The position numbers and the translations under genes were made by a program. A stretch of DNA of 64,000 bases. Source: an uncultured Actinomycetota bacterium (GTDB lineage: Bacteria > Actinomycetota > Actinomycetes > JACCUZ01). The stretch spans positions 28,797 through 92,796 of the forward strand of contig CAWHJC010000017.1 of assembly GCA_963829565.1 (NCBI GenBank), read 5' to 3'. This document shows, piece by piece, positions 1-64,000 of the stretch. Numbering within the stretch: the stretch's first letter is position 1; every line of letters begins with the position of its first letter. Under the pieces are notes generated by a model. The model saw only the letters and a list, made by a program, of their open reading frames with translations, had not been told where the DNA came from and did no database searches.

Positions 1-815
1 ACGGTCGCCCCGCTGACCACCGCCGCGGCCGAGTTCTTCAAGGAGGAGCAGTCGGGCGTCAACGTGACGGTCGGCACCTCCGGCACCGGTGGCGGTTTCG
101 AGAAGTTCTGCGCCGGCGAGACCGACATCTCCGACGCCTCCCGCCCGATCGACGAGGAGGAGGAGGTCCCGCTCTGCCAGGAGGCCGGTGTCGAGTACAC
201 CGAGATCCCCGTCGCGAACGACGCCCTCACCGTCGTGGTCAGCACGGACAACGACTGGGCCGACTGCCTCACGACCGAGCAGCTGAAGGCGATCTGGGAG
301 CCGGGGTCGAAGGTCAAGTCCTGGAAGGACGTCGACCCGAGCTTCCCCGACGAGAAGCTGGAGCTCTTCGGTCCCGGCACCGACTCCGGAACGTTCGACT
401 ACTTCACCGACGTGATCAACGGTGAGGAGGGCGCCAGCCGCGAGGACTACTCCCCGTCCGAGGACGACAACGTCATCGTGCAGGGCGTCTCCGGCAGCAA
501 GGGTGGCCTGGGCTACTTCGGATTCACCTACTTCGAGGAGAACAGCGACACGCTCAAGGCGCTCAAGATCGACAGCGGCGAGGGCTGCGTCGCGCCGAGC
601 GCCGAGACCGCGCAGGACGGCACCTACACGCCGCTCTCGCGGCCGCTGTTCATCTACCCGTCCAAGGCCGCCGCGCCGACAAGCCCGAGGTCAAGGCGTT
701 CCTCGAGTTCTACCTGGAGAACGACGCCGAGATCGCCGAGGCGGCTCAGTTCATCCCGCTGAACGACGAGCAGAAGACCGAGGCGCAGGCCGCGTTCGAC
801 GCGCTCGCTGGGTGA
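1..815 (+). CDS. pstS: Phosphate ABC transporter substrate-binding protein PstS (5' end outside window; frameshift near 680)
   Basis: In-frame from base 1. Translation (TGGGFEKFCAGETDISDASRPI...GLGYFGFTYFEEN...KIDSGEGCV) is typical PstS. The C-terminal tail (DKPEVKAFLEFYLENDAEIAEAAQFIPL...) resumes in another frame after ~680 and ends at TGA 813-815. Followed by pstCAB. Confidence 0.85.
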
Positions 816-817
816 CG

Positions 818-1767
818 ATGGCGCCCGTCACCTCCACACCGGCCGTGACTGCCGCAGGGAAGTCCTTGCGGCAGTCACGGCCGCGCTGGGGCGAACGCAT
901 CATCGAGTCGATGCTGTTCGTCGCAGCCCTGGTCTCGGTCGCGACGACGATCGGCATCGTCATCGCCGTGGCTGTCCCCACCGAGGAGTTCTTCCGGGAG
1001 ATCTCCTTCAAGGAGTTCTTCACCGGGACCGCGCTGGACGCCGTTGTTCGCCGACCCGTCCTACGGCGTGCTGCCGCTGGTCTCGGCGACGATCATGGTC
1101 ACGATCATCGCCATGCTCGTGGCGATCCCGCTCGGTGTCGGCGCGGCGATCTACCTGAGCGAGTACTCCGCGGAGCGGACGCGCAAGGTCCTCAAGCCGG
1201 TGCTCGAGGTCCTCGCCGGCATGCCGACGGTGGTCTACGGCTTCTTCGCCCTCAAGGGCATCACGCCGTTCCTGCGCGACATCTGGCCGGCGGGGGACGG
1301 ACCGGCGGTGTTCAACGCGCTCGTCGCCGGCTTCGTCATGGGCATCATGATCATCCCCACCGTCGCGTCGCTGTCCGAGGACGCCATGTCCGCGGTGCCG
1401 CGCAGCCTGCGCGACGGCGCCTACGCGCTGGGCAGCTCGAAGATGCTCGTGGCGACGCGAGTGGTCGTCCCCGCGGCCATCTCGGGCATCATCGCGGCGT
1501 TCGTGCTCGGCCTGTCCCGCGCGATCGGCGAGACGATGATCGTCACCATCGCCGGCGGCGGGCAGGCCGAACCTGTCCTGGAACCCGCTCGAGGGCATGC
1601 TGACGATGACGGCGTTCATCGCCCAGGCCGGCTCGGGTGACGTACCGGTCGGCTCGATCGACTACAAGACGATCTTCGCGGTCGCCTCGCTGCTGTTCGT
1701 CATGACGTTCGCGCTGAACCTGCTCAGCATCCGACTGGTCCGCAAGTACCGCGAGGTGTACGAGTGA
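818..1767 (+). CDS. pstC: Phosphate ABC transporter permease PstC (two frameshifts, ~1040 and ~1585)
   Basis: Starts [13 protein letters not shown]-track fragments 422..1603 (tail), 1044..1640 and a third frame carrying ...[65 protein letters not shown]. Classic PstC TM/EAA region. Confidence 0.8.
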
Positions 1768-2667
1768 CAGCCACTGTCCCGCGTACGACCGCCGGCTCCT
1801 CCCCGAGCTCGCTGCGCGGCACCCGGCGTCCCCGCGCGAGACTGGTCTTCCGGATCGCGCTGCAGACCTCCCTCGCCATCGCGGTCGTCGTTCCTCGTGG
1901 TGCTGCTCGTCTACGTCGTGTGGACCGGCTCGCCGCGGCTGGACATGGACCTGCTGCGCAACATGCCGTCGACACTGCGCCCCGAGACCGCCGGCGCCCA
2001 GTCCGCGATCACCGGCACGCTGTGGGTGATCACCCTGACCGCGCTGTTCACGGTGCCGATCGGCGTGATGTCCGCGATCTACCTGGAGGAGTACGCCGAC
2101 CAGACCAAGTGGTGGAACAAGGTCATCGACATCAACATCCAGAACCTCGCGGCCGTCCCCTCCATCGTCTACGGCATCCTGGGGCTCGGCGTCATCGCGC
2201 GCGGGCTGGGGCTCGGCCTCACCGTGCTCGCGGCCGCCGTCACGCTGTCGCTGCTGGTGCTGCCGGTCGTCATCATCTCCGGCCGCGAGGCCATCCGGGC
2301 GGTGCCCAACTCGATCCGCTTCGGCTCGCTCGCGCTGGGCGCGACCAAGTGGCAGACGATCTGGAAGCAGGTGCTGCCGGCGGCCGTTCCGGGCACGGCC
2401 ACCGGGTCGATCCTGGCGCTCTCGCGCGCGATCGGCGAGGCTGCGCCGCTGCTCCTGCTGGGCGCGCTGGCCTACATCTCGTTCAACCCCGACGGTGTCC
2501 TGAGCCAGTTCACCGTGCTGCCGGTCCAGATCTACGACTTCATCAAGCAGTCCCGTGAGGAGTTCGTGCCGCTGGCGTCGGCGGCCATCGTCGTCCTGCT
2601 CGTCATCCTGCTGGCCATGAACTCCGTGGCCATCTTCCTTCGCAACAAGTTCCAGAGGCGCTGGTGA
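1764..2667 (+). CDS. pstA: Phosphate ABC transporter permease PstA (frameshift ~1890)
   Basis: GTG start overlaps the pstC stop (GTGA). ORF 1764..2558 N-terminus switches frame into ORF 1897..2667 ([19 protein letters not shown]...[19 protein letters not shown]...KFQRRW*). Confidence 0.8.
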
Positions 2668-3568
2668 CCATGACCGAGTCGATGCAGGACACTGCAACCG
2701 GACTCTCGACGACCAAGGCACCAACGGCACTGGAGGCCACGCCCATGTCCGCTGAGGCGGCCGCACCCCGCAGGACGCTCGGGACCGAGATCAACTCGGT
2801 CTTCGAGATGAGCGACGTCAGCGTGTTCTACGGCAACTACCAGGCCGTCCGCGAGGTCAGCATGCTGGTCGGGTCGCAAGGAGATCACGGCGCTGATCGG
2901 CCCGTCCGGCTGCGGCAAGAGCACCATCCTGCGCTGCTTCAACCGGATGAACGACCTGGTGCCCGGCGCTCGGGTCGCCGGCAAGATCACCTACCACGAC
3001 GAGGACCTGTACGCCGACTACGTCGACCCGATCGAGGTCCGCCGGCGGATCGGCATGGTCTTCCAGAAGCCCAACCCGTTCCCGAAGTCGATCTACGACA
3101 ACATCGCCTACGGGCCACGGGTCAACGGGGTCAAGAAGGGCCTCGACGACATCGTCGAGCAGGCCCTGACCGGCGCGGCCCTCTGGGACGAGGTCAAGGA
3201 CAAGCTGAAGGAGAGCGCGCTGGCGCTCTCGGGTGGTCAGCAGCAGCGGCTGTGCATCGCCCGGACGATCGCCGTCGAGCCCGAGGTGATCCTGATGGAC
3301 GAGCCGTGCTCGTCGCTCGACCCGATCGCCACCGCCAAGATCGAGGACCTGATGCACGACCTGGCGCGGGACTTCACGATCGTGATCGTCACCCACAACA
3401 TGCAGCAGGCCGCCCGCGTCTCGGACCGGACGGCGTTCTTCACCGCCGACGTGGACGACGACGGCGTCCGGCACGGCCGGCTGGTGGAGTTCGACAAGAC
3501 CGGCACGCATCTTCAGCAACCCCGGCGACCGCCGCACCGAGGACTACATCACCGGCCGCTTCGGCTAA
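2664..3568 (+). CDS. pstB: Phosphate ABC transporter ATP-binding protein PstB (frameshifts ~2875 and ~3510)
   Basis: ORF 2664..3593 N-terminus, then ORF 2947..3657 carrying Walker/ABC signature ([33 protein letters not shown]). The canonical C-terminus ...[22 protein letters not shown] appears in a third frame ending TAA ~3566-3568. Confidence 0.8.
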
Positions 3569-3584
3569 CCCCTCCCCGATCTTT

Positions 3585-3682
3585 TCCCGTTGATCATGCA
3601 GCTGTGGTTGTCGGCCGGCATCTGCCGCAGGTCACAGCCTCGCACACCTGTCGTTGATCATGCAGTAGTGGTTGCTGACCGG
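3585..3682. repeat. Two tandem copies of a ~30-bp motif (GTTGATCATGCAGCTGTGGTTGTCGGCCG and variant GTTGATCATGCAGTAGTGGTTGCTGACCG); left arm of an inverted-repeat pair
   Basis: Direct reading of the sequence. The reverse complement recurs at 4755-4842. Confidence 0.8.
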
Positions 3683-4703
3683 TCATGCTCCGCCACCACG
3701 CGCCGCGTCCCAGCCGCCACCTCGCGGATGGTGCCGGCTGAGCCGGAAGCCGACGCCGAGCAGCTCCGCCACGCCGCGCTCGAACGCAAGCCCCCGGCCG
3801 ATGACGTGCTCGCCGGTCACCACGGCGACCTGCCCAGCCGCAGCTTCGACGTCCTGGCGCCGGCGCCGGTCATGCAGCTGCTGCTGACGTGTCCGCGTGG
3901 GCCACGTCCCCGTCGTACTCGAGAGCCTTCCGCTCCTCGCGCCGCCCGAGGTCGAGGCGCGCGACGAACAGGCCGAGGTCGTCGAACACCTCGACCTGCG
4001 GCTCGAACGGCGGGAAGCCGGCGTCATGGGCGCGCAGCCGGGTGCGGCTCTCCATCGCGGACTCCGCACGGGCGTCGGCGAAGGCCACGAGCTCGCGCGC
4101 CTGCACGACGCCGCGGTACCTGGCGAACTGCTCCACCAGCTCGGCCAGACCCGCACGGCCGACCCCCGGCAGCCGCGACGAACACGTCCAGCGTGGCCAG
4201 CGCGTCGGGCCTGGCGCAGCAGGCGCGCGATGTCCACAGCCGTGCGGAGCGGCGATCGTGACGCGGAGACCGCCGAGCTCCACGACGTCGCTCTGCGGCC
4301 AGGCGGCCGGTGTGGCCGGCCATGCCGAGCCGCCGCGGTGGCCGCCGACCCGGCAGGCCTCATCAGGTCGATCGGCGGCACGGTCGGTGGGCGCCCATCG
4401 CCGACACCTCGACGCCCCAGAGCCAAGCCGCTGTCCGGAGACACACGACCACGTCCTGCGGGACGACCAACGCCAGCGCGCGCGCTCGAAGGCGGAGGTC
4501 CACGTCGCGGGACGAGTCGACGTAGACGCCGCGAAGCAGGCGGCGGACCCGACCGGCGTCAGCAGGGCACGCAGCGCTCGCCTGGTCAGACCGCACATCG
4601 CGTGCCATGGCGGTCGTGAACGGCTCGAGGCCGAAGACCGTGGCGTACGTCGCACGAGCCCATGCTGTTGCGATCGGCGCCGACCGCCCGCCGTCTTGTC
4701 CAC
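3683..4703 (-). CDS. DUF559 / AbiEi_4-like (very-short-patch-repair endonuclease-like) protein, frameshifted across >=3 ORF fragments; possibly a pseudogene
   Basis: Minus-strand fragments: ...AGRVRRLLRGVYVDSSRDVDLRLRARALALVVPQDVVVCLRTAAWLWGV (AbiEi-like N-terminus), ...LDLGRREERKALEYDGDVAH (DUF559 core EYDG), ...VAVVTGEHVIGRGLAFERGVAELLG (C-terminus). Exact ends uncertain. Confidence 0.5.
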
Positions 4704-4754
4704 AGGCCGGCCGCCGAGCGGGCGCCGGCCGAGCGCCGGCGGCGGCCACCGACC

Positions 4755-4842
4755 ACAACCACAGCTGCATGATCGGCGACGAGTCGGGAGGGGTGTGACC
4801 TGCGAGACGCGCGGCCGACAACCACAGCTGCATGATCAACGG
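4755..4842. repeat. Right arm: two inverted copies of the 3585-3682 motif (4808-4840 is a perfect reverse complement of 3586-3617)
   Basis: GCGGCCGACAACCACAGCTGCATGATCAACGGGG is the RC of CCCCGTTGATCATGCAGCTGTGGTTGTCGGCCGC. An internal variant sits at 4758-4790. Confidence 0.8.
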
Positions 4843-4858
4843 GGAAATGGGGTGGCGG

Positions 4859-5861
4859 CTACTCGAGGAAGAAGTGGACGACGTAGTAGACGCCGGCGGC
4901 GACGAGGCCGGCCATCGGGATCGTCAGCACCCACGCGATGAGGATGTTGCGCGCGACACGCCCAGCGCACCGCCTTCTGGCCGTGGACTGCGCCGACGCC
5001 CATGATGGATCCGGTGATGGTCTGCGTCGTCGAGATCGGCGCCTCGAAGACGTACGCCGTGGTGTAGAGCACCGACGACGCCGACGGTCTCGGCGGCGAA
5101 GCCGCGTCGGCGGGTCGATGTGGATGATCCGGCGCCCCAGGGTGCGCATGATGCGCCAGCCGCCGGAGTAGGTGCCGAGCGAGATCGCGCCGCGCGGCGA
5201 GGACGACCGACCCACCACGGGATGTCGAAGCTGTCCTGGTAGCCACCGGCGACCAGCGCCAGCACGATGACGCCCATCGTCTTCTGCGCGTCCTGCAGGC
5301 CGTGGCCGAGCGCCATCGCGGACGCCGACACGGTCTGCGCGAGACGGAACCCGCGGTTGACCGGTCCCGGCTTCCTGTTCTGGAACGCCCAGAGGATGCC
5401 CACCATGAGCAGGAAGGCGCCAGCGCCGCCGACGAGCGGCGACAGCAGCATCGGGTAGACGACCTTCTCGACCACGCTGAATCCCACTGCACGGTGACGC
5501 CGCCGGCCAGGCCCCCGCCGACCAGGCCGCCGATCAGCGCGTGCGAGGACGACGAGGGCATGCCGAAGTACCAGGTGATGAGGTTCCAGGTGATCGCCCC
5601 GAGCAGGGCGGCGAGCACCACCACCAGCGCGTGCTCGCCCGTCTCCGGTGCCTCGAGGACGCTGAAGACCGTCTTGGCGACCTTGGTGCCGAGGAACGCA
5701 CCGACGAAGTTCATGACCGCGGCCATCAGCAGGGCCACCCGCGGGGTGAGCGCGCGGGTCGACACCGACGTCGCGATCGCGTTCGCCGCGTCGTGGAAGC
5801 CGTTGGTGTAGTCGAAGATCAACGCGACCACGATGACCGCGATGATGGTGGCCAGCTCCAC
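4859..5861 (-). CDS. pitA: Low-affinity inorganic phosphate transporter PitA (frameshifted)
   Basis: ORF 4836..5861 N-terminus (MELATIIAVIVVALIFDYTNGFHDAANAIATSVSTRALTP...). Continues in ORFs 4924..5487 and 4859..5218 (...ILIAWVLTIPMAGLVAAGVYYVVHFFLE*). Immediately downstream of a DUF47 gene, the usual pairing. Confidence 0.8.
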
Positions 5862-5864
5862 CGG

Positions 5865-6488
5865 TCAGGACTCCTTGACCGCGATCGTCTCGACCGTGTT
5901 GGCCACGTGCTCGAACGCGTCGGCGGCGCCCTCGAGCTGGTCGACGACCTCCTTGAGCTTCAGCACGGTCAGCGCGTCGTACTCGCCGCTGAACAGCCGC
6001 GCCAGCAGCCGCCGGTAGACCTGGTCGGCCTGGTTCTCGAGCCGGTTGAGCTCGATCCAGAACTCGCTGAGGTCCTTCATCGAGCGCAGCCGCGGCATCG
6101 CGTCGGCGGTCAGCTCGGCGGCGCGCTCGAGGACGTCGACCTGGTCGGCGATCTCGGGCGGCAGCTCGTCGATGTTGTAGAGGACCACGAGGTCGACGGC
6201 CGCCTCCATGAAGTCCATGACGTCGTCCAGCGAGGACGCGAGGCGGTAGATGTCCTCGCGGTCGAAGGGCGTGACGAACGTCTCGTTGAGCTCCCGCATG
6301 ATCGCGTGGGTCGCCTCGTCGCCGGCGTGCTCGGCCGCGCGCATCTTCTCGGCGATCTGCTTGCGCTCGGCAGGGTCGGCGCCGAGCATCTCCTTGAGCA
6401 GGCCCGCGCCGACGATCAGGTTCTGCCCTGAGGTGGCGAACATGGCGTAGAAGCTGTTCTGGCGTGGGGTGAGGCGGATGCGCACGGG
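5865..6488 (-). CDS. DUF47 (PhoU-like, Pit accessory) protein
   Basis: ORF 5865..6512; ...RIRLTPRQNSFYAMFATSGQNLIVGAGLL...DELPPEIADQVDVLERAAE matches the DUF47/YkaA family. A GTG start near 6488 is more likely than the 6512 ATG. Confidence 0.75.
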   Translation of the reverse strand, partial: PVRIRLTPRQNSFYAMFATSGQNLIVGAGLLKEMLGADPAERKQIAEKMRAAEHAGDEATHAIMRELNETFVTPFDREDIYRLASSLDDVMDFMEAAVDLVVLYNIDELPPEIADQVDVLERAAELTADAMPRLRSMKDLSEFWIELNRLENQADQVYRRLLARLFSGEYDALTVLKLKEVVDQLEGAADAFEHVANTVETIAVKES

Positions 6489-6540
6489 CACTCCCGGATC
6501 AGGGCACGTCAATGGGGGGTGGAGGGTCCGGGGGTGGATG

Positions 6541-6819
6541 CTACGCAGGCTCGGGGCGATCCCCGCAATCCGGGGGCCGTACGGTGGTCAGCAGCCGGCT
6601 CAGGCCGACCGGGACGCGCCGCTCGCGGCGAAGGCCGAGGACCCGGTCGATCTCGGCCTGGCTGAGCGGCTCGTCCGATGCCGACGCGGCGATGACGAGC
6701 TCCCCGTAGAGCTCGATCTCGTCGAGGACCAACGGGTCCTCCAACCGTGAGTCGGCCTCGTGGGCCACCGGCTCTGCCTCCTCCGTCACTGCACCGGACC
6801 CCCGTCGGGCACCGTGCAT
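6541..6819 (-). CDS. Hypothetical small protein (92 aa)
   Basis: Intact ORF with protein-like composition (DPLVLDEIELYGELVIAASASDEPLSQAEIDRVLGL). No family recognised. Confidence 0.4.
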   Translation of the reverse strand: MHGARRGSGAVTEEAEPVAHEADSRLEDPLVLDEIELYGELVIAASASDEPLSQAEIDRVLGLRRERRVPVGLSRLLTTVRPPDCGDRPEPA

Positions 6820-7012
6820 TTCCAGGGCCCCAGCCTAGGTATGACCCGGTTTGGCACGCCATGACCCGCCTGGGCCATTCCCCAGGTGGCCCGCAGGGGT
6901 CACTCACCGGAACCGCACCCTCACTGCTGAGGGGGTCACCTGGGTGACATGTCCCCCGAAGAGCAACATCCGGGCAAAGTCGCTTGCGCGGACCGGCTCA
7001 CGTCCGGGCTCA

Positions 7013-8365
7013 CGCCGTCGCCAGCGCGTCCAGGGCATCGGCAGAACACCTCGGTGTGCCGGTCGACGTCCGCCTCGGTCGTCGCCGGGGACATCAGCGC
7101 CATGTTGTGGAACGGCGTGAGCAGGATGCCGCGGTTGAGGGCGAACAGGTGCAGGAACTGCTCGAGCGCGAAGTCTCCGGCCGCGTGGGCCTCGGCGCCG
7201 GTCCGCGGCGCGGTCGGCGTGAAGGTGTACTCCCCACGGGCCCCCAGCCGGTTGCAGTGCCAGCCGCAGGCCGTGCCGGGCGATGCCGGCGTCGACGCCG
7301 TCGGCCCAGCGGTCCCCGAGCGGCAGCATCCGCGCGTACGCCTCCTCGGTCAGGACCTCGGCCAGCGTGACCCGCATCGCCGCGAGCGACAGCGCGTTGC
7401 CGGCCAGCGTCCCCCCGATCCCGCCGACGTCGATGTCCTCGAGCTCGACGGAGGCGGCGATCCGGTCGGCGACCTCGGCGGACATGCCGAACGCGCCGGC
7501 CGGGATGCCGCCGGCGATCGCCTTGCCCATCGTCATCAGGTCCGGCTCGAGGTCGTGCGCCCGGGTGTAGCCGCCGGGTCCGGCCGACAGGGTGTGGGTC
7601 TCGTCGATGATGAGCAGCACGTCGTGGCGGCGGGTGAGCTCGCGCAGCGCCGCGTGGTAGCCGTCGTCGGGCAGCACGATGCCGACGTTGGTCAGCGCCG
7701 GCTCGCACAGCACCGCCGCGACGTCGCCGGACGCCAGCGCGACCTCGAGGCCGGCCACGTCGTTGAACTCGACGACCCTCGTCGTCTCGGCCGGGTCGAC
7801 GGGAGGGCCGATGTTGCCGCGCCGCGCCACCGTACGGCCGGAGCCGTCCAGCGTCGCGAAGGTCTCGTCGACGCTGCCGTGGTAGCAGTAGTCGTGCACG
7901 ACGATCTTGCGCCGGCCGGTGAGGTGCCGGGCGTAGCGGATCGCGTGCCGGTTGGCGTCGGTGGCCGAGAGGGTGAACTGCCACAGCGGCAGCCCGAACC
8001 GCCGGCGCGAGCTCCTCGGCGACCACCACCGAGTCCTCGGTCGGGAGCATCGCGGTGATGCCGTGCCCGACCTGGTCGCGCACCGTCTCGACGGTCGGCT
8101 GCGGCGAGTGGCCCGTCATCGCGCCGGTGTCGCCGAGGCAGAGGTCGACGTAGTCGTGGCCGTCGACGTCGCGGAAGTGGGCACCCGACGCCTCGGCCAC
8201 GAAGACCGGGAACGGCCCGGGCCACTTGACCATCCAGCTCATCGGGACGCCGCCCGGCATGACCTCGCGGGCTCGCTCGAACAGCTCACCGACTGCGCGG
8301 GTGCTCGGCGACGAAGCGGTCGCGCTCGGCGGCGGTCAGTGCCGCGACGTGCTGGGGGTCGGTCA
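7013..8365 (-). CDS. Class III (PLP-dependent) aminotransferase, glutamate-1-semialdehyde aminomutase-like; frameshifted
   Basis: N-terminus MTDPQHVAALTAAERDRF...GELFERAREVMPGGVPMSWMVKWPGPFPVFVAEASGAHFRDVDGHDYVDLCLGDTGAM (ORF 7094..8260). Continues in ORF 6904..7899 (...VLLIIDETHTL...MTMGKAIAGGIP...). Probable C-terminus ...TEADVDRHTEVF.DALDALATA*. Confidence 0.7.
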
Positions 8366-8533
8366 TGGCCGCACGCTAGCCGCGGACCGAGGACATTGGG
8401 GATGGGGGCCGACGTCCCCTGCCGTGTGCCGGCCCCCATCTGGGGACTGGCCTTCCCACCCATATCGCAAGCAATCCTCGCGACCTGCGGCGTGATCGCG
8501 GGCCGGGATCCGGGGCCCGGCTAGGCTCCTCCG

Positions 8534-9671
8534 GTGCATCCCACGGACCACTGGGCGCGAGTGCGCCGGCTCCTGCTCGTCGGGTTCCTGACCGTGGTGA
8601 TGGCCCTGGCCGGACTGCTCGTCCTGGCGGCCGTCACGTCCTCCACCGGGTGGGTCGGCTTCCTCATCGGGCTCTGCCTGGCGCTGCTCCCGCTGCCCGT
8701 CGTGCTCGGCGCCTTCCGCTGGCTGGACCGCTACGAGCCGGAGCCGCGCGGCCTGCTGCTGTTCGCCTTCTTCTGGGGCGCGACCGTCGCCGCGCTGGCG
8801 GCCGCCGTCCTCAACACCGCCAGCTCGATCGCCATCGCCCGGACCGGTGGCGAGTCCGAGGGGATGGCCGCGACCGCCGTGCTGGTCGCCCCGTGGGTCG
8901 AGGAGGCGGCCAAGGGCGCGGCCGTGCTGCTCGTCCTGCTCTTCCGGCGGCACGAGTTCGACGGCGTGGTCGACGGCATCGTGCTGGCCGGGCTGTCCGG
9001 GGTCGGCTTCGCCTTCACCGAGAACATCCTGTACTTCGGGCGCGCCTTCCTGGCCGGCGGCGAGGAGCTCGGGGTGACCGGCGGCATCTTCGCCGTCGGG
9101 GTCACCTTCGTGCTCCGCGGTGTGCTGTCGCCGTTCGCCCACCCGCTCTTCACGGCGATGTTCGGCATCGGGCTCGGCCTGGCGGCCCGCGGCGTCAACC
9201 CGCTCGTGCGCTGGCTCGCGCCGGTCGCCGGCTACCTGCTGGCCGTGCTGCTGCACGCGACCTGGAACTGGGCGTCGCTGTCGGGGCTGTCCGGCTTCTT
9301 CACCGGCTACGTCCTGATCATGGTGCCGACGTTCGCGGCGACCGTCGCGGTCGCGGCCTGGTCACGGCGCCGCGAGGGGGCCACCGTGGCGGCTCGCCTC
9401 CCGACGTACGTCCATGCGGGCTGGCTGGCCCCCGAGGACGTGCCGATGCTCGCGTCGCTCCCCCGCCGCCGGCAGGCGCTGCGCTGGATCGAGCGGCGCC
9501 ACGGCGACGCCGGCTCGCGGGCCCTGCGCCAGTTCCAGCACGCGGCCACCGAGCTCGCGTTCCTCCGTGACCGGGTCGAGCGCGGGCACTCGGTGGCGGA
9601 CTTCCCCGCGCCGGGAGCGCGAGCTGCTCGCCGAGGTCGCGCGTACGCGGGCAGCGACCCGGCCGGGCTGA
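8534..9671 (+). CDS. prsW: PrsW-family intramembrane metalloprotease (frameshift ~9605)
   Basis: Multi-TM protein with EEAAKG and FTENILY motifs characteristic of PrsW. Tail continues in ORF 9414..9671. Confidence 0.75.
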
Positions 9672-9676
9672 CGGGG

Positions 9677-10042
9677 TCAGCGGTCAGCCGTCAGCCCGTC
9701 GTGGCCCACCAGGCCGGTCAACCAGCACTCGTCGTCCTCGAGGTCGGCGTGCAGGTCGATCAGGTCGTCGGGGGTGAAGGCCGGGCCGGCGGGCCGGGCC
9801 TCGGGGTGCTCGACGACCGGCGCGGAGAGGCTCAGGAACGTCACGCCACCGGACACCAGGGCAGCGACCGCGGTCGCGCCGATCGGGACGGCGGCCGTCT
9901 CGTGGCAGAACAGGCAGGTGAAGAGCGCCTCGCCCGAGGTCGACCGGTCGGCGTCGACGCGCACGAGCAGCCGTCGGGCGGTCATCGTGACCTCGGCCTG
10001 GCAGGCAGGGCAGATCAGCGTGAAGTGCGACGGAGCAGACAT
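9677..10042 (-). CDS. Hypothetical Cys-rich (zinc-ribbon-like) protein
   Basis: Intact 121-aa ORF with CPAC...CLFCHE motifs. Confidence 0.45.
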   Translation of the reverse strand: MSAPSHFTLICPACQAEVTMTARRLLVRVDADRSTSGEALFTCLFCHETAAVPIGATAVAALVSGGVTFLSLSAPVVEHPEARPAGPAFTPDDLIDLHADLEDDECWLTGLVGHDGLTADR

Positions 10043-10115
10043 GGCGACCTCCTCGGTGGTGTCCTCACCCTGCTCGCGCCCGCTGGCAGTTCACTTGCGG
10101 CCCACTTGAGAAGGC

Positions 10116-10703
10116 TCAAACCAGTCCGATGCCGAGCCGCGCCAGCGGCTCCACCAGCTCCCGCTCCTCGTAGGACAGGTGGGAGAGCAGGGTGTCGGTG
10201 AGCAGGTCGACCGCCGCCCGCACCGCCGCCACCTCGTCGGGGGCCGCGACCAGGCCGACCAGGGATGCGTCGACCCGCTCGAGCACTCTCGCGATCGCGT
10301 GGTGCTCCTCCTCCAGCCGGTCGATGACCGGGGCCAGCGCGGGGTCGGCCGCACGCAGCCCCGGGAACATCCGCTGGTCCTCGATGGTGTGGTGGACCGT
10401 GACGATGCGGCAGTACGTCTCGCAGTACGTGCCAAGGGTCCAGCTGTTCTGGCGCATCGTCATCGTGCTGATCAGTGACCGCGCCTCCCCGATCTCCCGG
10501 TTGCCCTCGGCGACCTGCTCGACCAGGTCGCGCAGCGTCGCCAGCTCGGCCCGCAGGTGGTCGTGGATCTGGACGAGGGCCTGCCCGTCCCGGCGGCCGG
10601 CCTCGGTGTAGGCGGCACCGGGCTCGCGGGTCGGCGCGACGGGTCGCGTCGACTCGTCCCATGCCTGCTCGGCACTCAGCCGGCGACCGTCGTCGGGCGT
10701 TGG
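10116..10703 (-). CDS. Hemerythrin HHE cation-binding domain protein
   Basis: ORF 10116..10823; ...IHDHLRAELATLRDL...VTVHHTIEDQRMFPGL...LEEEHHAIARVLERV... is the HHE-type metal-ligand pattern. The N-terminal boundary is uncertain and overlaps the LLM gene tail in another frame. Confidence 0.65.
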   Translation of the reverse strand, partial: PTPDDGRRLSAEQAWDESTRPVAPTREPGAAYTEAGRRDGQALVQIHDHLRAELATLRDLVEQVAEGNREIGEARSLISTMTMRQNSWTLGTYCETYCRIVTVHHTIEDQRMFPGLRAADPALAPVIDRLEEEHHAIARVLERVDASLVGLVAAPDEVAAVRAAVDLLTDTLLSHLSYEERELVEPLARLGIGLV

Positions 10704-10829
10704 GCGTGACGCCGACGTCGGTGGTGGCGACGGCCTCCCGCTCGGGCGCCGGCGCGGGCGTCCGCTCGGGAGCCGCGTCCTGGCCCGCGTCTGCCGCGTC
10801 CGGCGCGCCCGGCGCGCCCGCACCCCGCT

Positions 10830-11717
10830 CGTGCTCCACGGCGAGCACTACCGCCGGCGCGACCTCCTCGGCGAAGCGCTGCATCGCGCGCGCCGTGCCC
10901 GCGTCGACGCTGAGCACGAAGCCGCTGATGCCCTGCTCGAGCGCCAGCCCGGCCAGCTGCTCGACCCAGTCGTCCGGCGAGCCCTGGAGGAAGCCCCCGC
11001 CGGCACCGAACGATCCGCTCAGGTTGTACAGGCGGCGCACCGCGGCCGGGTCGCGACCCGCGCCGGCTGCAGCCTCATCGATGCGCGGGTTCATCTCCGC
11101 CAGCCGCTCCGGCCCGGCGTAGGCCTGGCTCGGCAGCCAGCCGTCCCCGACCCGGCCGGTCAGTGCGAGCATCCGCGGGCCGTAGGCGCCGACCCAGATG
11201 CCGATCGGGTGCACCGGGAACGGGCCCGGCTTGGCGCCGACCAGCCGGTAGTGCTTCCCCTCGATGCGCGGGGTGCGCCCGTCAGCTGTCTGCGTCCACA
11301 GCGGCGCGGATGACCGCGATGGCCTCCTCGAGCGCCGAGACCGCCTCGCCGGGGCTGAGGCGGGGACCACCCAGCGCCTCGATGCCGGCCCAGAAGCTGC
11401 CGGCTCCCAGCCCGAGCTCGACCCGGCCCTCGCTGAGGATGTCGAGGGTGGCGGCGGCCTTGGCCAGCATCGCGGGCGGGCGCAGCGGCAGGTTGGCGAC
11501 GTTCGGCGTCGAGGCGGACCCGCTGGGTGCGCGCCGCGAGGTGGGAGAGCAGCGTCCAGGTGTCGAGGAAGGCCGGCTGGTACGGATGGTCCTGGACCGT
11601 CACCAGGTCCAGGCCGCTGGCGTCCGCGAGTCGGGCCAGCGTCACGACCGTCTCTGACTGCTCCGCGACCGGCGCGATGAAGCAGCCGAACAGCAGGTCG
11701 TGTCCGTAGTCGGGCAT
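10830..11717 (-). CDS. LLM-class (luciferase-like) F420-dependent oxidoreductase, frameshifted
   Basis: MPDYGHDLLFGCFIAPVAEQSETVVTLARLADASGLDLVTVQDHPYQPAFLDTWTLL (ORF 11160..11792), ...AKAAATLDILSEGRVELGLGAGSFW (ORF 11282..11470), ...PRIEGKHYRLVGAKPGPFPVHPIGIWVGAYGPRMLALTGRVGDGWL (ORF 10015..11733). The C-terminal end is uncertain. Confidence 0.7.
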
Positions 11718-11916
11718 GGCCCCACCCTCGCAAACGACCGGGCTCCCCGCCGGCGAGGTCTGTTCGGTGCGTCGTGGTGGACCGACCAGCACACGTAGTC
11801 GCCGCTGGCAGCCTCGATGGTGGCCCGGATCTCGGGGATTGTGTGTCCGTCGGTCCGCGGATGTCCGGATCGGCAGCCAGGGAGGCGCCGGTCGGCGGCG
11901 ATGCGGCCGCGCCGGG

Positions 11917-12561
11917 TCAGGCGCTGGTGAGGCGGCGGGTGCTGAGGGTGACGGCGGCCAGGGCGGCGTACACCACGCCGGACACCCGGTCGACGACCGC
12001 CATCCGCAGCCGCGGCACCAGCCGGCGCAGGCTGCCGCCGGCGATCGCCCACTGGGCGTCCACCACCGCGGCCAGGAGGATGAACACCAGCCCCAGCTCG
12101 AGCAGCTGCGCGGCGACCGGGCCGGACCCCGGCGTGACGAACTGGGGCAGGAACGCCAGGTAGAAGACGGCCGTCTTGGGGTTGAGGGCCCCGACCAGCA
12201 GCCCGCGGGTGAACGCGGTCCGGGCGGTGCCCGCCGGGACCGTGCCGGTGCCGAGCTCGCCGAGGGTCTGCTCGCCGCCGCCGCGCCAGGCCTGCCAGGC
12301 CAGCCACAGCAACCAGCACGCCCCGGCCACCTTGACGGCGGTGAACGCGGTGGCCGTGGACGCGATCAGCGCGGACACGCCGACCACCGCCCCGACGACG
12401 TGCACCAGATAGCCCAGCTCGACGCCGGCGGTCGCGGCGAGCCCGGGCCGGCGGCCGTTGCGCAGCGTGGTCCCGAGGATGAACGCCACTGCGGGGCCGG
12501 GCACGAGGATCAGCGGCAGGCTGGCCGCCAGGAACAGCAGCAGCGTGCGGGTCGGGACCAT
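11917..12561 (-). CDS. LysE/RhtB-family amino-acid exporter
   Basis: MVPTRTLLLFLAASLPLILVPGPAVAFIL...NPKTAVFYLAFLPQFV... is typical LysE-family TM topology. Confidence 0.75.
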   Translation of the reverse strand: MVPTRTLLLFLAASLPLILVPGPAVAFILGTTLRNGRRPGLAATAGVELGYLVHVVGAVVGVSALIASTATAFTAVKVAGACWLLWLAWQAWRGGGEQTLGELGTGTVPAGTARTAFTRGLLVGALNPKTAVFYLAFLPQFVTPGSGPVAAQLLELGLVFILLAAVVDAQWAIAGGSLRRLVPRLRMAVVDRVSGVVYAALAAVTLSTRRLTSA

Positions 12562-12618
12562 GCCGACCACGGTAGGCCGCGGGACCGCCGCTCGCACCTC
12601 CGCTTTCCGCCGGGGATC

Positions 12619-13281
12619 ATGGCGCGCGTGACCAATGCCCCGCGACGGGTGACCGTCGAGCCGGAGCGGCTGGCCGGCTGGCTGTCCCGCTTCGCCGACC
12701 GGCACGGCCCGACGGGCTGGACCGCCACGTCGTCAGCAGTCGAGGTGACGGCCGAGGACGGGTCGATCGCCCTGCTCGTCGCACCCTTCCCGCCGCTGGG
12801 CGAGCACCCTGCGGCGACGTACGGCGGGATCGTCGAGCACGCTCTCACCGACCGGCGGGTCGGCGTCCTGCTGGTGCGGCTCGGCGGCTTCGCGGCAGGG
12901 GTCTTCGAGGGTCAGCGGCTGGTGACGTCGAAGGTCGGGCGCCGCCAGGTGCACGGGCGCAGCGCCGCGGGCGGCTGGTCGCAGCAGCGGTTCGCCCGGC
13001 GGCGCGAGGGCCAGGTCCGGGTGGCGCAAGCGGCGGCTGCCGACCTGGCGTCGACGCTGCTGGTGCCGGAGGCCGGCCGGCTGGACGCGGTGGTGCTCGG
13101 TGGCGACCGGCGGGCGGTGGACGCGGTCCTCGAGGACCGGCGGCTGGCACCGCTGCGGCGGCTGGTGGTCGACCCGCTGCTCGACGTGCCCGACCCGAAG
13201 CTGAAGGTGCTGCAGGGGACGCCGGCCCTATTCCGCGCGGTCCGGATCGACATCACCGACCCGCCGGGCGGCGCGCACTGA
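12619..13281 (+). CDS. Possible acVLRF1 / Vms1-like peptidyl-tRNA hydrolase family protein
   Basis: 220-aa protein with a GGWSQQRFARRREGQVR motif resembling the Vms1 VLRF1 catalytic loop (GGQSxxRFxRxRE). Remembered similarity only. Confidence 0.45.
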   Translation: MARVTNAPRRVTVEPERLAGWLSRFADRHGPTGWTATSSAVEVTAEDGSIALLVAPFPPLGEHPAATYGGIVEHALTDRRVGVLLVRLGGFAAGVFEGQRLVTSKVGRRQVHGRSAAGGWSQQRFARRREGQVRVAQAAAADLASTLLVPEAGRLDAVVLGGDRRAVDAVLEDRRLAPLRRLVVDPLLDVPDPKLKVLQGTPALFRAVRIDITDPPGGAH

Positions 13282-13370
13282 GGGACGCGAGGGCAGGGGC
13301 AGCGTTCATCCGACGTTCGGCGTCCCGTCACGCCGGACAGGAGCCAGCCGCGACTCGTCGGCGCACAATC

Positions 13371-14213
13371 GTGCCCGTGCGCAACATCCTGCCGAGGCAA
13401 TCCGCGCCCCATGGCCGGCGGCTGATCCTGACGGCTGCGGGACCGACGATGCACGCGGTGCTGCACGACCTGTCGCTGCCGTCGTTCCAGCGCTACGCGC
13501 AGCGCTGGGGCTACGCCGTGCGGGCGGTGGACCTGCCGTCCGACGGCTCCGGGGCGGACGCCGGGGCGCAGACCGCGAAGTGGGCGAAGGTGCGGCTGCT
13601 GCGCGAGGCGCTGGCCGACCACGAGATGGTGCTGTGGCTCGACGCGGATGTGCTCCTGCTGCGCGACGACGAGGACGTCGCCGACCACCTGCTGCCGGGC
13701 GACTTCCAGGCGCTCGCGCTCGAGCAGGTGCCGGCCGAGCACCGGGTCAACCCGAACACCGGCGTGTGGCTGCTGCGCGGCTCGGGTGCCCTCGATTTCC
13801 TGGACCAGGTCGAGCGGCTCGGCCCGCAGCCGGGGCCGTGGGCCGACCAGGGCGCGGTGCTGGCGGCGCTGGGCTGGGACCGGGGCGACGAGTCGTACGC
13901 GTGGGCGCGACCCGGCCGGGGCAGCCCGTACCAGACCCGGACGAGCTGGTTGCCGCCCGGCTGGAACCAGCCGTACGTCGACGGGCGGGCGGCCGAGGAC
14001 TGCTTCAACAGCTCGGCCGTGTCCTACGCCGACCGGCCCACCATCGCCGCCCCGCACGCACTCCACTTCATGGGCCTCACGCCGCAGGCGCGGTACCGGC
14101 ACATGAGCGCGCAGTCGGCCCTCACGACGACTATCGTCGCCGACGATGACAACGCCTGGCGCCGTCGACTGGGAGACGTTCACCTCGCTGCGTCGCAAGG
14201 CACGCCCGCGTGA
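13371..14213 (+). CDS. Putative nucleotide-diphospho-sugar (GT-A-like) glycosyltransferase
   Basis: WLDADVLLLRDDED (DxD-like) and overall composition. Family call is weak. Confidence 0.45.
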   Translation: MPVRNILPRQSAPHGRRLILTAAGPTMHAVLHDLSLPSFQRYAQRWGYAVRAVDLPSDGSGADAGAQTAKWAKVRLLREALADHEMVLWLDADVLLLRDDEDVADHLLPGDFQALALEQVPAEHRVNPNTGVWLLRGSGALDFLDQVERLGPQPGPWADQGAVLAALGWDRGDESYAWARPGRGSPYQTRTSWLPPGWNQPYVDGRAAEDCFNSSAVSYADRPTIAAPHALHFMGLTPQARYRHMSAQSALTTTIVADDDNAWRRRLGDVHLAASQGTPA

Positions 14214-15543
14214 GCTGAGGTACGCCGACGGCCGGGCGTTGCGCGAGCAGGTGCCGCGATCCAGCTTCGCCCTCTGGGAGCCTCCTGCTTCCCGGCTGGA
14301 TCCTGTCGACCAGATCACGGCGGCGAACGAGGGGCGGCTCGACTGGCTGGTCCCTGTCCGCGTCGGGCGGATGGTCGCGACGCCATACGCCTTCCTCCGG
14401 GGGGCGGCAGCGATCCACGCGGACGACTTCGCCGGCCTGCCCTCGACGGGCATCACCCCGGTCATCTGTGGTGACGCCCACCTGGGCAACTTCGGCTTCT
14501 ACGCCTCCCCCGAGCGAGACCTCGTGTTCGACCTCAACGACTTCGACGAGGCCCATCCAGGGGCCTGGGAGTGGGATCTCAGACGGCTCGTGGCGAGCGT
14601 CTGGGTCGCCGGGCGGCAGAACGGGTCCTCCGAGGACGACTGCGACCAGGCCGTACGCGGGTGCGTTGCTGCCTACCGGCAGCAGGTCGCCTACCTCGCC
14701 GAGCGCCCGCTCATCGGTCGGTCGTACGAGCGCCTCGATGTGGACCGGCTCCGTGACTCGGCAACCGACGAGACTCTCCTGCGCGAGATCGAACGGGCCG
14801 CCAAGCGGGCCAAGCGCCGCACCAGCGACCGCGCCTTGCCGCGGTTCACCGAGGAGCACGGCGGCGACCGGCGCATCGTCGAGGAGCCACCACTGATCAC
14901 CCACCTCTCCCACGAGGAGACCGAACGCGTCGCCGCCGCGCTGGACGAGTACCTCAGGACCCTCCCGCCGCACTGGGCCCGCATCCTGGGCGGCTACAGC
15001 ATCGTCGACATCGCCCACAAGGTCGTGGGCGTTGGTTCGGTCGGTCTCCGCGCCTACGTCGCCCTGTGCGAAGGGAGCAGCCCGGACGACGTCCTGTTCC
15101 TGCAGCTCAAGCAGGCACGACGGTCTGTGGTCGCCCGCCACGTCCACGGCGAGTCCGCCAGGCACTCGCACCAGGGTCAGCGAGTCGTGGAGTACCAGCA
15201 GGCGCTGCAGACAGTGAGCGACCCGTTCCTCGGGTGGACCAGCGTCGGAGAGCACCAGTACTACGTACGGCAGTTCCGGGACATGAAGGGCGCCATCACC
15301 ATCGACGGCATCGATCCCGGCGCACTGACCGACTACGCGGGCATCTGCGGGTTCCTCCTGGCGAAGGGTCACGCCCGCACGAGCGGAGCGTCGGTGATCG
15401 CCGGGTACGTCGGCTCCAGCGACAAGCTCGACGACGCGCTGTCACACTTCGCGGGTGTCTACGCGGACCAGACCGAGCGAGACCATCAGGCGCTTCGGGC
15501 CGCGGTCCGGCTGGGCAGGCTCCCTGCCGACCACGACCACTGA
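14146..15543 (+). CDS. DUF2252 domain-containing protein
   Basis: 465-aa intact ORF; ...DWLVPVRVGRMVATPYAFLRGAAAIHADDFAGLPSTGITPVICGDAHLGNFGFY... matches the DUF2252 family. The start may be downstream of the annotated ATG. Confidence 0.65.
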   Translation: MTTPGAVDWETFTSLRRKARPRELRYADGRALREQVPRSSFALWEPPASRLDPVDQITAANEGRLDWLVPVRVGRMVATPYAFLRGAAAIHADDFAGLPSTGITPVICGDAHLGNFGFYASPERDLVFDLNDFDEAHPGAWEWDLRRLVASVWVAGRQNGSSEDDCDQAVRGCVAAYRQQVAYLAERPLIGRSYERLDVDRLRDSATDETLLREIERAAKRAKRRTSDRALPRFTEEHGGDRRIVEEPPLITHLSHEETERVAAALDEYLRTLPPHWARILGGYSIVDIAHKVVGVGSVGLRAYVALCEGSSPDDVLFLQLKQARRSVVARHVHGESARHSHQGQRVVEYQQALQTVSDPFLGWTSVGEHQYYVRQFRDMKGAITIDGIDPGALTDYAGICGFLLAKGHARTSGASVIAGYVGSSDKLDDALSHFAGVYADQTERDHQALRAAVRLGRLPADHDH

Positions 15544-15562
15544 GCCTGCGCCCGGTGTGCTC

Positions 15563-15814
15563 CTACGGCTTGGCGGGAGCGTGCGGCTCGGGAGCGCCAT
15601 GGCGCAGCTCGTCACGCACCCGCCGCTCCACCAGGATCGGCAGGTAGGTGGTGACCCGGACCTCCCCGAACTCGTCGAGGACAGAGGTCACCATGTCCCG
15701 CAGGGACGCTTCTGGCAGGTCCTCGAGCCGGGGCCGGAGCACGTTCACCAGATCGGTGACGGGGTCCGTGTCCGCCTCGGTCAGCTGTACGTCAGGTCGG
15801 GCGTCCACGGTCAT
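15563..15814 (-). CDS. Three-helix-bundle dimerisation domain protein (Rv0898c-like)
   Basis: [70 protein letters not shown] is a conserved actinobacterial small-protein family. Confidence 0.6.
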
Positions 15815-15960
15815 GGTCGCGACGATGGCACCTCCGGGGTCCAGCCGCCAAGGGGCCAACGGGCTCTGGCAGCCCCTGGCGGGCGTGTCGTCACCTCGTG
15901 TTTGCCTGTTGTTCACCTCCGCCCCTATCCAAGCCGCTTCGGCCCGGGCAACCTGAGCCG

Positions 15961-18177
15961 GTGACTGACCGCCCGCTGCCGCAGGCCGCCTCGGAGCCCG
16001 AGCCCCGACGCTTCGCCGACGACAGCGCCGAGGAGGTCGAGGAGGCAGCCGCGGCCAGCCTGCCGACTCCTTCGGCAGCCGACCTGCCCGCAGTCCGGTT
16101 CACCGACCGGGAGAGCAGCTGGCTGGACTTCAACGCGCGGGTCCTGGAGCTGGCGGAGGACGGGTCGGTCCCCCTCCTCGAGCGCGTCCGGTTCGCCGCC
16201 ATCTTCGCGCGCAACCTCGACGAGTTCTTCATGGTCCGCGTCGCCGCCCTCCGGAGACGGGTCGCGGCCGGCATCACGACCCCGAGCCCCACCGGGGCGA
16301 CGCCGCGCGAGCGGCTCACCCGCGTGTCCGAGGTGGCACACCGGCTGGCGACCCGGCACAGCGAGCTCTTCGCCGAGACGCTGCGTCCCGCACTCGATGC
16401 CGCCGGCATCCGTCTGGTCACGTGGGGCGAGCTGGACGAGCTCGAGACCAAACTGATGCGCGAGTTCTTCACCGAGCGAATCCTGCCGGTGCTGACTCCC
16501 CTGGCGGTGGACCCGGCACACCCCTTTCCGTACATCTCCGGGCTCTCGCTCAACCTCGCCGTCGTCGTCCAGGACGCCGAGTCGGGCGGCGAGCACTTCG
16601 CTCGGGTGAAGGTGCCCCCGCTGCTGCCCCGTTACCTGCCGGCAGACGACGGCTGGTCCCGGTTCGTGCCCGTCGAAGAGGTGATCGCAGCACATCTGCC
16701 CGACCTGTTCCCCGGGCTGACGGTGCTGGAGGCGTCCTCGTTCCGCGTCACCCGCAACGAGGACCTCGAGGTCGACGACGACGTCGACAACCTGCTACAG
16801 GCCCTGGAGCTCGAGCTGTCGCGCCGGCGGTTCGGGACCCCGGTGCGTCTCGAGGTTGCCGACGAGATGAGCGACCGGGTGCTGGCCCTGCTGGTGCGCG
16901 AGCTCGAGATCAGTGACGCCGAGGTCTACCGGCTCCGCGCACCGCTCGACCTCGCGGCACTGTGGCTGCTCGCCGACCTGGACCGGCCGGACTTGCGGTA
17001 CCCCGCGATGGTGCCTGAGACACCGGCGGCTCTCCGACCGACCGAGGGTGGGCAGGACATCTTCTCCGCCCTGCGGCGAGGTGACGTGCTGCTGCAGCAC
17101 CCCTACGACTCGTTCGCCACGACCGTCCAAGCGTTCATCGAGCAGGCGGCGAACGACCCGGCCACGCACGCCATCAAGCTGACTCTCTACCGGACCAGCG
17201 GTGAGTCCCCCATCGTCGACGCCCTCGTCGACGCGGCGATGGCTGGCAAGCAGGTGCTGGTCGTCGTCGAGATCAAGGCGCGCTTCGACGAGAAGGCGAA
17301 CATCCGCTGGGCCCGCAAGCTCGAGCAGGCGGGCTGCCACGTCGTCTATGGACTGGTCGGCCTCAAGACCCACTGCAAGCTGGCCCTCGTCGTCCGGTCG
17401 GAGGCCGACGCCGGGCTGCGTCGCTACGTGCACGTCGGGACCGGCAACTACAACCCGAAGACGGCTCGGGTCTACGAGGACATCGGCGTGCTCACAGCTG
17501 ACCCGGTCGTCGGCGCCGACGTGGCCGACCTGTTCAACCACCTGTCCGGCTACACCAAGCACATCGACTACGACTCGTTGCTCGTGGCACCTGACACCCT
17601 TCGCAGCGGCCTGTCGGACCTCATCCGGCGCGAGGCACGCAATGCCGAGAGGGGGCTGCCCGCCGGCATCTCGGCCAAGGTCAACAGCCTGGTCGACGCG
17701 TCCCTGATCGACGAGCTCTACCTGGCGTCCCGGGCGGGAGTGCCGATCGACCTGCTGGTCCGAGGGATGTGCGTCCTGCGACCAGGCGTCCCCGGGCTCT
17801 CGGAGAGCATCCGGGTGCGCAGCATCCTGGGTCGGTTCCTCGAGCACTCACGCGTCTACCGCTTCGAGAACGGCGGTGACCCGATGTTCTGGATCGGCAG
17901 CGCCGACATCATGGACCGCAACCTGGACCGCCGCGTCGAGGCGCTTGTGCGGGTCGGCGACGAGAAGGGTCGTCGCCAGCTGGACGAGATTCTGGACCTC
18001 GGGTGGCAGGACGACATCGACTGCTGGACGCTGTTGCCCGACGCGACGTGGCGTCGCTCGTCAGTCGGCTCGCCCGCGGGCGGCGACGAGTCGCCGGACG
18101 GCCGGGCTCTCACGGACTACCAGCAGCTGATCGTGGCACGCCGCGGGGCCGCCCACGGCGTCAGCGACCATGAGTGA
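15961..18177 (+). CDS. ppk: Polyphosphate kinase 1
   Basis: ~740 aa; ...[40 protein letters not shown]... and the C-terminal PLD-like HKxxD region (HCKLALV). GTG start at 15961 is in frame. Confidence 0.9.
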
Positions 18178-18710
18178 TCCGTCGTCGGCAGACGATCTGA
18201 GTCGGACCGGCCGAGCTAGCGACGGCAGAGCGATCGTGGTGGTCCGCCATGCGAGCGCCGGGAGCCGCAAGCAGTGGGCCGGGGACGACGACTGAGCGGC
18301 CGCTTGACGAGCGCGGGCACGCCCAGGCCGAGGCTCTGGTGCCGGTGCTCGCGGACTACCACCTGCACCGCGCCTATTCGGCCCCCGTCGTCCGGTGCCT
18401 GGAGACCATTGCGCCGTTCGCGCGCGCGAGCGGCCTGCCGGTGCACCAGGAGCCACTTCTCGCCGAGGAGGGCGCTGCCAAGGACGCCGACGGGGCGGTC
18501 GAGTGGCTGGTCGGCATCGCGGCGCTGCCGGAGTCGTCGATCGTGTGCACGCAGCGCGGCACGCTGACGGCAGTGTTTCCCGACCTGATGCGACGGCTCG
18601 GGTATCCCACGGAGGAGGTCCCCCGACTGGGCAAGGGCCGGGTGCTCGTCCTGCATCTTGCCGGGCCCGACCAGCTGGCCTCCGTCGACAGGCTCCCCAG
18701 ACCGTTCTGA
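18171..18710 (+). CDS. SixA-like histidine phosphatase family protein (frameshift ~18290)
   Basis: MSDPSS...[21 protein letters not shown] then frameshift into ORF 18249..18710 ([17 protein letters not shown]...). The RHA/G motif of the histidine-phosphatase superfamily is present. ATGA overlap with the ppk stop. Confidence 0.6.
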
Positions 18711-18797
18711 GTGCTGGACGCGGGCCGTCATCCGCTGTTCACACACCGGCCGGGCAGTCGCCCTTCGCGACACACCTCCGTTTCCTAGCGTCGCGGT

Positions 18798-19511
18798 GTG
18801 ACTCCGACACAACGCGGCGGACCCTTCGACGTGGTCGTCGTGAGCGACACCGAGACCGACCCGGCCAAGATCCTCCCGGGCATCCAGGGGTCCGTGCTGC
18901 GGCCCTGTGTGGTGACTCCCCGCGAGGTGGTCACCCTTGTCCCCCCACCCACGTGCGTCCTGCTCGACTGGCGAGCAGCCCGCGACCGGGCACTGCACGT
19001 CGTCGAGCTGCTCCGGGGCCGGGACCCGGCTGCGCCCGCGATCCTCGTTGTCCTCGGGGAGGACGCCCTGTCGGAGCTCGACGAAGGGTGGCAGGTCGAC
19101 GACGTCGTCCTGCGGACCGCCTCAGCCGCCGAGGTGTCGGCGCGGGTCCGCCTCAGGACCGCTGCCGCCGCGCGGGCCGCAGGACGCCTCGTCGACGGCA
19201 TCGAGCACGGCCCGCTGCGCATCGAGCGCAGCACCCACAGCGTCCTGCTCGACGGCCAGGAGGTGTCGCTGACGTTCCGGGAGTTCGAGCTGCTGGCCTA
19301 CCTGGCTGAACGGCCGGATCGGGTGTGTGGCCGGGCTGAGCTGCTCCACGTGGTGTGGGGCAAGTCGTCGATGAAGGGCGCCCGCACCATCGACGTGCAC
19401 GTCGCGAGGCTCCGCCGCAAGCTGGGGCACCGACACGGCGCACTGCTCGAGACCGTTCGCAGCGTCGGCTACCGGCTCAGAGTCCGTCCGCCCGCTGAGT
19501 GGGCGGCGTGA
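18798..19511 (+). CDS. OmpR-family winged-helix transcriptional regulator with atypical (degenerate) receiver domain
   Basis: C-terminal ...LTFREFELLAYLAERPDRVCGRAELLHVVWG...TIDVHVARLRRKLG...VRSVGYRL is an OmpR/PhoB wHTH. The N-terminal receiver lacks clear phospho-acceptor context. Confidence 0.7.
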   Translation: MTPTQRGGPFDVVVVSDTETDPAKILPGIQGSVLRPCVVTPREVVTLVPPPTCVLLDWRAARDRALHVVELLRGRDPAAPAILVVLGEDALSELDEGWQVDDVVLRTASAAEVSARVRLRTAAAARAAGRLVDGIEHGPLRIERSTHSVLLDGQEVSLTFREFELLAYLAERPDRVCGRAELLHVVWGKSSMKGARTIDVHVARLRRKLGHRHGALLETVRSVGYRLRVRPPAEWAA

Positions 19512-20460
19512 TGTCGAGAGACGGGAAGACCCGATCGGCTCGCTCGCCTTGCTCCAGGACGCTGCTTGCCGAGCCCACGATCCGCGAGTCCGGCCGACCG
19601 ACGAGCTCCTCGTCCTTCTCGTCGTAGGGGAAGAGGCTCAGGACGTGGCGCATGGCCTCGACCCGGCCGCGCTTCTTGTCGTTGCTCTTGATGACCGTCC
19701 AGGGCGCCGACTCGGTGTCGGTGTAGTAGAACATCGCCTCCTTGGCGTCCGTGTACCGTCCCCAACGGTCGAGCGACGCGAGGTCCGTCGGCGAGAGCTT
19801 CCACTGCCGGACCGGGTCGACCTGCCGGATCACGAACCGGGTGTGCTGCTCGTCGCGGGAGACCGAGAACCACAGCTTGACCAGGTGGATGCCGGACCGG
19901 ACCCACATGCCCTCCAGCTGTGGGGCCTCCCGCATGAACTCTCGGTACTCCTCGTCGGTGCAGTAGGCCATCACGTGCTCGACGCCGGCCCGGTTGTACC
20001 AGGACCGGTCGAACAGCACGATCTCGCCGGCGGACGGCAGGTGCTCGACGTATCGCTGGAAGTACCACTGCGTGCGCTCGCGTTCGTTCGGCTTGGCCAG
20101 CGCCACGACCCGCGCGCCTCGCGGGTTGAGGTGCTCCATGAACCGCTTGATCGTGCCGCCCTTCCCGGCGGCGTCCCGGCCCTCGAAGACGATGACGAGC
20201 CGCTCGCCGGTGTCCTTGATCCACTCCTGCAGCTTCAGCAGCTCGATCTGCAGCAGCCGCTTGATGCGGTCGTAGTCCTCCCTCACCATGCGGGACTCAT
20301 AGGGGTAGCCCTCCCGCCAGGTGTCCACGGGAGTGCCGTCCGCCCGCAGCAGGAGCGGGTCGTCGTCGGCGTCGTCGACGACCCGGAACTGGGTCAGGTC
20401 GAGACGGTCCGAGATGTCGTCCACGGGTCGCCTCCTCCGGCATCCGACGCCACCAGGCAT
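19477..20460 (-). CDS. ppk2: Polyphosphate kinase 2 family (polyphosphate:nucleotide phosphotransferase)
   Basis: ...YESRMVREDYDRIKRLLQIELLKLQEWIKDTGERLVIVFEGRDAAGKGGTIKRF...FDRSWYNRAGVEHVMAY... is PPK2 (Walker A GKGG, lid motif). Confidence 0.85.
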   Translation of the reverse strand: MPGGVGCRRRRPVDDISDRLDLTQFRVVDDADDDPLLLRADGTPVDTWREGYPYESRMVREDYDRIKRLLQIELLKLQEWIKDTGERLVIVFEGRDAAGKGGTIKRFMEHLNPRGARVVALAKPNERERTQWYFQRYVEHLPSAGEIVLFDRSWYNRAGVEHVMAYCTDEEYREFMREAPQLEGMWVRSGIHLVKLWFSVSRDEQHTRFVIRQVDPVRQWKLSPTDLASLDRWGRYTDAKEAMFYYTDTESAPWTVIKSNDKKRGRVEAMRHVLSLFPYDEKDEELVGRPDSRIVGSASSVLEQGERADRVFPSLDITPPTQRADGL

Positions 20461-20581
20461 TGCCGCACACACGACCGGACGCGAGGCGACGGAGAGGTGA
20501 ACGCGAAGTGTCCGGACGGCGGACAGCGACGGTCCGCCGGCGGACCGACTGTTCACCAACTCCGGCTAGTCTCCGGACACC

Positions 20582-22095
20582 ATGACGACCCCGGCGCCGG
20601 ACCTGCAGCTCCCCGACGGCGCGGCACTCGATCTCGGCGGCCGTGGCGGACGCCCTGGCCGCCAGGTTCGACGTCACCACGGGACCCCGTGAGCTGCTCC
20701 ACAGGACCCGGCTCGACACGTTCGACCGGCGGCTGGCTGCTGCCGGGCTCATTCTCGAGCACCAGACCACCGGGTCCTCGGAGCGGCTTATGCTGCGCGG
20801 GCCGGGCACCCCGAGCGGCCAGGTCGTGGTCCCGACCGAGGCCCTTCGCTGGCCGGCTCTGGCGGACGCTCTTCCGCCCGGCCCGGTGCGGGATGCCGTC
20901 GCACCCGTCATGGGGATCCGCGCCCTGGTCAGCGTGACCGACGACCGTCGTCGGGTACGCCGGCTGGAGCTGCGCAACGGCGACCAGAAGCTGGTCGCCC
21001 GCGTAGAGGCCGACGAGCCGGCCGGCGCGGGCTCCACGTCGCCGGCCTCGGTGACGGTCCAGCCGCTGCGGGGTTATGACGATCAAGGGCGGTGGGCGCG
21101 TCCGGTCGCTCACGGCCATCGGCCTCCGCCCGGTCGAGCCGGCTGATGCTCAGCCGGTGCGGCACCCGGCGCCGACCGTCGACCTGGACAGAGGGACCCC
21201 CGCGCCCGTGCTGCTGGCCGTCGAGCTCGGGGCGTTCCTCGCGGCGATCCGCGAGAACCTCCCGGGCCTGCTCGCCGACATCGACACCGAGTTCCTGCAT
21301 GACGTCCGCGTCGCCGTGCGCCGGACTCGGTCGACCCTCAAGCTGGGACGCCCCGCGCTGCCCGCGGAGATGCGGGACCGCTGGGAGCCGGCGTTCCAGT
21401 GGGTAGGAGACCTCACCACCCCTGTCCGCGACCTCGACGTCTACCAGCTCGACCTCCCCGCCATGGCGGGCTGGCTCGTCGCGGCCGAACCAACGGACCT
21501 GGAACCGTTCGAGGCCCACCTCGGTCGCCGACGTCGCGCCGAGCGCCGAGCGCTGGTGCGCGGACTGCAGTCCGCCCGGTTCGAGCAGCTGCTCACCGAC
21601 TGGCAGCAAGCGTTGGCCGAGCTGGCGGCGGGCCTGCAGTCCGATGACGGTCTCGACGCGGGGGAGCTGGCGGACCGCAGCATCTCGCGCGCTGTCCGTC
21701 GGGTGGCGCGAGGGGGGCGGGTCATCGACGGGGACTCGCCGGCCGAGAGCCTGCACACGCTGCGCAAGCGCTGCAAGGAGCTCAGGTACGCGCTCGAGGT
21801 GTTCGCCCCGGTGACGGACAAGGCCGACCGCAAGCAGGCCGTCGCCGACCTGAAGGTGCTGCAGGACGTCCTGGGCCGCTTCCAGGACGCCGAGGTGCAA
21901 CGCATCGCCCTGCGCGGCTTCGCTGCCGAGATGATGGCCGACGGGACGTCGGCTCAGGCCGTGCTCGCGATGGGCGAGCTGGTCGGGCACCTGGACGGCG
22001 AGCAGGACCGGGCCCGGCATGAGTTCGACGCGGTGTTCGCCCGGTTCGTCCGGCCGGCCAGCATCCGGCGGCTGCGCCGACTCGGGGGCGCCTGA
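20582..22095 (+). CDS. CYTH + CHAD domain protein (polyphosphate-granule-associated family), frameshifted
   Basis: N-terminal CYTH-like fragments (ORFs 20643..21146), then CHAD (ORF 21076..22095: ...FLHDVRVAVRRTRSTLKL...LRKRCKELRYALEVFAP...). Confidence 0.7.
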
Positions 22096-22833
22096 TGCGG
22101 GTCCTGGCGACGTACAACATCAAGGGTGGTGTGGGAAAGACGTCGACGGCCGTGAACCTGGCCTACCTTTCCGCGCGCGACGGGATGCGAACGCTCCTGT
22201 GGGACCTGGACCCGCAGGGCGCGGCGACCTTCCTCTTCCGGGTCAAGCCACGTGTCAAGGGCGGTGGCAAGGCCCTGGTGACCAGGAAACGGCCGCTCGA
22301 TGCGGCCATCAAGGCGACCGACTTCGACGGGCTCGACCTGCTGCCCGCCGACTTCAGCTATCGCCACATGGATCTGCAGCTCGACGACACCAAGCGCCGG
22401 ACGCGGCGCCTGGGCCAGCTGCTGAGCAGCGTCGCCGACGACTACGACATCGTCTTCCTGGACTGCCCGCCGAGCGTCTCGCTGGTGTCCGAGAACGTCC
22501 TGCACGCCGCGGACGTCCTGCTGGTCCCGCTGATCCCGGCGACGTTGTCGCTGCGGACGTTCGACCAGCTCACCAGGTTCGTGGCCGACGCGGACGGGAA
22601 GCACCCCGAGCGTCGTGGCGTTCTTCTCGATGGCTGACCGGCGGAAGCGGCTGCACCGTGAGGTGATCGACGGGATCCCTCGCGACGGGGTCAGGATCAC
22701 CGACACCGTCGTGCCCGCGCTCTCGGTCATCGAACAGATGGCCGAGCACCGTGCACCCGTGCCGGTCTTCGCGCCGAGGAGCCGGGCGGCGGCGAGCTAC
22801 GAGGACCTCTGGCGGGAGGTGCGTCCACGATGA
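22095..22833 (+). CDS. ParA/MinD-family P-loop ATPase (frameshift ~22610)
   Basis: MRVLATYNIKGGVGKTSTAVNLAYLSA (deviant Walker A KGGVGKT) ...DIVFLDCPPS... Continues in ORF 22615..22833 (AFFSMADRRKRLHREV). ATGA overlap with the upstream CHAD gene. Confidence 0.8.
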
Positions 22834-23726
22834 GCCGGCCCATGGTGCGGGCCGCCGGTGGCGTCCTGTGGCGCGGCGACCCCACGTCCCCGAAGGTCGC
22901 GCTGGTGCACCGGCCGCGGTACGACGACTGGTCGCTGCCCAAGGGCAAGTCGAAGACGAACGAGCACCTGCTCGTCACCGCCATCCGCGAGGTGACCGAG
23001 GAGACCGGGTTCCGGGCGACGATCGGCCCGCGCCTCACCACAGTTCGCTATCGCGTCGTGACCGGCGGTCGGCTGGCGGACAAGACGGTGACCTACTGGG
23101 CGATGCGGTGTGCCGACGGATCGTTCAGCCCGAACCGCGAGGTCGACGAGATCCGGTGGCTGACCCTGGCAGCCGCGCGCCGGCAGCTCACCGCGGCGAC
23201 CGACCGCACGGTGCTGGACGCCTTCCTCCGAGCCAGCCGCGACACCCAACCCCTTCTCCTGGTGCGTCACGGCGCGACCCATCCCGTGGCCCGGCGCTCC
23301 CGGCGCACGAGCACCAGGAGGGACCTCAGCCGGCTCGGACGGGAGCAGGCTGCCGCCTTGGTCCCGGTCCTGAGCGCACTCGGCGCGACCCAGCTGATGA
23401 GCGCCGACGTGCCGGCCTGCACCGAGATGCTGCGGCCGTATGGCGTCACCGCCGGCCTGGCCGTGCTGGCCGATGCCCAGTTGGCCCGACGCGGCTTCGA
23501 AGGAAACGAGTCGCTCATCGCCGACCGGCTTCGCCGGGACTCCTCCGACGGGCTCCTCGTCGTCTGCGGCACGCAGCGAGTCATCAGCGGACTGGTCAGC
23601 ACCTTCGCGCACGGTTCGCCAGCCCGACCGCCTCACGACGCGGTGGTCAAGAAGGGTGGCTGGTGGCTCCTGCACCACGAGGACGGCGCCGTCCGGGCGT
23701 TCGAACGACACGATCCCGCGGCATGA
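22830..23726 (+). CDS. NUDIX hydrolase fused to histidine-phosphatase domain (MutT1-like)
   Basis: NUDIX box (LPKGKSKTNEHLLVTAIREVTEETG) followed by RHGAT...histidine-phosphatase signature (LLLVRHGATHP). Mycobacterial mutT1 is likewise linked to ppk1. Confidence 0.75.
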   Translation: MSRPMVRAAGGVLWRGDPTSPKVALVHRPRYDDWSLPKGKSKTNEHLLVTAIREVTEETGFRATIGPRLTTVRYRVVTGGRLADKTVTYWAMRCADGSFSPNREVDEIRWLTLAAARRQLTAATDRTVLDAFLRASRDTQPLLLVRHGATHPVARRSRRTSTRRDLSRLGREQAAALVPVLSALGATQLMSADVPACTEMLRPYGVTAGLAVLADAQLARRGFEGNESLIADRLRRDSSDGLLVVCGTQRVISGLVSTFAHGSPARPPHDAVVKKGGWWLLHHEDGAVRAFERHDPAA

Positions 23727-23742
23727 GTCGGCAGCGACACCG

Positions 23743-25242
23743 ATGAGGTCACACGTCGAGATCGAGACCAAGTACGACGTCCCGTCGGACGCGTTGCTGC
23801 CGGACCTGGTCGGTTCGGCCAACGTCCGCTCGTCGGTGTCCGGCGCCGTGATGGTGCTGACCGCCACCTACTACGACACCGCCGACCACGATCTCGGCTC
23901 TGCCGGTGCAACGCTCCGGCGTCGGACGGGCGGAGCCGACGACGGCTGGCACCTCAAGCTGAGGCTCAGCGGCGGCGAGCGCCTGGAGCTGCACCGCGCG
24001 CTAGGACGGGGGCGGACCCCGCCGGCCGCGCTCACCGGACTCGTCACGGCGATCGTCCGTACGGAGGCGGTCGTGCCGGTGGCGACCCTCGTCACGCACC
24101 GGACCGTCCATCAGCTGCTCGGTGAGGAGGGCGCCGTGCTCGCTGAGCTGGCCGACGATTCAGTCACAGCGCAGCGCCACGACGTGGAGGCCGTGGACCT
24201 GGCGTGGCGCGAGTGGGAGATCGAGCTCGTGGACGGCGACCGGTCGACCCTCGCCGATCTCGATGCCTCCGTCCGAAGATCGGGCATCGAGCCGGCGGCC
24301 AGCGAGTCGAAGATCGGCCGGGTCCTGGGCTCTGCTCCGACCGCGGCTGCCGCCGATCCAACGCCGATCCGACGGAAAGACCCCGCGGCGAAGGTGATGT
24401 CAGTTGCGTTGCAGCAGGCGTTGTCCGAGCTGCTGGCCGCCGACCCGCTGGTCCGGCTGGACCGGCCGGGTGCGGTGCCCCGCATGTCTCGTGCCCTCCA
24501 TCGGGTGAGAGCGGTCCTGTCATTACGCCGCCAGGTCGTCGGTGACGTCAGCGCGCCCCTCGCGGAGCTCACCTGGCTGCAATCGGTCATCTCCCCCGCG
24601 GAGCGGCTGGACGCGGCGGCGGCACAAGTCGTCGAGAACGTGACGGCTCAGCCGCGCGACCTCGTCATCGGTCCGGTGAAGCGGCGCCTCGATCGCGAGC
24701 TAGCGGGGTCTCGTCGGCGGCAGCTGACCGAGGTCAACGCGGCCCTCGACGCGGACCGTTACCTGGGGATGCTGGACAGCCTGTCGGAGCTGGCGACCCG
24801 CGATGCGGTCGGCTCTGCGTCGACGGCCCGCGCCGTGGACGTGATCCCCGACCTCGCGGATCGCGCTGTCCACCGGGCCGAGCGGCGGATCGGCCAGCTG
24901 GTCCGCGCCCAGTCCGCGGACGAGCAGCGGTGGCTGCTGGGTGGTGCGCAGCGGGCGGTCGAGCGCGCCCGGCTCGCTGCCCGGCTGGCGGCGGCGGCAT
25001 CGTCAGGGTCCCGGTCGCGACCGGAAGGCATCCTCGATGAGGCCGCTGCTGCCCTCGACGAGCTGGCGGTCAGCCGCCGCGCCCAAGAGCTGCTACGAGA
25101 TGCCGGTGTGCAGGCCCATCTCGCCGGCGAGAACGGCTTCACCTTCGGCCTCCTGCACGGCCTGGAGGCGTTGCGGGCTGTCGAGGTGCAGCGGCGCCTC
25201 AAGGTGACGCGCAAGCACCTCAAGCGTCTCCGCAAGAACTAG
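23743..25242 (+). CDS. CYTH + CHAD domain protein (second copy)
   Basis: MRSHVEIETKYDV... (CYTH N-terminus) plus C-terminal CHAD-like helical region. ~500 aa, in frame within ORF 23440..25242. Confidence 0.7.
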   Translation: MRSHVEIETKYDVPSDALLPDLVGSANVRSSVSGAVMVLTATYYDTADHDLGSAGATLRRRTGGADDGWHLKLRLSGGERLELHRALGRGRTPPAALTGLVTAIVRTEAVVPVATLVTHRTVHQLLGEEGAVLAELADDSVTAQRHDVEAVDLAWREWEIELVDGDRSTLADLDASVRRSGIEPAASESKIGRVLGSAPTAAAADPTPIRRKDPAAKVMSVALQQALSELLAADPLVRLDRPGAVPRMSRALHRVRAVLSLRRQVVGDVSAPLAELTWLQSVISPAERLDAAAAQVVENVTAQPRDLVIGPVKRRLDRELAGSRRRQLTEVNAALDADRYLGMLDSLSELATRDAVGSASTARAVDVIPDLADRAVHRAERRIGQLVRAQSADEQRWLLGGAQRAVERARLAARLAAAASSGSRSRPEGILDEAAAALDELAVSRRAQELLRDAGVQAHLAGENGFTFGLLHGLEALRAVEVQRRLKVTRKHLKRLRKN

Positions 25243-25254
25243 ACAGGTCGCTGG

Positions 25255-26137
25255 TCATCCCGCCGTGAGGTCGCGGAGGTCGTCGACGATCCGCGGCATC
25301 TGCGCCATCAAGGACAGGTGCCCCTCGTCGTCGTAGAGGTGCACACGCGCGCCGGGGATGTGCGCAGCGAGCCACTTCCCGTGCGCGAAGGGAACCATCA
25401 GGTCGTGGGCGCCCTGCCACACCGACACCGGCACCGTGATGTCGGCGAGCTCGAAGCCCCAGTGCCGGGCGAAGGCGTAGTCGTCGTCGCGCCAGCCCTC
25501 GATGCCCGTCGACACCGAGCGGCGGAACATCTCGGCCAGCACTTCGGCGGACTCGCCGGTAAGCGCGGCGCGGTCCACGTCGTCGACCAGCCCGCCGAGC
25601 ATGTCGGCGACCTGGGGCCCGGTGACTGCGACGAGGTCCGGCACCTGCTTCTCGAGCCACCGCGGCAGGTCGGCCGGTGTCCTGGTGGCGAGGCCGAACT
25701 CCTCGACGTTCTCCGGCCCCATCCCGGCGAACCAGTCCAGGCCCTTCGCGTCCAACGGAGCCACCCCGCCGAGTGTCGCCGCGGCCAGCGCACCGGTCGG
25801 GCAGCAGCGCCGCGCACGCGAGGGCGTGCGGGCCGCCGCCGGACCAGCCGAGCACCACGAACCGGTCGTGGCCGAGGTGGTCGAGGATCGTCGCAACGTC
25901 GGGGCCGGCGTCGGCGACGGCCCTTCCCTCGTACGTCGTGGAGCCGGCGTAACCGGGCCGCGAGTAGCAGATGTACCGCCAGCCGAGCCCGGCCGCCGCC
26001 TCGGCGATGTCGGGGACGCAGACGGCGGCCGTCGGCGTACCGGAGATGTAGACCAGTGGCAGTCCCTCCGCCGGCCCGGACGTCACGACCTCCAGGTCAC
26101 GCCCGTCCGCCGTCGGCACCGTCAACCACTCGGTCAC
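25255..26137 (-). CDS. Alpha/beta-hydrolase fold protein (frameshift ~25800)
   Basis: ...RFVVLGWSGGGPHALACAAL (GxSxG nucleophile elbow) in ORF 25220..26137, continuing in ORF 25255..25896. Confidence 0.65.
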
Positions 26138-26199
26138 CGGTTCAGGCTAGACGGACCGGGTCGCCGGACCTACGGTCATCGGGCCGGGAAGGGGTTGGG

Positions 26200-28994
26200 G
26201 TGGCGGAGAGGCCGGGCGGCGCCGTGGTGGGTCGCGAGCGGGAGCTCGCCGCCCTGCGCTCGTTCGTCGAGTCGGTCCCCGGTGGTCGCCATGCGCTGCT
26301 GGTGGAGGGCGAGGCGGGCATCGGCAAGACGACGCTCTGGCTCGAGGGGGTCCGGGCCGCCGAGGGGAAGGGCTACCGGGTCCTGCAGGCGCGACCGGCC
26401 GAGAGTGAGGCACGGCTGTCCTACGCCGCACTGTCCGACCTCGTCGGCGCCGCGTTCGAGGAGACGCGCGCGAGCCCTGCCGCCGCCACAGGCGACCGCA
26501 CTGGCGGCCACCCTGCTGCGGGTCACGGAGGCGCAGCCGGCCGACGCGCGGACGATCGCGACGGCGCTGCTCGGCGTGCTGACCGAGCTCAGCCGGGGCG
26601 GTCCGGTTGTCGTGGCGGTCGACGACCTCCAGTGGCTTGACCCCGCGTCGGAGCTGGCGCTGGCGTTCGCGGTCCGTCGGCTGCCGGCGAACATGGGGGT
26701 TCTGGTGACCCGTCGGACGGGAGCAGCCGGTCGGCCCGGACTCGGCCTCGACCAGGTCACGGGGTCCGTCGAGGTGCGCCGCGTCGAGCCTGGCCCGCTG
26801 ACGATGGCGGCCCTGCACCACGTCGTCGCAGACCGCACCGGGACCGTGCTCGCCCGTCCAGAGCTCAGCCGGCTCGCCGCAGCGTCGGGAGGCAACCCGT
26901 TCCTGGCGCTGGAGATAGTCCGCGCCGTGCCCAGCGACACGAGCGGCACGGCGAGTGGAGCCGGTGCTGCCGGTGCCGGAGGGGATCCGCGCGCTGGCGA
27001 CCGAGCGGGTCCGGTCGCTCTCGCCGGCCGCGCAGGACGCGGTCCTGGTCGCCGCGGCGCTGTCCCGTCCGACGATTGCCACGGTGAGCGACGCGATGGG
27101 CGAGGACGCGGACGCCCTGCCGGCGATCATCGAGGCGGAGGAGAAGGGAGTGCTCGTCACGGATCGCGGGCGCATCCGGTTCACCCATCCGCTACTGGCC
27201 TCCGCGGTCTCCGCATCCGCGTCGGACGCCCGCCGACGGCAGGTCCACCGTCGCCTCGCCGACGTCGTGGCCGACCCGGAGCAGCGGGCCAGACACCTCG
27301 CCCAGGCGACAACCGACGCCGACGAGGGCATCGCCCAGGAGGTCGAGCTGGCGGCCCGCCAGGCGATGCTGCGCGGTGCGAGCAACGCGGCGGAGGAGCT
27401 CTTCTCCGCCGCCTGCCGGCTCACGCCGTCCCACCTAGGAGCCGCGCTGGCCGGGCGACGGCTCGGTGCGGCGTCCGCGCTGCTGAGGCTCGGCGACGTG
27501 ACGGACGCGCGCGCGGTGGCCGAGTCGGTGGCCACTGACGGGCTGCCGCCCGCACTGCAGGCGGAGCGGCTCGCGCTGCTCGCCGAGGTGGAGTGGGACG
27601 ACGGCGCGACACAGCTTGCGACCGAGCACCTGGAACGCGCACTCGTCGCCGCGGGCGACGACCGCGATCTGACGCTGCGGATCCTGACCCGGCTCGTGCT
27701 GGTGGGGATGCCGGCGAACCCGGCGCGCGCCCTCGTCCACGCCGAGCGGGCGATGGACCTGGTGAGTGAGGAGCGGGAGCCGCACCTGCTCTCGTCCATC
27801 CTGGTCGACCGTTTCCTCGCCGGGGTGCTGCTCGGGCGGGGCGCCGACAGGGAGCTGCTGCAGCGCGGGCTGGACCTGGAGGCGAGGACAGGGGCGGCGA
27901 CGTACCCGCATCCGGTCCCTCTGATCTGGTTCCAGTGCGTCGACGAGCTCGACGAGACCCGGCGTCGCCACCGTCGGGAGGACGAGTGGGCACGTGACCG
28001 CGGTGACGAGCGGCTGCGGGCCGAGCGACTCGGCTACCTGGCGATGGCCGAGCTGCAGGCAGGGCATTGGACGCTGGCGCAGCAGCAGGCAGAGGAGAGC
28101 TGCGAGGTGATCGGAGAGCTCGACGTCAGCGGGCGCTTCGCCTATGCGTTCGCCTGGCGGTCGCTCATCGACGCCTATCGCGGCAGGGTCGACCGGGCCA
28201 GGGCGACGCTCGGGCCGCTGGTCGACGAGGCTGCCCGAACCGAGAAGGCGTGGTGGGGCGCGATCCTGCTCAGCGTCCTGGGCGTCGTCGAGTTTGCTGC
28301 TGGCCGTCACGAGATGGTCGACCAGGCACTGGTCCGCAAGCAGGAGCTGCTGGACGGCATCGGGATCAGAGAGGGCCTGCTCGACCGCAGCGAGCCGATC
28401 CACGTCGAGTCGCTCGTCGAGCTCAGGGAGATCGGGCGCGCGCGCGAGGTCCTGGCACGGCTGGAGCAGCGCGGTGACGCCCTGCCGCGGCTGTGGATCG
28501 ACGTGACGCTGCCTCGGGCCCGGGCACTCGTGCTCGCCGCCGAGGGCGATCTCGACGGTGCCCTCGTGGCGCTCGACCAGCTCGATGCATCGGCGGCCGC
28601 CCGGCTGCCGTTCGACCTGGGCTGCGCACTGCTCGTGAAGGGTCGGGTCCTGCGGCGTCTGAAGTCGAGACGCGCGGCCGCCGACGCCTTCCGGGAGGCG
28701 GTGACGATCTTCGAGCAGCTCGACAGCCCGCCGTGGGAGGCCAGGGCCCGCAACGAGCTGTCACAGGTCGCACCCGGCCGGAAGGCGAGCCTCGAGCTCA
28801 CGGCGGCCGAGCGTCGCGTCGCCGAGCTGGCCGCCGCGGGCCTGACCAACCGAGCAGTCGCGCAGGCCGCCTTCATGAGCAGCAAGACGGTGGAGGCGCA
28901 CCTCGTTCGCATCTACCGCAAGCTGGGCATCCGGTCCAGGGCCGAGCTGGGCGCGCGGATGAGCGAGCAGGACAGGGCCGCAGGCACGCCATAG
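26200..28994 (+). CDS. Large ATP-binding LuxR-family transcriptional regulator (AAA/NACHT-like N-terminus, TPR-like middle, C-terminal LuxR HTH); two frameshifts
   Basis: ...GRERELAALRSFVESVPGGRHALLVEGEAGIGKTTLW (P-loop), long helical middle, C-terminal ...LTAAERRVAELAAAGLTNRAVAQAAFMSSKTVEAHLVRIYRKLGI (LuxR HTH). Confidence 0.75.
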
Positions 28995-29041
28995 GGAAAC
29001 ACCCGATTTAGCGGCGGCAGGCCCCGCCTAGCGTCCCGACC

Positions 29042-29332
29042 GTGGCAGACAAGGCGGACAAGACGCCGCTCCGGACGTACCTCGTCGAGCACTACGACCC
29101 GGGGTTGGACGTCGCCGACGCCCAGCAGTCGCTGTCCCGGCTCCGTCTCGCCATCGGCGAGATGGAGCGCGAAGGAAAGGCAGTGCGCCACCTCGGCACC
29201 ACGATCGTCCCGGGCGACGAGTCCGTCCTCTGCCTGCTCGAGGCCGCGTCCGAGGCCCTCGTGACCGAGGCGCATCGGCGAGCGGGCACGACGTTCCAGC
29301 GCATCTCGATCGCCATCACGGACATCGGCTAG
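29042..29332 (+). CDS. DUF4242-like small protein
   Basis: 96-aa intact ORF with composition like DUF4242 family proteins. Weak call. Confidence 0.4.
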   Translation: MADKADKTPLRTYLVEHYDPGLDVADAQQSLSRLRLAIGEMEREGKAVRHLGTTIVPGDESVLCLLEAASEALVTEAHRRAGTTFQRISIAITDIG

Positions 29333-29343
29333 GAGGTCTCGAC

Positions 29344-29871
29344 ATGCTGCATCGACGGTCGGCCATCAGGATCCTGCTCGGGCTCGCCCTCATCGCACCA
29401 GCCCTTGCCGTCACGGCGCCGGCGCGAGCGAGCACGACTGTGAGCTACCGGGCCACGTTCGTGGAGCCGATCGGGGGGCCGGCGCAGTCGCCCTTCGAGT
29501 GCGCACCGGGCACGACCTGTGGGAGCGCCAGCATCAGCGGGTTCGGCCACTCGGACAACCAGGTCGGCGTCTTCAACGCCTGCGGCCCGAGCTGTCACCA
29601 CCGGACGGTGGTGTTCCCGGACGACTCGACGCTGGTGCTCCAGGTGGTGGACCAGGGCGGTCCCTTCAACTTCTCGTCGCCGGGCAGGTCAGGCGCCAAC
29701 GGCTACAACGGCGCGGGACTCCCCGGCAACCCCCAGTTCCTCGGCATCACCGAGACGGTCGTCGGCGGGACGGGCAGGTTCGCCGGAGCCACCGGAGGCG
29801 GGACAGGCACCGTCAAGGTCGCCGGTGGGATCGCCCTGGGCAAGACCTCGGGCACCTTGACCTTCCCCTGA
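29344..29871 (+). CDS. Secreted hypothetical protein (signal peptide)
   Basis: MLHRRSAIRILLGLALIAPALAVTAPARA signal peptide with AxA cleavage site; Gly/Thr-rich C-terminus. Confidence 0.5.
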   Translation: MLHRRSAIRILLGLALIAPALAVTAPARASTTVSYRATFVEPIGGPAQSPFECAPGTTCGSASISGFGHSDNQVGVFNACGPSCHHRTVVFPDDSTLVLQVVDQGGPFNFSSPGRSGANGYNGAGLPGNPQFLGITETVVGGTGRFAGATGGGTGTVKVAGGIALGKTSGTLTFP

Positions 29872-30100
29872 CCGCAGATCCCTCGAGCAGGGAGTGTTGG
29901 CATGACGGAGACACGACCGGAGAACGGCCAGCGGCAGTCGGCGAGCGACGCAGATAGCGTCGGCGCCCGAGTGACGTGGACCACCCCGCTTACTCCGCCT
30001 TCTGGGCCTGGGTGATCGCCAGGCAAGCCTCGTTGCGGCGGAGCGACGCGCTGCTTCCCCGGTCCGCGGCTCGCGAGAACCTGGCCGCGGAGACGGTGCG

Positions 30101-30598
30101 ATGACCTTCCCGAAGAGCTGGCCGGTGATTGTCGTCGTCGTGGTGACGGTCACGGCGACCGTCGCCTTTGCGGTGACAGCAGACACCGGCGGCCGCAGCT
30201 CGACGGCGTCCTCGGGCGTCCATGCGGCCGCCGAGCGCATCCGGGCCATCGAGACCGACCGGCTGCGCGCCCTGGTCGCCGCCGACATGGCTCCGCTCCG
30301 CAGGGTGCACGCGGCCGACTTCCAGCTCGTCGACCCCACCGGCGAGACGCAATCACGCGATGTGTATCTGGGCCTTGTCGAAGCCGGAGACATCGATTAC
30401 CTGGTCTTCGAGGCCGTCTCGCCGATCGAGGTGCGGATCTCCGGCTCGGTTGCGGCAATCCGCTACCGGTCGAGCATCGACATCGTCGTCACGGGTTTCG
30501 GACGGCACACCCACGAGGCCTGGCACACGGACGTCTACCAACGGCGTCACGGTCGTTGGCAGTCCACGTGGTCGCAGGCGACGGCCATCGGCTTGTAG
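30101..30598 (+). CDS. NTF2-like (SnoaL/DUF4440-type) domain protein with N-terminal TM anchor
   Basis: Hydrophobic N-terminus, then ...RIRAIETDRLRALVAADMAPLRRVHAADFQLVDPTGE...YQRRHGRWQ typical of NTF2-like folds. Confidence 0.5.
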   Translation: MTFPKSWPVIVVVVVTVTATVAFAVTADTGGRSSTASSGVHAAAERIRAIETDRLRALVAADMAPLRRVHAADFQLVDPTGETQSRDVYLGLVEAGDIDYLVFEAVSPIEVRISGSVAAIRYRSSIDIVVTGFGRHTHEAWHTDVYQRRHGRWQSTWSQATAIGL

Positions 30599-30652
30599 AC
30601 GGGGCATATCCCGGCCCCGAACGTCGGCGAGCCGGTCGTCACGACCCACAGC

Positions 30653-31126
30653 TCACGCGCCGTGAGCTACGTGGATCTGGTCGGCAACGATCCGTTGGCG
30701 GATCGTATTGAACTGCTCCGCGGTACGACGGCGGTGGCAATTGGCGCACCTGACATCACACTTCTCGATCTCCACCAAGATCATCGCCCACGGCTTCTGA
30801 TTCGCGACCATCCGGCAGACCGCAGAGACCTTCGTCGCGGGATCGCGGTGGTCGAAGTCGAGGCATCGAATGTCCGCCTCGCCGCAGTCGACACAGGGAT
30901 TCGACAACAGGTACTGGTTGATCTTCATCGCCAGTTCGGTACGCACTGCCTGACTGCGTTCTCGCGTCGACCGCCCGTGCTCGGCACGGTTGTTGACGTA
31001 CCACTCGCGTGCGCACGCCCTGCATCGGGACTGGAGTCCGTCGGAAGCCCTCAGGCGACGGTTGAACTCCGAGACAGGAAGCAGCACATGGCATGTGCAG
31101 CATTCCTTCATCTCCGGCATGGGCAC
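30653..31126 (-). CDS. HNH endonuclease domain protein with N-terminal Cys4 zinc finger
   Basis: CCTCH...CRAC zinc finger, then DFDHRDP...KCDVRCANCHRRRT (HNH H-N-H motif). Confidence 0.65.
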   Translation of the reverse strand: MPMPEMKECCTCHVLLPVSEFNRRLRASDGLQSRCRACAREWYVNNRAEHGRSTRERSQAVRTELAMKINQYLLSNPCVDCGEADIRCLDFDHRDPATKVSAVCRMVANQKPWAMILVEIEKCDVRCANCHRRRTAEQFNTIRQRIVADQIHVAHGA

Positions 31127-31164
31127 AGGAGACCAGCAACCCTGGACACAACCGTTTTAAGCGG

Positions 31165-31237
31165 TGGGCCCCGTCAGATTCGAACTGACGACCCGCGAAT
31201 TAAAAGTCCGCTGCTCTACCAGCTGAGCTAGAGGCCC
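31165..31237 (-). tRNA. tRNA-Lys (anticodon TTT)
   Basis: RC reads GGGCCTCTAGCTCAGCTGGTAGAGCAGCGGACTTTTAATTCGCGGGTCGTCAGTTCGAATCTGACGGGGCCCA: 7-bp acceptor stem, D/T arms, anticodon loop CTTTTAA. Confidence 0.85.
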
Positions 31238-31408
31238 GGGATCTGGGACAACGATTGGAACCACCCGTGGAACAACGCTAGGACGAACCTCGCCCAGATC
31301 CGCTGGCAGCCTACCGACAGCATGGAAGGCGTGGGGTGACCACGGTTCCGTGAGGTCGATCCGCTGCGAAGTGGCGTAGGCGGCGATGTCGACCGAACCG
31401 GACGCGCG

Positions 31409-32173
31409 TCAGCTTGGGTCTGGGTCTTGCTGGGACCCGGTGAGGAAGGGAGCGATGAGGTCGAGGGGGAGCGGGAAGATGATGGTGGACTTCTCTGCGC
31501 CAAGCTCGACGAGGGTCTGCTGGTAGCGCAGCTGCATAGCGGCGGGGTTGCGGCTGAGCACGTCGGACGCCTCGAGGAGCTTCTGGGAGGCCTGGAACTC
31601 GCCCTCGGCGGAGATGATCTTCGCGCGGCGCTCCCGCTCGGCCTCGGCCGCCCGCGCCATCGCGCGCTGCATCGCCTCGGGGATCTCGACGTCCTTGATC
31701 TCGACCGTGGTGACCTTGATGCCCCAGGGTTCGGTCTGCTCGTCGATGATGCGGCGAAGACTGTCGTTGAGCTCGTCGCGCTCCGACAGCAAGGTGTCCA
31801 GCTCGGCTCTGCCGAGCACCGACCGCAGCGTGGTCTGCGCGATCTGGGACGTCGCGACCGGATACGCCTCGACCTCGGTGACGGCCAGGATCGGCTCGAC
31901 GACCCGGAAGTAGGCCACGGCGTTCACCCTGGCCGGCACGTTGTCGCGGGTGATGACCTCCTGGGGCGGGATGGTGAGCGTCACCGTACGCAGGTCGACG
32001 CGGATCAGCCGGTCGACGAAAGGCAGCAGAAGGACGAGGCCGGGGCCGGCGACGGGGCGCAGGCGCCCCAGTCGGAACAGCACCCCGCGCTCGTACTCGC
32101 GAAGCACTCTGGTGCTGACGACCAGCACGACCACCACGACGACCAGCACGGCCGCGATCACGCCGAGAGTCAT
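31409..32173 (-). CDS. SPFH/band-7 (stomatin/HflC-like) protein; the ORF continues in frame upstream to ~32593 (possible N-terminal extension with an extra TM helix)
   Basis: [38 protein letters not shown]...[21 protein letters not shown]...[10 protein letters not shown] matches the stomatin family. Confidence 0.8.
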
Positions 32174-32764
32174 CACATCGCCTTCCGGTCCGAGGCCCAG
32201 CGCGTCCTGCTGGTCTGCGTGACGCGTAGGCCCGATGGCGACCGTAGCGACTGGGAAGCCCGCTGGCGACCGACGGAAGTGGTCGGTGAACCGGTGGCCC
32301 AGCAGACCGGCGGCGACCAGCGGCACAACCGACACTGCGAGATCCTCCGGCTGGTGATACCGGACCATGGTGACGGCGGCCAGCAGCGCCGCGAGCGCCA
32401 CCAGGACAAGCACGATCCCGCGGTGGAAACGGGCTGCTTCCGAGTGCGGCCACGGCTCGGTCGGCACGCTGATCTCCCGGCCGTGGTGCGAGCTGGTGCA
32501 GTCGGCCTTGACCGGGCAGGCGTTGCAGATCGACGGCTTGGCCTGGTACGTCATCATGCGCTGTCGCTCGTCATACATGGCTGGCCAGAGCATCTGGTCC
32601 TGCGGGACAGACCCACGCGTCGTGCTCGGGGTGGTATCGGAAGCCGGCCGTCCGGTAGCGGTCGGACCGGGCATGGCTGTGCCGCGCCAGCCGGTCCAGG
32701 GCGACCGCGACGGTCAGCAGGAACAGCGCGTAGCACGTGACGAGGAGCACCTCGGGCGACACGG

Positions 32765-35099
32765 TCACCGGTCGGCCCCCGGTTCGCCTGCCGTCACGAC
32801 CTCTCCGACCTCGGTGAACAGGATGTCGTCCGGCTCTTCCATCACCTGGTTGCTCACCCGGTAGCGGACCCCGAGCCAGCAGATCCACAGGAACGGCAGG
32901 GCGCCGCCGGCGATGAACACCACGTCCCCAGGCAGGCGCATCCATCGATGAAGCTGTTGCTCGGGATTGGTGATGAAGTCCAGCTGCCGGGCCGCGAAGT
33001 AGCCGTCGTTGACCGACTTGTACAGCTGCAGGATGCCCAGCGGGAGCAATGTTGCGAAGCACATCCAGGCCAGGCCGATATTGCAGCACCAGAAGGACAG
33101 CTGGGCGAGCCGGTCCGGCCAACGTTCCTGCGGAATCAGATAGCGGAGGCAGAACAACGCGAGGCCGATCGCGAGCATCCCGTACACACCCATCATCGCG
33201 GCATGAGCGTGGTTGGCAGTCAGCGCGGTGCCGATCTCGTAATAGGAGACGACGGGAAGGTTGACCAGGAACCCGAAGACGCCGGCGCCGAGGAAGTTCC
33301 AGAAGCCGACGGCCACCAGGAACATCACCGCCCAGCGATGCGGGAACGGCGTCGCGGACGACCGCTCCTGCCGGGAACCGAGCTGCAGGAACGACCAGGC
33401 CTCGACGGTGAGGAACGTCAACGGCGGCACCTCGGCCGCGGAGAAGAACGCCCCAGGGCCATCGTCTCCGCGGCGGTGCCGGAGAAGTAGAGGTGGTGCA
33501 TCGTGCCGATGACCCCGCCGAGGGAGTAGAGGATGATGTCGAGGTAGATGACCGTCATGGCCACCCGCTGGCGAACGACACCGAGCAGCACGAACAGGTA
33601 CGCCACGAGGACCGTGGTGAAGATCTCCAGGAAGTCCTCGACCCACAGGTGGACCACCATGAACCGCCAGAAGTCCGCGACGGTGTAGCTGGAGTCGGCG
33701 TCGGTGAGCAGCCCAACCGCGTAGAAGGCCGGGATCGCGAGCCCGGTGTAGAAGAACAGCCACGGCATGTTCATCCGGGACTGATGGCGCAGCGCGCCTC
33801 GGAGCCCGCGGAACAGCATGAAGGCCCAGAAGAACAGCCCCAGCGTCAACAGCACCTGCCAGAGCCGCCCTAGGTCCAAGTACTCCCAGCCCTGCATCCC
33901 GAGCACGTGCATTGACGACGGCAGCCACCCGTGGATGTCGAGCAGCTCCCCGATCATGGAGCCGAACACGACCACGGCGAGAGCGCCCAGCAGGCCGTAC
34001 GCCAGCCAGGACTGCCGTCGCGGTTCGCGGCCCGAGATGATGGGCGCGAGGAAGAGCCCGGTGGCCAGGAACGACGTCGCCGTCCAGAAGATGGCCAGCT
34101 GGACGTGCCAGGTGCGGACCAGGTTGTACGGCAACCACCGCGCCAGGTCGAAGCCGAAGAAGCTGGTGAGGTCGGCCCGGTAGTGCTCACTGGCCGCTCC
34201 GACCATCGTCTGGACGACGAAGAGCAGACCGACCACGAGGAAGAAGTAGGCGCACGCCCGCTGGGTCGGCGTGACCGCCACGTCGGCCGGAGGGCGGAAC
34301 GAGATGGTGTCGGCCTGACGGCCGCGCCATCCCATCCGTTCACCCCAGCGACCGAACGCTGCGAACAGCACGCCGATGCCCGCCAGGAGGACGATCAGGG
34401 ACAGCACGCTCCAGACCACGACGTTGGCCGTCACCGTGTTTCCCACCAGCTCTTCCGGCGGCCAGTTGTTGGTGTACGTGTAGTCCTTTCCGGGCGCAGG
34501 GTCGAGCCCGCCCATGCCGACCAGGCGAAGTAGGCGGTCAGTGACTTGATGTCCGCCGGGTCCGTGATCGCCTCGGGCAGCAGCCCCTTCGACGCGCTCC
34601 GCGGCCCGAAGTACGCCGTGTAGTGCACGACGAGCTCGTCGAAGGCCGCCGCCTGGACGTCGGTGTAGGTGAGGGTGTCGGTCGCGGAGTCGTACCGGTT
34701 GGTCTTGAAGTCCTCGATCACCTGATCACGCGCCGTGTCCGAGGCCGGGCCGCCGTACTCCCGGGTGGCGAAGGCTGCCGCGCGATGGAGGTAGTCGGCG
34801 GTGAAGTCGGGACCGAGGTACGCGCCGTGGCCGAAGATCGACCCGTACTCCATCAGGCCCTCGCGCAGGAACAGCGCCTGACCGGCCCGGACGTCGTCGC
34901 CGGTGTAGACCACCCGACCGTCGGACGTACGCACCTGATCGGCGATCGGTGGGTCGGCGGTGTACGCGCGGTAGCCGAGGAAGCCGAGCACAGCCATGCC
35001 GATCAGCAGCACCAGTGCGGTGACTTGGACCCAGACTCGCGAGACGAGTGCGTCGCCGCTGGGTGGCTCGAGGTGGCGACGTGGTGTCGAGACAGTCAT
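32765..35099 (-). CDS. norB: Quinol-dependent nitric-oxide reductase large subunit (qNOR, NorB/NorZ), multiple frameshifts
   Basis: N-terminus MTVSTPRRHLEPP...single TM plus periplasmic extension (ORF 34431..35522), heme-copper oxidase core (...FWRFMVVHLWVEDFLEIFTTVLVAYLF...HHLYFSG...; ORF 33418..34515) and C-terminus (ORF 32765..34138). Confidence 0.8.
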
Positions 35100-35185
35100 C
35101 GGGGCTCCTGAGGGTCGGGGCGAGTCGACCTGGCCGGCGCCTCCGTACAGCGGGGGTCGATGGTTCGGTGTGGGACGGTGACGCC

Positions 35186-35519
35186 ATGCAGAAGTTGTCG
35201 TTGACCGCCCTTGCCCGCGAACAGCTGACGAGCTGCGAAGGGGGCGTCCAGTGGTCGCAGCGCTCAGGCGGCGTACGGGGGGCACGAGCACGTGCTGAGC
35301 CAGACCGTGATCGCCTTGGCAGCGGGCCGCAAGCTCGACGAGCACGAGAACCCGGGCGAGGCGACCGTGCACGTGCTCTCCGGGCGGGTCCGGCTCAGCG
35401 CCGGCGACATCAGCTGGGAGGGTTCTCCCGGAGACCTGCTGATCGTGCCCGACGCGCGACACGCGCTCGAAGCACTCGAGGACTCCGCGGTGCTGCTCAC
35501 CGTGGCCAAGCACCGCTGA
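35186..35519 (+). CDS. Cupin domain protein (frameshift at a G6 homopolymer ~35270)
   Basis: MQKLSLTALAREQLTS... then ORF 35292..35519 ...GEATVHVLSGRVRLSAGDISWEGSPGDLLIVPDARHALEALEDSAVLLTV. Confidence 0.65.
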
Positions 35520-35566
35520 CACCGCCTCGACTGGTCAGGAGCCGGGCCGGGGATGATGCTGACCGC

Positions 35567-36252
35567 ATGGCTGCACAGCTCATCGACCTCAGTCACCGCA
35601 TCAAGCCGGGATGCTCACCCATCCCGGGCTGCCCGGGCCGGAATGGGAGCCGTTCCGGACCCGCAAGGAGTACCGGGAGTCCAGCGGTACGGATTTCCAG
35701 ATCGACCGGGTGTGCATGGTGGGCAACACCGGCACCTACCTGGACAGCCCGTTCCACCGGTTCGCCGACGGCGGCGACCTCGCCAGCCTGTCGCTGGCGG
35801 CGGTGGCGGACCTGCCGATCCTCGTCGTGGACGCGCGAGGAAGCGGGCGGGCGGTCGGGCCAGACCTGCTCGCCAGCGCCCTGAGCGAGGTCGACGAAGC
35901 CATCGCGGGGGCCGCCGTCCTGCTGCACACGGGCGGGGACAAGTCATGGGGCACTCCGGAATACGCCGACGAAGCACCGTTCCTGACCGGCGAGGGCACG
36001 GACTGGCTGCTGGAGCGCCGCCCAGCGCTCGTCGGCATCGACGCGGTCAACATCGACGACCTGGCCGACGCGAGCCGGCCGGCGCACACCCGGCTGCTGG
36101 GATCACAGGTGCTGGTGCTCGAGCACCTGGCCGGGCTGGGTGCCGTTCCCACCACCGGTGCTCGGCTGCACGCCGCGCCCCCGGCCTGGCAGGGCGTCGG
36201 CACATGGCCGGTCCGCGCGTACGCCCTGGTTCCCGAGGTCGCACGGGACTAG
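35567..36252 (+). CDS. Cyclase-family protein (kynurenine formamidase-like; frameshift ~35610)
   Basis: MAAQLIDLSHRIKPG | MLTHPGLPGPEW...YLDSPFHRFADG...LHTGGDKSWG...VGIDAVNID (cyclase family). Confidence 0.65.
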
Positions 36253-36325
36253 TCCTGAGGCTCCCGGGGCATGCTCCAACGGCAGGAAGCCAACCGGCGA
36301 GCCGTGGGACCTCAGCAGCGTCAGC

Positions 36326-39300
36326 ATGGACAATCACCTCGTGCAGCACACCTGGCATCTCGGCGATGAGCCGGACGCCGTGCCGTCCGCTCGACGTCTA
36401 GCGAGCAAGGCGCTGCTCGAGGAGTCGTGGCCGACCTCCGTCATCTCCGACGTCGAGATGGTCGTGACCGAGCTGACCAGCAATGCCCTCATGCACGCGG
36501 GTGCGCCCGTCGAACTGCGCGTCGGGCAGGGCGGGACCGGCGTGCGGGTCGAGGTGCAGGACAACTCCCCCGTTGCCCCGGTCCGGCCGCTGGCCGGCAC
36601 GGACGCGATGACCGGGCGCGGCCTGGCCCTCGTGTCGGCCGTTGCTCACCGCTGGGGCGTCCACCCGGTCAGCGGTGGCAAGGTCGTCTGGGCCGAGCTC
36701 GCTCTTCCCGGGGGTCCGGACGACCAGGACGACGCCGGCCAGGACGTCGACGAGCTGCTCGCCGCCTGGCCCGACCACGGCGAGGGGGACGGCTCGGCGC
36801 GCGTCAAGGTGACCCTCGGCGACGTGCCGACCGAGCTCCTGCTGGCAGCCAAGGCCCACGTCGACAACGTGCTGCGGGAGTTCACGCTGGCGGAGGCGGG
36901 GGCCGTGTCGGGCAGCACCGCGCGGGTGACCCCGGACCTGGCCCGCCTGATCAGGACCGTCACGACGCGGTTCGCCGAAGCTCGGCGTTCGATCAAGCAG
37001 CAAGCCCTCCAGGCTGTCGCGTCGGGCCAGGAGCGGACCCGGCTCGTCCTGTCGTTGCCGGTGACGTCGGCCGATGCGGGCCGCGACTACCTGGCGGCTC
37101 TCGACGAGGTCGACGCCTACGCGCGGGCCGCCCGGCTGCTGACCCTCGAGAGCGCTCCGGAGCATCGCGCCTTCCGGAGGTGGTACGTCACCGCCCTGGT
37201 CGACCAGCTCGGCGCCGTCGGCCGGGGTGAGCATCCGCCGAACCCGCCGAGCTTCGAGCGCTTCCTGCTCGACGAGCTCGGCGCCATCGCCTCCGCCAAG
37301 GCGTCGGCGGACCGGAGCGCGCGTCTGCAGGCGGTGACCGCGTCGTTGGCCGGCGCGACGAGCCTTGACGATGTCGCCGGGGTCGTCGTGTCCCAGGGCG
37401 TCGCCGCCCTCGGCGCCTCCGGCGGTGGGTTGCTGGTGCCGGTCGGTGACCGGCTCAGCATTCCGGGCGCGGTCGGCTACGAGGACGAACTCGTCGAGCA
37501 GATCCGCTCCGAGCGCCGCGACGCGCGGCTCCCGGCAGCCGTTGCGATGGCGACCGGCGAGGCGGTGTGGCTGGAGTCGCGGGAGGATCGCGACGCCGAG
37601 TTCCCCGAGCTGACCGGTCTCGAGCCGACCACGGTGTCCATGTGCGCGGTGCCGCTGCGTGTCGAGGACCGCGTGCTGGGCGCCTTGCGGTTCAGCTTTG
37701 ACAGTCCCCGGCTCTTCGACGAGGACGAACGTACGTTCGTCGAAGCGCTCGCCGCCCAGACTGCGGTCGCTGTGGACCGGAGCCAGCTGCGCGGGGCCGA
37801 GCAGGACGCCCGTCACGCCGCGGAGACGGTCGCCGTGCGGCTCGCAAGGCTGCACCGGGTCACCGCAGCGCTCGCCGGCGCCAGCACGTATGAGGAGGTC
37901 GGAGCAGCCGTCGTCGCGCAGGCAGCCGGGACCCTGGGCGCTGACCTCAGCGCGCTGAGCATCCTGGAAGGCGAATCTCTCCGGCTGCTCGACCTGGGCG
38001 GAGGGGAACCCGGCTCACGTGAGCGCTGGGCGACGTTCCCCCTGAGCGGCGGACCTGCCGGCGAGCGAGGCGGTGCGCACCAACGCTCCCGTGGTCGTGG
38101 AGGGACCGTGCAGCCCTGGAGCGAGGTACCCCGGCCTGCGCGGCGTCGCCCGGGGCGACGGGCCGAACGTCAGCGTGCCGGTCACGGCGGTAGACCGTCC
38201 GATCGGCGCGCTCTCGCTGAGGTTCCCGATCGGGCACGAGGTCGACCAGGCCGAGCTGGACATGCTCGCCACGATCGCCCGGCAGTGCGGCGTCGCGCTG
38301 GAGCGAGCGCGGCTGTTCACCGCCGAACGCTCGGCGCGGGAACGGTCCACCTTCCTGGCCGAGGCGGCCGGGCTGCTCGGCTCCTCGCTCGACCCGGTGG
38401 AGACGCTGCGCAACATGACCGACGTCCTGGTGCCTCGGTTCGGCGACTGGGCCGTGGTCTACCTGAAGAGCGGGCAGAACAGGTTCGACGTCGCGACGAC
38501 CGCGCACCGGGATCCTGCCGAGATCCCGGAGATGCTCCTGCCGCCTCGGCCACCGTCCGCGCTGGACCTCACGGCTGTCGGCGGCATCGCCGACGTGGTC
38601 CGGACCGGCCAGAGCCAGCGGTTCACGATGACCGAACCTGGCGCTGCGCAGGCAGGCCTCGGCGTGGCCCTGACGGTCCGGGGCGACGTCCTGGGAGTCG
38701 TCGAGCTCGCGCGCGTCGACGGGCGCTGCGTACACCGTCGACGAGGTCACTCTGATCGAGGACCTCGCCGCGCGGGCGGCCGTGGCCGTAGACAACGCGG
38801 AGTCCTACCGGCGCGAACGGGACGCCGCCCTGACCCTGCAGCGCAGCCTGCTCCCCCAGCGCCTGCCGAGGGTCCCCGGTGTGTCGTTCGCCTGGCGCTA
38901 CCTCCCGGGCACCGCCGGGACGCACATCGGCGGCGACTGGTACGACGTGATCCCCCTCGAGCACGGGCTGGTGGCTCTGGTCATCGGAGACGTGATGGGG
39001 CGAGGGCTGCAGGCGGCGGCGCTGATGGGCCAGCTGCGTGCCACGGCGCGCGCGCACGCCTCCACCGAGGTCGCGCCCGCCGAGGTCCTGCGCCGGCTGG
39101 ACACCGCGGTGGCCGGCCTCGAGCAGGACCAGATCACCACGGCCCTCTTCGGTCTGCTCGATCCGCAGACCGGCGCGCTGACCCTGGCCACCGCCGGCCA
39201 CCTGCCCCCGCTGCTCGCGGTCGGCGGTGTCGCGCGCTACCTGGACGTGTCGCCGGGGCCGCCGCTGGGCGCGGGCGCGGCCGAGTTCCCCGAGCTGAAG

Positions 39301-39516
39301 GTCGTCCTCCCGCCCGGCGCCATGCTGCTGCTCTTCACCGACGGACTCGTCGAGGACCGCCAGCTCCCGGTCGACCACGGGCTCGAGACGCTGCGGCTGG
39401 CCATCGCCTCGGCGCGGACCCCGGAGGAGATGTGCGACCTGGCCTCGGCGGCGCTCGGCCGGGACACCCAGCACGACGACGACACGGCGATCCTCGCGGT
39501 GTCGATGGACGTCTGA
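36326..39516 (+). CDS. Multi-domain signalling protein: N-terminal HATPase_c (RsbW/anti-sigma-factor-like kinase) + GAF domains + C-terminal PP2C/SpoIIE phosphatase (~1060 aa, two frameshifts)
   Basis: N-terminus ...VISDVEMVVTELTSNALMHAGAPVELRV...TGRGLALV (GHKL ATPase). Middle GAF-like segments (ORFs 36140..38755, 38073..39659). C-terminus ...GGDWYDV...GDVMGRGLQAAALMGQL...LLLFTDGLVE... (SpoIIE/PP2C; ORF 38782..39516). Confidence 0.7.
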
Positions 39517-39670
39517 GAGCGCCGCATGCCGGGCCGTCGGGCTGCCTCGATCGCTCGTCAAGTCCACCTCAAGCGCACCGCAAGTCCCCGGTCAGCGGGC
39601 GAGCGCAACGTCGTGTGGTCACTGCCACTCGCGCAGGCCGGCCGGCCTGCCGCCCCTGACAGGAGAAACC

Positions 39671-40162
39671 ATGCGTCATCGTTCCCTGCTCGCCGCGACC
39701 GTCGCCGCCGCCGCACTGTCCGCGCTCCCCCTCACGGCCCACGCCGCCCAGGCCGAGCTGATCGACCGCAGCAACTACGTCGGCTCGGTCGAGCGGACTG
39801 CCGACAGCGTGCGCATCGCCAGCGCGACGAGCGGTGAGCTCGGGGGCTACCTCGACGTCACCATGACCGCTCAGGACGGCACCCTGCCGGTGGGCTCCCA
39901 GGTCTGTGAACCCGTGACGATCGACGCGGTGCTGACCATCGCGCCGGCGGAGACGTTCTCCGTGCATGTCCCCGGCGAGGCCTGCACGAGCTTCTACGGC
40001 GACGCGCTGCGCGGCAGCGCCGACTTCGGCAACCAGGACCTCGCCTACGAGGGCACGCACAAGAGGGCCAGGCTCGTCGGTGACGGCCGGATCTCCGCCA
40101 CCGTGGGTGGCATCTTCCCGGACTCCGGCCAGGCCAACTTCTCCGCCACCGTGCGGTGGTGA
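39671..40162 (+). CDS. Secreted hypothetical protein (signal peptide)
   Basis: MRHRSLLAATVAAAALSALPLTAHAAQA signal peptide; no recognised domain. Confidence 0.5.
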   Translation: MRHRSLLAATVAAAALSALPLTAHAAQAELIDRSNYVGSVERTADSVRIASATSGELGGYLDVTMTAQDGTLPVGSQVCEPVTIDAVLTIAPAETFSVHVPGEACTSFYGDALRGSADFGNQDLAYEGTHKRARLVGDGRISATVGGIFPDSGQANFSATVRW

Positions 40163-40553
40163 CGACTCGCGCGCGACGGGGCTAGGCCCGTATCGGGCTG
40201 GAGGTGTGCACGGCGCCCCCGCCGAATGATCGGCGGGGACGCCGTGCGCCCCCCTCCCGTGGGCATGCCTGCCACCCTGCTGGACAAGGCATGCCGGACG
40301 GGGGCGGCCGTCGACCACACGTCGTGCGCTGTGTGCCGGCGTCGCCGAGGGGGGCGTTGGGGATGTAGCTAGTGCGCGCTACCCGACCCGCTCGGCGTGA
40401 CCGACAACAGCACACCGGGGTCTAGGGCGTAGGGGTAGCCAAACACATTCGATGGCGCTGGGCAAGCAAACAGTCGGCGACGCGCCGAGCCGGTTGCGGC
40501 GCGTCAACCGGCGCCACCGCGGCGATCCCGGCGTGGCGTGCACAATCCCGGGC

Positions 40554-41219
40554 ATGCGTACCTGGTTGCGTGACCACGGCCTGCTCCTCGCGAACGCCGC
40601 TCTCTTCGCCTTCTCGTTCGTCGGGATGGCCCTGGCCGGGGGTCGGGCGTACAACGCCGACCAGACCGAGCACGGCGAGCCGGCCGTGTCCCTCGGCGGC
40701 TACCTCGGCTCGGGCGACTTCATCGAGGCCACCTTCGAGAACTGGGAGAGCGAGTTCCTGCAGATGGGCATGTACGTCGTGCTCACCGCCTTCCTCTTCC
40801 AGCGCGGCTCGTCGGAGTCCAAGCCGATCGAGGGCCACGCACCACAGGACGACGACCCGCGCGACGCCGACCTGCGCCGGAGCGATGTCCCGTGGCCGGT
40901 GCGGCGCGGCGGCCTGGTGCTTCGGGTCTACGAGAACTCGTTGGCCCTGCTGTTCCTCATCCTGTTCCTCGCCTCCTTCGTGCTGCACCTGACGGGTGGC
41001 GCCACCGCGTACTCCGAAGAGCAGCAGGCGCACGGTGCGGCGCCCGTGACGGCGTGGGAGTTCCTGCGGACCTCGCAGTTCTGGTTCGAGTCGTTCCAGA
41101 ACTGGCAGAGCGAGTTCCTCGCCGTCGCCGTCATCGTCGGCGCGTCGGTCTACCTGCGCCAGCGCGGTTCGGCGGAGTCCAAGGCGGTCGCCGAGCCCCA
41201 CCACACGACCGGCGCCTGA
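40554..41219 (+). CDS. Hypothetical membrane protein (DUF6766-like; duplicated ENWxSEFL motif)
   Basis: Internal repeat ATFENWESEFLQMGMYVVL / ESFQNWQSEFLAVAVIVG with hydrophobic helices. ORF 40452..41219; the likely start is MRTWLRDHG. Confidence 0.5.
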   Translation: MRTWLRDHGLLLANAALFAFSFVGMALAGGRAYNADQTEHGEPAVSLGGYLGSGDFIEATFENWESEFLQMGMYVVLTAFLFQRGSSESKPIEGHAPQDDDPRDADLRRSDVPWPVRRGGLVLRVYENSLALLFLILFLASFVLHLTGGATAYSEEQQAHGAAPVTAWEFLRTSQFWFESFQNWQSEFLAVAVIVGASVYLRQRGSAESKAVAEPHHTTGA

Positions 41220-41489
41220 CGGTCCGAGCACGTCAGATCCACGGTGACCGCAGCCTGGTCGCAGCCTGATGACCCCCAGCGGTGCGTGCTTGCCGGACTC
41301 GCTCGCAAACAGACCGCCAAGCCGCGCGCTCATCGGGCCACCGGTCCGGCCAGAGCGCACCGGCGGGCGAGGCACATGGGACGTCGGCGGCACCTCAGCA
41401 GAACCTGCTCCGGTCGTGTCGCAGGGTCAGGGGGTCGTGCGGTGTGCGAGGAGTGGGTACGTCGGAAAGGAACCGTGAAACCGACAGGC

Positions 41490-41871
41490 ATGCAGGAGTA
41501 CCTGATGGCCGTACCCAGATTCCAGGACCTGCCGCTGGCCGACCGGGACCGCGCGTGGGATGGCGACGCCGCCGACAAGCGGGTCCGGAACATGGGCCGA
41601 CGCTAAGGACGAGCCCAACGCGAAGTACCGCGACGCGCACGTCTGGTACGACGACGACAAGCCGGAGAACTTCGGCTCGTACAAGCTGCTCATCGCCGAC
41701 GTGGTGGGCGGCAAGTTGACCGCGGTACCGCGCGGCGTGATGGCGGCCGGCGCGGTGATGGAGGGCTCACGCGGCGGCGTCGACCTGCCCAAGGGCGACA
41801 TCGACCGGGTGAAGAGCCACCTCGCGAAGTACTACGAGAAGATGGGCGACACCGCGCCCTGGGAGCGCTGA
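41490..41871 (+). CDS. Conserved hypothetical protein (~125 aa; frameshift ~41590)
   Basis: MQEYLMAVPRFQDLPLADRDRAWDGDAADKRVR | ...NAKYRDAHVWYDDDKPENFGSYKLLIADVVGGKLTAVPRGVMAAGAVMEGSRGGVDLPKGDIDRVKSHLAKYYEKMGDTAPWER* has a conserved-looking profile. Family not recalled with confidence. Confidence 0.45.
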
Positions 41872-41982
41872 CCTGCTGACGGGCTGGCGGAGCCACGTCA
41901 TCGCGGGCTGGCGGGCGAGCGGTGCATACAACGAGCCGCAGCCCCGCCAGCCGCACTCTGCCGAGACGGATTGCGCCGGCCG

Positions 41983-42324
41983 TCAGCGACCCTTCGTCGC
42001 CCGCTCGTGCTCCTCGCGGGCGCGGCGGGCCGCGTCGGAGCCCATGACGACCGCCTGGTTGCCCTCGTCCCAGATCCGGTCGCCGGCCCGGTCGAGGATG
42101 ACGGTGTCGGGCAGCTCGAACCGCGCCTCGATGAGGTCGAAGTCGATGGGCCGCGCGAGCTCCGCCGTCCAGCCGTGCGGCTGCGGGACGAAGCCGAAGT
42201 TCTCGTTGCGCCAGACGACCTCGTTGCCGCCCTGGACCAGCGCGAGCATGACCGGCGCCAGGTGGGCCATGATCGGCTCCCCGGGACGGTCCACCGGCTC
42301 GATGACCTCGCGATCGTCGCTCAT
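41983..42324 (-). CDS. Small hypothetical protein immediately downstream of the T7SS-signal toxin candidate (immunity-protein candidate)
   Basis: 113 aa: MSDDREVIEPVDRPGEPIMAHLAPVMLALVQGGNEVVWRNENFGFVPQPHGWTAELARPIDFDLIEARFELPDTVILDRAGDRIWDEG.... A GGAAGG RBS sits ~12 nt upstream; 21-nt gap after the upstream stop. Confidence 0.5.
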   Translation of the reverse strand: MSDDREVIEPVDRPGEPIMAHLAPVMLALVQGGNEVVWRNENFGFVPQPHGWTAELARPIDFDLIEARFELPDTVILDRAGDRIWDEGNQAVVMGSDAARRAREEHERATKGR

Positions 42325-42347
42325 GCCGCCCATCCTTCCCGGCGCCG

Positions 42348-43777
42348 TCACGGCGACGCCACCTCGGTGCCGATCCGCGCGTCGAGGTTCTCCATCCGCC
42401 GCCGCTCGAGCACGGTGAACACCGTGGGGTCCTTGACCAGGTCGCTCGAGCGCCGGCACGAACACCTGGCGCAGACCGCCGTCGCCGAACTGCTTGTTGG
42501 CGAACGTGTAGGAGACACCGACGTCCACCGGCTGCTCGGCCCGCAGGAAGGTCAGCTCGTCGCGATAGGTGCCGAGGTGCGGCTGCACCTGCACGCCCTC
42601 GTACAGCCGGCGCGCATCGGTCCCGACGATGTTGGCCTCCGACCCCGGGATGGTGAAGCCGGACAGCCGCAGGTCGGGCCGGGTCGACACGGTGCCGGTC
42701 GCGACGACGTCGCCCGGCTCGAGCCGTGCCGAGAACCAGCGGTCGACGCCGCCGTAGGGCGGGGTGCCCTGCGACGAAGCCGCCTGCCAGGCCGGGGATC
42801 CGGGCGGCAGGTTGGGCTCGGGCAGCGGGTGCTTGCCGAGCAGGGCGTTTCTGGGCCCGCTGCAGGTAGGTCAGCCGACCCGACTCGCCGGCGCGGTCGA
42901 GCCGCTGGAAGGTCGTCGCCACGTCGGCGAGGTCATCGACAGTCAGGGCAGCCCGCGCGCTGCGGGTCGCCACCGCGCCCGCCCCTGCGGTCGTCAGCGC
43001 CAGGATCAGGTCCGGCACCAGGTGGCCGATGGCCCGCCCCGGCGAGGTCGTCCAGGTGTCCCAGTCGACCAGCGCCTTGCCGAGCTCGACCGGGTGCGTG
43101 ACGCCGAACCACAGCCCCCGGCCCAGCGCCTCCACGTCGCGCGACCAGCCCTCGGGGTCGACCATCATCCGCACCGGCGACACCGACCAGGCGAACTCCA
43201 CCAGCCCCGTCGTCGCCTCCCACGCCCCGCGGCCGATCTCGGCGACGAAGTGCCCGGCGTCCTCCCACCATCGCGGCTCGCGCGGTGCGTCGGCCCAGCT
43301 CGCCGCGATGGTGCGCACCGCGCGGTCGCCGGCGTCGCGGACCCGCAGCCGCGCGTCGTCGAGCAGCGCCTGCGCCCGGTGCCGGCCGTCCACGCCCGGG
43401 TCGTACGTCGTCAGGGGCTCGTCCGCGGCCCGCCACGCGTCGCTGTCCCGGGACGCCTGCTCGAACAGCACCACCGCCCGCCGCGCAGTCCCCTGCGCGT
43501 CGCGCAGCTCGGCGACATAGCCGCGCACCGCGGACCCGGTCGACAGGAACGCCGCCGCCGCGTCCTCGAACTTCCCCGGCTCCACCTCGACGACGCTGCG
43601 GAACGCATCGCCCGCCGGGCCGACCCACTCGCCGGCGTGCACCGCCCGCAGCCGCGACGCCGCCCCGCCCAGCCCGGTCGCGATCGTCCGGCACCGGGCA
43701 GCCAGCAGGTCGAGGTCGTCCGGCGATCCGGGCACCAGGTCGGTCGCCAGCGCCCCGACGGCCAGCGTGGCCGTCAC
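42348..43777 (-). CDS. Putative T7SS-secreted protein: N-terminal WXG-containing T7SS_signal-like domain + central region + divergent C-terminal (toxin-candidate) domain; at least 2 frameshifts
   Basis: N-terminus ...ATDLVPGSPDDLDLLAARCRTIATGLGGAASRLRAVHAGEWVGPAGDAFRSVVEVEPGKFEDAAAAFLSTGSAVRGYVAELRDAQ has the pattern DP..L.PGDP...A..L...W.G.AA.AFR..EP..W. Middle ...LWFGVTHPVELGKALVDWDTWTTSPGRAIGHLVPDLILALTTAGAGA. The C-terminus, in shifted frames, ...ALLGKHPLPEPNLPPGSPAWQ...YTFANKQFGDGGLRQVFVPALE.SSDLVKDPTVFTVLERRRMENLDARIGTEVASP*. GTG start overlaps the upstream stop (GTGA). Confidence 0.55.
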
Positions 43778-44151
43778 GACCAGGCTCCCCAAGACCTCGA
43801 CATCACCACGCCCCGGCTCAGGGCCGACGCCGGCAGGGCGACGGTGAACGGCCCCGCCGGGTCGACCACGACGCCGTAACCCTCGGGCACCAGGTCGAGC
43901 AGGTCGGCACCCGGCGCGGACGCCCAGTCGCACTCCCCGGCGTGCGCGGCCAGCTCCGCGAGGCTGGTGTAGAGGCAGACCGCGCCGCTGCCCGGCTCCC
44001 CCACCGCCGCCACCGCAGCGGCCCCGGAAGGACCCTCGACCCGCTCGACAAACAGCGTGGCCCGCTCGAGCGCAGCCTGGAACGCAGCGGCCGGCAGCCG
44101 CCCGTCGCAGAACGCCGCGACCGCGGGAGCGAGCCCGTCGACGGCGGTCAT
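43774..44151 (-). CDS. SseB-like family protein
   Basis: MTAVDGLAPAVAAFCDGRLPAAAFQAALERATLFVERVEG...AVCLYTSLAELAAHAGECDWASAPGADLLDLVPEGYGVVVDPAGPFTVALPASAL resembles SseB-domain proteins. Confidence 0.5.
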   Translation of the reverse strand: MTAVDGLAPAVAAFCDGRLPAAAFQAALERATLFVERVEGPSGAAAVAAVGEPGSGAVCLYTSLAELAAHAGECDWASAPGADLLDLVPEGYGVVVDPAGPFTVALPASALSRGVVMSRSWGAWS

Positions 44152-44444
44152 CTCGGCCCGCCCATGGCGTCGACGAGCGTCGACTCGACGTCGAGGTAGA
44201 CCCGGCCGGAGTCGGCGAGCATCCCGGCCAGCGCCTCGGCGTCCTCGACCAGGCAGCCGAGCCCGTGGTGCCAGCGGTCGGCGAACGTGTGGACCGCCTC
44301 GGTCAGGCCGTCGTGGCCGGCGGCATCGGCCAGGCCGGTCAGCACGGCGCGCGATCGGCGGACCTCGGTGACCACGGACACCGCCTCGCGCAGCCGGGTG
44401 CCGGTCAGGTGCAGGAGCTGGGGGTCGACCTCGATCAGGCTCAC
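44148..44444 (-). CDS. Small helical hypothetical protein (98 aa), first gene of the T7SS-signal locus
   Basis: MSLIEVDPQLLHLTGTRLREAVSVVTEV...ADRWHHGLGCLVEDAEALAGMLADSG is helical; possibly a WXG100-fold-like partner. ATGA overlap with the SseB-like gene. Confidence 0.4.
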   Translation of the reverse strand: MSLIEVDPQLLHLTGTRLREAVSVVTEVRRSRAVLTGLADAAGHDGLTEAVHTFADRWHHGLGCLVEDAEALAGMLADSGRVYLDVESTLVDAMGGPR

Positions 44445-44485
44445 CCCAGCGACGGTAGAGAGTTCGCCCCGGACGGCCGGGCGAG

Positions 44486-44525
44486 TTGTCCACAGGGCGG
44501 CGGCGTACCGCCTGGATGTGGACAG
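44486..44525. promoter_or_regulatory. Inverted repeat TTGTCCACA-N22-TGTGGACAG in the divergent intergenic region
   Basis: Read directly: TGTCCACA at 44487-44494 and its reverse complement TGTGGACA at 44517-44524. Lies between the minus-strand T7SS-signal operon and the plus-strand GGDEF-EAL gene. Confidence 0.35.
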
Positions 44526-44717
44526 CCACGCGGGATATCACTGTGCGTGACCGGACTTTGCCTTCTGGTTACCTTCGTGCCGTTGGGGTGATCATCCGCG
44601 AGCCGAGGTGCGAACACGCTGGGTGACGGGGACTATGAGGCCAGCGATGGGGAGGGCGTCCTGGCGAACGACGAAGAGCCAGACGGCCCGGCGGGGTTCG
44701 CCGAGGCCGTCTTCGCC

Positions 44718-46373
44718 ATGCGCCGGGCGGCCGGGATCGACCTGGACTTCAATGCCGTGTTCGAGCGCAGCCCGGTGGGGATGGCGATGCTCGACGGCGC
44801 GGGTCGGGTCCTGCACGCCAACCGGGCGCTGGGGGCGTTCCTCGGCGTCAGCCCGGCCGGCCTGTGGGGCACCCCGCTGCACAAGCTGGCGTCGGCCGAC
44901 GACGTGGGCCGGTTCCGCGTCGGGGTGACCGAGCGGCGGCTGCGCCACGACCGCGGCCACGACCTGTGGGCCGTGGTGTCCGCGGTGTCGCTGCCGGAGG
45001 TCGGCGACAACGCCCTGCTGGTCTGCCTCGACGACGCGACCGGCCGGCGCAACACCGAGCGGATGCTGCTGCACGCGGCGCTGCACGACAGCCTGACCAA
45101 CCTGCCGAACCGCCGGCTGCTGCGCGACCGGCTCGACACCGCACTCGCCCGGTCGCAGCGCTCATTGAGCACGGTGGCGGTGCTGTTCATCGACCTCGAC
45201 CGCTTCAAGGACATCAACGACACGTTCGGCCACGAGGCCGGCGACGAGGTGCTCGTGTCGGTGGCCGCCGGCATCCACGCGGCGCTGCGTACCAGCGACA
45301 CGGTGGCCCGCCTCGGCGGGGACGAGTTCATCGTCGTGTGCGAGGACGTCACGGACCAGGGCGACGTGACCCGTCTCGCCGAGCGGATCATCGAGCACGT
45401 ACGTCGGCCGCTGACCCTCCACGGCCGCTCCATGTCGATCTCGGCCAGCATCGGGATCGCCGTCGCCGGTCCCCACGCCGAGACCGGTGACGAGCTGATC
45501 CGGCTCGCCGACCTGGCGATGTACCGCGCCAAACACCGCCCCGACACGTCCTACGTGGTCGCCGACGACTCGATCGGCCCGGCCCGCGACCTGGAGAGTG
45601 CGGCCCAGGACGGGCTGCTGGCCGACCTGCGGCACGCGATCCAGGCCGACCAGCTGGCGCTGCACTACCAGCCAGTGGTGCGGATCGACGGCGTGCTGAT
45701 CGGGCTGGAGGCACTCATCCGGTGGCAGCACCCGCGACTCGGGCTGCTGATGCCGCACGACTTCCTGCCGCGCGTCGCGGGCACCGACCTGGCCCGGCCG
45801 TTCTCCGACTGGGTGCTGCGTGCGGCGGTCCGCGACGCAGCCTCGTGGCACGACCCGAACGTCCGGGTCAGCGTCAACATGTGGGCCCGTGAGGTAGCCC
45901 GGCCCGGTTTCGCCGAGACGGTCGCGATGCTGCTGACCTGGGCGGGGCTGCAGGCCAACGCGCTCTACATCGAGCTGCACGAGCACGAGCTGCCCGAGGC
46001 CGGCCCGGGGCTGGCCGACGAGCTCGACCGGCTGCGCCGGCTCGGGGTGGGGCTAGCGATCGACGACTACGGCACCGGCGGCATGTCGCTGGCCGGGCTG
46101 CGCCGGATCCCGGTCGACACCCTGAAGGTGGACCGGTCGTTCGTGGCCGGGCTGCCGGGCAGCGCGGAGGACAGAGGCGTGGTCGCGGCCGTCGTCGCGG
46201 CGGCACGCGCGGCCGGGCGACACCCGCTGGCGTCCGGGGTGGAGACGGTCGAGCAGCTGCGGGTGCTGCGGGAGCTGGGCTACGAGAGCGTGCAGGGCTA
46301 TCTGTCCGGCGCACCGGCGCCGCTGATCGACCTGCGGACGCTCATCGCCGACCGCCGGGTCGTGCTCGACTGA
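44718..46373 (+). CDS. PAS-GGDEF-EAL protein (diguanylate cyclase/phosphodiesterase)
   Basis: Intact 551-aa ORF: PAS (...FERSPVGMAMLDGAGRVLHANRA...), GGDEF (RLGGDEF), EAL (...ELHEHELP...DDYGTG...KVDRSF...). Confidence 0.85.
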   Translation: MRRAAGIDLDFNAVFERSPVGMAMLDGAGRVLHANRALGAFLGVSPAGLWGTPLHKLASADDVGRFRVGVTERRLRHDRGHDLWAVVSAVSLPEVGDNALLVCLDDATGRRNTERMLLHAALHDSLTNLPNRRLLRDRLDTALARSQRSLSTVAVLFIDLDRFKDINDTFGHEAGDEVLVSVAAGIHAALRTSDTVARLGGDEFIVVCEDVTDQGDVTRLAERIIEHVRRPLTLHGRSMSISASIGIAVAGPHAETGDELIRLADLAMYRAKHRPDTSYVVADDSIGPARDLESAAQDGLLADLRHAIQADQLALHYQPVVRIDGVLIGLEALIRWQHPRLGLLMPHDFLPRVAGTDLARPFSDWVLRAAVRDAASWHDPNVRVSVNMWAREVARPGFAETVAMLLTWAGLQANALYIELHEHELPEAGPGLADELDRLRRLGVGLAIDDYGTGGMSLAGLRRIPVDTLKVDRSFVAGLPGSAEDRGVVAAVVAAARAAGRHPLASGVETVEQLRVLRELGYESVQGYLSGAPAPLIDLRTLIADRRVVLD

Positions 46374-46374
46374 C

Positions 46375-48324
46375 CTACACGGTCTGGGGTGCCGGGAGCT
46401 CGGGGGTCAGCAGGTCGAGATGTGCATCGATCGCCGTGGGCATCGGGGATGGACGGCCGAGGAGGTAGCCCTGCCCCGCGATCACCGCGGTCGCGAACGG
46501 TTGCCGGTGGGGGTCGCCGAGCACGGCGCGCAGCATCTCGGCGTCCTCGATCCCCTGGGCGACGACCCATCCCCCGGTCTGCTGGACGAACGTGGTCGCC
46601 GCGGCGACGGTCGCGTCGGAGGCCGGGTCGCTGCCGAGGCGGGCGATCACCTTGCGATCGACCTTCACGACGTCGAAGCGGACGTGGGTCAATGCCCGCA
46701 GACCGGCGTTGCCCGCGCCCATGTCGTCCAGGGCCAGCCGGAAGCCGCGGGTGTGGGCACGCTTGAGGACCCGGATGGGTTCTGGCCGGTCCAGGCCGGC
46801 GTGCTCGGTGACCTCGAGGATCACGTCGGGGGGAGTGAGGCCGGCCGAGGCCACCTCGGCGACCAGGGCGTCGACGTCCAGGCCGGCCAGCGCATCGGGA
46901 TGGATGTTGATGAACAGCAGGCCGTCCCACGAACGCGCCGCGACGCTCCGCAGGATCGTGTGGCGGGCCTGCTCGTCGAGGTCGGCTGCGAGTCCAAGGC
47001 GATGAGCGAGCTCGAACGCCTCCGCGGGGCCGTCGATCGGCGTGTCCGCCGGCAGGCGCAGCAGCGCCTCGTGACCCAGGATGCGCCCTTCGCGGAGGTC
47101 CCAGATGGGCTGGAAGGCCACGCTGAGTCCGCCGTCCTCGGCAAGCAGCGCGGACACGGCGTCCAGCTTGTCGGCACTGACCGTGAGGCTGCTCGTCAGG
47201 GCGTTGAACGAGACGGTCTGGCGGCGGCCGTTGTCCTTGGCGTCGTAGAGCGCGGCATCGGCGCGCTCCCACAGCTCCTGCAGACTCACCGCGTCCTCTG
47301 GCTGGACGGATGCGATGCCGGCGCTGAAGGTTGTGCCGGGGGCTCGTGCGGCCAGCGAGTGGCGGACGCGTTCGATCGCGTCGTAGGCCTGCGCGTCGGT
47401 GCAGTCGGTGAGCACGACGGCGAACTCGTCACCGCCGAGCCGAAAGGCGGTGTCGGACGCTCGGAGCGCCTCGAAAGAGGTGGCGAGCGCGCACAGCACC
47501 CGGTCCCCGTGGCTGTGTCCCAGCCGATCGTTGACCTGCTTGAAGCCGTCGATGTCGATCAGGGCGAGCGCAACGGTCTCCCTGTTCGAGCTGGCCAGCG
47601 CAGCCTGGAGGGCGGGGCGGAACGGGCGCCGCCCAGCCAGCCCGGTCAGGGCATCGGTATCCGCCCTGCGCTCGGCCCGCCGCTGCCGCCGGAGCAGCGC
47701 GCTGCCACCGAGCAGGTAGGACATGGGAACGGCCAGCGCGAGTCCGAGGAGCAGGCCGTAGACCTTGCGCAGCCGCAGGTCCTTCAGTATTGCTTCGATG
47801 ATGTCGGCATGCTGGTCCACCTCCGCAACGAACAATCCGTCGGGTGACCGGACCGGCAAAAGGAACTCGAACCGGTGCTCCTGACCGCCGACTCCGCCCT
47901 CTTGGCCTTCCTCGTGCGCTGACGGCTCACCGGATGAGATCACCTCTCGGATCGCACCCAGGTGGATGTGGCTCCCGCGGTCCACCGGACCCACGGATCG
48001 ACCGTCGGCGTCGAACAGACCGACGTACGCGGTGCCGTACGTCAACGAAATGTGCTCGAGCTCGTGGTCGATGGCCTCCGCGCGCTCAGCAGGCGGGAGA
48101 TCCGCGAAGAGAATCTCCTCGAGCCCGGCGACCTCTGTCGTGTAACCGTTCAGGGCCGCTTCGAGGGATCGCTGCTCCAGCTGGTGCACGGCGACCGAGT
48201 ACTCGACCAGACCGGCGGCGATCATGCTCAGCGCAACCGCCGCGATCCAGCGCACCAGAAAGCGCCACGGGGCTCGCTCGGCACGGGGACCGTCGGCCCG
48301 CGGGGCACGCATCTGAGGCTGCCT
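46375..48324 (-). CDS. Membrane sensor GGDEF-EAL protein
   Basis: MTVRQPQMRAPR...TM helix, sensor region, GGDEF (RLGGDEF) and EAL (EVTEHAGL...DDMGAGNAGL...KVDRKV) domains. Start chosen at MTV within ORF 46375..49773; convergent with the upstream GGDEF-EAL gene. Confidence 0.8.
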   Translation of the reverse strand, partial: RQPQMRAPRADGPRAERAPWRFLVRWIAAVALSMIAAGLVEYSVAVHQLEQRSLEAALNGYTTEVAGLEEILFADLPPAERAEAIDHELEHISLTYGTAYVGLFDADGRSVGPVDRGSHIHLGAIREVISSGEPSAHEEGQEGGVGGQEHRFEFLLPVRSPDGLFVAEVDQHADIIEAILKDLRLRKVYGLLLGLALAVPMSYLLGGSALLRRQRRAERRADTDALTGLAGRRPFRPALQAALASSNRETVALALIDIDGFKQVNDRLGHSHGDRVLCALATSFEALRASDTAFRLGGDEFAVVLTDCTDAQAYDAIERVRHSLAARAPGTTFSAGIASVQPEDAVSLQELWERADAALYDAKDNGRRQTVSFNALTSSLTVSADKLDAVSALLAEDGGLSVAFQPIWDLREGRILGHEALLRLPADTPIDGPAEAFELAHRLGLAADLDEQARHTILRSVAARSWDGLLFINIHPDALAGLDVDALVAEVASAGLTPPDVILEVTEHAGLDRPEPIRVLKRAHTRGFRLALDDMGAGNAGLRALTHVRFDVVKVDRKVIARLGSDPASDATVAAATTFVQQTGGWVVAQGIEDAEMLRAVLGDPHRQPFATAVIAGQGYLLGRPSPMPTAIDAHLDLLTPELPAPQTV

Positions 48325-48529
48325 GACTGTCATGTGACCTTTCCAGCTCCGGAACGTCACATGTCCGTGCAATATGACCGTCGAGGACAGCGTCGACACA
48401 AAGGCGTGGCGACCTGAGCCGATCGGGCACGCCAAGCCAGGCTTCGCCTGATGATCGTTTGCGCCACTCCGGAGATCATCCGGCCTGAGTTGATCTCCGG
48501 ACCGGCACAAACCAGCCCACGGAGGCCGC

Positions 48530-48872
48530 TCAGTCGTAGCCGAGCTCGTGCAGGCGGTCGTCGTCGATGCCGAAGTGGTGGGCGATCTCGTGCACCACGG
48601 TGACGTGCACCTCGTCGACCACGTCCTCCTCGGTGTCGCACATCCGCAGGGTCGGCCCCCGGAAGACGACGATCCGGTCCGGGAGCACGCCGCCGTAGGA
48701 CCAGTCGCGCTCGGTGAGCGGCGTCCCCTCGTACCAGCCGAGCAGGTCCGGCTCGTCGGACGGCGGCTCGTCCTCGACGAAGACGGCGACGTTGTCCATG
48801 AGTGATGCCAGCTCGGGCGGGACGGTGTCGAGCGCGTCCGCCACGAGCTCCTCGAACCGCTCCGCGGACATC
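48530..48872 (-). CDS. Zn-metallopeptidase-like family protein (HExxH), 113 aa
   Basis: MSAERFEELVADALDTVPPELASLMDNVAVFVED...VTVVHEIAHHFGIDDDRLHELGYD* has an HEIAHH zincin motif. Conserved actinobacterial small protein. Confidence 0.65.
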
Positions 48873-48925
48873 TCCAGCACGGGGGTGATTCTGTCCCCTT
48901 CGGGCCGATCGGGTAGGCAGGGGCC

Positions 48926-50476
48926 ATGACCCCGCCGCTGGTGACGCGCCTCAACGCGCGCTGGGAGCACATGCGGGGCGAGCCCGGCAGCCGGCGCCGC
49001 CGGGTCGGGATCGTGGTCGAGGTCGTGATCGTGGGGCTGGTCGGCTGCTGGCTGGGGCTGCTCGCCGGCGGCCGGCTGGAGGTGCCGGTGGGGCCGCTCG
49101 AGGCCCGGATGACCGTGCTGCCGAACGTGCACGGCGGCACCGAGCTGGCGATCCCGCCGCTGGGCGAGCTGACCGTCAAGAGCCATGCCGGGCCGTGGCG
49201 GCTGTCCGCCGAGGTGACCCGGATCAACGAGGCCGACGCGCGGCGCATCTTCAGCAACCCGTCGGCGGTCGACGGCCTCGGCGACCAGGTGACCAAGGAC
49301 CTGGCAAGCGGGGTGAGGACGCTGGTGCTCCGGTCCGTCGTGGCGGCCTTCGTCGGGGCGCTGCTGCTGGGGCTGATGGTGTTCCGGCGGCGGCTGCGGC
49401 TGGTGGTGGCGAGCGGCGGCGTGAGCCTGGCGGTCCTGCTGGCCGGTGGCGGGGTCGCCGCGGCGACGTGGGACCCGAAGAGCATCAACGAGCCGGAGTA
49501 CGAGGGGCTGCTCGTCAGCGCGCCGACCGTGGTGGGTGACGCGCAGAGCATCGTGAGCGACTTCCAGAGGTACGAGGCGCAGCTGGCGAAGCTGGTGACC
49601 AACGTGTCGCGGCTGTACGACGTGACGTCGACGTTGCCTGCGTACCGGCCGGATCCGTCGACGATCCGCGTGCTGTTCGTCTCCGACCTGCATCTGCACC
49701 CGGGCTCGTGGGACGTGATCCGGTCGGTCACCGAGCAGTTCGACGTCGACCTGATCGTGGACGCCGGGGACATCAGCGACCACGGGACGGCGGCGGAGAA
49801 CTTCTACGTCGAGCCGATCGGGACACTGGGGGTGCCGTACGTCTTCGTGCGCGGCAACCACGACTCGCTGATCACGCAGGCGGCGGTGGCGGCGAACGAG
49901 AACGCGGTGGTGCTCGACGGCGAGACGGCCGAGGTGGAGGGGCTGCGGTTCATCGGGGCGGGCGACCCGCGGTTCACGCCGGACAAGGACACCCGCGACC
50001 AGAAGGCGCCACCGAGCGTCTCGCAGGTGGCGCTCCTCGTCGCGTCGCGGGCGCGGGCCGCGGCCGAGGGGGGCGAGCCGGTGGACATCGCGGTGATCCA
50101 CGACGGCGAGGCGGCGACCGAGCTCGACGGGGTGGTGCCGCTGGTGCTGTCCGGGCACTACCACCGGCGGGAGCAGCACCTGCTCTCCGGCGGGACGCTG
50201 AGCTTCTTCCAGGGCTCGACCGGGGCGTCGGGGCTGCGCGGGTTCGAGCAGGGCGGCATCGAGGCGCCGACACCGGTGCGGGCCTCGGTGCTCTACATCG
50301 ACCGGGAGACCCGGACCCTGCAGGCGTGGGACGACATCACGCTGGGCGGGCTGGGGCTGGTGTCGGCGAAGATCGAGCGCAAGATCTACGCCGAGCAGTT
50401 CCCGCCGGAGGAGTCGCCGACGCTCTCGCCGTCGCCGACCCCCTCGGCGGCCGGGTCGGCGTCGCCCTCGCCGTGA
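48926..50476 (+). CDS. Membrane-anchored metallophosphoesterase (calcineurin-like)
   Basis: Intact 516-aa ORF: TM helices, then ...VLFVSDLHLHPGS...DLIVDAGDISDHG...FVRGNHD...SGHYH (MPP motifs). Confidence 0.8.
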   Translation: MTPPLVTRLNARWEHMRGEPGSRRRRVGIVVEVVIVGLVGCWLGLLAGGRLEVPVGPLEARMTVLPNVHGGTELAIPPLGELTVKSHAGPWRLSAEVTRINEADARRIFSNPSAVDGLGDQVTKDLASGVRTLVLRSVVAAFVGALLLGLMVFRRRLRLVVASGGVSLAVLLAGGGVAAATWDPKSINEPEYEGLLVSAPTVVGDAQSIVSDFQRYEAQLAKLVTNVSRLYDVTSTLPAYRPDPSTIRVLFVSDLHLHPGSWDVIRSVTEQFDVDLIVDAGDISDHGTAAENFYVEPIGTLGVPYVFVRGNHDSLITQAAVAANENAVVLDGETAEVEGLRFIGAGDPRFTPDKDTRDQKAPPSVSQVALLVASRARAAAEGGEPVDIAVIHDGEAATELDGVVPLVLSGHYHRREQHLLSGGTLSFFQGSTGASGLRGFEQGGIEAPTPVRASVLYIDRETRTLQAWDDITLGGLGLVSAKIERKIYAEQFPPEESPTLSPSPTPSAAGSASPSP

Positions 50477-50567
50477 TCCGGGGCGATGTGACGGTGCTTT
50501 GGCGGAGCCTCGCGGCGTCCCCTATGCTTTCGGGGTCCCCGACGGCAGAGGACGCCGTGGGCCCACA

Positions 50568-50640
50568 GCCCTCATCGTCTAGTGGCCTAGGACGCTGCCC
50601 TTTCAAGGCGGTAGCACGGGTTCGAATCCCGTTGGGGGCA
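50568..50640 (+). tRNA. tRNA-Glu (anticodon TTC)
   Basis: GCCCTCATCGTCTAGTGGCCTAGGACGCTGCCCTTTCAAGGCGGTAGCACGGGTTCGAATCCCGTTGGGGGCA: cloverleaf with anticodon loop CTTTCAA. Confidence 0.85.
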
Positions 50641-50654
50641 CGGAAGCACAGCTA

Positions 50655-50729
50655 GGTCCTGTAGAGCAGCTTGGAGTGCTCGCCACCCTGTCAAGGTGGA
50701 GGTCGCGGGTTCAAATCCCGTCAGGACCG
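50655..50729 (+). tRNA. tRNA-Asp (anticodon GTC)
   Basis: GGTCCTGTAGAGCAGCTTGGAGTGCTCGCCACCCTGTCAAGGTGGAGGTCGCGGGTTCAAATCCCGTCAGGACCG: anticodon loop CTGTCAA. Confidence 0.85.
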
Positions 50730-50759
50730 CGGTGGGCCGGCGCGCTGGTGCCGGGCCTC

Positions 50760-50836
50760 GGCCAGGTAGCTCAGTTGGTACGAGCGTCCGACTGAAAATC
50801 GGAAGGTCGGCGGTTCGACCCCGCCCCTGGCCACCA
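50760..50836 (+). tRNA. tRNA-Phe (anticodon GAA), CCA encoded
   Basis: GGCCAGGTAGCTCAGTTGGTACGAGCGTCCGACTGAAAATCGGAAGGTCGGCGGTTCGACCCCGCCCCTGGCCACCA. Confidence 0.9.
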
Positions 50837-50863
50837 CAAACCCCTCCGGACCCCTCGACCGGC

Positions 50864-50890
50864 ACTGAAAATCGGAAGGTCGGCGGTTCG
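50864..50890 (+). repeat. 27-bp direct repeat of the tRNA-Phe anticodon-to-T-stem segment (ACTGAAAATCGGAAGGTCGGCGGTTCG), a partial tRNA duplicate
   Basis: Identical to 50793-50819 inside tRNA-Phe; flanking bases diverge. Confidence 0.7.
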
Positions 50891-50989
50891 GCGCCACTGG
50901 CCAGGCGCACATCCAGTCCCGCCTGCCGATGAGGTGATCCTCGTCGGTCTTGCTATGGATCTTGTTCCGACTCACCTACTCTTCGGCTG

Positions 50990-51979
50990 GTGAGCACGGG
51001 GGGCGACAAGGGCGCGGGGGACGACTGCGACCTTGTTCTCGACGAGAATTTCGTCAACGCTGGGCGCACTGAGGCCTCGGCTGTCGAGCGGGCGGCCCGC
51101 GCCGCCCGCATCGAGGCGAACCATCGTCAGGCCGCGGCATGGCGAGCCGCGGAACGACAGCCGGCGAAGGGACATCTCAAAGCCAATCTCATCGTGGCCG
51201 TGGTTGTCGTCCTGGTACTCGGATGGACGGCCTTCAGTTACTTCGGACCGGCCTTGCCTGGTGGTGGAACCGTCGAGGACGCCGCAACCGAACCCGTGTC
51301 GACGCCGCCGGCGGCTCCCTCGGTCTTCAGCGCGGCCAAGCCGCTCGGCACGCCTCCGCCGGTCCCCGCCGGAACCGGCGACGTCCGCTTCATGGCCATG
51401 CAGGACGACAACAGCGGCAACCCAGTCGCATTCGACCCGTGCCGCGAGATGCATTACGTCATCCGTCCCCAGCCGGGGCCGCCAGGCGCGAGACTCCTGC
51501 TGTCCGAGGGCCTGGCCGAACTTTCGCGAGCAACAGGGCTGGTGCTGGTCTCGGACGGGATCACCGACGAGGCACCCAGTGACGAGCGGCCGACGGAGCT
51601 GCCGCGCTATGGCCCCGGATACGCTCCCGTGCTTATCGCGTGGTCGAACGAGGAGGAGAGCCCCGACCTGGCCGGCTATATCGCCGGGTTTTCGGGCGGA
51701 CAAGGTGTGACCAGCACGGTCCCGGGGTCACGCCGTTACGTGAGCGGGCAGATGGTCCTCGACTCGACCGACTTCCGGCGGATCCTCGAGCGGCCCGGTG
51801 GGAGGGCCGTGGCCCGCGCGATCATCCTGCACGAACTGGGCCATCTCGTCGGGCTGGCGCACGTGTCCGACCGATCCCAGATCATGTTCAGCGAGTCCAC
51901 ACCCAAGGTGACTGGCTACCAGCACGGGGACCTCACCGGACTCAGTCGCCTTGGACAAGGTCCCTGCTTCGTCAACTGA
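50990..51979 (+). CDS. Membrane-anchored metzincin-like zinc metalloprotease (HExxHxxGxxH)
   Basis: Intact 329-aa ORF: TM helix (LIVAVVVVLVLGWTAF), C-terminal ...AIILHELGHLVGLAHVSDRSQIMF (metzincin consensus plus Met-turn-like M). Confidence 0.65.
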   Translation: MSTGGDKGAGDDCDLVLDENFVNAGRTEASAVERAARAARIEANHRQAAAWRAAERQPAKGHLKANLIVAVVVVLVLGWTAFSYFGPALPGGGTVEDAATEPVSTPPAAPSVFSAAKPLGTPPPVPAGTGDVRFMAMQDDNSGNPVAFDPCREMHYVIRPQPGPPGARLLLSEGLAELSRATGLVLVSDGITDEAPSDERPTELPRYGPGYAPVLIAWSNEEESPDLAGYIAGFSGGQGVTSTVPGSRRYVSGQMVLDSTDFRRILERPGGRAVARAIILHELGHLVGLAHVSDRSQIMFSESTPKVTGYQHGDLTGLSRLGQGPCFVN

Positions 51980-51986
51980 GCAGCGA

Positions 51987-53150
51987 TTAGCTCAGCGCTG
52001 AGCCAGCCACCCACGTTGCCCACGGCACGTTCCACACGCCACCGAGGCCGTTCCACGACTCGGTCGGCCTGCCAGTGCCACGGGTGACCACCGGGTCGCC
52101 CTCCTTGACGCGGTCGTAGACCCAGTGCGCGGCGGACAAGGTGAGGTTGGTGCAGCCATGCGAGTAGTTCATGGTGCCGACGTACGGGTTCCACGGTGCA
52201 CCGTGCAGGAACTCCCCGGAGCTGGTGAGCCGCATGGCGTACGGCACGTCAAGGTCGTAGGCCTCCGAGCCGGTGATGCCGACCGTCGTGGAGCGCATCC
52301 GGTAGCTCTCGTGGGTGTCCATGATCACCTTGACGCCGGACCTGGTGGGGAACCCGGACTTGCCCAGCGAGACCCCGAAGGTGCGGATCCGCTCACCGTC
52401 CCGGGCGACGGTCATCCGGTGCTTGGCGTTCGACACCCGCATCACGAAGGCGCGCCCGATGCGGAACTCGCCGCCGGTGTCGCGCATGCCCCACACGCCC
52501 GGTGCCGCACGGACCTTGCGCAGGTCGGCGGTCACGGACACGGTGGTGTGCGCCGGCCAGAACGTCTTCGGCCGGAACTGCACGGTCCGCGACGAGGTCC
52601 ACGACCACGAAGCCGGGCCGATGTCGCGCCTCGTGGTGGCGCGCAGCGCCGCCTCGACCGCGGCCCGGCGGCGGACCGAGTGGTTGAACGTCACGACGAG
52701 CGGCCGGCCGACGCCGACGGTGCGCCCGTTCGGGCGAGATGGTGGCGCGCAGCACCTGCTCGGGCGCGCCGGTGCGCAGCGTGGTGTGCAGCGTCGCCGG
52801 CTGGCCGTCCGGGCCTACCGCCGTCGCGTCGAGCACGTAGGTGGAGCGGGGCACCAGGATTCCGGTGCTCACCCAGCGGGCCGCGGTGAGCTCGCCGCGG
52901 ACCTTGCGCCCGTCCACTTCGCCGTGAGGGTGGCCGACGTGAGGGTGCCGCCGGTGACCGTGACGCGGACCGGCTTGTCCAGCGACCACGCGGTGGCGCC
53001 GGCGGCCCCGCTCGCGATCAGCGGCGGCGGAGCCGCGGACGTGGTGGTCGAGGCGCCGTCCGCGGCCTGGACCTGGGGCACGGTGGCGCCGGCGAGGGCC
53101 AGCAGGAGCAGCGGCGCGACCAGCACCGTCAGGGGTCGTCGAGCGAGCAC
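51987..53150 (-). CDS. L,D-transpeptidase (YkuD domain) with signal peptide; frameshifted
   Basis: N-terminus MLARRPLTVLVAPLLLLALAGATVPQVQA (ORF 52869..53150), middle fragments in ORF 52393..53280, catalytic ...NYSHGCTNLTLSAAHWVY (ORF 51987..52694). Confidence 0.7.
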
Positions 53151-53318
53151 AGTGGGTGACTCCGGGTTCGCGGGCGATCAGTGGACAGGCGGTGCCGGGA
53201 AGGCCGCCGGGAGCGGCGCGCCGCGGCCATTGTGCCCTGGAAATGTCACAGACCCGCAATCTGCAGGCCGATCGGACCATACGGCCGGCGCCGGTACGGT
53301 CAGCCCGGAAGGAGGACC

Positions 53319-56300
53319 GTGCTCATCACTCATCGGGCCCTCCACGGGGACGAGCTCGCCCGTGGGCTGGCCGACGTGCTCGCCTCGCCCCCGGCCGACC
53401 CTTTCGCGGCCGAGGTGGTCGCGGTGCCGGCCAAGGGCGTCGAGCGCTGGATCGCGCAGCGGCTGTCGCACGTCCTCGGTACGTCGGCAGGTGACGGCGT
53501 CTGCGCCAACGTCAGCTTCCCGTGGCCGAGCACCCTGGTCGATGAGGCGCTCGCGGCCTCCTCGGCCGAGCACGCCGAGGCCGTCAGCGTTGGGCGCCCA
53601 GCGCGGTCGGTGTGGCCGCTGCTCGAGCGTCATCGACGCGTCGATCCCGTCGGAGCCGTGGTGCCGGTCGCTCGCGCAGCACCTCGGCATCGGCGCGCGA
53701 AGACAAGGGACGTCGGCTCGCAGTCGCACGGCGGCTGGCCACAATGTTCGACGAGTACGGACTGTCGCGACCGGAGATGCTGCGTGCCTGGGCGGCCGGT
53801 CGCGACGAGCGAGGCGACGGCACCCCGCTCGACGACGACCTCGCCTGGCAGGCCGAGCTGTGGCGCCGACTGCGCAGCCACCCTCGGCACCCCGAGCCCG
53901 GCCGAGCTGCTCGAGGACGCCTGCCAGCAACTCCGAGACCAGCCGCAGCTCAGCAACCTCCCCGACCGCATCTCGGTGTTCGGCGCCAGCCGGCTCTCCC
54001 CCGCGCGCCTCCAGGTCCTCGCCGCCCTCGCCGAGCACCGCGACGTGCACCTGTGGCTGCACCACTCCTCGCCCGCCCTCTGGGACACCGTCGCGCAAGG
54101 CGACGCCCGCCCTGCGCCGCAAGGACGACACCACCCGCAGCCGGCTGACCAACCCGCTGCTCACCAGCCTCTCCCGCGACGTCCTCGAGCTGCAGCAGCT
54201 GATCGCCCGCTGCGCCCCGGGCAGCCAGACCGTCCTGCACGACGTCAGCCGAGCTCCCCGACACCCTGCTCGGCCGGCTCAAGCAGGACCTCGCCGACGA
54301 CCGAGTCCACACGAGCCCGCCACAGCTGGCCGACAACGACCGCAGCGTCCAGGTGCACGCCTGCCACGGCCGCACCCGGCAGGTCGAGGTGCTCCGCGAG
54401 GTGATCGTCGGCCTGCTCGCCGACGACCCCACCCTCGAGCCGCGCGACGTGCTCGTCATGTGCCCGGACGTCGAGACGTTCGCCCCGATCATCGCGGCCA
54501 CCTTCGCGATCGGCGGCGAGGACGACGCCGCCCACCCAGCAGCCAAGCTGCGCGTCCGCCTCGCCGACCGCGCGCTGCGGCAGACCAATGCCCTGCTCGC
54601 CGTGCTGTCCCAGCTGCTCGAGCTCGGCACCGCCCGGCTCACCGCCAGCCAGGTGCTCGACCTCGCCGGCACGCCGGCCGTCCGGCAGCGGTTCGGGTTC
54701 GACGACGACGAGCTCGAGCGGCTGCGCGACTGGACGGTCGGCGCCGGCGTCCGCTGGGGACTCGACAACGAACCACCGCGCCACCTGGGCGCTCGGCGAC
54801 GTCGAGCAGGGCAGCTGGCGCGACGGGCTCGACCGGCTGCTGCTCGGCGCCGCCATGGAAGGTGCGCTCGACAGCTGGGGCGACGTCGTACCCCTCGACG
54901 ACGTCGACAGCTCGGACATCGACCTGGCCGGCCGGCTCGCCGAGCTGGTCGACCGGCTCGCCGCCGCGCAACAGCTCATGGCGACACGGCACACCGCGCA
55001 GGACTGGATGGCCGGGCTGGAAGACGCGGTCAGCGGGCTGGCCGCTACGACGTACGACACCGCCTGGCAGAGCTGCAGCTGCGCGGCGAGCTCGGCGACG
55101 ATCGCGGAGGCCGCCGAGGGCAGCACCGCGCTGCTCGGCCTCGCCGACGTCCGCGCCCTCCTCACGAGCAGCCTGGCCGGCCGGCCCACCCGGGCCAGCT
55201 TCCGCACCGGCACCCTCACCGTCTGCACCCTGGTGCCGATGCGCTCCGTGCCGCACCGCGTCGTGTGCCTGCTCGGTCTCGACGACGGCGTCTTCCCCCG
55301 GCAGAGCAGCCACGACGGCGACGATGTGCTGGCCCGCGACCCCTGGGTCGGCGAGCGCGACCCGCGCAGCGAGGACCGCCAGCTGCTGCTCGACGCGATC
55401 TGCGCGGCCGAGGACCACCTGGTCATCACCTACACCGGCGCCGACGAACGCACCGGCGCACCCGTGCCGCCGGCCGTCCCCCTCGGCGAGCTGCTCGACG
55501 CCCTCGACCGCACCGCCACCGCGCCGGACGGCAGCCGGGTCCGCGACGCCGTCACCACCCACCACGCGCTGCAGCCCTTCGACCCGCGCAACTTCGAGCC
55601 CGGGTCGCAGGGGCGCTCGTTCAGCTTCGACCCCTTGTCGTACGCCGGGGCGCTTGCCGCGGCAGCACCGCGGGTCGAGCCGGCCGCGATCGTCACCGCC
55701 CCGCTCCCGTCGCAGCCAGCCGCTGACGTCGACCTCGGCGAGCTGCGCCGGCTGCTCACCCATCCGGCCCGCGGCTTCCTCCGCCAGCGGCTCGGCGTCG
55801 CCGAGACGCGCGGCGAGGACGAGCCGGCCGACGCGCTGCCGGTCGAGCTGGACGCCCTCGAGCAATGGGCTGTCGGCGAGCGGGTGCTGCACGAGCGGCT
55901 CGCCGGTCTCGATCCCGCCGACTGCCTCGCCCTCGAGCAGCACCGCGGCAGCCTGCCGCCCGGCCCGCTCGGTGTCGCCCACCTGCTCGACATCGGGCCG
56001 AAGGTGGAGAACCTGCTGCTGGCCTCGACCTTCGAGCGCGAGCACCAGCCCGAGTCGCACGACGTCGACGTCCGGCTCGCCGACGGCACCCGGCTCACCG
56101 GCACCGTCGGCGGCGTCCGCGGTGACGTGCTGCTCTCGCTGACCTACTCGCGGCTGGCCGCCCGGCACCGGCTGCTGGCCTGGATCGACCTGGTCGCGCT
56201 GACCGTCGCCCACCCGGACCGCGGGTGGAGCGCAGTCGCCGTCGGCCGAGGCCGCGGCAAGGGCGCCCAGCGCAGCGTCTTCGACCCACTGCCCCCCAAC

Positions 56301-56663
56301 GACGCAGCCGCCGCGCTCGAGGAGCTGGTCGCGCTCTACCGCGCCGGGCTGCGGTCGCCGCTGCCGCTGCCGGTCAAGACCGCCGCCGCCTACGCCGGCC
56401 GCCGCAGCCACTCCGACGCACCGACCGCCCGGGAGGGCGCCGCCCGGGAGTGGGTCAGCGAGCGGCTACCCCGGCGAGCAGGAGGACGCCGAGCACGTCC
56501 TGCTCTACGGCGAGCAGGCGCCGCTGTCGGTGCTCACCACCCAGCGCCCCGAGGACGGCGAGGGCGGACCCGGCTGGCACCGCGACGAGACCGACCGGTT
56601 CGGTCTGCTCGCCCGCCGGCTCTGGGGCCGGCTGCTCGACGCCGAGACGCAAGTGCAGACCTG
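53319..56663 (+). CDS. recC: Exodeoxyribonuclease V gamma subunit RecC (multiple frameshifts)
   Basis: GGAAGGAGG RBS then GTG; VLITHRALHGDELARGLADVLASPPADPFAAEVVAVPAKGVERWIAQRLSHVLG (RecC N-terminus). Fragments across ORFs 53181..54404, 54353..55726, 54588..56765, 52315..56142. Ends ...LWGRLLDAETQVQT*. Confidence 0.8.
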
Positions 56664-56682
56664 ACCACACTGAACCGTCGAG

Positions 56683-57660
56683 CTACAAGGTCAGGGCGAC
56701 GCTTCCGTAGATGTCGATCGACGAGTCCGCCGGCCAGCCGGTCGAGTACGAATGGACGTAGATGACCGCGGCATCACCCGCGTGCAGGTGTACGGCCTGC
56801 TGCTCCGGCCACGAGCAGTCGTTCGACGTCGGGCCGTTCCCATCGACAGCGAAGATGCACCCGGCGGCCGGGACGAGCAGCGCTGTTCCACCCGAGGACA
56901 CCAGCAGCGTCAGCTCCACGATGAGGGGGTGACCGGCGAGATCCGTGGTGCTCCCGAAGTGCGCATACATGTTGGTGATCGTCTCGTCGTGGGCGATCAC
57001 CTGCTCCACGCTCGTGTGTGCGGCCTCGACAACCTCGGCGTCGATGTCAAGTCTCGGAGCGACCGCCTGCGTACCCAGGTAGCCGGACAACGGCAGGTAG
57101 GCGTCCGTGTCCGGATAGGGGTTGAGCGCGTGCAACGTGAACACGCCGCTCGACACCAGGCCTCCGGGACCGGCCGGGCCGGTCTCGCCGTCCTCGCCGT
57201 CCGCGCCGGCCAAGCCATCCGCCCCAGCGGCGCCGTCCGCGCCGTCCGCGCCGTTCGTCCCATCGGCACCAGCGGGGCCGGTCAGCCCGGGTGAAGCGTC
57301 CGCACCACGCGCCCCGGTGACTCCTGAAGGACCCGGGGCGCCGACAGCGCCGATGGCCCCAGTCGTTCCCGGGGCGCCTGCTGCCCCGGCGCGTCCCCTC
57401 CGGCCCTTGGCGTTCCAGGTCACGCGAACCGATCCCGCCGGGCAGGCCTTGCGCCACTCCGGACTCCTGACGACGTTGAACACCACGCGGTCACCAGAGG
57501 TGACGAGACATCCGGAGAACTCGACGCGCGACGCCACCCGTGTGGGACCCGGCGTCGAACTGAATGCAGGAGCCAGTCCCACACCGCCGATGAGCAGTGC
57601 TGCGATACCGACGGCTGCCACAGCCCGTCGATGGTTCAACCACTTCAGCCGAGAGATCAC
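56683..57660 (-). CDS. Secreted collagen-like protein: signal peptide + ~31 Gly-X-Y triplets + C-terminal globular domain
   Basis: Intact 325-aa ORF: MISRLKWLNHRRAVAAVGIAALLIGGVGLAPAFS signal peptide ...GRAGAAGAPGTTGAIGAVGAPGPSGVTGARGADASPGLTGPAGADGTNGADGADGAAGADGLAGADGEDGETGPAGPGG then a 160-aa Cys-containing C-terminal domain. The plus-strand antisense ORFs are compositional junk. Confidence 0.75.
   Translation of the reverse strand: MISRLKWLNHRRAVAAVGIAALLIGGVGLAPAFSSTPGPTRVASRVEFSGCLVTSGDRVVFNVVRSPEWRKACPAGSVRVTWNAKGRRGRAGAAGAPGTTGAIGAVGAPGPSGVTGARGADASPGLTGPAGADGTNGADGADGAAGADGLAGADGEDGETGPAGPGGLVSSGVFTLHALNPYPDTDAYLPLSGYLGTQAVAPRLDIDAEVVEAAHTSVEQVIAHDETITNMYAHFGSTTDLAGHPLIVELTLLVSSGGTALLVPAAGCIFAVDGNGPTSNDCSWPEQQAVHLHAGDAAVIYVHSYSTGWPADSSIDIYGSVALTL
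57181..57402 (-). repeat. Collagen-like GXY triplet-repeat tract (coding)
   Basis: Strict 3-nt periodicity with Gly at every third codon within the 56683..57660 CDS. Confidence 0.7.
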
Positions 57661-57792
57661 TGGGGTACCCCTGAATCACGATGTGCGCGGGCCGGCCGAA
57701 GGCGGATGTCGGCGGAGGCCACCGACACCCTCCTATCGGCACCGAGCAGAGGAACAATGAGGCGCCACGCCACAATGTGGGCAGCGCGACAG

Positions 57793-61130
<3,338 letters not shown>

Positions 61131-61134
<4 letters not shown>

Positions 61135-62922
61135 CGCGACCCACGACGCATCACTCGCGCTGCGGCGCGACGGGCTGCTCGCGGCGTTCAACCGGGCCGG
61201 GATCCTGTCGGCCGCCGACGTGCACGTGGCGCGCCGGCTCGGGGCGATCGGCGGCGAGACCGACGACGCGGTGCTGCTCGCGGCCGCGCTGGTGGTGCGG
61301 TCGACCCGGCACGGCTCGGTGGTGCTCGACCTCGCCACCGCGGAGGAGACCACCAGCCCGGACGTCGACGACGAGGCCGAGGGCCCGGTGGTCGACGTGG
61401 CGCTGGACTGGCCGGACGACTGGGTCGCGCGGTGCGCCGCCAGCCCGCTGGTCGGTGGACCGCTGCGGATGGCCGGCACGCGCGTCTGGCTGGCGAGGTA
61501 CTGGGACCAGGAGGAGCAGGTCGCGGGTGAGCTGCTGGGGCGGTCGGCGACCCGGCCCGGCCGACCTCGACGAGGCTGTCCTGACCGCCGGGCTGGACCG
61601 GTTGTTCGACGCAGGCGTCGACGACGACCAGCGGCTGGCGGCCGACGAGCTGCGCACTGTCGCGGGTGAGCGTGCTCGCCGGTGGACCCGGCACCGGCAA
61701 GACCACCACGGTGAGCCGGCTGCTGGCGCTGCTGCGCGAGCAGCACCCGGACTGGCGCATCGCGCTGGCCGCACCGACCGGCAAGGCCGCGGCCCGGCTG
61801 GAGGAGGCGGTGCGCACGTCGACGGCCACGTTGACGCCGGCGGACCGAGCGCGGCTCGGCGACCTGCCCGCGACGACGCTGCACCGGCTGCTCGGCTGGC
61901 GCCCCGAGGCGCGCAGCCGGTTCCGGCACGACCGCACCAACCGGCTGCCGGTCGAGGTGGTGGTGGTCGACGAGGCGTCGATGGTGTCGCTGACGATGAT
62001 GGCGCGGCTGCTCGAGGCACTGCGGCCATCCACCCGGCTGGTGCTGGTCGGCGACCCCGACCAGCTCGCGTCGGTCGAGGCGGGCGCCGTCCTGGGCGAC
62101 CTGGTCGACGCGCAGTCCGGCGTCGCCGTCGCGGCCCTGTCGACCAACCGGCGGTTCCCGGCGACCAGCGGCATCGCGCTGCTCGCCGCAGCCGTGCAGG
62201 ACGGTCGCGGTGACGACGCGCTCGACGTGCTGCGGTCGGCGGACACCCCCGAGGTGGAGCTGGTCGAGGTCGCCGACGACGCGCCGCTCACGGCCGACCA
62301 GCTCGACGGCGTACGCGCCGACCTCGTCGTCAGCGGCACCGCGCTGCTCGAGGCGGCCGAGCGCGGTGACCGGGTCGCCGCCCTCGAGGCGCTGGACCGG
62401 CACCGGCTGCTCTGCGCTCACCGCCGCGGACCGCGCGGCGTGCAGCACTGGGGCGCGCTCGCGGCGCGGTGGATCGCCGACGAGCGACCGGTGGTCCCAC
62501 GGGCGGACGGGAGGTACGCCGGCGAGCCGCTGCTGGTCACGGCGAACGACTACGAGATCGGGCTGTACAACGGCGACACCGGCGTCGTGGTCGACGACGG
62601 CGAGGGCGGGCTCGTGGCGGTGTTCGGCCGCGGCGGCACGCCGATCCCGGTGTCGCTGGTGCGGCTCGGCGCCGTGCGGCCGCTGCACGCGATGACCGTG
62701 CACCGCAGCCAGGGCAGCCAGTTCGCGCGGATCTCCGTGCTGCTCCCGCCCGCCGGGTCGCCGCTGGGCACCCGCGAGACGCTCTACACCGCGGTGACCC
62801 GGGCGACCGACCACGTCCGGGTGGTCGGGTCGCCCGAGGCTCTCGTCGAGGCGGTCGGCCGCCCCGCAGCCCGCGCGACCGGTCTCCGGGACCGGCTCAG
62901 CCGTGCGCGACCTGCACGGTGA
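61131..62922 (+). CDS. recD: Exodeoxyribonuclease V alpha subunit RecD (two frameshifts)
   Basis: GTG overlapping the recB stop (GTGA). ...VSVLAGGPGTGKTTTVSRLLALL... (Walker A), ...VVVDEASMVS..., ...MTVHRSQGSQF... (motif V). ORFs 60542..61669, 61455..62213, 61666..62922. Confidence 0.8.
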
Positions 62923-63460
62923 CCTTCGTGCCGTGGGTGAGCACGTCGTAGACCGCGGACCGCGCCTGCGACTGCCGGACGAGGGACTCGAGCACCTCGG
63001 CGTCGGCGTCGCCGTCGACCTCGAAGGTGACCCGGATGTCGTCGAAGCCGTTGCGGACACCCGTGTCGATGCCGAGGATGCCGCGCAGGTCGACGTCGCC
63101 CTCGACCCGGCAGCGCACGCCGTGCAGCTCGACGCCACGGGCCGAGGCGATGTTGCCCAGCCCTGCCATCAGGCAGGACGCCAGCGCGTTGAGCAGCAGC
63201 TCGGCCGGCGTCGGGCCCTGGTCGGTGCCGACGAGCACGGCCGGGTGGTCGGCGTCGATCACCGTGGTCGTCGCGTGCTGGTGCTCCTGGCCGGCGCCGA
63301 AGAAGCCGGGGAAGGTGCCGCGGGAGTGGACGCCGGAGACCCACTCGCTGCTGGTGCGGAACTGGAACTTGGCCGCCTCGGGCTGCTGGCGGACCGCGTC
63401 GATGGTGGCGAAGAGCGTCGCGGTGTCGACGCCGTTGAGGTGCGTTGCGGTGATGGACAT
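62897..63460 (-). CDS. OsmC/Ohr-family peroxiredoxin
   Basis: Intact 187-aa ORF; ...GTDQGPTPAELLLNALASCLMAG... is the OsmC signature. Confidence 0.75.
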   Translation of the reverse strand: MSITATHLNGVDTATLFATIDAVRQQPEAAKFQFRTSSEWVSGVHSRGTFPGFFGAGQEHQHATTTVIDADHPAVLVGTDQGPTPAELLLNALASCLMAGLGNIASARGVELHGVRCRVEGDVDLRGILGIDTGVRNGFDDIRVTFEVDGDADAEVLESLVRQSQARSAVYDVLTHGTKVTVQVAHG

Positions 63461-63505
63461 GGTGGTGGTGCCTTTCTGTTGGTGGTGATGGGTGGTGGTG
63501 GGTGG

Positions 63506-64000
63506 TCAGCAGACGGGTACGGCGAAGGCCGGGGCGGGGCGGGCGGCGAGCTGGCTGGCCTCGACGTCGAGGGCGCGGCTGAGCTCGGCCTGCAGCTCGG
63601 CGAACCGCGCCGGCGCGGGGAAGCGGGCCATGGCGAGGGTCAGCCGGAACGTCTCGCGGACGGCCGCGTCGCGCTGGCGCTGGTACGCCGACAGGGCAGC
63701 GGCCTCGTCGTCCGGGTGCCGCAGCGCCAGGTCGGCCGCCTCGGCCAGCAGCTCGGCGTCGCGGAACGCGTCGGTCAGCCCGTGGCCGGTGATCGGGTCG
63801 CGGTGGTAGCCCGCGTCGCCCACCAGGGCCCAGCCCGGCCCGGCGGCCTGGCGCAGGTGGTTCGGCAGGCCGACCGAGCCCCGGACCGGCGCGGTGACGA
63901 CTCCCGGGCGGACCCGGTCGGCGAGGTCGGGCGCCGCGGCTGCCAGCGCCTGCAGCCAGGCGTCCGTGCGGTCGGCGCCGGCCTCGAGCACGGGTGCGAG
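63506..64000 (-). CDS. FAD-dependent oxidoreductase / monooxygenase (geranylgeranyl-reductase-like), C-terminal part; N-terminus beyond window end
   Basis: ORF 63506..63991 ...LVGDAGYHRDPITGHGLTDAFRDAELLAEA... is the C-terminal FAD-binding motif of flavin monooxygenases. The ORF runs off the 3' edge. Confidence 0.55.
   Translation of the reverse strand, partial: LAPVLEAGADRTDAWLQALAAAAPDLADRVRPGVVTAPVRGSVGLPNHLRQAAGPGWALVGDAGYHRDPITGHGLTDAFRDAELLAEAADLALRHPDDEAAALSAYQRQRDAAVRETFRLTLAMARFPAPARFAELQAELSRALDVEASQLAARPAPAFAVPVC

Follow-up and report, generated by a model that had tools for sequence, protein, structure and literature searches.

The window, which is the whole 64,000-nucleotide stretch of DNA that was analysed, carries genes for phosphate uptake and polyphosphate (polyP) metabolism together with a gene for a ParA-like ATPase that lies between two genes for CHAD proteins, here called CHAD#1 and CHAD#2 (Table 1). 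The pstSCAB, pitA and DUF47, ppk1, PPK2, histidine phosphatase and atypical regulator genes named in the initial annotation are all present by Pfam. The region it singled out begins at position 15961, which falls within ppk1. The true start of PPK2 is likely the ATG at 20443, and a start at this ATG leaves an intergenic region of 138 nt common to PPK2 and CHAD#1. These two genes are divergent and the arrangement recurs in loci L096 and L127.

Table 1. Genes of the window discussed in the text, with coordinates in the window.
Feature	Coordinates	Strand	Evidence
pstS, pstC, pstA, pstB	1-3657	+	Pfam
pitA (PHO4)	4836-5864	-	Pfam
DUF47/PhoU_div	5865-6512	-	Pfam
ppk1	15898-18177	+	Pfam, NCBIfam
His_Phos_1 protein, 153 aa	18249-18710	+	Pfam, NCBIfam
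GlnR-type atypical response regulator (GlnR_1st+Trans_reg_C)	18798-19511	+	Pfam, NCBIfam
PPK2	19477-20559	-	Pfam, E 8e-97
CHAD#1, ~503 aa, partner/adaptor gene	20582-22095	+	Pfam CHAD, E 4e-52
ParA/Soj-class deviant Walker-A ATPase, 245 aa (frame-repaired)	22095-22833	+	Pfam AAA_31, 2.9e-36
NUDIX + His_Phos_1 fusion, MutT1-like architecture	22830-23726	+	Pfam
CHAD#2, CYTH+CHAD	23743-25242	+	Pfam CYTH 7e-11, CHAD 1.6e-15

Comparison with other genomes indicates that the 25-kb phosphate supercluster is lineage-specific and is not the conserved unit. Neither ppk1 nor ppk2 was found within ±7 kb in any of 80 species, and in the same 80 species the His_Phos_1 protein and the GlnR-type regulator are also absent from the ±7 kb around the CHAD#1–ParA pair. 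Thus ppk1, the 153-aa His_Phos_1 protein and the GlnR-type regulator are lineage-specific neighbours that lie outside the conserved module. As third gene of the operon the NUDIX fusion is lineage-specific; it is found at the same position in loci L004, L007 and L010 and in 11 of the closest metagenome loci. It has the domain architecture of MutT1, as had been proposed, but the score against the NCBIfam MutT1 model NF052459 (219.7 bits, with the profile covered over its full length) is below the equivalog cut-off of 475. Overlapping codons had been described throughout this part of the operon. The stop codon of CHAD#1 overlaps the start of the ATPase gene (TGATG, 22093-22097) and the stop codon of the ATPase gene overlaps the NUDIX start (ATGA, 22830-22833), but a gap of 16 nt lies between the NUDIX gene and CHAD#2.

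The KGGVGKT-containing gene assigned to the ParA/MinD type is present in the window, but its reading frame is broken by a one-base insertion at ~22611. The result is two parts, 22095-22637 (180 aa) and, in the +1 frame, the C-terminus at 22615-22833. CHAD#1 has two single-G insertions, at ~20636 and ~21097, when compared with an intact relative of 503 aa and 93% nucleotide identity, and its tblastn HSPs fall in two frames. The intact relative (P0391/L094) confirms the CHAD#1 junctions. The frame of pitA is also broken and is spread over three frames, and breaks in the pst genes are suggested by the frame plot only. The breaks therefore characterise the assembly or genome and are not specific to the cluster, and the insertions in CHAD#1 and the ATPase gene are probably consensus errors. 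It could be argued that the three insertions are real and that the module is decaying in this genome, with the ATPase and CHAD#1 genes both pseudogenes here. Three +1 insertions within ~2 kb would fit such decay, and the CHAD#1 break is also contained in public gene calls (P0271, of 339 aa, and P0392, both on a contig of 498,938 nt). We regard this as distinctly unlikely, because GC3 bias and amino-acid conservation persist undiminished after every shift, the pattern of breaks is typical for consensus indel errors and extends to pitA and possibly pst, and CHAD#1 is intact in the independent short-read assembly of the 93%-identical relative.

The two CHAD proteins differ in their N-terminal domains. 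Both exceed the Pfam cut-off for CHAD (PF05235, 25.6 bits), CHAD#1 with 177.9 bits and CHAD#2 with 58.2 bits, and the domain was matched in 72/72 CHAD#1 orthologues. CHAD#2 has a canonical CYTH domain with an EIETK motif followed by CHAD, an architecture like that of YgiF, and its Pfam CYTH match also exceeds the cut-off. The two proteins are divergent paralogues, and CHAD#1 queries do not match CHAD#2. Both proteins had been described as CYTH+CHAD; this holds for CHAD#2, but for CHAD#1 only the CHAD domain is detected by sequence. No CYTH domain (PF01928) was found by sequence at E<=0.01 in CHAD#1 or its 72 orthologues, and hhalign gave a probability of only 20%. The AF2 model of CHAD#1 (pLDDT 88) was searched with Foldseek. 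Its CHAD domain has the two-four-helix-bundle fold (TM 0.89-0.92 to 6QVA and 3E0S) and superposes on the polyP-bound CHAD structure 6QVA with a TM of 0.89. Its N-terminal domain matched more than 30 TTM structures with E values of 4e-5 to 1e-3, and at full length the model aligns to YgiF (5A60). As modelled, CHAD#1 is a degenerate CYTH/TTM-fold N-domain joined to CHAD, with CYTH recognisable at the level of the fold only. The ExExK catalytic motif occurs in 0/60 and 1/72 family members among CHAD#1 orthologues, and without it CHAD#1 is probably not an enzyme. CHAD domains bind polyP and not nucleic acids, and localise to granules (PMC6537752, PMC9239181). Homology to CtCHAD and others (PMC6537752) and the invariant His, Arg and Lys columns in the CHAD domain of its family suggest that CHAD#1 likewise binds polyP and localises to granules. 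CHAD#1 shows no obvious N-terminal peptide of the stimulatory, ParB-like kind.

The ATPase is matched by AAA_31 and CbiA (2.5e-13) in Pfam. After frame repair it is 79-87% identical to the top matches listed, nearly all of which are intact proteins of 244-246 aa. The sequence NIKGGVGKT (residues 8-16) occurs in all distant members and does not vary in a 15-sequence alignment. In the same alignment the columns of the signature lysine, Walker A, WDLDPQ and LDCPP (FLDCPP) are invariant as well, and we read the last two as the probable Walker A'/B motifs. Among PDB entries M. xanthus ParA (8RAY, E 1e-25) is the nearest and aligns over residues 2-242. The matches to Thermus Soj (E 3e-19) and McdA (E 1e-8) are weaker. 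R189 and R218 of B. subtilis Soj are the arginines for non-specific DNA binding, and in M. xanthus ParA mutation of R238 abolishes this binding. R183 of the ATPase is equivalent to Soj R189 and is followed by K184. This site is kept throughout the clade and is expanded to RRKR in Actinobacteria. In all members examined, the position equivalent to R238/R218 holds Ile, Leu or some other non-basic residue. Since the R238 equivalent is hydrophobic throughout the clade and one canonical arginine position is kept, nucleoid binding is not confidently predicted.

The conserved unit is two genes, one for a pseudo-CYTH-CHAD protein of ~505 aa followed by one for a ParA-like ATPase of 245 aa. The CHAD synteny of this ATPase in other genomes is reciprocal and near-absolute. 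Starting from ParA, the gene next upstream is a co-directional CHAD#1 orthologue in all 77 informative species loci (77/77) and in 4/4 further contigs. Starting from CHAD, ParA follows 51/52 homologues with at least 38% identity, versus 3/16 of those with 31-37%. The pair is translationally coupled; of 81 pairs, 71 have a stop codon that overlaps the following start codon, and the shared stretch is 4 nt long in 65 of them and a single nucleotide in the other 6. The operon in most actinobacterial species consists of CHAD#1 and ParA only, with a convergent unrelated gene downstream, and neighbourhoods vary between species while the CHAD partner is constant. ParB (ParBc) is absent among 75 downstream neighbours and among the window ORFs scanned, and the window has no parS site within 3 mismatches. 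Some relatives of the ATPase with 38-46% identity have no adjacent CHAD gene, as in Solitalea and on a Marinobacter plasmid. The best plasmid homologues are at most 47% identical, and the examined homologue from a Paracoccus plasmid (H3) is CHAD-linked.

The initial annotation had taken the system to be one of Actinobacteria, however, distant members occur in other phyla. Fusions and operons also link the ATPase to polyP enzymes. ParA is fused to CYTH in P0130, P0131, P0149 and P0167, and CHAD is fused to ParA in P0256. The CYTH domains in P0130, P0149 and P0167 keep the ExExK motif (EIEFK/ELEFK) and are catalytically intact by motif. A CHAD gene lies upstream of each of the fusion genes P0149 and P0130, the contexts of which were both examined. 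Operons with the order His_Phos-CHAD-ParA-Ppx-Ppx-Ppk1 in a distant branch, NUDIX-Ppk1-CHAD-ParA in Calditrichota and CHAD-ParA-CYTH-NUDIX in Paracoccus aestuarii were also found. The ParA-CYTH fusions and the Ppx/Ppk1 operons in other phyla independently support a polyP role, and a joint action of the ATPase and CHAD proteins on polyP is very probable.

The earlier proposal of a ParA dedicated to polyP granules with a CHAD protein as adaptor is supported in part, by the pair and its operon links to polyP enzymes, and its positioning part may be put as follows. We propose, with moderate confidence, that CHAD#1 and ParA form a two-component ParA-type system dedicated to polyP granules. The CHAD domain would anchor CHAD#1 on the granule, and the N-terminal CYTH domain, with the catalytic motif lost, would act as an interaction module. 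The ATPase would dimerise with ATP and then bind to a polyanionic matrix, for which the nucleoid is the most probable candidate, and would be captured and turned over by the granule-bound CHAD#1 through physical interaction. Such a cycle, as in ParABS and McdAB, could result in granule spacing, anti-coalescence and distribution to daughter cells. The CYTH, NUDIX, Ppx and Ppk genes that accompany the pair would encode polyP enzymes associated with the granules. Positioning or spacing of polyP granules specifically is the most likely function in our assessment and is given about an even chance.

The main rival to positioning is an ATP-gated recruitment of enzymes, analogous to MinD-MinC, which is possible but tentative. 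The ATP-bound ParA dimer would dock on granule-bound CHAD#1 and would recruit or activate enzymes that process polyP ends, such as an active CYTH/TTM polyphosphatase, a NUDIX hydrolase or Ppx. The mobilisation of polyP would then be tied to the cellular ATP level and positioning would not be primary. The CYTH-ATPase fusions and the enzyme operons fit recruitment at least as well as positioning. The covalent fusion of ParA to a motif-intact CYTH domain in several lineages, the CYTH and NUDIX genes downstream of ParA in Paracoccus and in the window, Ppx-Ppx-Ppk1 downstream of ParA in the distant branch and the loss of the canonical DNA-binding arginine (R238 equivalent) all argue for it. It is also known that CHAD raises the polyphosphatase activity of YgiF and that Ddp1-type NUDIX enzymes are endopolyphosphatases (PMC6537752). 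However, the pair has no consistently co-encoded enzyme, since mostly CHAD#1 and ParA occur alone in the actinobacterial species, and the catalytic motif is missing from the CYTH domain of CHAD#1 itself. Most two-gene ParA-partner modules studied to date are positioning systems, which also counts against recruitment.

The matrix may also differ from that of other ParA proteins. It is unlikely, but compatible with the loss of the R238-type arginine, the retention of R183-K184 and the fusion of the ATPase to a polyP-acting CYTH domain, that the ATP-bound dimer binds the polyP polymer or the CHAD coat rather than DNA. If true, this would be the first ParA-family system that patrols an inorganic polymer, and from the surface of the granules it would control their fission, their fusion and the access of enzymes to them.

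Two further readings fare worse. Metallochaperones are found in the SIMIBI class, of which the ParA/MinD family is also a part, and the ATPase could be an assembly factor or metallochaperone that assembles the histidine-rich CHAD protein or loads metal onto it. The title of Werten et al. 2019 (via PMC8003754) states that CHAD folds combine polyP- and metal-binding. This reading is very unlikely. The similarity is to ParA/Soj, the matches to CooC, UreG, HypB and Mrp are marginal, and no CxC-type metal motif was apparent in the sequences inspected. A standard partition ParA (Soj) of a chromosome or plasmid, near phosphate genes by chance, would agree with the closest solved structures and with the label 'chromosome partitioning protein' in the source databases, but it is effectively refuted by the lack of ParB among the 75 downstream neighbours and the window ORFs scanned and of parS in the window, by scores below cut-off for all NCBIfam partition models, by the distance of the best plasmid homologues and the CHAD linkage of the one examined from Paracoccus, and by a CHAD partner that is invariably there in differing neighbourhoods.

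The system proposed here has parallels with known systems. Like McdA/McdB, which positions carboxysomes, it is encoded by two genes, one for an ATPase of the ParA/MinD family and one for an unrelated protein located on a large inclusion in the cytoplasm. Neither system has a centromere, and the proposed logic is shared, with a matrix-bound ATP dimer whose turnover would be stimulated by the cargo-bound partner. The proposed system differs in that CHAD#1, with its CYTH-fold/CHAD architecture, has no sequence-detected relation to McdB, the proposed cargo is a granule of an inorganic polymer, the ATPase is nearer to Soj than to McdA and its DNA binding is putative. With ParABS of M. xanthus and Thermus/B. 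subtilis, which gives the top match among solved structures, it shares a deviant Walker A motif that carries the signature lysine, and one of the two Soj DNA-binding arginine positions (R183). It differs in the lack of ParB/parS, the obligate CHAD partner, an identity of ~30% and the Ile/Leu found in place of the R238/R218-equivalent arginine. E. coli YgiF, a CYTH/TTM-CHAD short-chain polyphosphatase, shares its two-domain architecture with CHAD#1 by fold and with CHAD#2 by sequence but, unlike CHAD#1, is not devoid of the ExExK catalytic motif. The ygiF gene is not known to have a ParA gene as partner.

Genomic associations of CHAD genes have been reported before. In the Streptomyces ppk-pptA(CHAD)-NUDIX operon the CHAD phosin is co-transcribed and phosphate-controlled, so that CHAD, ppk and NUDIX occur together in an actinobacterium as in the window, however, no ParA-type ATPase was reported and PptA is a stand-alone CHAD protein (PMC8003754). 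In the literature searched, a CHAD-ParA neighbourhood is mentioned solely in passing, in Acidithiobacillus, where a folD-ppk-parA-(CYTH-)CHAD cluster was drawn and called 'highly conserved' (PMC6416229, PMC10892726). The likeness is one of neighbourhood, and the parA gene in that cluster may belong to the subfamily analysed here; it was labelled as a plasmid/chromosome partition gene and was never interpreted (PMC6416229, PMC10892726).

The positioning of polyP granules is mechanistically unsolved and no ATPase is known for it (PMC13052382, a 2025 review; PMC13081873, a 2026 preprint). The sole protein thus far assigned to granule spacing is AlgP (PMC13052382). AlgP of Pseudomonas aeruginosa (PMC9239181) acts via the nucleoid, but it is a histone-H1-like DNA-binding protein, not an ATPase, and is unrelated to the ATPase and CHAD#1 in sequence and mechanism. 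Through its widespread and nearly obligate pairing with CHAD#1, the ATPase is the best available candidate for an ATP-driven organisation of bacterial polyP granules.

The unit that is conserved around this ParA-type ATPase is the gene pair that it forms with the upstream CHAD gene (CHAD#1), and not the phosphate supercluster. An exhaustive search with the ATPase gave 471 clusters (50% identity) at E<=1e-30, and the 120 best-scoring proteins listed are 79-87% identical to the frame-repaired ATPase, nearly all of them intact at 244-246 aa. Gene order was scanned in one genome per species for the best 80 of at least 596 matching loci, which are 58-86% identical to the query, are almost all labelled actinobacterial and span Dermatophilaceae, Streptosporangiaceae, Mycobacteriales and Acidimicrobiales. 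A CHAD#1 orthologue lies immediately 5' of ParA on the same strand in 77/77 of these best 80 loci that have upstream sequence; in the remaining 3 the gene is at a contig end. Within the same set neither ppk1 nor ppk2 occurs within ±7 kb of the pair, and the NUDIX-histidine phosphatase gene is found 3' of ParA in only 3 loci. The reciprocal linkage was seen in metagenome contigs, where the ATPase gene lies 3' of 51 of the 52 CHAD homologues with >=38% identity and downstream sequence, and downstream of only 3 of the 16 homologues with 31-37% identity. Of 81 pairs, 65 show a 4-nt overlap between the CHAD#1 stop and the ParA start, and a further 6 show a 1-nt overlap. The gene 3' of the pair is usually convergent and its function varies; in other species this neighbour is most often an alpha/beta-hydrolase (13/75).

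The window DNA has a G+C content of ~72%, and reading frames were picked via third-position GC (GC3) and then confirmed with Pfam. All the phosphate genes proposed in the initial annotation were found in this way. The stop/start overlaps claimed for the four-gene string hold at two junctions (TGATG, 22093-22097; ATGA, 22830-22833), while a 16-nt gap separates the NUDIX fusion from the last gene, CHAD#2. When CHAD#2 is started at 23743 both CYTH and CHAD pass Pfam, and an over-extended 600-aa ORF (23440-25242) yields CYTH only. A convergent alpha/beta-hydrolase gene lies 12 nt past the end of the string.

Features of the window (positions in nucleotides)
Feature	Position	Strand	Remark
pstSCAB	1-3657		Pfam
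pitA and DUF47	4836-6512	minus	Pfam
DUF2252 protein	14146-15543		E 6e-133; directly 5' of ppk1
ppk1	15898-18177		Pfam
His_Phos_1 protein	18249-18710		Pfam; 153 aa; after ppk1
GlnR_1st/Trans_reg_C regulator	18798-19511		Pfam
PPK2	19477-20559	minus	Pfam
Divergent PPK2/CHAD#1 intergenic region	20444-20581		138 nt
GTTCACC heptamer	20496-20502	minus	inverted relative to the next
GTTCACC heptamer	20551-20557	plus	
CHAD protein (CHAD#1)	ends 22095	plus	first of four-gene same-strand string
Deviant-Walker-A ATPase	22095-22833	plus	second of string
NUDIX + His_Phos_1 fusion	22830-23726	plus	third of string
CYTH + CHAD protein (CHAD#2)	23743-25242	plus	fourth of string
Alpha/beta-hydrolase	25255-25896	minus	convergent with the cluster
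HATPase_c_2 + GAF ORF, then SpoIIE-type PP2C phosphatase	36140-39516		possible frame change near 38000 (frame plot)

Several other observations were made in the window. The small His_Phos_1 protein resembles the C-terminal half of MutT1 and recurs beside polyP genes; a similar one (locus L090, 2875-3336) lies directly 5' of CHAD-ParA-Ppx-Ppx-Ppk1 in a distant lineage. The arrangement of the HATPase_c_2/GAF ORF and the SpoIIE-type phosphatase recalls partner-switching modules. The two heptamers between PPK2 and CHAD#1 resemble the core of actinobacterial PhoP boxes. As a PHO-box lead GTTCACC was not retained; the window holds 19 copies vs 5.8 expected, yet they are mostly coding and probably reflect codon usage. 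A promoter and terminator scan of the window gave no informative signal at 72% GC.

Both genes of the pair are interrupted in the window. The ATPase ORF ends after 180 codons and the conserved C-terminus (VVAFFSMADRRKRLHREV) carries on in the +1 frame, a break that is accounted for by a single extra C following GAG at ~22611. CHAD#1 is spread over three frames. In an independently assembled relative of 93% nucleotide identity (P0391/L094) the CHAD#1 gene is intact and encodes 503 aa, and by comparison the coding sequence in the window has two single-G insertions, at ~20636 and ~21097. The breaks exceed this cluster, as pitA fragments in three frames match successive parts of the Pfam PHO4 profile and the frame plot changes phase within pst genes and elsewhere. 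Because a relative is intact, breaks extend beyond the cluster, and GC3 bias and sequence conservation persist past each break, the breaks are probable consensus errors of the assembly. It could be argued that they are real and reflect very recent pseudogenisation, as the CHAD#1 break is also present in public gene calls, but the undiminished GC3 bias and conservation, and the breaks in other genes such as pitA, make this improbable. Frame switches occur, for example, in pitA (4950-5864), pstC (~845-1764), pstB (~2730-3657) and an aminotransferase gene (6996-8314); their window-wide occurrence suggests an indel-rich consensus, a recently decaying genome being less likely.

The CHAD#1 protein has been characterized by sequence and by structure prediction. 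Pfam CHAD is found in 72/72 orthologues and Pfam CYTH in 0/72, and the hhalign probability for CYTH is only 20%. The AF2 model of CHAD#1 is confident (pLDDT 88.4) and aligns over its full length with E. coli YgiF. Its C-terminal half superposes on the polyP-bound CHAD structure 6QVA (TM 0.89) and its N-terminal domain matches >30 triphosphate-tunnel structures. The sequence tests for the cryptic CYTH were negative or weak and the structure model alone settled it. The catalytic ExExK motif was found in 0/60 and 1/72 members of the CHAD#1 family; CHAD#2 (EIETK) and three ATPase-CYTH fusions have it. Since the model has a triphosphate-tunnel fold and ExExK is absent, CHAD#1 is best described as a pseudo-CYTH joined to a predicted polyP-binding CHAD domain. 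The initial annotation had described two CYTH-CHAD proteins, which is correct by Pfam for CHAD#2 and, for CHAD#1, at the level of the predicted fold only.

Natural fusions of the ATPase have been found among the subfamily representatives. The ATPase is joined to CYTH in P0130, P0131, P0149 and P0167, and to CHAD in P0256; a CHAD gene precedes the genes for P0149 and P0130, the two with context examined. Further ParA-CYTH fusions are P0181, P0190 and P0209; in these as in the first four CYTH is C-terminal, and the first four include the loci L085 (6001-7515) and L087 (3077-4711). Some ParA-CYTH fusions have ExExK intact; others are degenerate, with no Pfam match and an 'HFFDT'-like motif kept. 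In P0201 (561 aa) the ATPase is fused not to CYTH but to a sucrose-6F-phosphate-phosphohydrolase-like HAD domain (S6PP, E 1e-65). CHAD and ParA form one continuous reading frame or protein in at least two cases, L038 (5444-7768) and P0256, either as a true fusion or as an indel artefact.

Members with ~40-46% identity are found in polyP-gene operons, including His_Phos-CHAD-ParA-Ppx-Ppx-Ppk1, NUDIX-Ppk1-CHAD-ParA on a Calditrichota contig, and CHAD-ParA-CYTH-NUDIX in Paracoccus aestuarii DSM 19484, whose four functions equal those of the four-gene string in the window. By source labels this distant branch includes Deferribacterota, Bacteroidota, Calditrichota, Spirochaetia and Alpha-, Gamma- and Deltaproteobacteria. 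Two ATPase relatives with 38-46% identity have no CHAD neighbour, one in Solitalea lacus (L177, CP091740.1, 6001-6744) and one on plasmid pMAQU02 of Marinobacter nauticus (L176, 6001-6747). The boundary of the CHAD-linked clade lies at these two relatives, and the linkage is not universal at that distance. The Marinobacter copy adjoins pyruvate kinase and phbB.

The ATPase has the signature lysine and standard Walker motifs. It is nearest to chromosomal ParA/Soj (8RAY, E 1e-25, vs 1e-8 for McdA and 1e-7 for MinD), and no curated NCBIfam model matched it at cut-off. M. xanthus ParA with R238E no longer binds DNA non-specifically (PMC12462528). Throughout the clade alignments the equivalent position has a non-basic residue, such as Ile or Leu. 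At the second canonical position the arginine is retained, as R183-K184, and the RRKR expansion of this site is confined to Actinobacteria. An invariant 'DRRKRLHR' patch was dropped as a family hallmark, distant and unlinked relatives sharing only the R-K clade-wide. An AF2 model of the ATPase was set aside because a shallow 15-sequence alignment gave a pLDDT of 61.

It is very probable that the ATPase works with CHAD proteins on polyP. The favoured reading, to which we would give an even chance, is that a ParA/adaptor system spaces and segregates polyP granules; the grounds are the analogous ParABS and McdAB systems and the granule-binding nature of CHAD. In the main rival, which is less probable, ATP would gate the recruitment of polyP-processing enzymes in a MinD-MinC-like manner, a reading that the enzyme fusions and enzyme-rich operons support. 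Chromosome or plasmid partition is effectively excluded because ParB was found neither by Pfam among 75 downstream neighbours nor in the scanned ORFs of the window, which also has no parS-like site. The initial annotation had named a partition-type ParA beside parB/parS, and a lack of synteny with CHAD or ppk genes, as telling against a granule-dedicated ParA; given the conserved CHAD synteny and the absence of ParB and parS, neither was observed, and in the 80 loci the expected synteny was borne out for CHAD and, within ±7 kb, not for ppk1 or ppk2.

Papers of 2019 and 2024 depict a ppk-parA-CHAD neighbourhood in Acidithiobacillus and leave it uninterpreted (PMC6416229, PMC10892726). The literature searched yielded no functional work on a ParA coupled to CHAD. 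A 2025 review has AlgP as the sole entry for polyP granules and asks if an energy-consuming system takes part (PMC13052382), and a 2026 preprint describes the mechanism of granule positioning as yet to be discovered (PMC13081873). The CHAD-coupled module belongs to the ParA-family systems, and both its class of partner and its presumed cargo are new.

PolyP granules occur throughout bacteria and are regularly spaced or faithfully inherited in several species, and aside from AlgP in Pseudomonas they have no known positioning machinery. A ParA whose gene is tightly linked to that of a granule-binding CHAD protein is a specific candidate that can be put to the test. Conservation of the pair holds in both directions and extends to hundreds of species and to several phyla; fusions to polyP enzymes occur in some cases, and cultured carriers include Paracoccus aestuarii DSM 19484, Prauserella muralis DSM 45305 and Antrihabitans spp. 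If the favoured granule-positioning role is true, it would add to the known ParA cargoes and give a function to catalytically dead CYTH-CHAD proteins, which form a large class. Dermatophilaceae, the family of the closest relatives here, include polyphosphate-accumulating organisms used in wastewater treatment, so the finding may be relevant to phosphorus-removing actinobacteria.

What the first reader, a model, noticed from the sequence alone, without database searches (positions are those of the whole stretch)
41983..44444. Candidate type VII-associated polymorphic toxin-immunity cassette (helical protein - SseB-like - T7SS-signal toxin - small ORF)
Four co-directional minus-strand genes with 4-nt overlapping stop/start codons, which suggests tight translational coupling. 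They run 44444->44148 (98-aa helical protein), 44151->43774 (SseB-like), 43777->42348 and 42324->41983. The third gene opens with a WXG-containing segment (...LVPGSPDDL...LAARCRTIA...AGEWVGPAGDAFRSVVEVEPGKFEDAAAAF...AVRGYVAELRDAQ) that matches the remembered consensus of the actinobacterial 'putative T7SS-secreted protein' signal domain. It continues through a conserved VDWDTW...HLVPD linker into a C-terminal ~200 aa region unlike anything I can assign (ALLGKHPLPEPNLPPGSPAW...YTFANKQFGDGGLRQVFVP). A 113-aa ORF with its own RBS follows 21 nt later. This is the classic architecture of a polymorphic toxin plus cognate immunity gene, with an unassigned effector domain. The locus sits between unrelated housekeeping genes, consistent with accessory or horizontally acquired content. 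The toxin gene carries at least 2 frameshifts, so it may be degraded or mis-assembled.
Basis: partly seen in the sequence, partly recalled or inferred. Interest (0 to 1): 0.8.

Follow-up and report, generated by a model that had tools for sequence, protein, structure and literature searches.

The report
Secreted NAD-destroying toxin with antidote gene
This is a four-gene operon from an uncultured soil actinobacterium that encodes an exported toxin predicted to destroy the cofactor NAD+, two helper proteins and a protective immunity protein; it is a new example of a known kind of bacterial weapon, and its apparent gene damage is most likely a sequencing artefact.

Summary
The four minus-strand genes are real and tightly coupled (ATGA and GTGA overlaps). 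The toxin N-terminus matches Pfam T7SS_signal (E=1.1e-22) and gene 2 matches SseB (E=2.7e-9).

The downstream gene co-occurs with this toxin domain in 16 of 16 loci. It is absent from 62 loci that share the carrier domain but carry other toxin domains (ART, TNT, deamidase). That is the polymorphic toxin-immunity pattern. The immunity protein has no known fold relative.

The 98-aa protein carries invariant WxxG and YxxxE motifs, which suggests a two-part type VII export signal together with the toxin's WXG.

The two frameshifts are single extra bases. Frame breaks occur throughout the window (pstS, pstC and pstB are split too), and orthologues in short-read assemblies are intact. They are most likely assembly errors.

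Flanking synteny is conserved in most orthologous MAG loci, so this is not a recent horizontal acquisition. No T7SS core genes lie in the window.

Verdict: new member of a known kind, modest interest.

The parts
44148..44444 (-). Gene 1: 98-aa small partner protein, possibly EspC/WXG100-like. It has invariant W58-x-x-G61 (44273-44262) and Y83-x-x-x-E87 (44198-44184).
   Evidence: ORF with a GC3 coding signal. 24 homologues show invariant W58, G61, Y83 and E87. Pfam PF10824 T7SS_ESX_EspC matches weakly in 3 of 24 members, best E=0.0078. In 53 of 60 distant loci the ORF directly upstream of the toxin is about 105 aa and carries WxxG and YxxxD.
43774..44151 (-). Gene 2: 125-aa SseB-like protein, a candidate chaperone or adaptor. 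Its ATG overlaps the gene 1 stop (ATGA).
   Evidence: Pfam PF07179 SseB E=2.7e-9. NCBIfam NF033532 'type VII secretion system-associated protein' E=3.4e-9, but 37 bits is below the 85-bit cut-off. Detected between partner and toxin in 15 of the 16 loci that carry this toxin domain (not in L006), and in none of the 62 distant loci. Also present in L079.
42348..43777 (-). Toxin gene. It encodes 475 aa after removal of two single extra bases, and its GTG start overlaps the gene 2 stop (GTGA).
   Evidence: Three-frame translation and GC3 plot. Reconstruction; the same reconstruction (with one extra N-terminal Val) aligns end to end with the homologues, without gaps at the frameshift sites, and an intact 495-aa orthologue, P0022, exists. 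Orthologous loci are listed.
43274..43747 (-). N-terminal T7SS_signal domain (toxin residues 11-168), with the WXG motif W51-V-G53 at 43627-43619.
   Evidence: Pfam PF21725 E=1.1e-22, profile positions 65-241 of 241. The intact orthologue P0022 matches the same profile range. Coordinates.
42956..43273 (-). Conserved central region (residues 169-274), with no family assignment. It ends in the VDWDTW...GHLVPD linker and a moderately hydrophobic Gly/Ala-rich segment (residues 253-271, 43021-42965).
   Evidence: Conserved among the five aligned homologues. tblastn matches of the Nocardioides loci extend across it, up to about query residue 306. Its motifs supplied the scan patterns. Kyte-Doolittle maximum is 1.53 over 19 residues. 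No Pfam or PDB sequence match.
42848..42850 (-). Frameshift 1: one extra A in an AAA run, between Gln309 (CAG, 42853-42851) and Asn310 (AAC).
42432..42804 (-). NAD(P)+ glycohydrolase toxin core (toxin residues 325-448). Predicted active-site residues: Q336, Y341, D345, F374 (42657-42655), Q396, R405 (42564-42562) and Q437 (42468-42466).
42444..42444 (-). Frameshift 2: one extra C between Glu444 (GAG, 42447-42445) and Asp445 (GAC, 42443-42441).
41983..42351 (-). Immunity gene: 113 aa from ATG 42324, or 122 aa from GTG 42351, which overlaps the toxin stop as GTGA.

Best explanation
The locus is a four-gene operon encoding an exported interbacterial toxin with its own protection.

The toxin has three parts:
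- an N-terminal helical type VII secretion targeting domain carrying a WXG motif
- a conserved central region
- a C-terminal NAD(P)+ glycohydrolase of the Rhs1-CT(Db10)/TNT-like group

Shown here: the domain identities, the fold of the toxin domain, conservation of its catalytic residues, the polymorphic architecture, and the strict pairing of toxin domain and downstream gene.

Inferred:
1. Inside the producer, the 113-122 aa immunity protein binds the NADase and blocks its active-site cleft, as all structurally characterised NADase immunity proteins do.
2. The 98-aa partner pairs with the toxin's N-terminal helices and contributes a YxxxE export motif that complements the toxin's WXG. This would form a two-part signal recognised by an EccC-type ATPase, as in EsxA/EsxB and PE/PPE pairs.
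3. The SseB-like protein acts as a cytoplasmic chaperone or adaptor, analogous to EspG or to the Lap proteins.
4. After delivery into a neighbouring cell that lacks immunity, the toxin hydrolyses NAD+ and NADP+ and stops growth.

The two frameshifts in the toxin gene are most likely assembly errors rather than biology.
For: Domains:
- T7SS_signal E=1.1e-22 and SseB E=2.7e-9.

Toxin domain:
- A profile of five homologues hits PDB 6xtd_A at E=2.8e-10.
- 6XTD is Serratia marcescens Rhs1-CT, an experimentally shown NAD(P)+ glycohydrolase (PMC10539506).
- The residues essential in Rhs1-CT (F1386, R1418, Q1452) align with F374, R405 and Q437. Q1354, Y1359, D1363 and Q1408 align too.
- The equivalent columns are 94-100% conserved in about 150 family representatives that are at most 50% identical to each other.

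Polymorphic toxin and immunity:
- The carrier domain is shared by about 60 loci, mostly Nocardioides, with other C-terminal domains including ART, TNT and Gln deamidase.
- The same NADase domain is fused to LXG/PT-TG, PT-HINT and T7SS_signal carriers and sits at the end of proteins up to 4666 aa.
- The immunity homologue is present in 16 of 16 loci with this domain and 0 of 62 without it.

Export signal:
- The toxin has WXG.
- The partner has invariant W..G and Y...E. An equivalent partner of about 105 aa with Y...D sits upstream of the toxin in 53 of 60 distant loci.
- Background on WXG plus signal-sequence pairs and EspG chaperones: PMC11217815.

Frameshifts are likely artefacts:
- pstC, pstB and pstS are also split between frames.
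- There are roughly 37 frameshift-like frame changes in 64 kb.
- Orthologues from long-read MAGs are broken at different sites, and those from short-read assemblies are intact.
Against: - No T7SS core gene (EccB, EccC, EccD, mycosin) was found by Pfam in window positions about 5-53 kb. The first 5 kb and the last 11 kb were judged only by eye or partly by NCBIfam.
- No EccC-like large ORF was seen in the flanks of 78 related loci.
- T7SS dependence therefore rests on a Pfam family explicitly labelled 'putative', on motifs, and on weak hits: EspC in 3 of 24 members, and NF033532 below its cut-off.
- The toxin-domain model has only moderate confidence (mean pLDDT 63.6), and Pfam TNT does not match the domain.
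- Nothing about activity, neutralisation, the role of the SseB-like protein or the target organism was tested.
- A genuine pseudogene cannot be excluded without reads.
Confidence: 0.72

Rival explanations
1. The toxin gene in this genome is a genuine pseudogene. Two real +1 insertions inactivated it, and the immunity gene is kept as an orphan that protects against toxin-producing relatives.
For: Two frame changes lie within 1.43 kb. The second is not in a homopolymer. The immunity, partner and SseB-like genes are all intact. Orphan immunity genes are well documented (PMC10539506).
Against: - GC3 stays at 0.9-1.0 across all three frame segments, so there has been no drift since the shifts.
- Frame breaks occur window-wide, including in pstS, pstC and pstB.
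- Orthologues in other long-read MAGs are broken at different positions, while short-read assemblies are intact.
Confidence: 0.12
2. The C-terminal domain is an ADP-ribosyltransferase that modifies a protein or nucleic acid target, rather than a simple NAD+ glycohydrolase.
Against: - The best sequence and structure matches are all demonstrated NADases.
- The position of the invariant catalytic residue holds Gln (Q437), the hallmark of TNT-type NADases according to PMC10539506, not the Glu of R-S-E or H-Y-E transferases.
- That column is Gln in 152 of 154 family sequences.
Confidence: 0.1
3. The toxin is not a T7SS substrate. It is exported by another route or released by lysis, or the cassette acts intracellularly like a toxin-antitoxin module such as the NAD+-degrading MbcT-MbcA.
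For: No T7SS core genes were found in the window or in the flanks of 78 related loci. The Pfam family is only 'putative'. The partner protein does not reach any WXG100 or EspC threshold.
Against: - There is a conserved carrier of about 275 aa with WXG, and a conserved upstream YxxxD/E partner.
- The same NADase domain sits on LXG carriers with PT-TG and on PT-HINT pre-toxin modules, which are typical of secreted polymorphic toxins.
- Swapping of about ten toxin-domain types on one carrier is the signature of secreted polymorphic toxins, not of TA modules.
- T7SS substrates are commonly encoded away from the apparatus (established knowledge of PE/PPE and LXG genes).
Confidence: 0.15
4. The toxin targets eukaryotic cells (protist grazers or fungi) rather than competing bacteria, as TNT of Mycobacterium tuberculosis targets macrophages.
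For: CpnT/TNT, the best-known actinobacterial NADase exported with the help of ESX systems, acts on host cells and also has an immunity factor (PMC10539506 introduction). NAD+ is universal, so the enzyme itself does not define the target.
Against: The closest characterised relative (Rhs1-CT) and the LXG and PT-HINT family members belong to interbacterial systems. The hosts are uncultured soil actinomycetes. No evidence gathered here discriminates between the two targets.
Confidence: 0.15

Closest known systems
Rhs1-CT / RhsI1 of Serratia marcescens Db10 (PDB 6XTD; proposed 'Tne3' NADase group)
   Different: Rhs1-CT is delivered by the type VI system at the end of an Rhs cage protein in a Gram-negative bacterium. 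Here the domain sits on an actinobacterial T7SS-type carrier. The immunity proteins are unrelated: no sequence hit to any PDB chain, and RhsI1 is not among the listed fold matches.
CpnT/TNT - IFT of Mycobacterium tuberculosis
   Same: It is an actinobacterial NAD+ glycohydrolase toxin with the same general fold and the invariant catalytic Gln. Its export depends on ESX (T7SSa) systems, and it is neutralised by a dedicated immunity factor.
LXG toxins of Bacillota with Lap partner proteins (for example TelB NADase of Streptococcus intermedius)
   Same: It has an N-terminal helical WXG-superfamily carrier, small helical partner proteins encoded upstream that complete the T7SS targeting signal, variable C-terminal toxins and a downstream immunity gene. 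One family member (P0052) carries this very NADase domain on an LXG + PT-TG carrier.
   Different: The carrier family differs (PF21725, not PF04740 LXG), as does the secretion system type (T7SSa-type host rather than T7SSb). An SseB-like gene replaces a second or third Lap protein.
PE-PPE-EspG and EsxA-EsxB substrate pairs of mycobacterial ESX systems
   Same: One partner provides YxxxD/E near its C-terminus and the other provides WXG. A separate cytoplasmic chaperone is encoded nearby.
   Different: There is no detectable sequence homology to PE, PPE or EspG. The partner's central motif is W-x-x-G rather than W-x-G. The analogy is functional and untested.
Tse6/Tne1 and Tne2 T6SS NADase effectors of Pseudomonas
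   Different: Sequence relationship is remote, delivery is by T6SS with PAAR and Eag chaperones, and the immunity proteins (Tsi6, Tni2) are unrelated.

Membership tests
Pfam PF21725 T7SS_signal (putative T7SS secretion signal domain) | HMM score above the gathering threshold | tested here: met
   81.6 bits against a cut-off of 27, E=1.1e-22, profile positions 65-241. The intact orthologue P0022 covers the same profile range.
Pfam PF21725 T7SS_signal / T7SS substrate | WXG motif in the helical N-terminal domain | tested here: met
   W51-V-G53 at 43627-43619. The motif is kept in L001, P0022 and P0055 and the Nocardioides toxins.
T7SS substrate | A T7SS apparatus (EccC/EssC ATPase and partners) encoded in the same genome | not testable with these tools
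   None in window positions about 5-53 kb by Pfam. None in the flanks of 78 related loci by an ORF-size and Walker-A screen. The rest of the genome is not available.
T7SS substrate | Secretion dependent on the T7SS | not testable with these tools
   Experimental.
Rhs1-CT(Db10)-type / TNT-like NAD(P)+ glycohydrolase toxins | Significant sequence similarity to a characterised member | tested here: met
   Profile A2 against 6xtd_A: E=2.8e-10, 43.1 bits, query positions 47-170 aligned to chain positions 25-145.
Rhs1-CT(Db10)-type / TNT-like NAD(P)+ glycohydrolase toxins | NADase palm fold | tested here: met
Rhs1-CT(Db10)-type / TNT-like NAD(P)+ glycohydrolase toxins | Essential residues present: Phe1386, Arg1418 and the strictly conserved Gln1452 | tested here: met
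   F374, R405 and Q437 align with them (mutational data). Family-wide, these columns are F/Y in 148 of 152, R in 144 of 154 and Q in 152 of 154 sequences.
Rhs1-CT(Db10)-type / TNT-like NAD(P)+ glycohydrolase toxins | Hydrolysis of NAD+/NADP+ and toxicity | not testable with these tools
   Experimental.
Pfam PF14021 TNT (sensu stricto) | HMM match | tested here: not met
   No hit at E<=1 for the window domain. The only hit is E=0.097 in the LXG relative P0052. This is therefore a sister group, not a member of the Pfam family.
Polymorphic toxin system | Conserved trafficking domain joined to alternative, unrelated C-terminal toxin domains | tested here: met
   16 C-terminal clusters on the shared carrier, several of them singletons from frame-broken or Gly/Pro-rich sequences, so about ten real types. 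Pfam identifies ART, TNT and Gln_amidase among them.
Polymorphic toxin system | Immunity gene immediately downstream that co-varies with the toxin domain | tested here: met
   An immunity homologue is found in 16 of 16 loci with this NADase domain and 0 of 62 loci with other domains. There is a 4-nt overlap in the intact locus L079.
Polymorphic toxin system | The immunity protein binds and neutralises the toxin | not testable with these tools
Experimental otherwise.
Pfam PF07179 SseB (gene 2) | HMM score above the gathering threshold | tested here: met
   37.7 bits against a cut-off of 21, profile positions 6-122 of 124.
NCBIfam NF033532 'type VII secretion system-associated protein' (gene 2) | Score above the curated cut-off | tested here: not met
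   37 bits against a cut-off of 85, although E=3.4e-9 over profile positions 57-160 of 162. Related, but not a member by NCBI's threshold.
WXG100 / EspC-type small T7SS substrates (gene 1) | HMM match to PF06013 or PF10824 | tested here: inconclusive
   No hit for the window protein. PF10824 matches in 3 of 24 homologues, best E=0.0078.
WXG100 / EspC-type small T7SS substrates (gene 1) | C-proximal YxxxD/E export motif on a protein of about 100 aa | tested here: met
   Y83-x-x-x-E87 is invariant in 24 homologues. YxxxD lies 25-30 residues from the C-terminus in the upstream partner of 53 of 60 distant loci.
Known NADase immunity proteins (RhsI1, Tsi6, Tni2, IFT) | Sequence or fold similarity | tested here: not met

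The most novel reading that the evidence does not exclude
Two components may be new in kind. First, the 113-122 aa immunity protein may be a structurally novel class of NADase inhibitor: it has a confident model but no fold or family relative. Second, the SseB-like protein may be a previously unrecognised dedicated chaperone or adaptor for T7SSa-type polymorphic toxins. It would act with a YxxxE-bearing partner of about 100 aa to form a three-part targeting complex, analogous to EspG with PE-PPE or to the Lap proteins with LXG toxins.
Probability: 0.3. Interest if true: 0.5.

Novelty: new member of a known kind. Interest (0 to 1): 0.3.

Why it matters
Antibacterial toxins exported by type VII systems have been studied almost entirely in Bacillota. 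For Actinomycetota they are mostly predictions from comparative genomics.

This locus, its roughly 15 orthologues and about 60 carrier-sharing relatives in Nocardioides give a clean, conserved operon design: a YxxxD/E partner, optionally an SseB-like protein, a WXG carrier toxin, and an immunity gene. That design could be tested in cultivable Nocardioides.

The work also extends the recently defined Rhs1-CT-type NADase group, for which Pfam has no model, to at least 526 sequence clusters on many carrier types. It adds one more unrelated immunity family to the list of NADase inhibitors.

On a practical level, the gene damage here is an assembly artefact, which matters for anyone annotating this genome.

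Tried and rejected
- Pfam and NCBIfam scans of the toxin C-terminal domain, the immunity protein and gene 1 gave no family.
- PDB sequence searches with the carrier region, the SseB-like protein and the immunity protein gave nothing meaningful. The gene 1 profile hit only a designed repeat protein, through low-complexity helices.
- Foldseek against AFDB50 was unavailable on the machine.
- A literature search for PF21725 returned nothing. A search for SseB together with type VII secretion returned only unrelated Salmonella SseB and general papers.
- Exact-sequence look-ups of the window's immunity and GGDEF/EAL proteins found no source record.
- The promoter and terminator consensus scan of 41700-44800 found nothing.
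- A transmembrane reading of residues 253-271 was considered. Hydrophobicity (1.53) is borderline, so it is left as a note.
- Horizontal acquisition was considered and rejected on synteny. GC content is only slightly raised: 0.75-0.79 against 0.69-0.75 in the flanks.
- Programmed frameshifting was considered and rejected, because orthologues are in one frame and frame breaks are window-wide.
- A fused toxin-immunity complex prediction was not attempted. Only two structure jobs were allowed, and the output gives no interface information.
- A numbering slip of mine was corrected. An extra Val from codon 43780-43778 had been prepended to the toxin.
Full report
**What is in the sequence**

The window is high-GC (about 72%) actinobacterial DNA. 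On the minus strand between 44444 and 41983 there are four co-directional coding regions.

Gene 1 (44444-44148, 98 aa) ends in an ATGA overlap with gene 2 (44151-43774, 125 aa). Gene 2 ends in a GTGA overlap with the toxin gene (43777-42348).

Pfam confirms SseB for gene 2 (E=2.7e-9). It confirms the 'putative T7SS secretion signal domain' PF21725 for the toxin N-terminus (E=1.1e-22), along with a sub-threshold WXG100 signal.

**The frameshifts**

Comparison with homologues places both frame changes precisely. One is an extra A in the AAA run at 42850-42848. The other is an extra C at 42444. Removing the two bases gives a 475-aa protein. The same reconstruction, carrying one extra N-terminal Val, aligns end to end with the homologues, and there are no gaps at either frameshift site. 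An intact 495-aa orthologue, P0022, exists.

The frameshifts are not specific to this gene.
- A frame plot of the whole window shows frequent same-strand frame switches.
- NCBIfam shows that pstC is split, with profile positions 58-234 in one frame and 241-295 in another. pstB starts at profile position 33, and pstS stops at 254 of 295.
- A rough heuristic counts about 37 frameshift-like changes in 64 kb.
- Among orthologous loci, those from long-read MAGs (the 'MFD' series) are broken at other positions: L001/L014, L015, L016, and gene 1 in L009. Loci from short-read assemblies (L002, L003, L008, L011, L012, L079) are intact.

Coding signal is undiminished after each shift. I conclude that the frameshifts are most likely assembly errors. 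A real pseudogene keeps a probability of about 0.1.

**The effector domain**

Word-seeded search found only four relatives of the C-terminal 197 residues among 5.8 billion proteins. A profile built from them and the window sequence hits one solved structure, 6xtd_A, at E=2.8e-10.

The paper that reports 6XTD (PMC10539506) shows that this chain is the C-terminal toxin of Serratia marcescens Db10 Rhs1. It is an NAD(P)+ glycohydrolase of the broad TNT-like group. F1386, R1418 and Q1452 are essential for its toxicity, and Q1452 is the strictly conserved glutamine of all such NADases.

In the HMMER alignment these residues correspond to F374, R405 and Q437 of the repaired toxin. Q1354, Y1359, D1363, the S-G-F motif and Q1408-V1409 are matched as well.

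An exhaustive profile search finds 526 clusters at E<=0.001. The domain usually lies at or near the C-terminal end, in proteins of 70 to 4666 aa. Sampled members carry LXG + PT-TG, PT-HINT or T7SS_signal carriers. In about 150 representatives the putative active-site columns are 94-100% conserved.

Pfam has no model for this group, and Pfam TNT does not match it.

**Polymorphism and immunity**

A scan of one genome per species found 77 loci. Sixteen carry the full-length orthologue. In all sixteen the partner and the small downstream gene are detected around the toxin, and the SseB-like gene is detected in fifteen (not in L006).

About sixty others, mostly Nocardioides, share only the first 300 or so residues. 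Their C-termini fall into roughly ten unrelated classes. Pfam names some of these as ADP-ribosyltransferases, TNT NADases and a glutamine deamidase.

The downstream gene of the window has homologues in 16 of 16 loci with this NADase and in 0 of 62 loci with other toxin domains. This is the genomic signature of a cognate immunity gene.

Its AlphaFold model is confident (pLDDT 93.2), but it has no convincing relative.
- Foldseek finds nothing at E<=0.001.
- PDB sequence search finds nothing below E=1.7.
- Pfam finds nothing for 18 members.

It is therefore unrelated to RhsI1, Tsi6, Tni2 and IFT. That fits the published observation that NADase immunity proteins are mutually unrelated.

Close homologues are called from a start equivalent to GTG 42351, which overlaps the toxin stop as GTGA. 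The intact locus L079 has the same 4-nt overlap. The whole operon may therefore be translationally coupled.

**The helper genes and the export route**

Gene 1 has 24 homologues with invariant W58, G61, Y83 and E87, that is, W-x-x-G and a C-proximal Y-x-x-x-E. Three of them weakly match the EspC family.

In 53 of 60 distant carrier-sharing loci, the ORF directly upstream of the toxin is a protein of about 105 aa. It carries W-x-x-G and has Y-x-x-x-D 25-30 residues from its end.

The toxin carrier has WXG but no YxxxD/E in its N-terminal part. In mycobacterial systems, substrates are helical heterodimers in which WXG and a C-terminal signal combine, and PE-PPE pairs need the EspG chaperone (PMC11217815).

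By analogy I infer that the partner and the carrier form the secreted pair, and that the SseB-like protein is a chaperone or adaptor. The SseB-like protein is detected only in the loci of the 16-locus clade. It relates to NCBIfam's 'type VII secretion system-associated protein', but scores below the cut-off. None of this was tested.

No T7SS core family is found in window positions about 5-53 kb. The remaining parts look like pstSCAB and recBCD. No EccC-like ORF lies in the flanks of the related loci. T7SS dependence therefore remains an inference.

**Context**

The neighbourhood Zincin_1 - GGDEF/EAL - cassette recurs in most of the 16 orthologous loci: 13 of 16 carry the Zincin_1 gene and 13 of 16 the GGDEF/EAL gene upstream. 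The neighbours diverge to a similar degree as the toxin: 64-77% identity for GGDEF/EAL, 74-89% for Zincin_1, 55-72% for the toxin.

GC content is only slightly above the flanks. The cassette looks like a stable, vertically inherited feature of a clade of uncultured Actinomycetes. One orthologous MAG is labelled Sporichthyaceae. It does not look like a recent acquisition.

**Verdict**

This is a type VII-type polymorphic toxin-immunity operon whose warhead is an Rhs1-CT-type NAD(P)+ glycohydrolase.

It is a new member of a known kind. The toxin domain family was characterised in 2023. WXG-carrier toxins in Actinobacteria were predicted in 2012 (PMC3482391).

Two elements keep some novelty: the immunity protein, which has no known relatives, and the conserved partner plus SseB-like helper arrangement. 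I score interest at 0.3.

Noticed in passing
whole window; examples at about 645, 1063, 1575, 2900, 38715 and 58-61 kb: Coding frame changes on the same strand occur inside many recognisable genes (pstS, pstC, pstB, a GAF-SpoIIE phosphatase, recB/recC/recD). The rough count is 37 in 64 kb. This points to an indel-rich, probably long-read, assembly.
   Followed up: partly
window 1-3650, 5200-8300, 15760-20570, 20650-25200: The window holds a dense set of phosphate and polyphosphate genes: pstSCAB, a PhoU-like DUF47 protein with a PHO4/PitA transporter, polyphosphate kinase PPK1, PPK2, two CHAD-domain proteins, a CYTH domain, NUDIX, a histidine phosphatase and a GlnR-like regulator.
   Followed up: partly
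window 41500-41871 (+): The small gene convergent with the immunity gene (MAVPRFQDLPLADRDRAWDGDAADKRVR... then ...YRDAHVWYDDDKPENFGSYKLLIADVV...) also appears split by a frame change near 41590. It has no family assignment.
   Followed up: no
window 44718-46373 (+) and 46375 to about 48400 (-): Two GGDEF-EAL cyclic-di-GMP proteins lie next to the cassette. The first is divergently transcribed from gene 1, with a 273-nt intergenic region, and is a syntenic neighbour of the cassette in 13 of the 16 orthologous loci.
   Followed up: partly
window about 32700-35100 (-): A NorB-type nitric oxide reductase (COX1 plus a NorB cytochrome c-like domain) lies next to an SPFH/Band 7 protein.
   Followed up: no
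window about 13100-13900 (+): An actinobacterial/chloroflexi VLRF1-type release-factor-like protein (PF18859, E=7.5e-30).
   Followed up: no
L017-L078 (Nocardioides and relatives), about 1 kb upstream of the toxin operon: In many Nocardioides loci the partner-toxin operon lies downstream of a large conserved ORF of about 1200 aa on the opposite strand, with CxxCxxC iron-sulfur motifs. This suggests a conserved chromosomal site for the polymorphic toxin in that genus too.
   Followed up: no
L017 cluster (22 loci) and L028, L038, L045, L063 C-terminal domains: Several C-terminal domains on the same carrier have no Pfam match, including the most common one (22 loci, motif ...NPFTGNGYTSGG.PE...). 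They are candidate uncharacterised toxin domains.
   Followed up: no
P0026 (694 aa): A protein with low-GC-type composition carries two tandem copies of the same NADase domain. This arrangement is unusual for a toxin domain that normally lies at the C-terminal end.
   Followed up: no

What the first reader, a model, noticed from the sequence alone, without database searches (positions are those of the whole stretch)
56683..57660. Collagen-like (Gly-X-Y)31 secreted protein gene inserted antisense between recC and recB
recC, recB and recD are normally contiguous and co-transcribed. Here a 978-bp minus-strand gene sits in the 1.1-kb gap between the recC stop (56663) and the recB start (57793). 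It encodes a protein with a clean N-terminal signal peptide, an uninterrupted ~93-residue collagen triple-helix-type GXY tract rich in GAxGAxGxDG triplets, and a 160-aa C-terminal globular domain. Bacterial collagen-like proteins (Scl, BclA, Bucl) form trimeric surface fibres and are sporadic and horizontally mobile. One lodged inside the recBCD operon is unusual. It implies either insertion that split an operon, with recB needing its own promoter in the 130-bp gap 57661-57792, or an uncharacterised surface or exosporium-like fibre protein in an actinomycete. The gene itself is frameshift-free in a window where most long genes are not.
Basis: seen in the sequence. Interest (0 to 1): 0.75.

Follow-up and report, generated by a model that had tools for sequence, protein, structure and literature searches.

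The report
Collagen-like gene in recC–recB hotspot
A real gene for an exported collagen-like fibre protein with a jelly-roll head sits between recC and recB, but in this group of uncultured actinobacteria that junction is a general hotspot holding different accessory genes in different genomes, so the case is interesting but not exceptional.

Summary
The 325-aa minus-strand ORF (56683-57660) is real. It has an N-terminal signal-like segment and a small two-Cys region. A Pfam-significant collagen tract follows, with 27 Gly-X-Y triplets and one Gly-to-Ala break, not 31 uninterrupted. The conserved 156-aa C-terminal domain is predicted with confidence (pLDDT 87) as a TNF/C1q/BclB-like jelly roll.

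About 20 homologues exist, all from metagenomes. The head domain has almost no other sequence relatives among 1.84 billion representative proteins.

The flanks are recC and recB/recD. In more distant relatives, and some close ones, the recC stop and recB start overlap (GTGA/ATGA). In the window's clade, that exact point carries 1-7 kb of varying cargo: PNPOx, RibD_C, SnoaL, TetR, DinB-like, toxin-antitoxin, NERD, a sigma factor and a secreted beta-helix protein.

The collagen-like gene recurs there in four independent metagenome lineages and also occurs at unrelated loci. It always carries a conserved ~110-nt upstream leader.

It is best read as accessory cargo of a recombination hotspot, comparable to E. 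coli recC-ptrA-recB. The lack of frameshifts is not significant. This is a new member of a known kind, of moderate to low interest.

The parts
53313..56664 (+). recC (RecBCD gamma subunit), read in at least 5 frame segments; stop codon 56662-56664
   Evidence: Pfam Exonuc_V_gamma and RecC_C. tblastn of intact RecC from L015/L016 maps to frames 3,1,2,3,1. Tail translation ends ...LLDAETQVQT*.
56665..56682 (.). 18-nt spacer between the convergent stop codons of recC and the collagen-like gene; no convincing terminator
   Evidence: Sequence. Folding z-scores +0.45/+0.50. No terminator-like site here. The same tight convergent arrangement (25 nt) occurs in metagenome contig L044.
56683..57660 (-). 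Collagen-like protein gene, 325 aa, GTG start preceded by AGGGG (57668-57672), TAG stop
   Evidence: About 19 homologues at 59-73% identity, several spanning nearly the full length.
56686..57153 (-). C-terminal head domain (aa 170-325): all-beta jelly roll with conserved Cys268/Cys282; orphan at sequence level
57154..57405 (-). Collagen-like tract (aa 86-169): 12 GXY + Ala-Ser-Pro break (57289-57297) + 15 GXY; Ala-rich X positions, Asp-rich Y positions, 7 Pro
   Evidence: 9-nt periodic DNA repeat at 57168-57275. Tract length varies from 17 to 34 triplets among homologues whose tract is complete.
57406..57561 (-). Small N-terminal region (aa 34-85) with conserved Cys51/Cys73; three low-confidence beta strands
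   Evidence: Alignment A1. Full-length AF2 model gives pLDDT 40-55 here. A similar N-terminal module occurs in P0020, which has a different C-terminus.
57562..57660 (-). Signal-like N-terminus (aa 1-33): basic n-region with invariant Arg-Arg, hydrophobic aa 13-31, conserved Ala-Pro-Ala
   Evidence: Hydropathy maximum 2.14 at residues 13-31. Conservation in A1. No signal-peptide predictor was available, so Sec versus Tat versus membrane anchor is unresolved.
57661..57775 (-). Conserved ~110-nt upstream leader of the collagen-like gene, containing a long imperfect hairpin (core 57692-57740); fills almost the whole gap to recB
   Evidence: Alignments A3/A4. Fold z = -3.3. The motif is present upstream of the gene in every locus holding its 5' end and nowhere else. 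Identity to the window is 77-89%, comparable to the CDS. No Rfam family.
57793..61130 (+). recB (RecBCD beta subunit), read in at least 8 frame segments; start ATG 57793 inferred
   Evidence: Pfam UvrD-helicase, UvrD_C and PDDEXK_1 pieces. tblastn of intact RecB from L015/L016. N-terminal length matches relatives.
61130..62922 (+). recD (approximate start)
   Evidence: Pfam RecD_N, AAA_19/AAA_30, UvrD_C_2. 87-93% identical to recD of relatives.

Best explanation
The ORF encodes an exported, probably trimeric, collagen-like fibre protein.

Proposed mechanism:
- The N-terminal signal-like segment takes the chain across the membrane.
- The C-terminal TNF/C1q/BclB-like jelly-roll head trimerises and nucleates zipper-like folding of the roughly 27-triplet Gly-X-Y tract. 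This gives a stalk of about 24 nm.
- The small two-Cys N-terminal region lies at the cell-proximal end, and the head is the distal, ligand-facing tip.

The gene has no functional link to RecBCD. It is one cargo gene of a clade-specific insertion hotspot lying exactly between the recC stop and the recB start, which ancestrally overlap (GTGA/ATGA). Different genomes of the clade carry different accessory genes there. The gene plus its ~110-nt conserved leader behaves as a unit that is also found at unrelated loci.

In this window the insert is antisense. It therefore removes recC-recB translational coupling. recB must be expressed either from a promoter in or near the 132-nt gap, or by read-through antisense to the collagen-like gene.

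Shown: gene reality, domain layout, fold prediction, hotspot comparison, recurrence, conserved leader.
Inferred: export, trimerisation, surface location, stalk length, consequences for recB expression.
For: Gene and domains:
- ORF and Pfam Collagen above threshold.
- About 19 homologues, with invariant or near-invariant head residues and two conserved Cys pairs.
- Head model pLDDT 86.8.
- Foldseek PDB top hits are ExsFA/BxpB, TNF ligands and C1q-like proteins (E 2e-5 to 1e-3).
- The best BFVD hit is a 'BclB C-terminal domain' protein (TMq 0.65, E 9e-8). Many giant-virus collagen-repeat proteins follow.
- Stalk length varies from 17 to 34 triplets in homologues, as is typical of collagen-like fibres.

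Hotspot:
- The distance from the end of the conserved RecC_C block to the recB N-terminal motif is about 280-330 nt in 5 close-clade and 17 distant loci that show both genes. It is 1412 nt in the window, 1622-6968 nt in L015, L016, L017, L022 and L023, and more than 6.8 kb in L014.
- GTGA/ATGA overlaps are seen in the uninterrupted junctions.
- Cargo annotation.

Recurrence of this gene next to recC: L007, L044, L045, L048.
Other contexts: GH4/BadFG, L046 and L047.
Lower GC in the non-repeat parts of the insert: 0.66-0.69 against 0.74-0.78 in the flanks.
Precedent: E. coli recC-ptrA-recB, attributed to horizontal transfer (PMC12342828).
Trimerisation domains nucleate collagen folding (PMC8968730; abstract of PMC11923368).
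Against: - No multimer prediction could be run.
- The Gly-X-Y tract is poor in Pro (7 of 84) and rich in Gly-Ala-Asp, and it has one Gly-to-Ala break. Triple-helix stability is unproven.
- No signal-peptide predictor was available. No LPXTG motif, lipobox or other anchor is present, so a surface location is a guess.
- No promoter-like site was found.
- Evidence for the leader as a structured RNA is weak: 3 of 24 pairs show compensatory change and the covariation term is +0.33.
- The mechanism of the hotspot (homologous exchange using recC/recB as arms, or illegitimate insertion) is inferred from scars only.
Confidence: 0.7

Rival explanations
1. The gene is a remnant of a prophage or phage-like element: a tail-fibre or receptor-binding protein with a collagen-like shaft and a jelly-roll tip, left behind at an integration site.
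For: PHROG tail-fibre families match at E down to 4e-18. Fold hits include phage lambda tail-tip, cyanophage tail-fibre and phi812 spike domains. Many uncultured-phage proteins appear in BFVD.
Against: - All PHROG matches cover only residues ~80-170, the Gly-X-Y tract. The head and N-terminus give no hit.
- No phage genes are present in any of the contexts examined.
- The leader motif is absent from the viral contig collection.
- The protein has a signal-like N-terminus, which is unusual for tail fibres.
Confidence: 0.08
2. The gene is functionally tied to RecBCD. For example, its antisense transcription could tune recC/recB expression, or its product could act with the island's toxin-antitoxin and NERD genes in a defence role that monitors RecBCD.
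For: The gene recurs next to recC in five lineages, always convergent with recC and sometimes only 18-25 nt away. Toxin-antitoxin and NERD genes share the island. The leader occupies the whole gap to recB.
Against: - The same gene with the same leader occurs at unrelated loci: GH4/BadFG, EAL-LuxR, NUDIX.
- Most clade members lack it at the junction.
- There are no PADLOC hits for it or its neighbours.
- An exported collagen-like fibre has no evident role in DNA metabolism.
Confidence: 0.07
3. The ORF or its position is an artefact: a chance open frame in 72% GC DNA, a repeat-induced assembly artefact, or a chimeric join in an error-prone long-read assembly.
For: The window shows many frame changes in recC and recB. 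High-GC DNA gives many long spurious ORFs on all strands. The Gly-to-Ala break and a CCCC/CCC difference before the start codon could be base-calling errors.
Against: - Several homologues from independent samples span nearly the full length and show a coding-type conservation pattern.
- The head model is confident.
- GC3 exceeds GC1 and GC2.
- The same recC-adjacent convergent arrangement occurs in independent contigs (L044, L007, L045, L048).
Confidence: 0.02

Closest known systems
BclA/BclB exosporium glycoproteins of Bacillus (collagen-like stalk with C1q/TNF-like trimeric C-terminal head) and their giant-virus look-alikes
   Same: The layout is the same: short N-terminal part, variable-length Gly-X-Y stalk and a roughly 150-aa all-beta jelly-roll head at the C-terminus. 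The best structural match in BFVD is annotated 'BclB C-terminal domain' (TMq 0.65). C1q-like and TNF ligands are among the PDB hits. Stalk length is polymorphic.
   Different: There is no sequence match to BclA/BclB C-domain models. The protein has a signal-like N-terminus instead of the exosporium-targeting N-terminal motif. The host is an uncultured actinobacterium with no evidence of an exosporium. Triplets are Ala/Asp-rich rather than Gly-Pro-Thr.
Streptococcal Scl1/Scl2 and Legionella Lcl collagen-like adhesins
   Same: These are exported bacterial surface proteins with a Gly-X-Y stalk and a globular trimerisation domain. NCBIfam models match the tract.
   Different: Scores of 34-45 bits are far below the cut-offs of 325-500 and cover the repeat only. 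There is no LPXTG motif. The globular domain is C-terminal here, whereas Scl has an N-terminal V domain (PMC8968730).
E. coli recC-ptrA-recB-recD locus
   Same: A gene for an exported protein unrelated to DNA repair interrupts recC and recB, and is attributed to horizontal transfer (PMC12342828).
   Different: ptrA is co-oriented with recB and co-transcribed with it, and the recB ribosome-binding site lies inside ptrA. Here the insert is antisense and divergent from recB, and the junction is polymorphic among close relatives rather than fixed.
Flexible genomic islets or integration hotspots between conserved core genes
   Same: The borders are precise (recC stop, recB start). Content differs among related genomes, with toxin-antitoxin modules, regulators and small enzymes. 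Scars of deletion and partial duplication are present (L024, L048).
   Different: No integrase, tRNA or repeat-bounded element is present. The hotspot splits a translationally coupled pair of subunits of one enzyme.

Membership tests
Collagen triple-helix repeat proteins (Pfam PF01391) / bacterial collagen-like proteins | Gly-X-Y tract recognised above the curated threshold | tested here: met
   44.2 bits against a cut-off of 27.2, residues 85-140 plus a second stretch. 27 GXY triplets.
Collagen triple-helix repeat proteins (Pfam PF01391) / bacterial collagen-like proteins | Uninterrupted Gly at every third residue | tested here: not met
   One Ala-Ser-Pro triplet at residues 122-124. Homologues with a complete tract are uninterrupted, so a base-calling error is possible.
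Collagen triple-helix repeat proteins (Pfam PF01391) / bacterial collagen-like proteins | Forms a trimeric triple helix nucleated by an adjacent non-collagenous domain | not testable with these tools
   Only monomer prediction was available. The tract is unstructured in the monomer model.
BclA/BclB-type (C1q/TNF-like headed) collagen-like proteins | C-terminal jelly-roll head of TNF/C1q topology | tested here: inconclusive
BclA/BclB-type (C1q/TNF-like headed) collagen-like proteins | Sequence match to BclA/BclB C-terminal domain models | tested here: not met
   No Pfam or NCBIfam hit on residues 170-325 even at E<=1. No PDB sequence relative at E<=10.
BclA/BclB-type (C1q/TNF-like headed) collagen-like proteins | Exosporium-targeting N-terminal motif, no signal peptide, spore-forming Firmicute host | tested here: not met
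   The N-terminus is a basic and hydrophobic signal-like segment. Relatives of the host are Actinomycetota MAGs.
Scl1/Scl2 LPXTG-anchored collagen-like adhesins | Score above the NCBIfam equivalog cut-off, plus a C-terminal LPXTG sorting signal | tested here: not met
   44 bits against cut-offs of 325/400, on the repeat only. The protein ends ...IDIYGSVALTL with no LPXTG.
Phage tail fibres with collagen-like shafts | Homology outside the Gly-X-Y tract and a phage structural-gene neighbourhood | tested here: not met
   PHROG matches are confined to residues ~80-170. The head and N-terminus have none. No phage genes are in any context.
recBCD locus (recC-recB-recD) | Flanking genes are recC, recB and recD in that order | tested here: met
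   Pfam domains. Co-linear tblastn with intact relatives.
recBCD locus (recC-recB-recD) | Adjacent or overlapping recC stop and recB start (translational coupling), as in relatives | tested here: not met
   Here 1128 nt separate them, against GTGA/ATGA overlaps in L013 and L018-L021.
Known RNA families (Rfam 15) for the conserved leader | Match at or near a family's gathering score | tested here: not met
   Only tRNAs at gathering. Only chance-level eukaryotic miRNA/snoRNA hits appear in the permissive scan.

The most novel reading that the evidence does not exclude
In this uncultured actinobacterial clade, the recC|recB boundary may be a dedicated gene-exchange site. The two highly conserved RecBCD genes would serve as homology arms for swapping accessory cassettes between strains. 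The collagen-like gene would be a self-contained cassette, consisting of a conserved ~110-nt structured leader (possibly a new cis-regulatory RNA) and a fibre protein with a previously unseen head-domain sequence family. That cassette would move between this site and others. Its antisense placement would force recB onto a new promoter and could create convergent or antisense interference with recC.
Probability: 0.25. Interest if true: 0.5.

Novelty: new member of a known kind. Interest (0 to 1): 0.35.

Why it matters
- It adds a small, previously unnamed family of actinobacterial collagen-like proteins. The head domain has a known fold class but no detectable sequence relatives.
- It shows that the recC-recB junction can behave as a polymorphic insertion hotspot in a natural clade, although the two genes are usually treated as a fixed, coupled pair.
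- That bears on how RecBCD subunit stoichiometry is kept when coupling is broken. It offers a natural parallel to the E. coli ptrA interruption.
- For annotation practice, it is a reminder that in error-prone long-read MAGs an intact 1-kb gene among broken long genes is not a signal by itself.

Tried and rejected
- Exact-sequence look-up of the protein: not on record.
- Metagenome-collection scans with the head-domain profile and with the leader motif: both found nothing. That collection evidently lacks the JGI contigs that hold the homologues.
- Viral collection scan for the leader: none.
- AlphaFold-database fold search: library unavailable.
- Sigma-70 promoter scan of 56300-58100: none. The single terminator-like hit (57791-57763, minus strand) lies upstream of the gene and is not interpretable.
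- Hairpin between the convergent stops: no better than shuffles.
- Flanking direct repeats or att-like sites around the insert: only short chance-level matches.
- PADLOC defence models on the gene and island neighbours: none.
- Full-length AF2 monomer: uninformative for the N-terminus and stalk.
- Considered that the conserved leader is an N-terminal coding extension, as some database gene calls assume (for example P0007). Rejected because the loci differ by 1- and 2-nt indels there, and an AGGGG Shine-Dalgarno-like motif sits 7 nt before the GTG.
- My first impression that the leader is more conserved than the CDS was not borne out: 77-89% against 77-83%.

Full report
**Observation**

The minus-strand ORF at 56683-57660 exists. 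It is 325 aa, starts with GTG and ends with TAG. An AGGGG motif lies 7 nt upstream of the start. Codon-position GC is 0.69/0.59/0.80, which is coding-like for a 72% GC genome.

Pfam Collagen (PF01391) scores 44.2 bits against a curated cut-off of 27.2. NCBIfam Scl and Lcl models match the repeat only, far below their cut-offs.

The Gly-X-Y tract covers residues 86-169. It has 12 triplets, then Ala-Ser-Pro, then 15 triplets. That is 27 GXY with one Gly-to-Ala break over 84 residues, not 31 uninterrupted triplets.

The flanks are recC, recB and recD by Pfam. They are co-linear with intact homologues. The recC stop is at 56662-56664, 18 nt from the convergent stop of the ORF. The ATG at 57793 gives recB the same 7-codon lead-in to the PEPFDLL motif as in relatives.

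**Assembly quality**

Against intact RecC and RecB from relatives, the window's recC changes frame at least 4 times and recB at least 7 times.

The closest genomes are uncultured Actinomycetota MAGs. Many are 'MFD' MAGs, which come from Nanopore-only assemblies polished with Medaka (PMC12313526). Several of those loci show the same kind of split matches.

At roughly 1.5-2 frame changes per kb, a clean 978-bp gene has a 15-25% chance expectation. The 1.25-kb recD core is also clean.

Two details could be base-calling errors: the Gly-to-Ala break, and a CCCC run (CCC in all other loci) just before the start codon.

**The protein family**

A search of 5.8 billion proteins gave about 19 homologues at 59-73% identity. 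All are from metagenomes. The next hits drop sharply to matches that cover only the repeat.

The alignment shows the following features:
- A conserved basic and hydrophobic N-terminus with an invariant Arg-Arg and an Ala-Pro-Ala motif.
- A small region with two conserved cysteines.
- A Gly-X-Y tract of very variable length: 17-34 triplets in homologues whose tract is complete.
- A well conserved head of about 156 aa with two more conserved cysteines.

An exhaustive profile search of the head against 1.84 billion cluster representatives found only 8 proteins. The head has no Pfam, NCBIfam, PHROG or PDB sequence match. It is a sequence orphan.

**Fold of the head**

AlphaFold2 with 12 sequences gives an all-beta model with pLDDT 86.8 and pTM 0.85.
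- Foldseek against the PDB ranks Bacillus exosporium ExsFA/BxpB, TNF ligands and C1q-like domains first. E-values are 2e-5 to 1e-3, but TM-scores are only 0.35-0.47.
- Against predicted viral structures, the best match is a 'BclB C-terminal domain' protein (TMq 0.65, E 9e-8). Many giant-virus collagen-repeat proteins follow.

The head is therefore a jelly roll of the TNF/C1q/BclB kind, at moderate confidence. A full-length monomer model is informative only for the head.

**The junction in relatives**

A scan of one genome per species with the RecC C-terminal domain returned 31 loci. I measured the distance from the end of the conserved RecC_C block to the recB N-terminal motif.
- It is about 270-330 nt in all 17 distant loci that show both genes, and in five closer ones: L013, L018, L019, L020 and L021.
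- In those five, the recC stop overlaps the recB start as GTGA or ATGA. This is the ancestral, translationally coupled state.
- In the window's inner clade the distance is 1412 nt (window), 1622 (L015), 2695 (L016), 3169 (L022), 4560 (L017), 6968 (L023) and more than 6.8 kb (L014).

The inserted genes differ from genome to genome. They include:
- PNPOx-like and RibD_C proteins.
- MDMPI/DinB-like, TetR and a Phd/ParE toxin-antitoxin pair.
- SnoaL/DUF4440 and an ODP metallo-beta-lactamase-fold protein.
- An ECF-type sigma factor and NERD proteins.
- A secreted NosD-like beta-helix protein, and proteins I read by eye (not scanned) as a cyclase and a TerC-like membrane protein.

None of these 31 loci holds the collagen-like gene. 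L024 has a normal-looking spacing but carries the last ~85 nt of the RibD_C gene joined onto a truncated recC. This is a deletion scar.

A rough neighbour-joining tree of 680 nt of recC confines the islands to the inner clade. Uninterrupted and scarred members are interspersed among them.

**Recurrence of the collagen-like gene**

Contigs of the metagenomic homologues show the gene next to recC, convergent with it, in four further lineages:
- L007: recC, Pyridox_ox_2, collagen-like gene, PIN/Phd, NERD.
- L044: 25 nt from recC, as in the window, with SHOCT and DUF1269 upstream.
- L045: two Pyridox_ox_2 genes, DUF1269 and SHOCT lie between.
- L048: a NERD-Excalibur gene lies between, plus a duplicated remnant of the last ~20 recC codons next to the collagen-like gene.

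These come, with sequence detail.

Other homologues sit in unrelated contexts:
- After GH4 and BcrAD_BadFG genes.
- Beside PIN, DUF4352, PNPOx and NUDIX genes.
- Beside an EAL-LuxR regulator and a Pyr_redox_2 enzyme.

The non-repeat parts of the insert have GC 0.66-0.69, against 0.74-0.78 in recC and recB. No integrase, tRNA or bounding repeat is present.

**A conserved leader**

The ~110 nt upstream of the gene (57661-57775, minus strand) aligns across every locus that holds the gene's 5' end, whatever the genomic context. Many columns are invariant, and the 1- and 2-nt indels argue against coding.

A 49-nt degenerate motif taken from it is found once per locus, always upstream of this gene. 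It occurs once in the window and never in the other loci or in the viral collection.

The region folds into a long imperfect hairpin (z = -3.3). Covariation is weak: 3 of 24 pairs show compensatory change. No Rfam family matches. Its identity to the window is 77-89%, similar to the CDS at 77-83%.

It is constrained and travels with the gene. Whether it is an RNA element or a promoter/operator region is open. It fills almost the entire 132-nt gap to recB.

**Interpretation**

The gene most likely encodes an exported collagen-like fibre with a trimeric jelly-roll head at the distal end. The head is expected to nucleate folding of the stalk, as trimerisation domains do in other collagens (PMC8968730; abstract of PMC11923368). 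At about 0.29 nm per residue (textbook value), 84 residues give roughly 24 nm.

Export, trimerisation and surface location are inferred, not shown. The invariant Arg-Arg raises the possibility of Tat export, but no model supports it.

The genomic position reflects a clade-specific hotspot at the recC|recB boundary, not a functional link to RecBCD. E. coli provides a fixed, co-oriented precedent in recC-ptrA-recB-recD, which is thought to result from horizontal transfer (PMC12342828).

In relatives where the cargo next to recB is co-oriented, its stop abuts or overlaps the recB start (L015, L016, L023). Coupling may be re-created there. In the window the antisense orientation excludes that. recB must use a promoter near the leader, or read-through antisense to the collagen-like gene. 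No consensus promoter or terminator was found.

**Rivals**

- A phage tail-fibre remnant is unlikely. PHROG matches cover only the repeat, and no phage genes accompany any homologue (and the context calls).
- A role tied to RecBCD is unlikely, given the unrelated contexts, the absences and the lack of defence-model hits.
- An artefact is excluded by independent homologues, several near full length, and by independent contigs with the same arrangement.

**Verdict**

The finding is real, but its framing needs correcting. It is a new member of the known class of bacterial collagen-like proteins with a jelly-roll head. It is lodged as one of many alternative cargoes in a recC|recB insertion hotspot.

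The hotspot and the conserved leader are the more original observations. Interest is moderate to low (0.35).

Noticed in passing
window 57661-57775 (minus strand); also L007:1372-1476, L044:1137-1242, L047:648-752, L001:5105-5212: A ~110-nt upstream region with a long imperfect hairpin is conserved with the collagen-like gene in every genomic context. It occurs nowhere else in the window or loci, and no Rfam family matches. It may be a new leader RNA or an operator region.
   Followed up: partly
L013-L024 (recC|recB junctions), especially L014:760-7553, L015:10940-12110, L016:10943-13340, L017:10943-15240, L022:10740-13850, L023:10905-17600: The point between the recC stop and the recB start carries 1.3 to more than 6.5 kb of different accessory genes in different species-level genomes of one uncultured Actinomycetota clade. 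More distant relatives have a 4-nt GTGA/ATGA overlap.
   Followed up: yes
L024:10800-10978: The last ~85 nt of a RibD_C-type gene (as in L015 and L022) are fused to a 3'-truncated recC, followed by a 32-nt palindrome. This looks like a deletion scar of a former island, although a long-read assembly error is not excluded.
   Followed up: partly
L048:830-1100: Between the collagen-like gene and a NERD-Excalibur gene lie a 17-bp-stem palindrome and a duplicated remnant of the last ~20 codons of recC (...LLARRLWGRLLDAQTTVQT*). The true recC end lies further on at 2219-2353. This is a footprint of stepwise insertion at the recC terminus.
   Followed up: partly
L016:13063-13345 and L023:17310-17595: The stop codon of a ParE-like toxin gene (part of a Phd/ParE pair) overlaps an ATG (TGATG) just upstream of recB. 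The toxin-antitoxin module may therefore be co-transcribed and translationally coupled with recB in those genomes.
   Followed up: no
window 53313-61130: recC (at least 4) and recB (at least 7) frame changes relative to intact relatives. Similar split matches occur in several 'MFD' long-read MAG loci. This is consistent with indel errors rather than pseudogenes, but was not checked against reads.
   Followed up: partly
window 57661-57667: A CCCC run where all seven other loci have CCC (CGC in one), immediately before the GTG start. It is probably a homopolymer error. With CCC, an upstream GTG (used by some database gene calls) would be in frame.
   Followed up: partly
P0020 (334 aa, NCBI-derived, alignment A1): A more distant collagen-like protein shares the signal-like N-terminus, the Arg-Arg and the two-Cys module. 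It has a 52-triplet tract and an unrelated C-terminus. The N-terminal module may be a wider export or anchoring unit for actinobacterial collagen-like proteins.
   Followed up: no
window 50568-50836 and 51987-52694: A tRNA-Glu/Asp/Phe cluster and a YkuD-type L,D-transpeptidase gene (minus strand) lie upstream of recC. A separate tRNA-Lys is at 31163-31237.
   Followed up: no
P0121 (159 aa) and P0123 (157 aa): These two short proteins are the only more distant matches to the head-domain profile (E 3e-24 and 4e-4). They could be stand-alone head domains or fragments.
   Followed up: no
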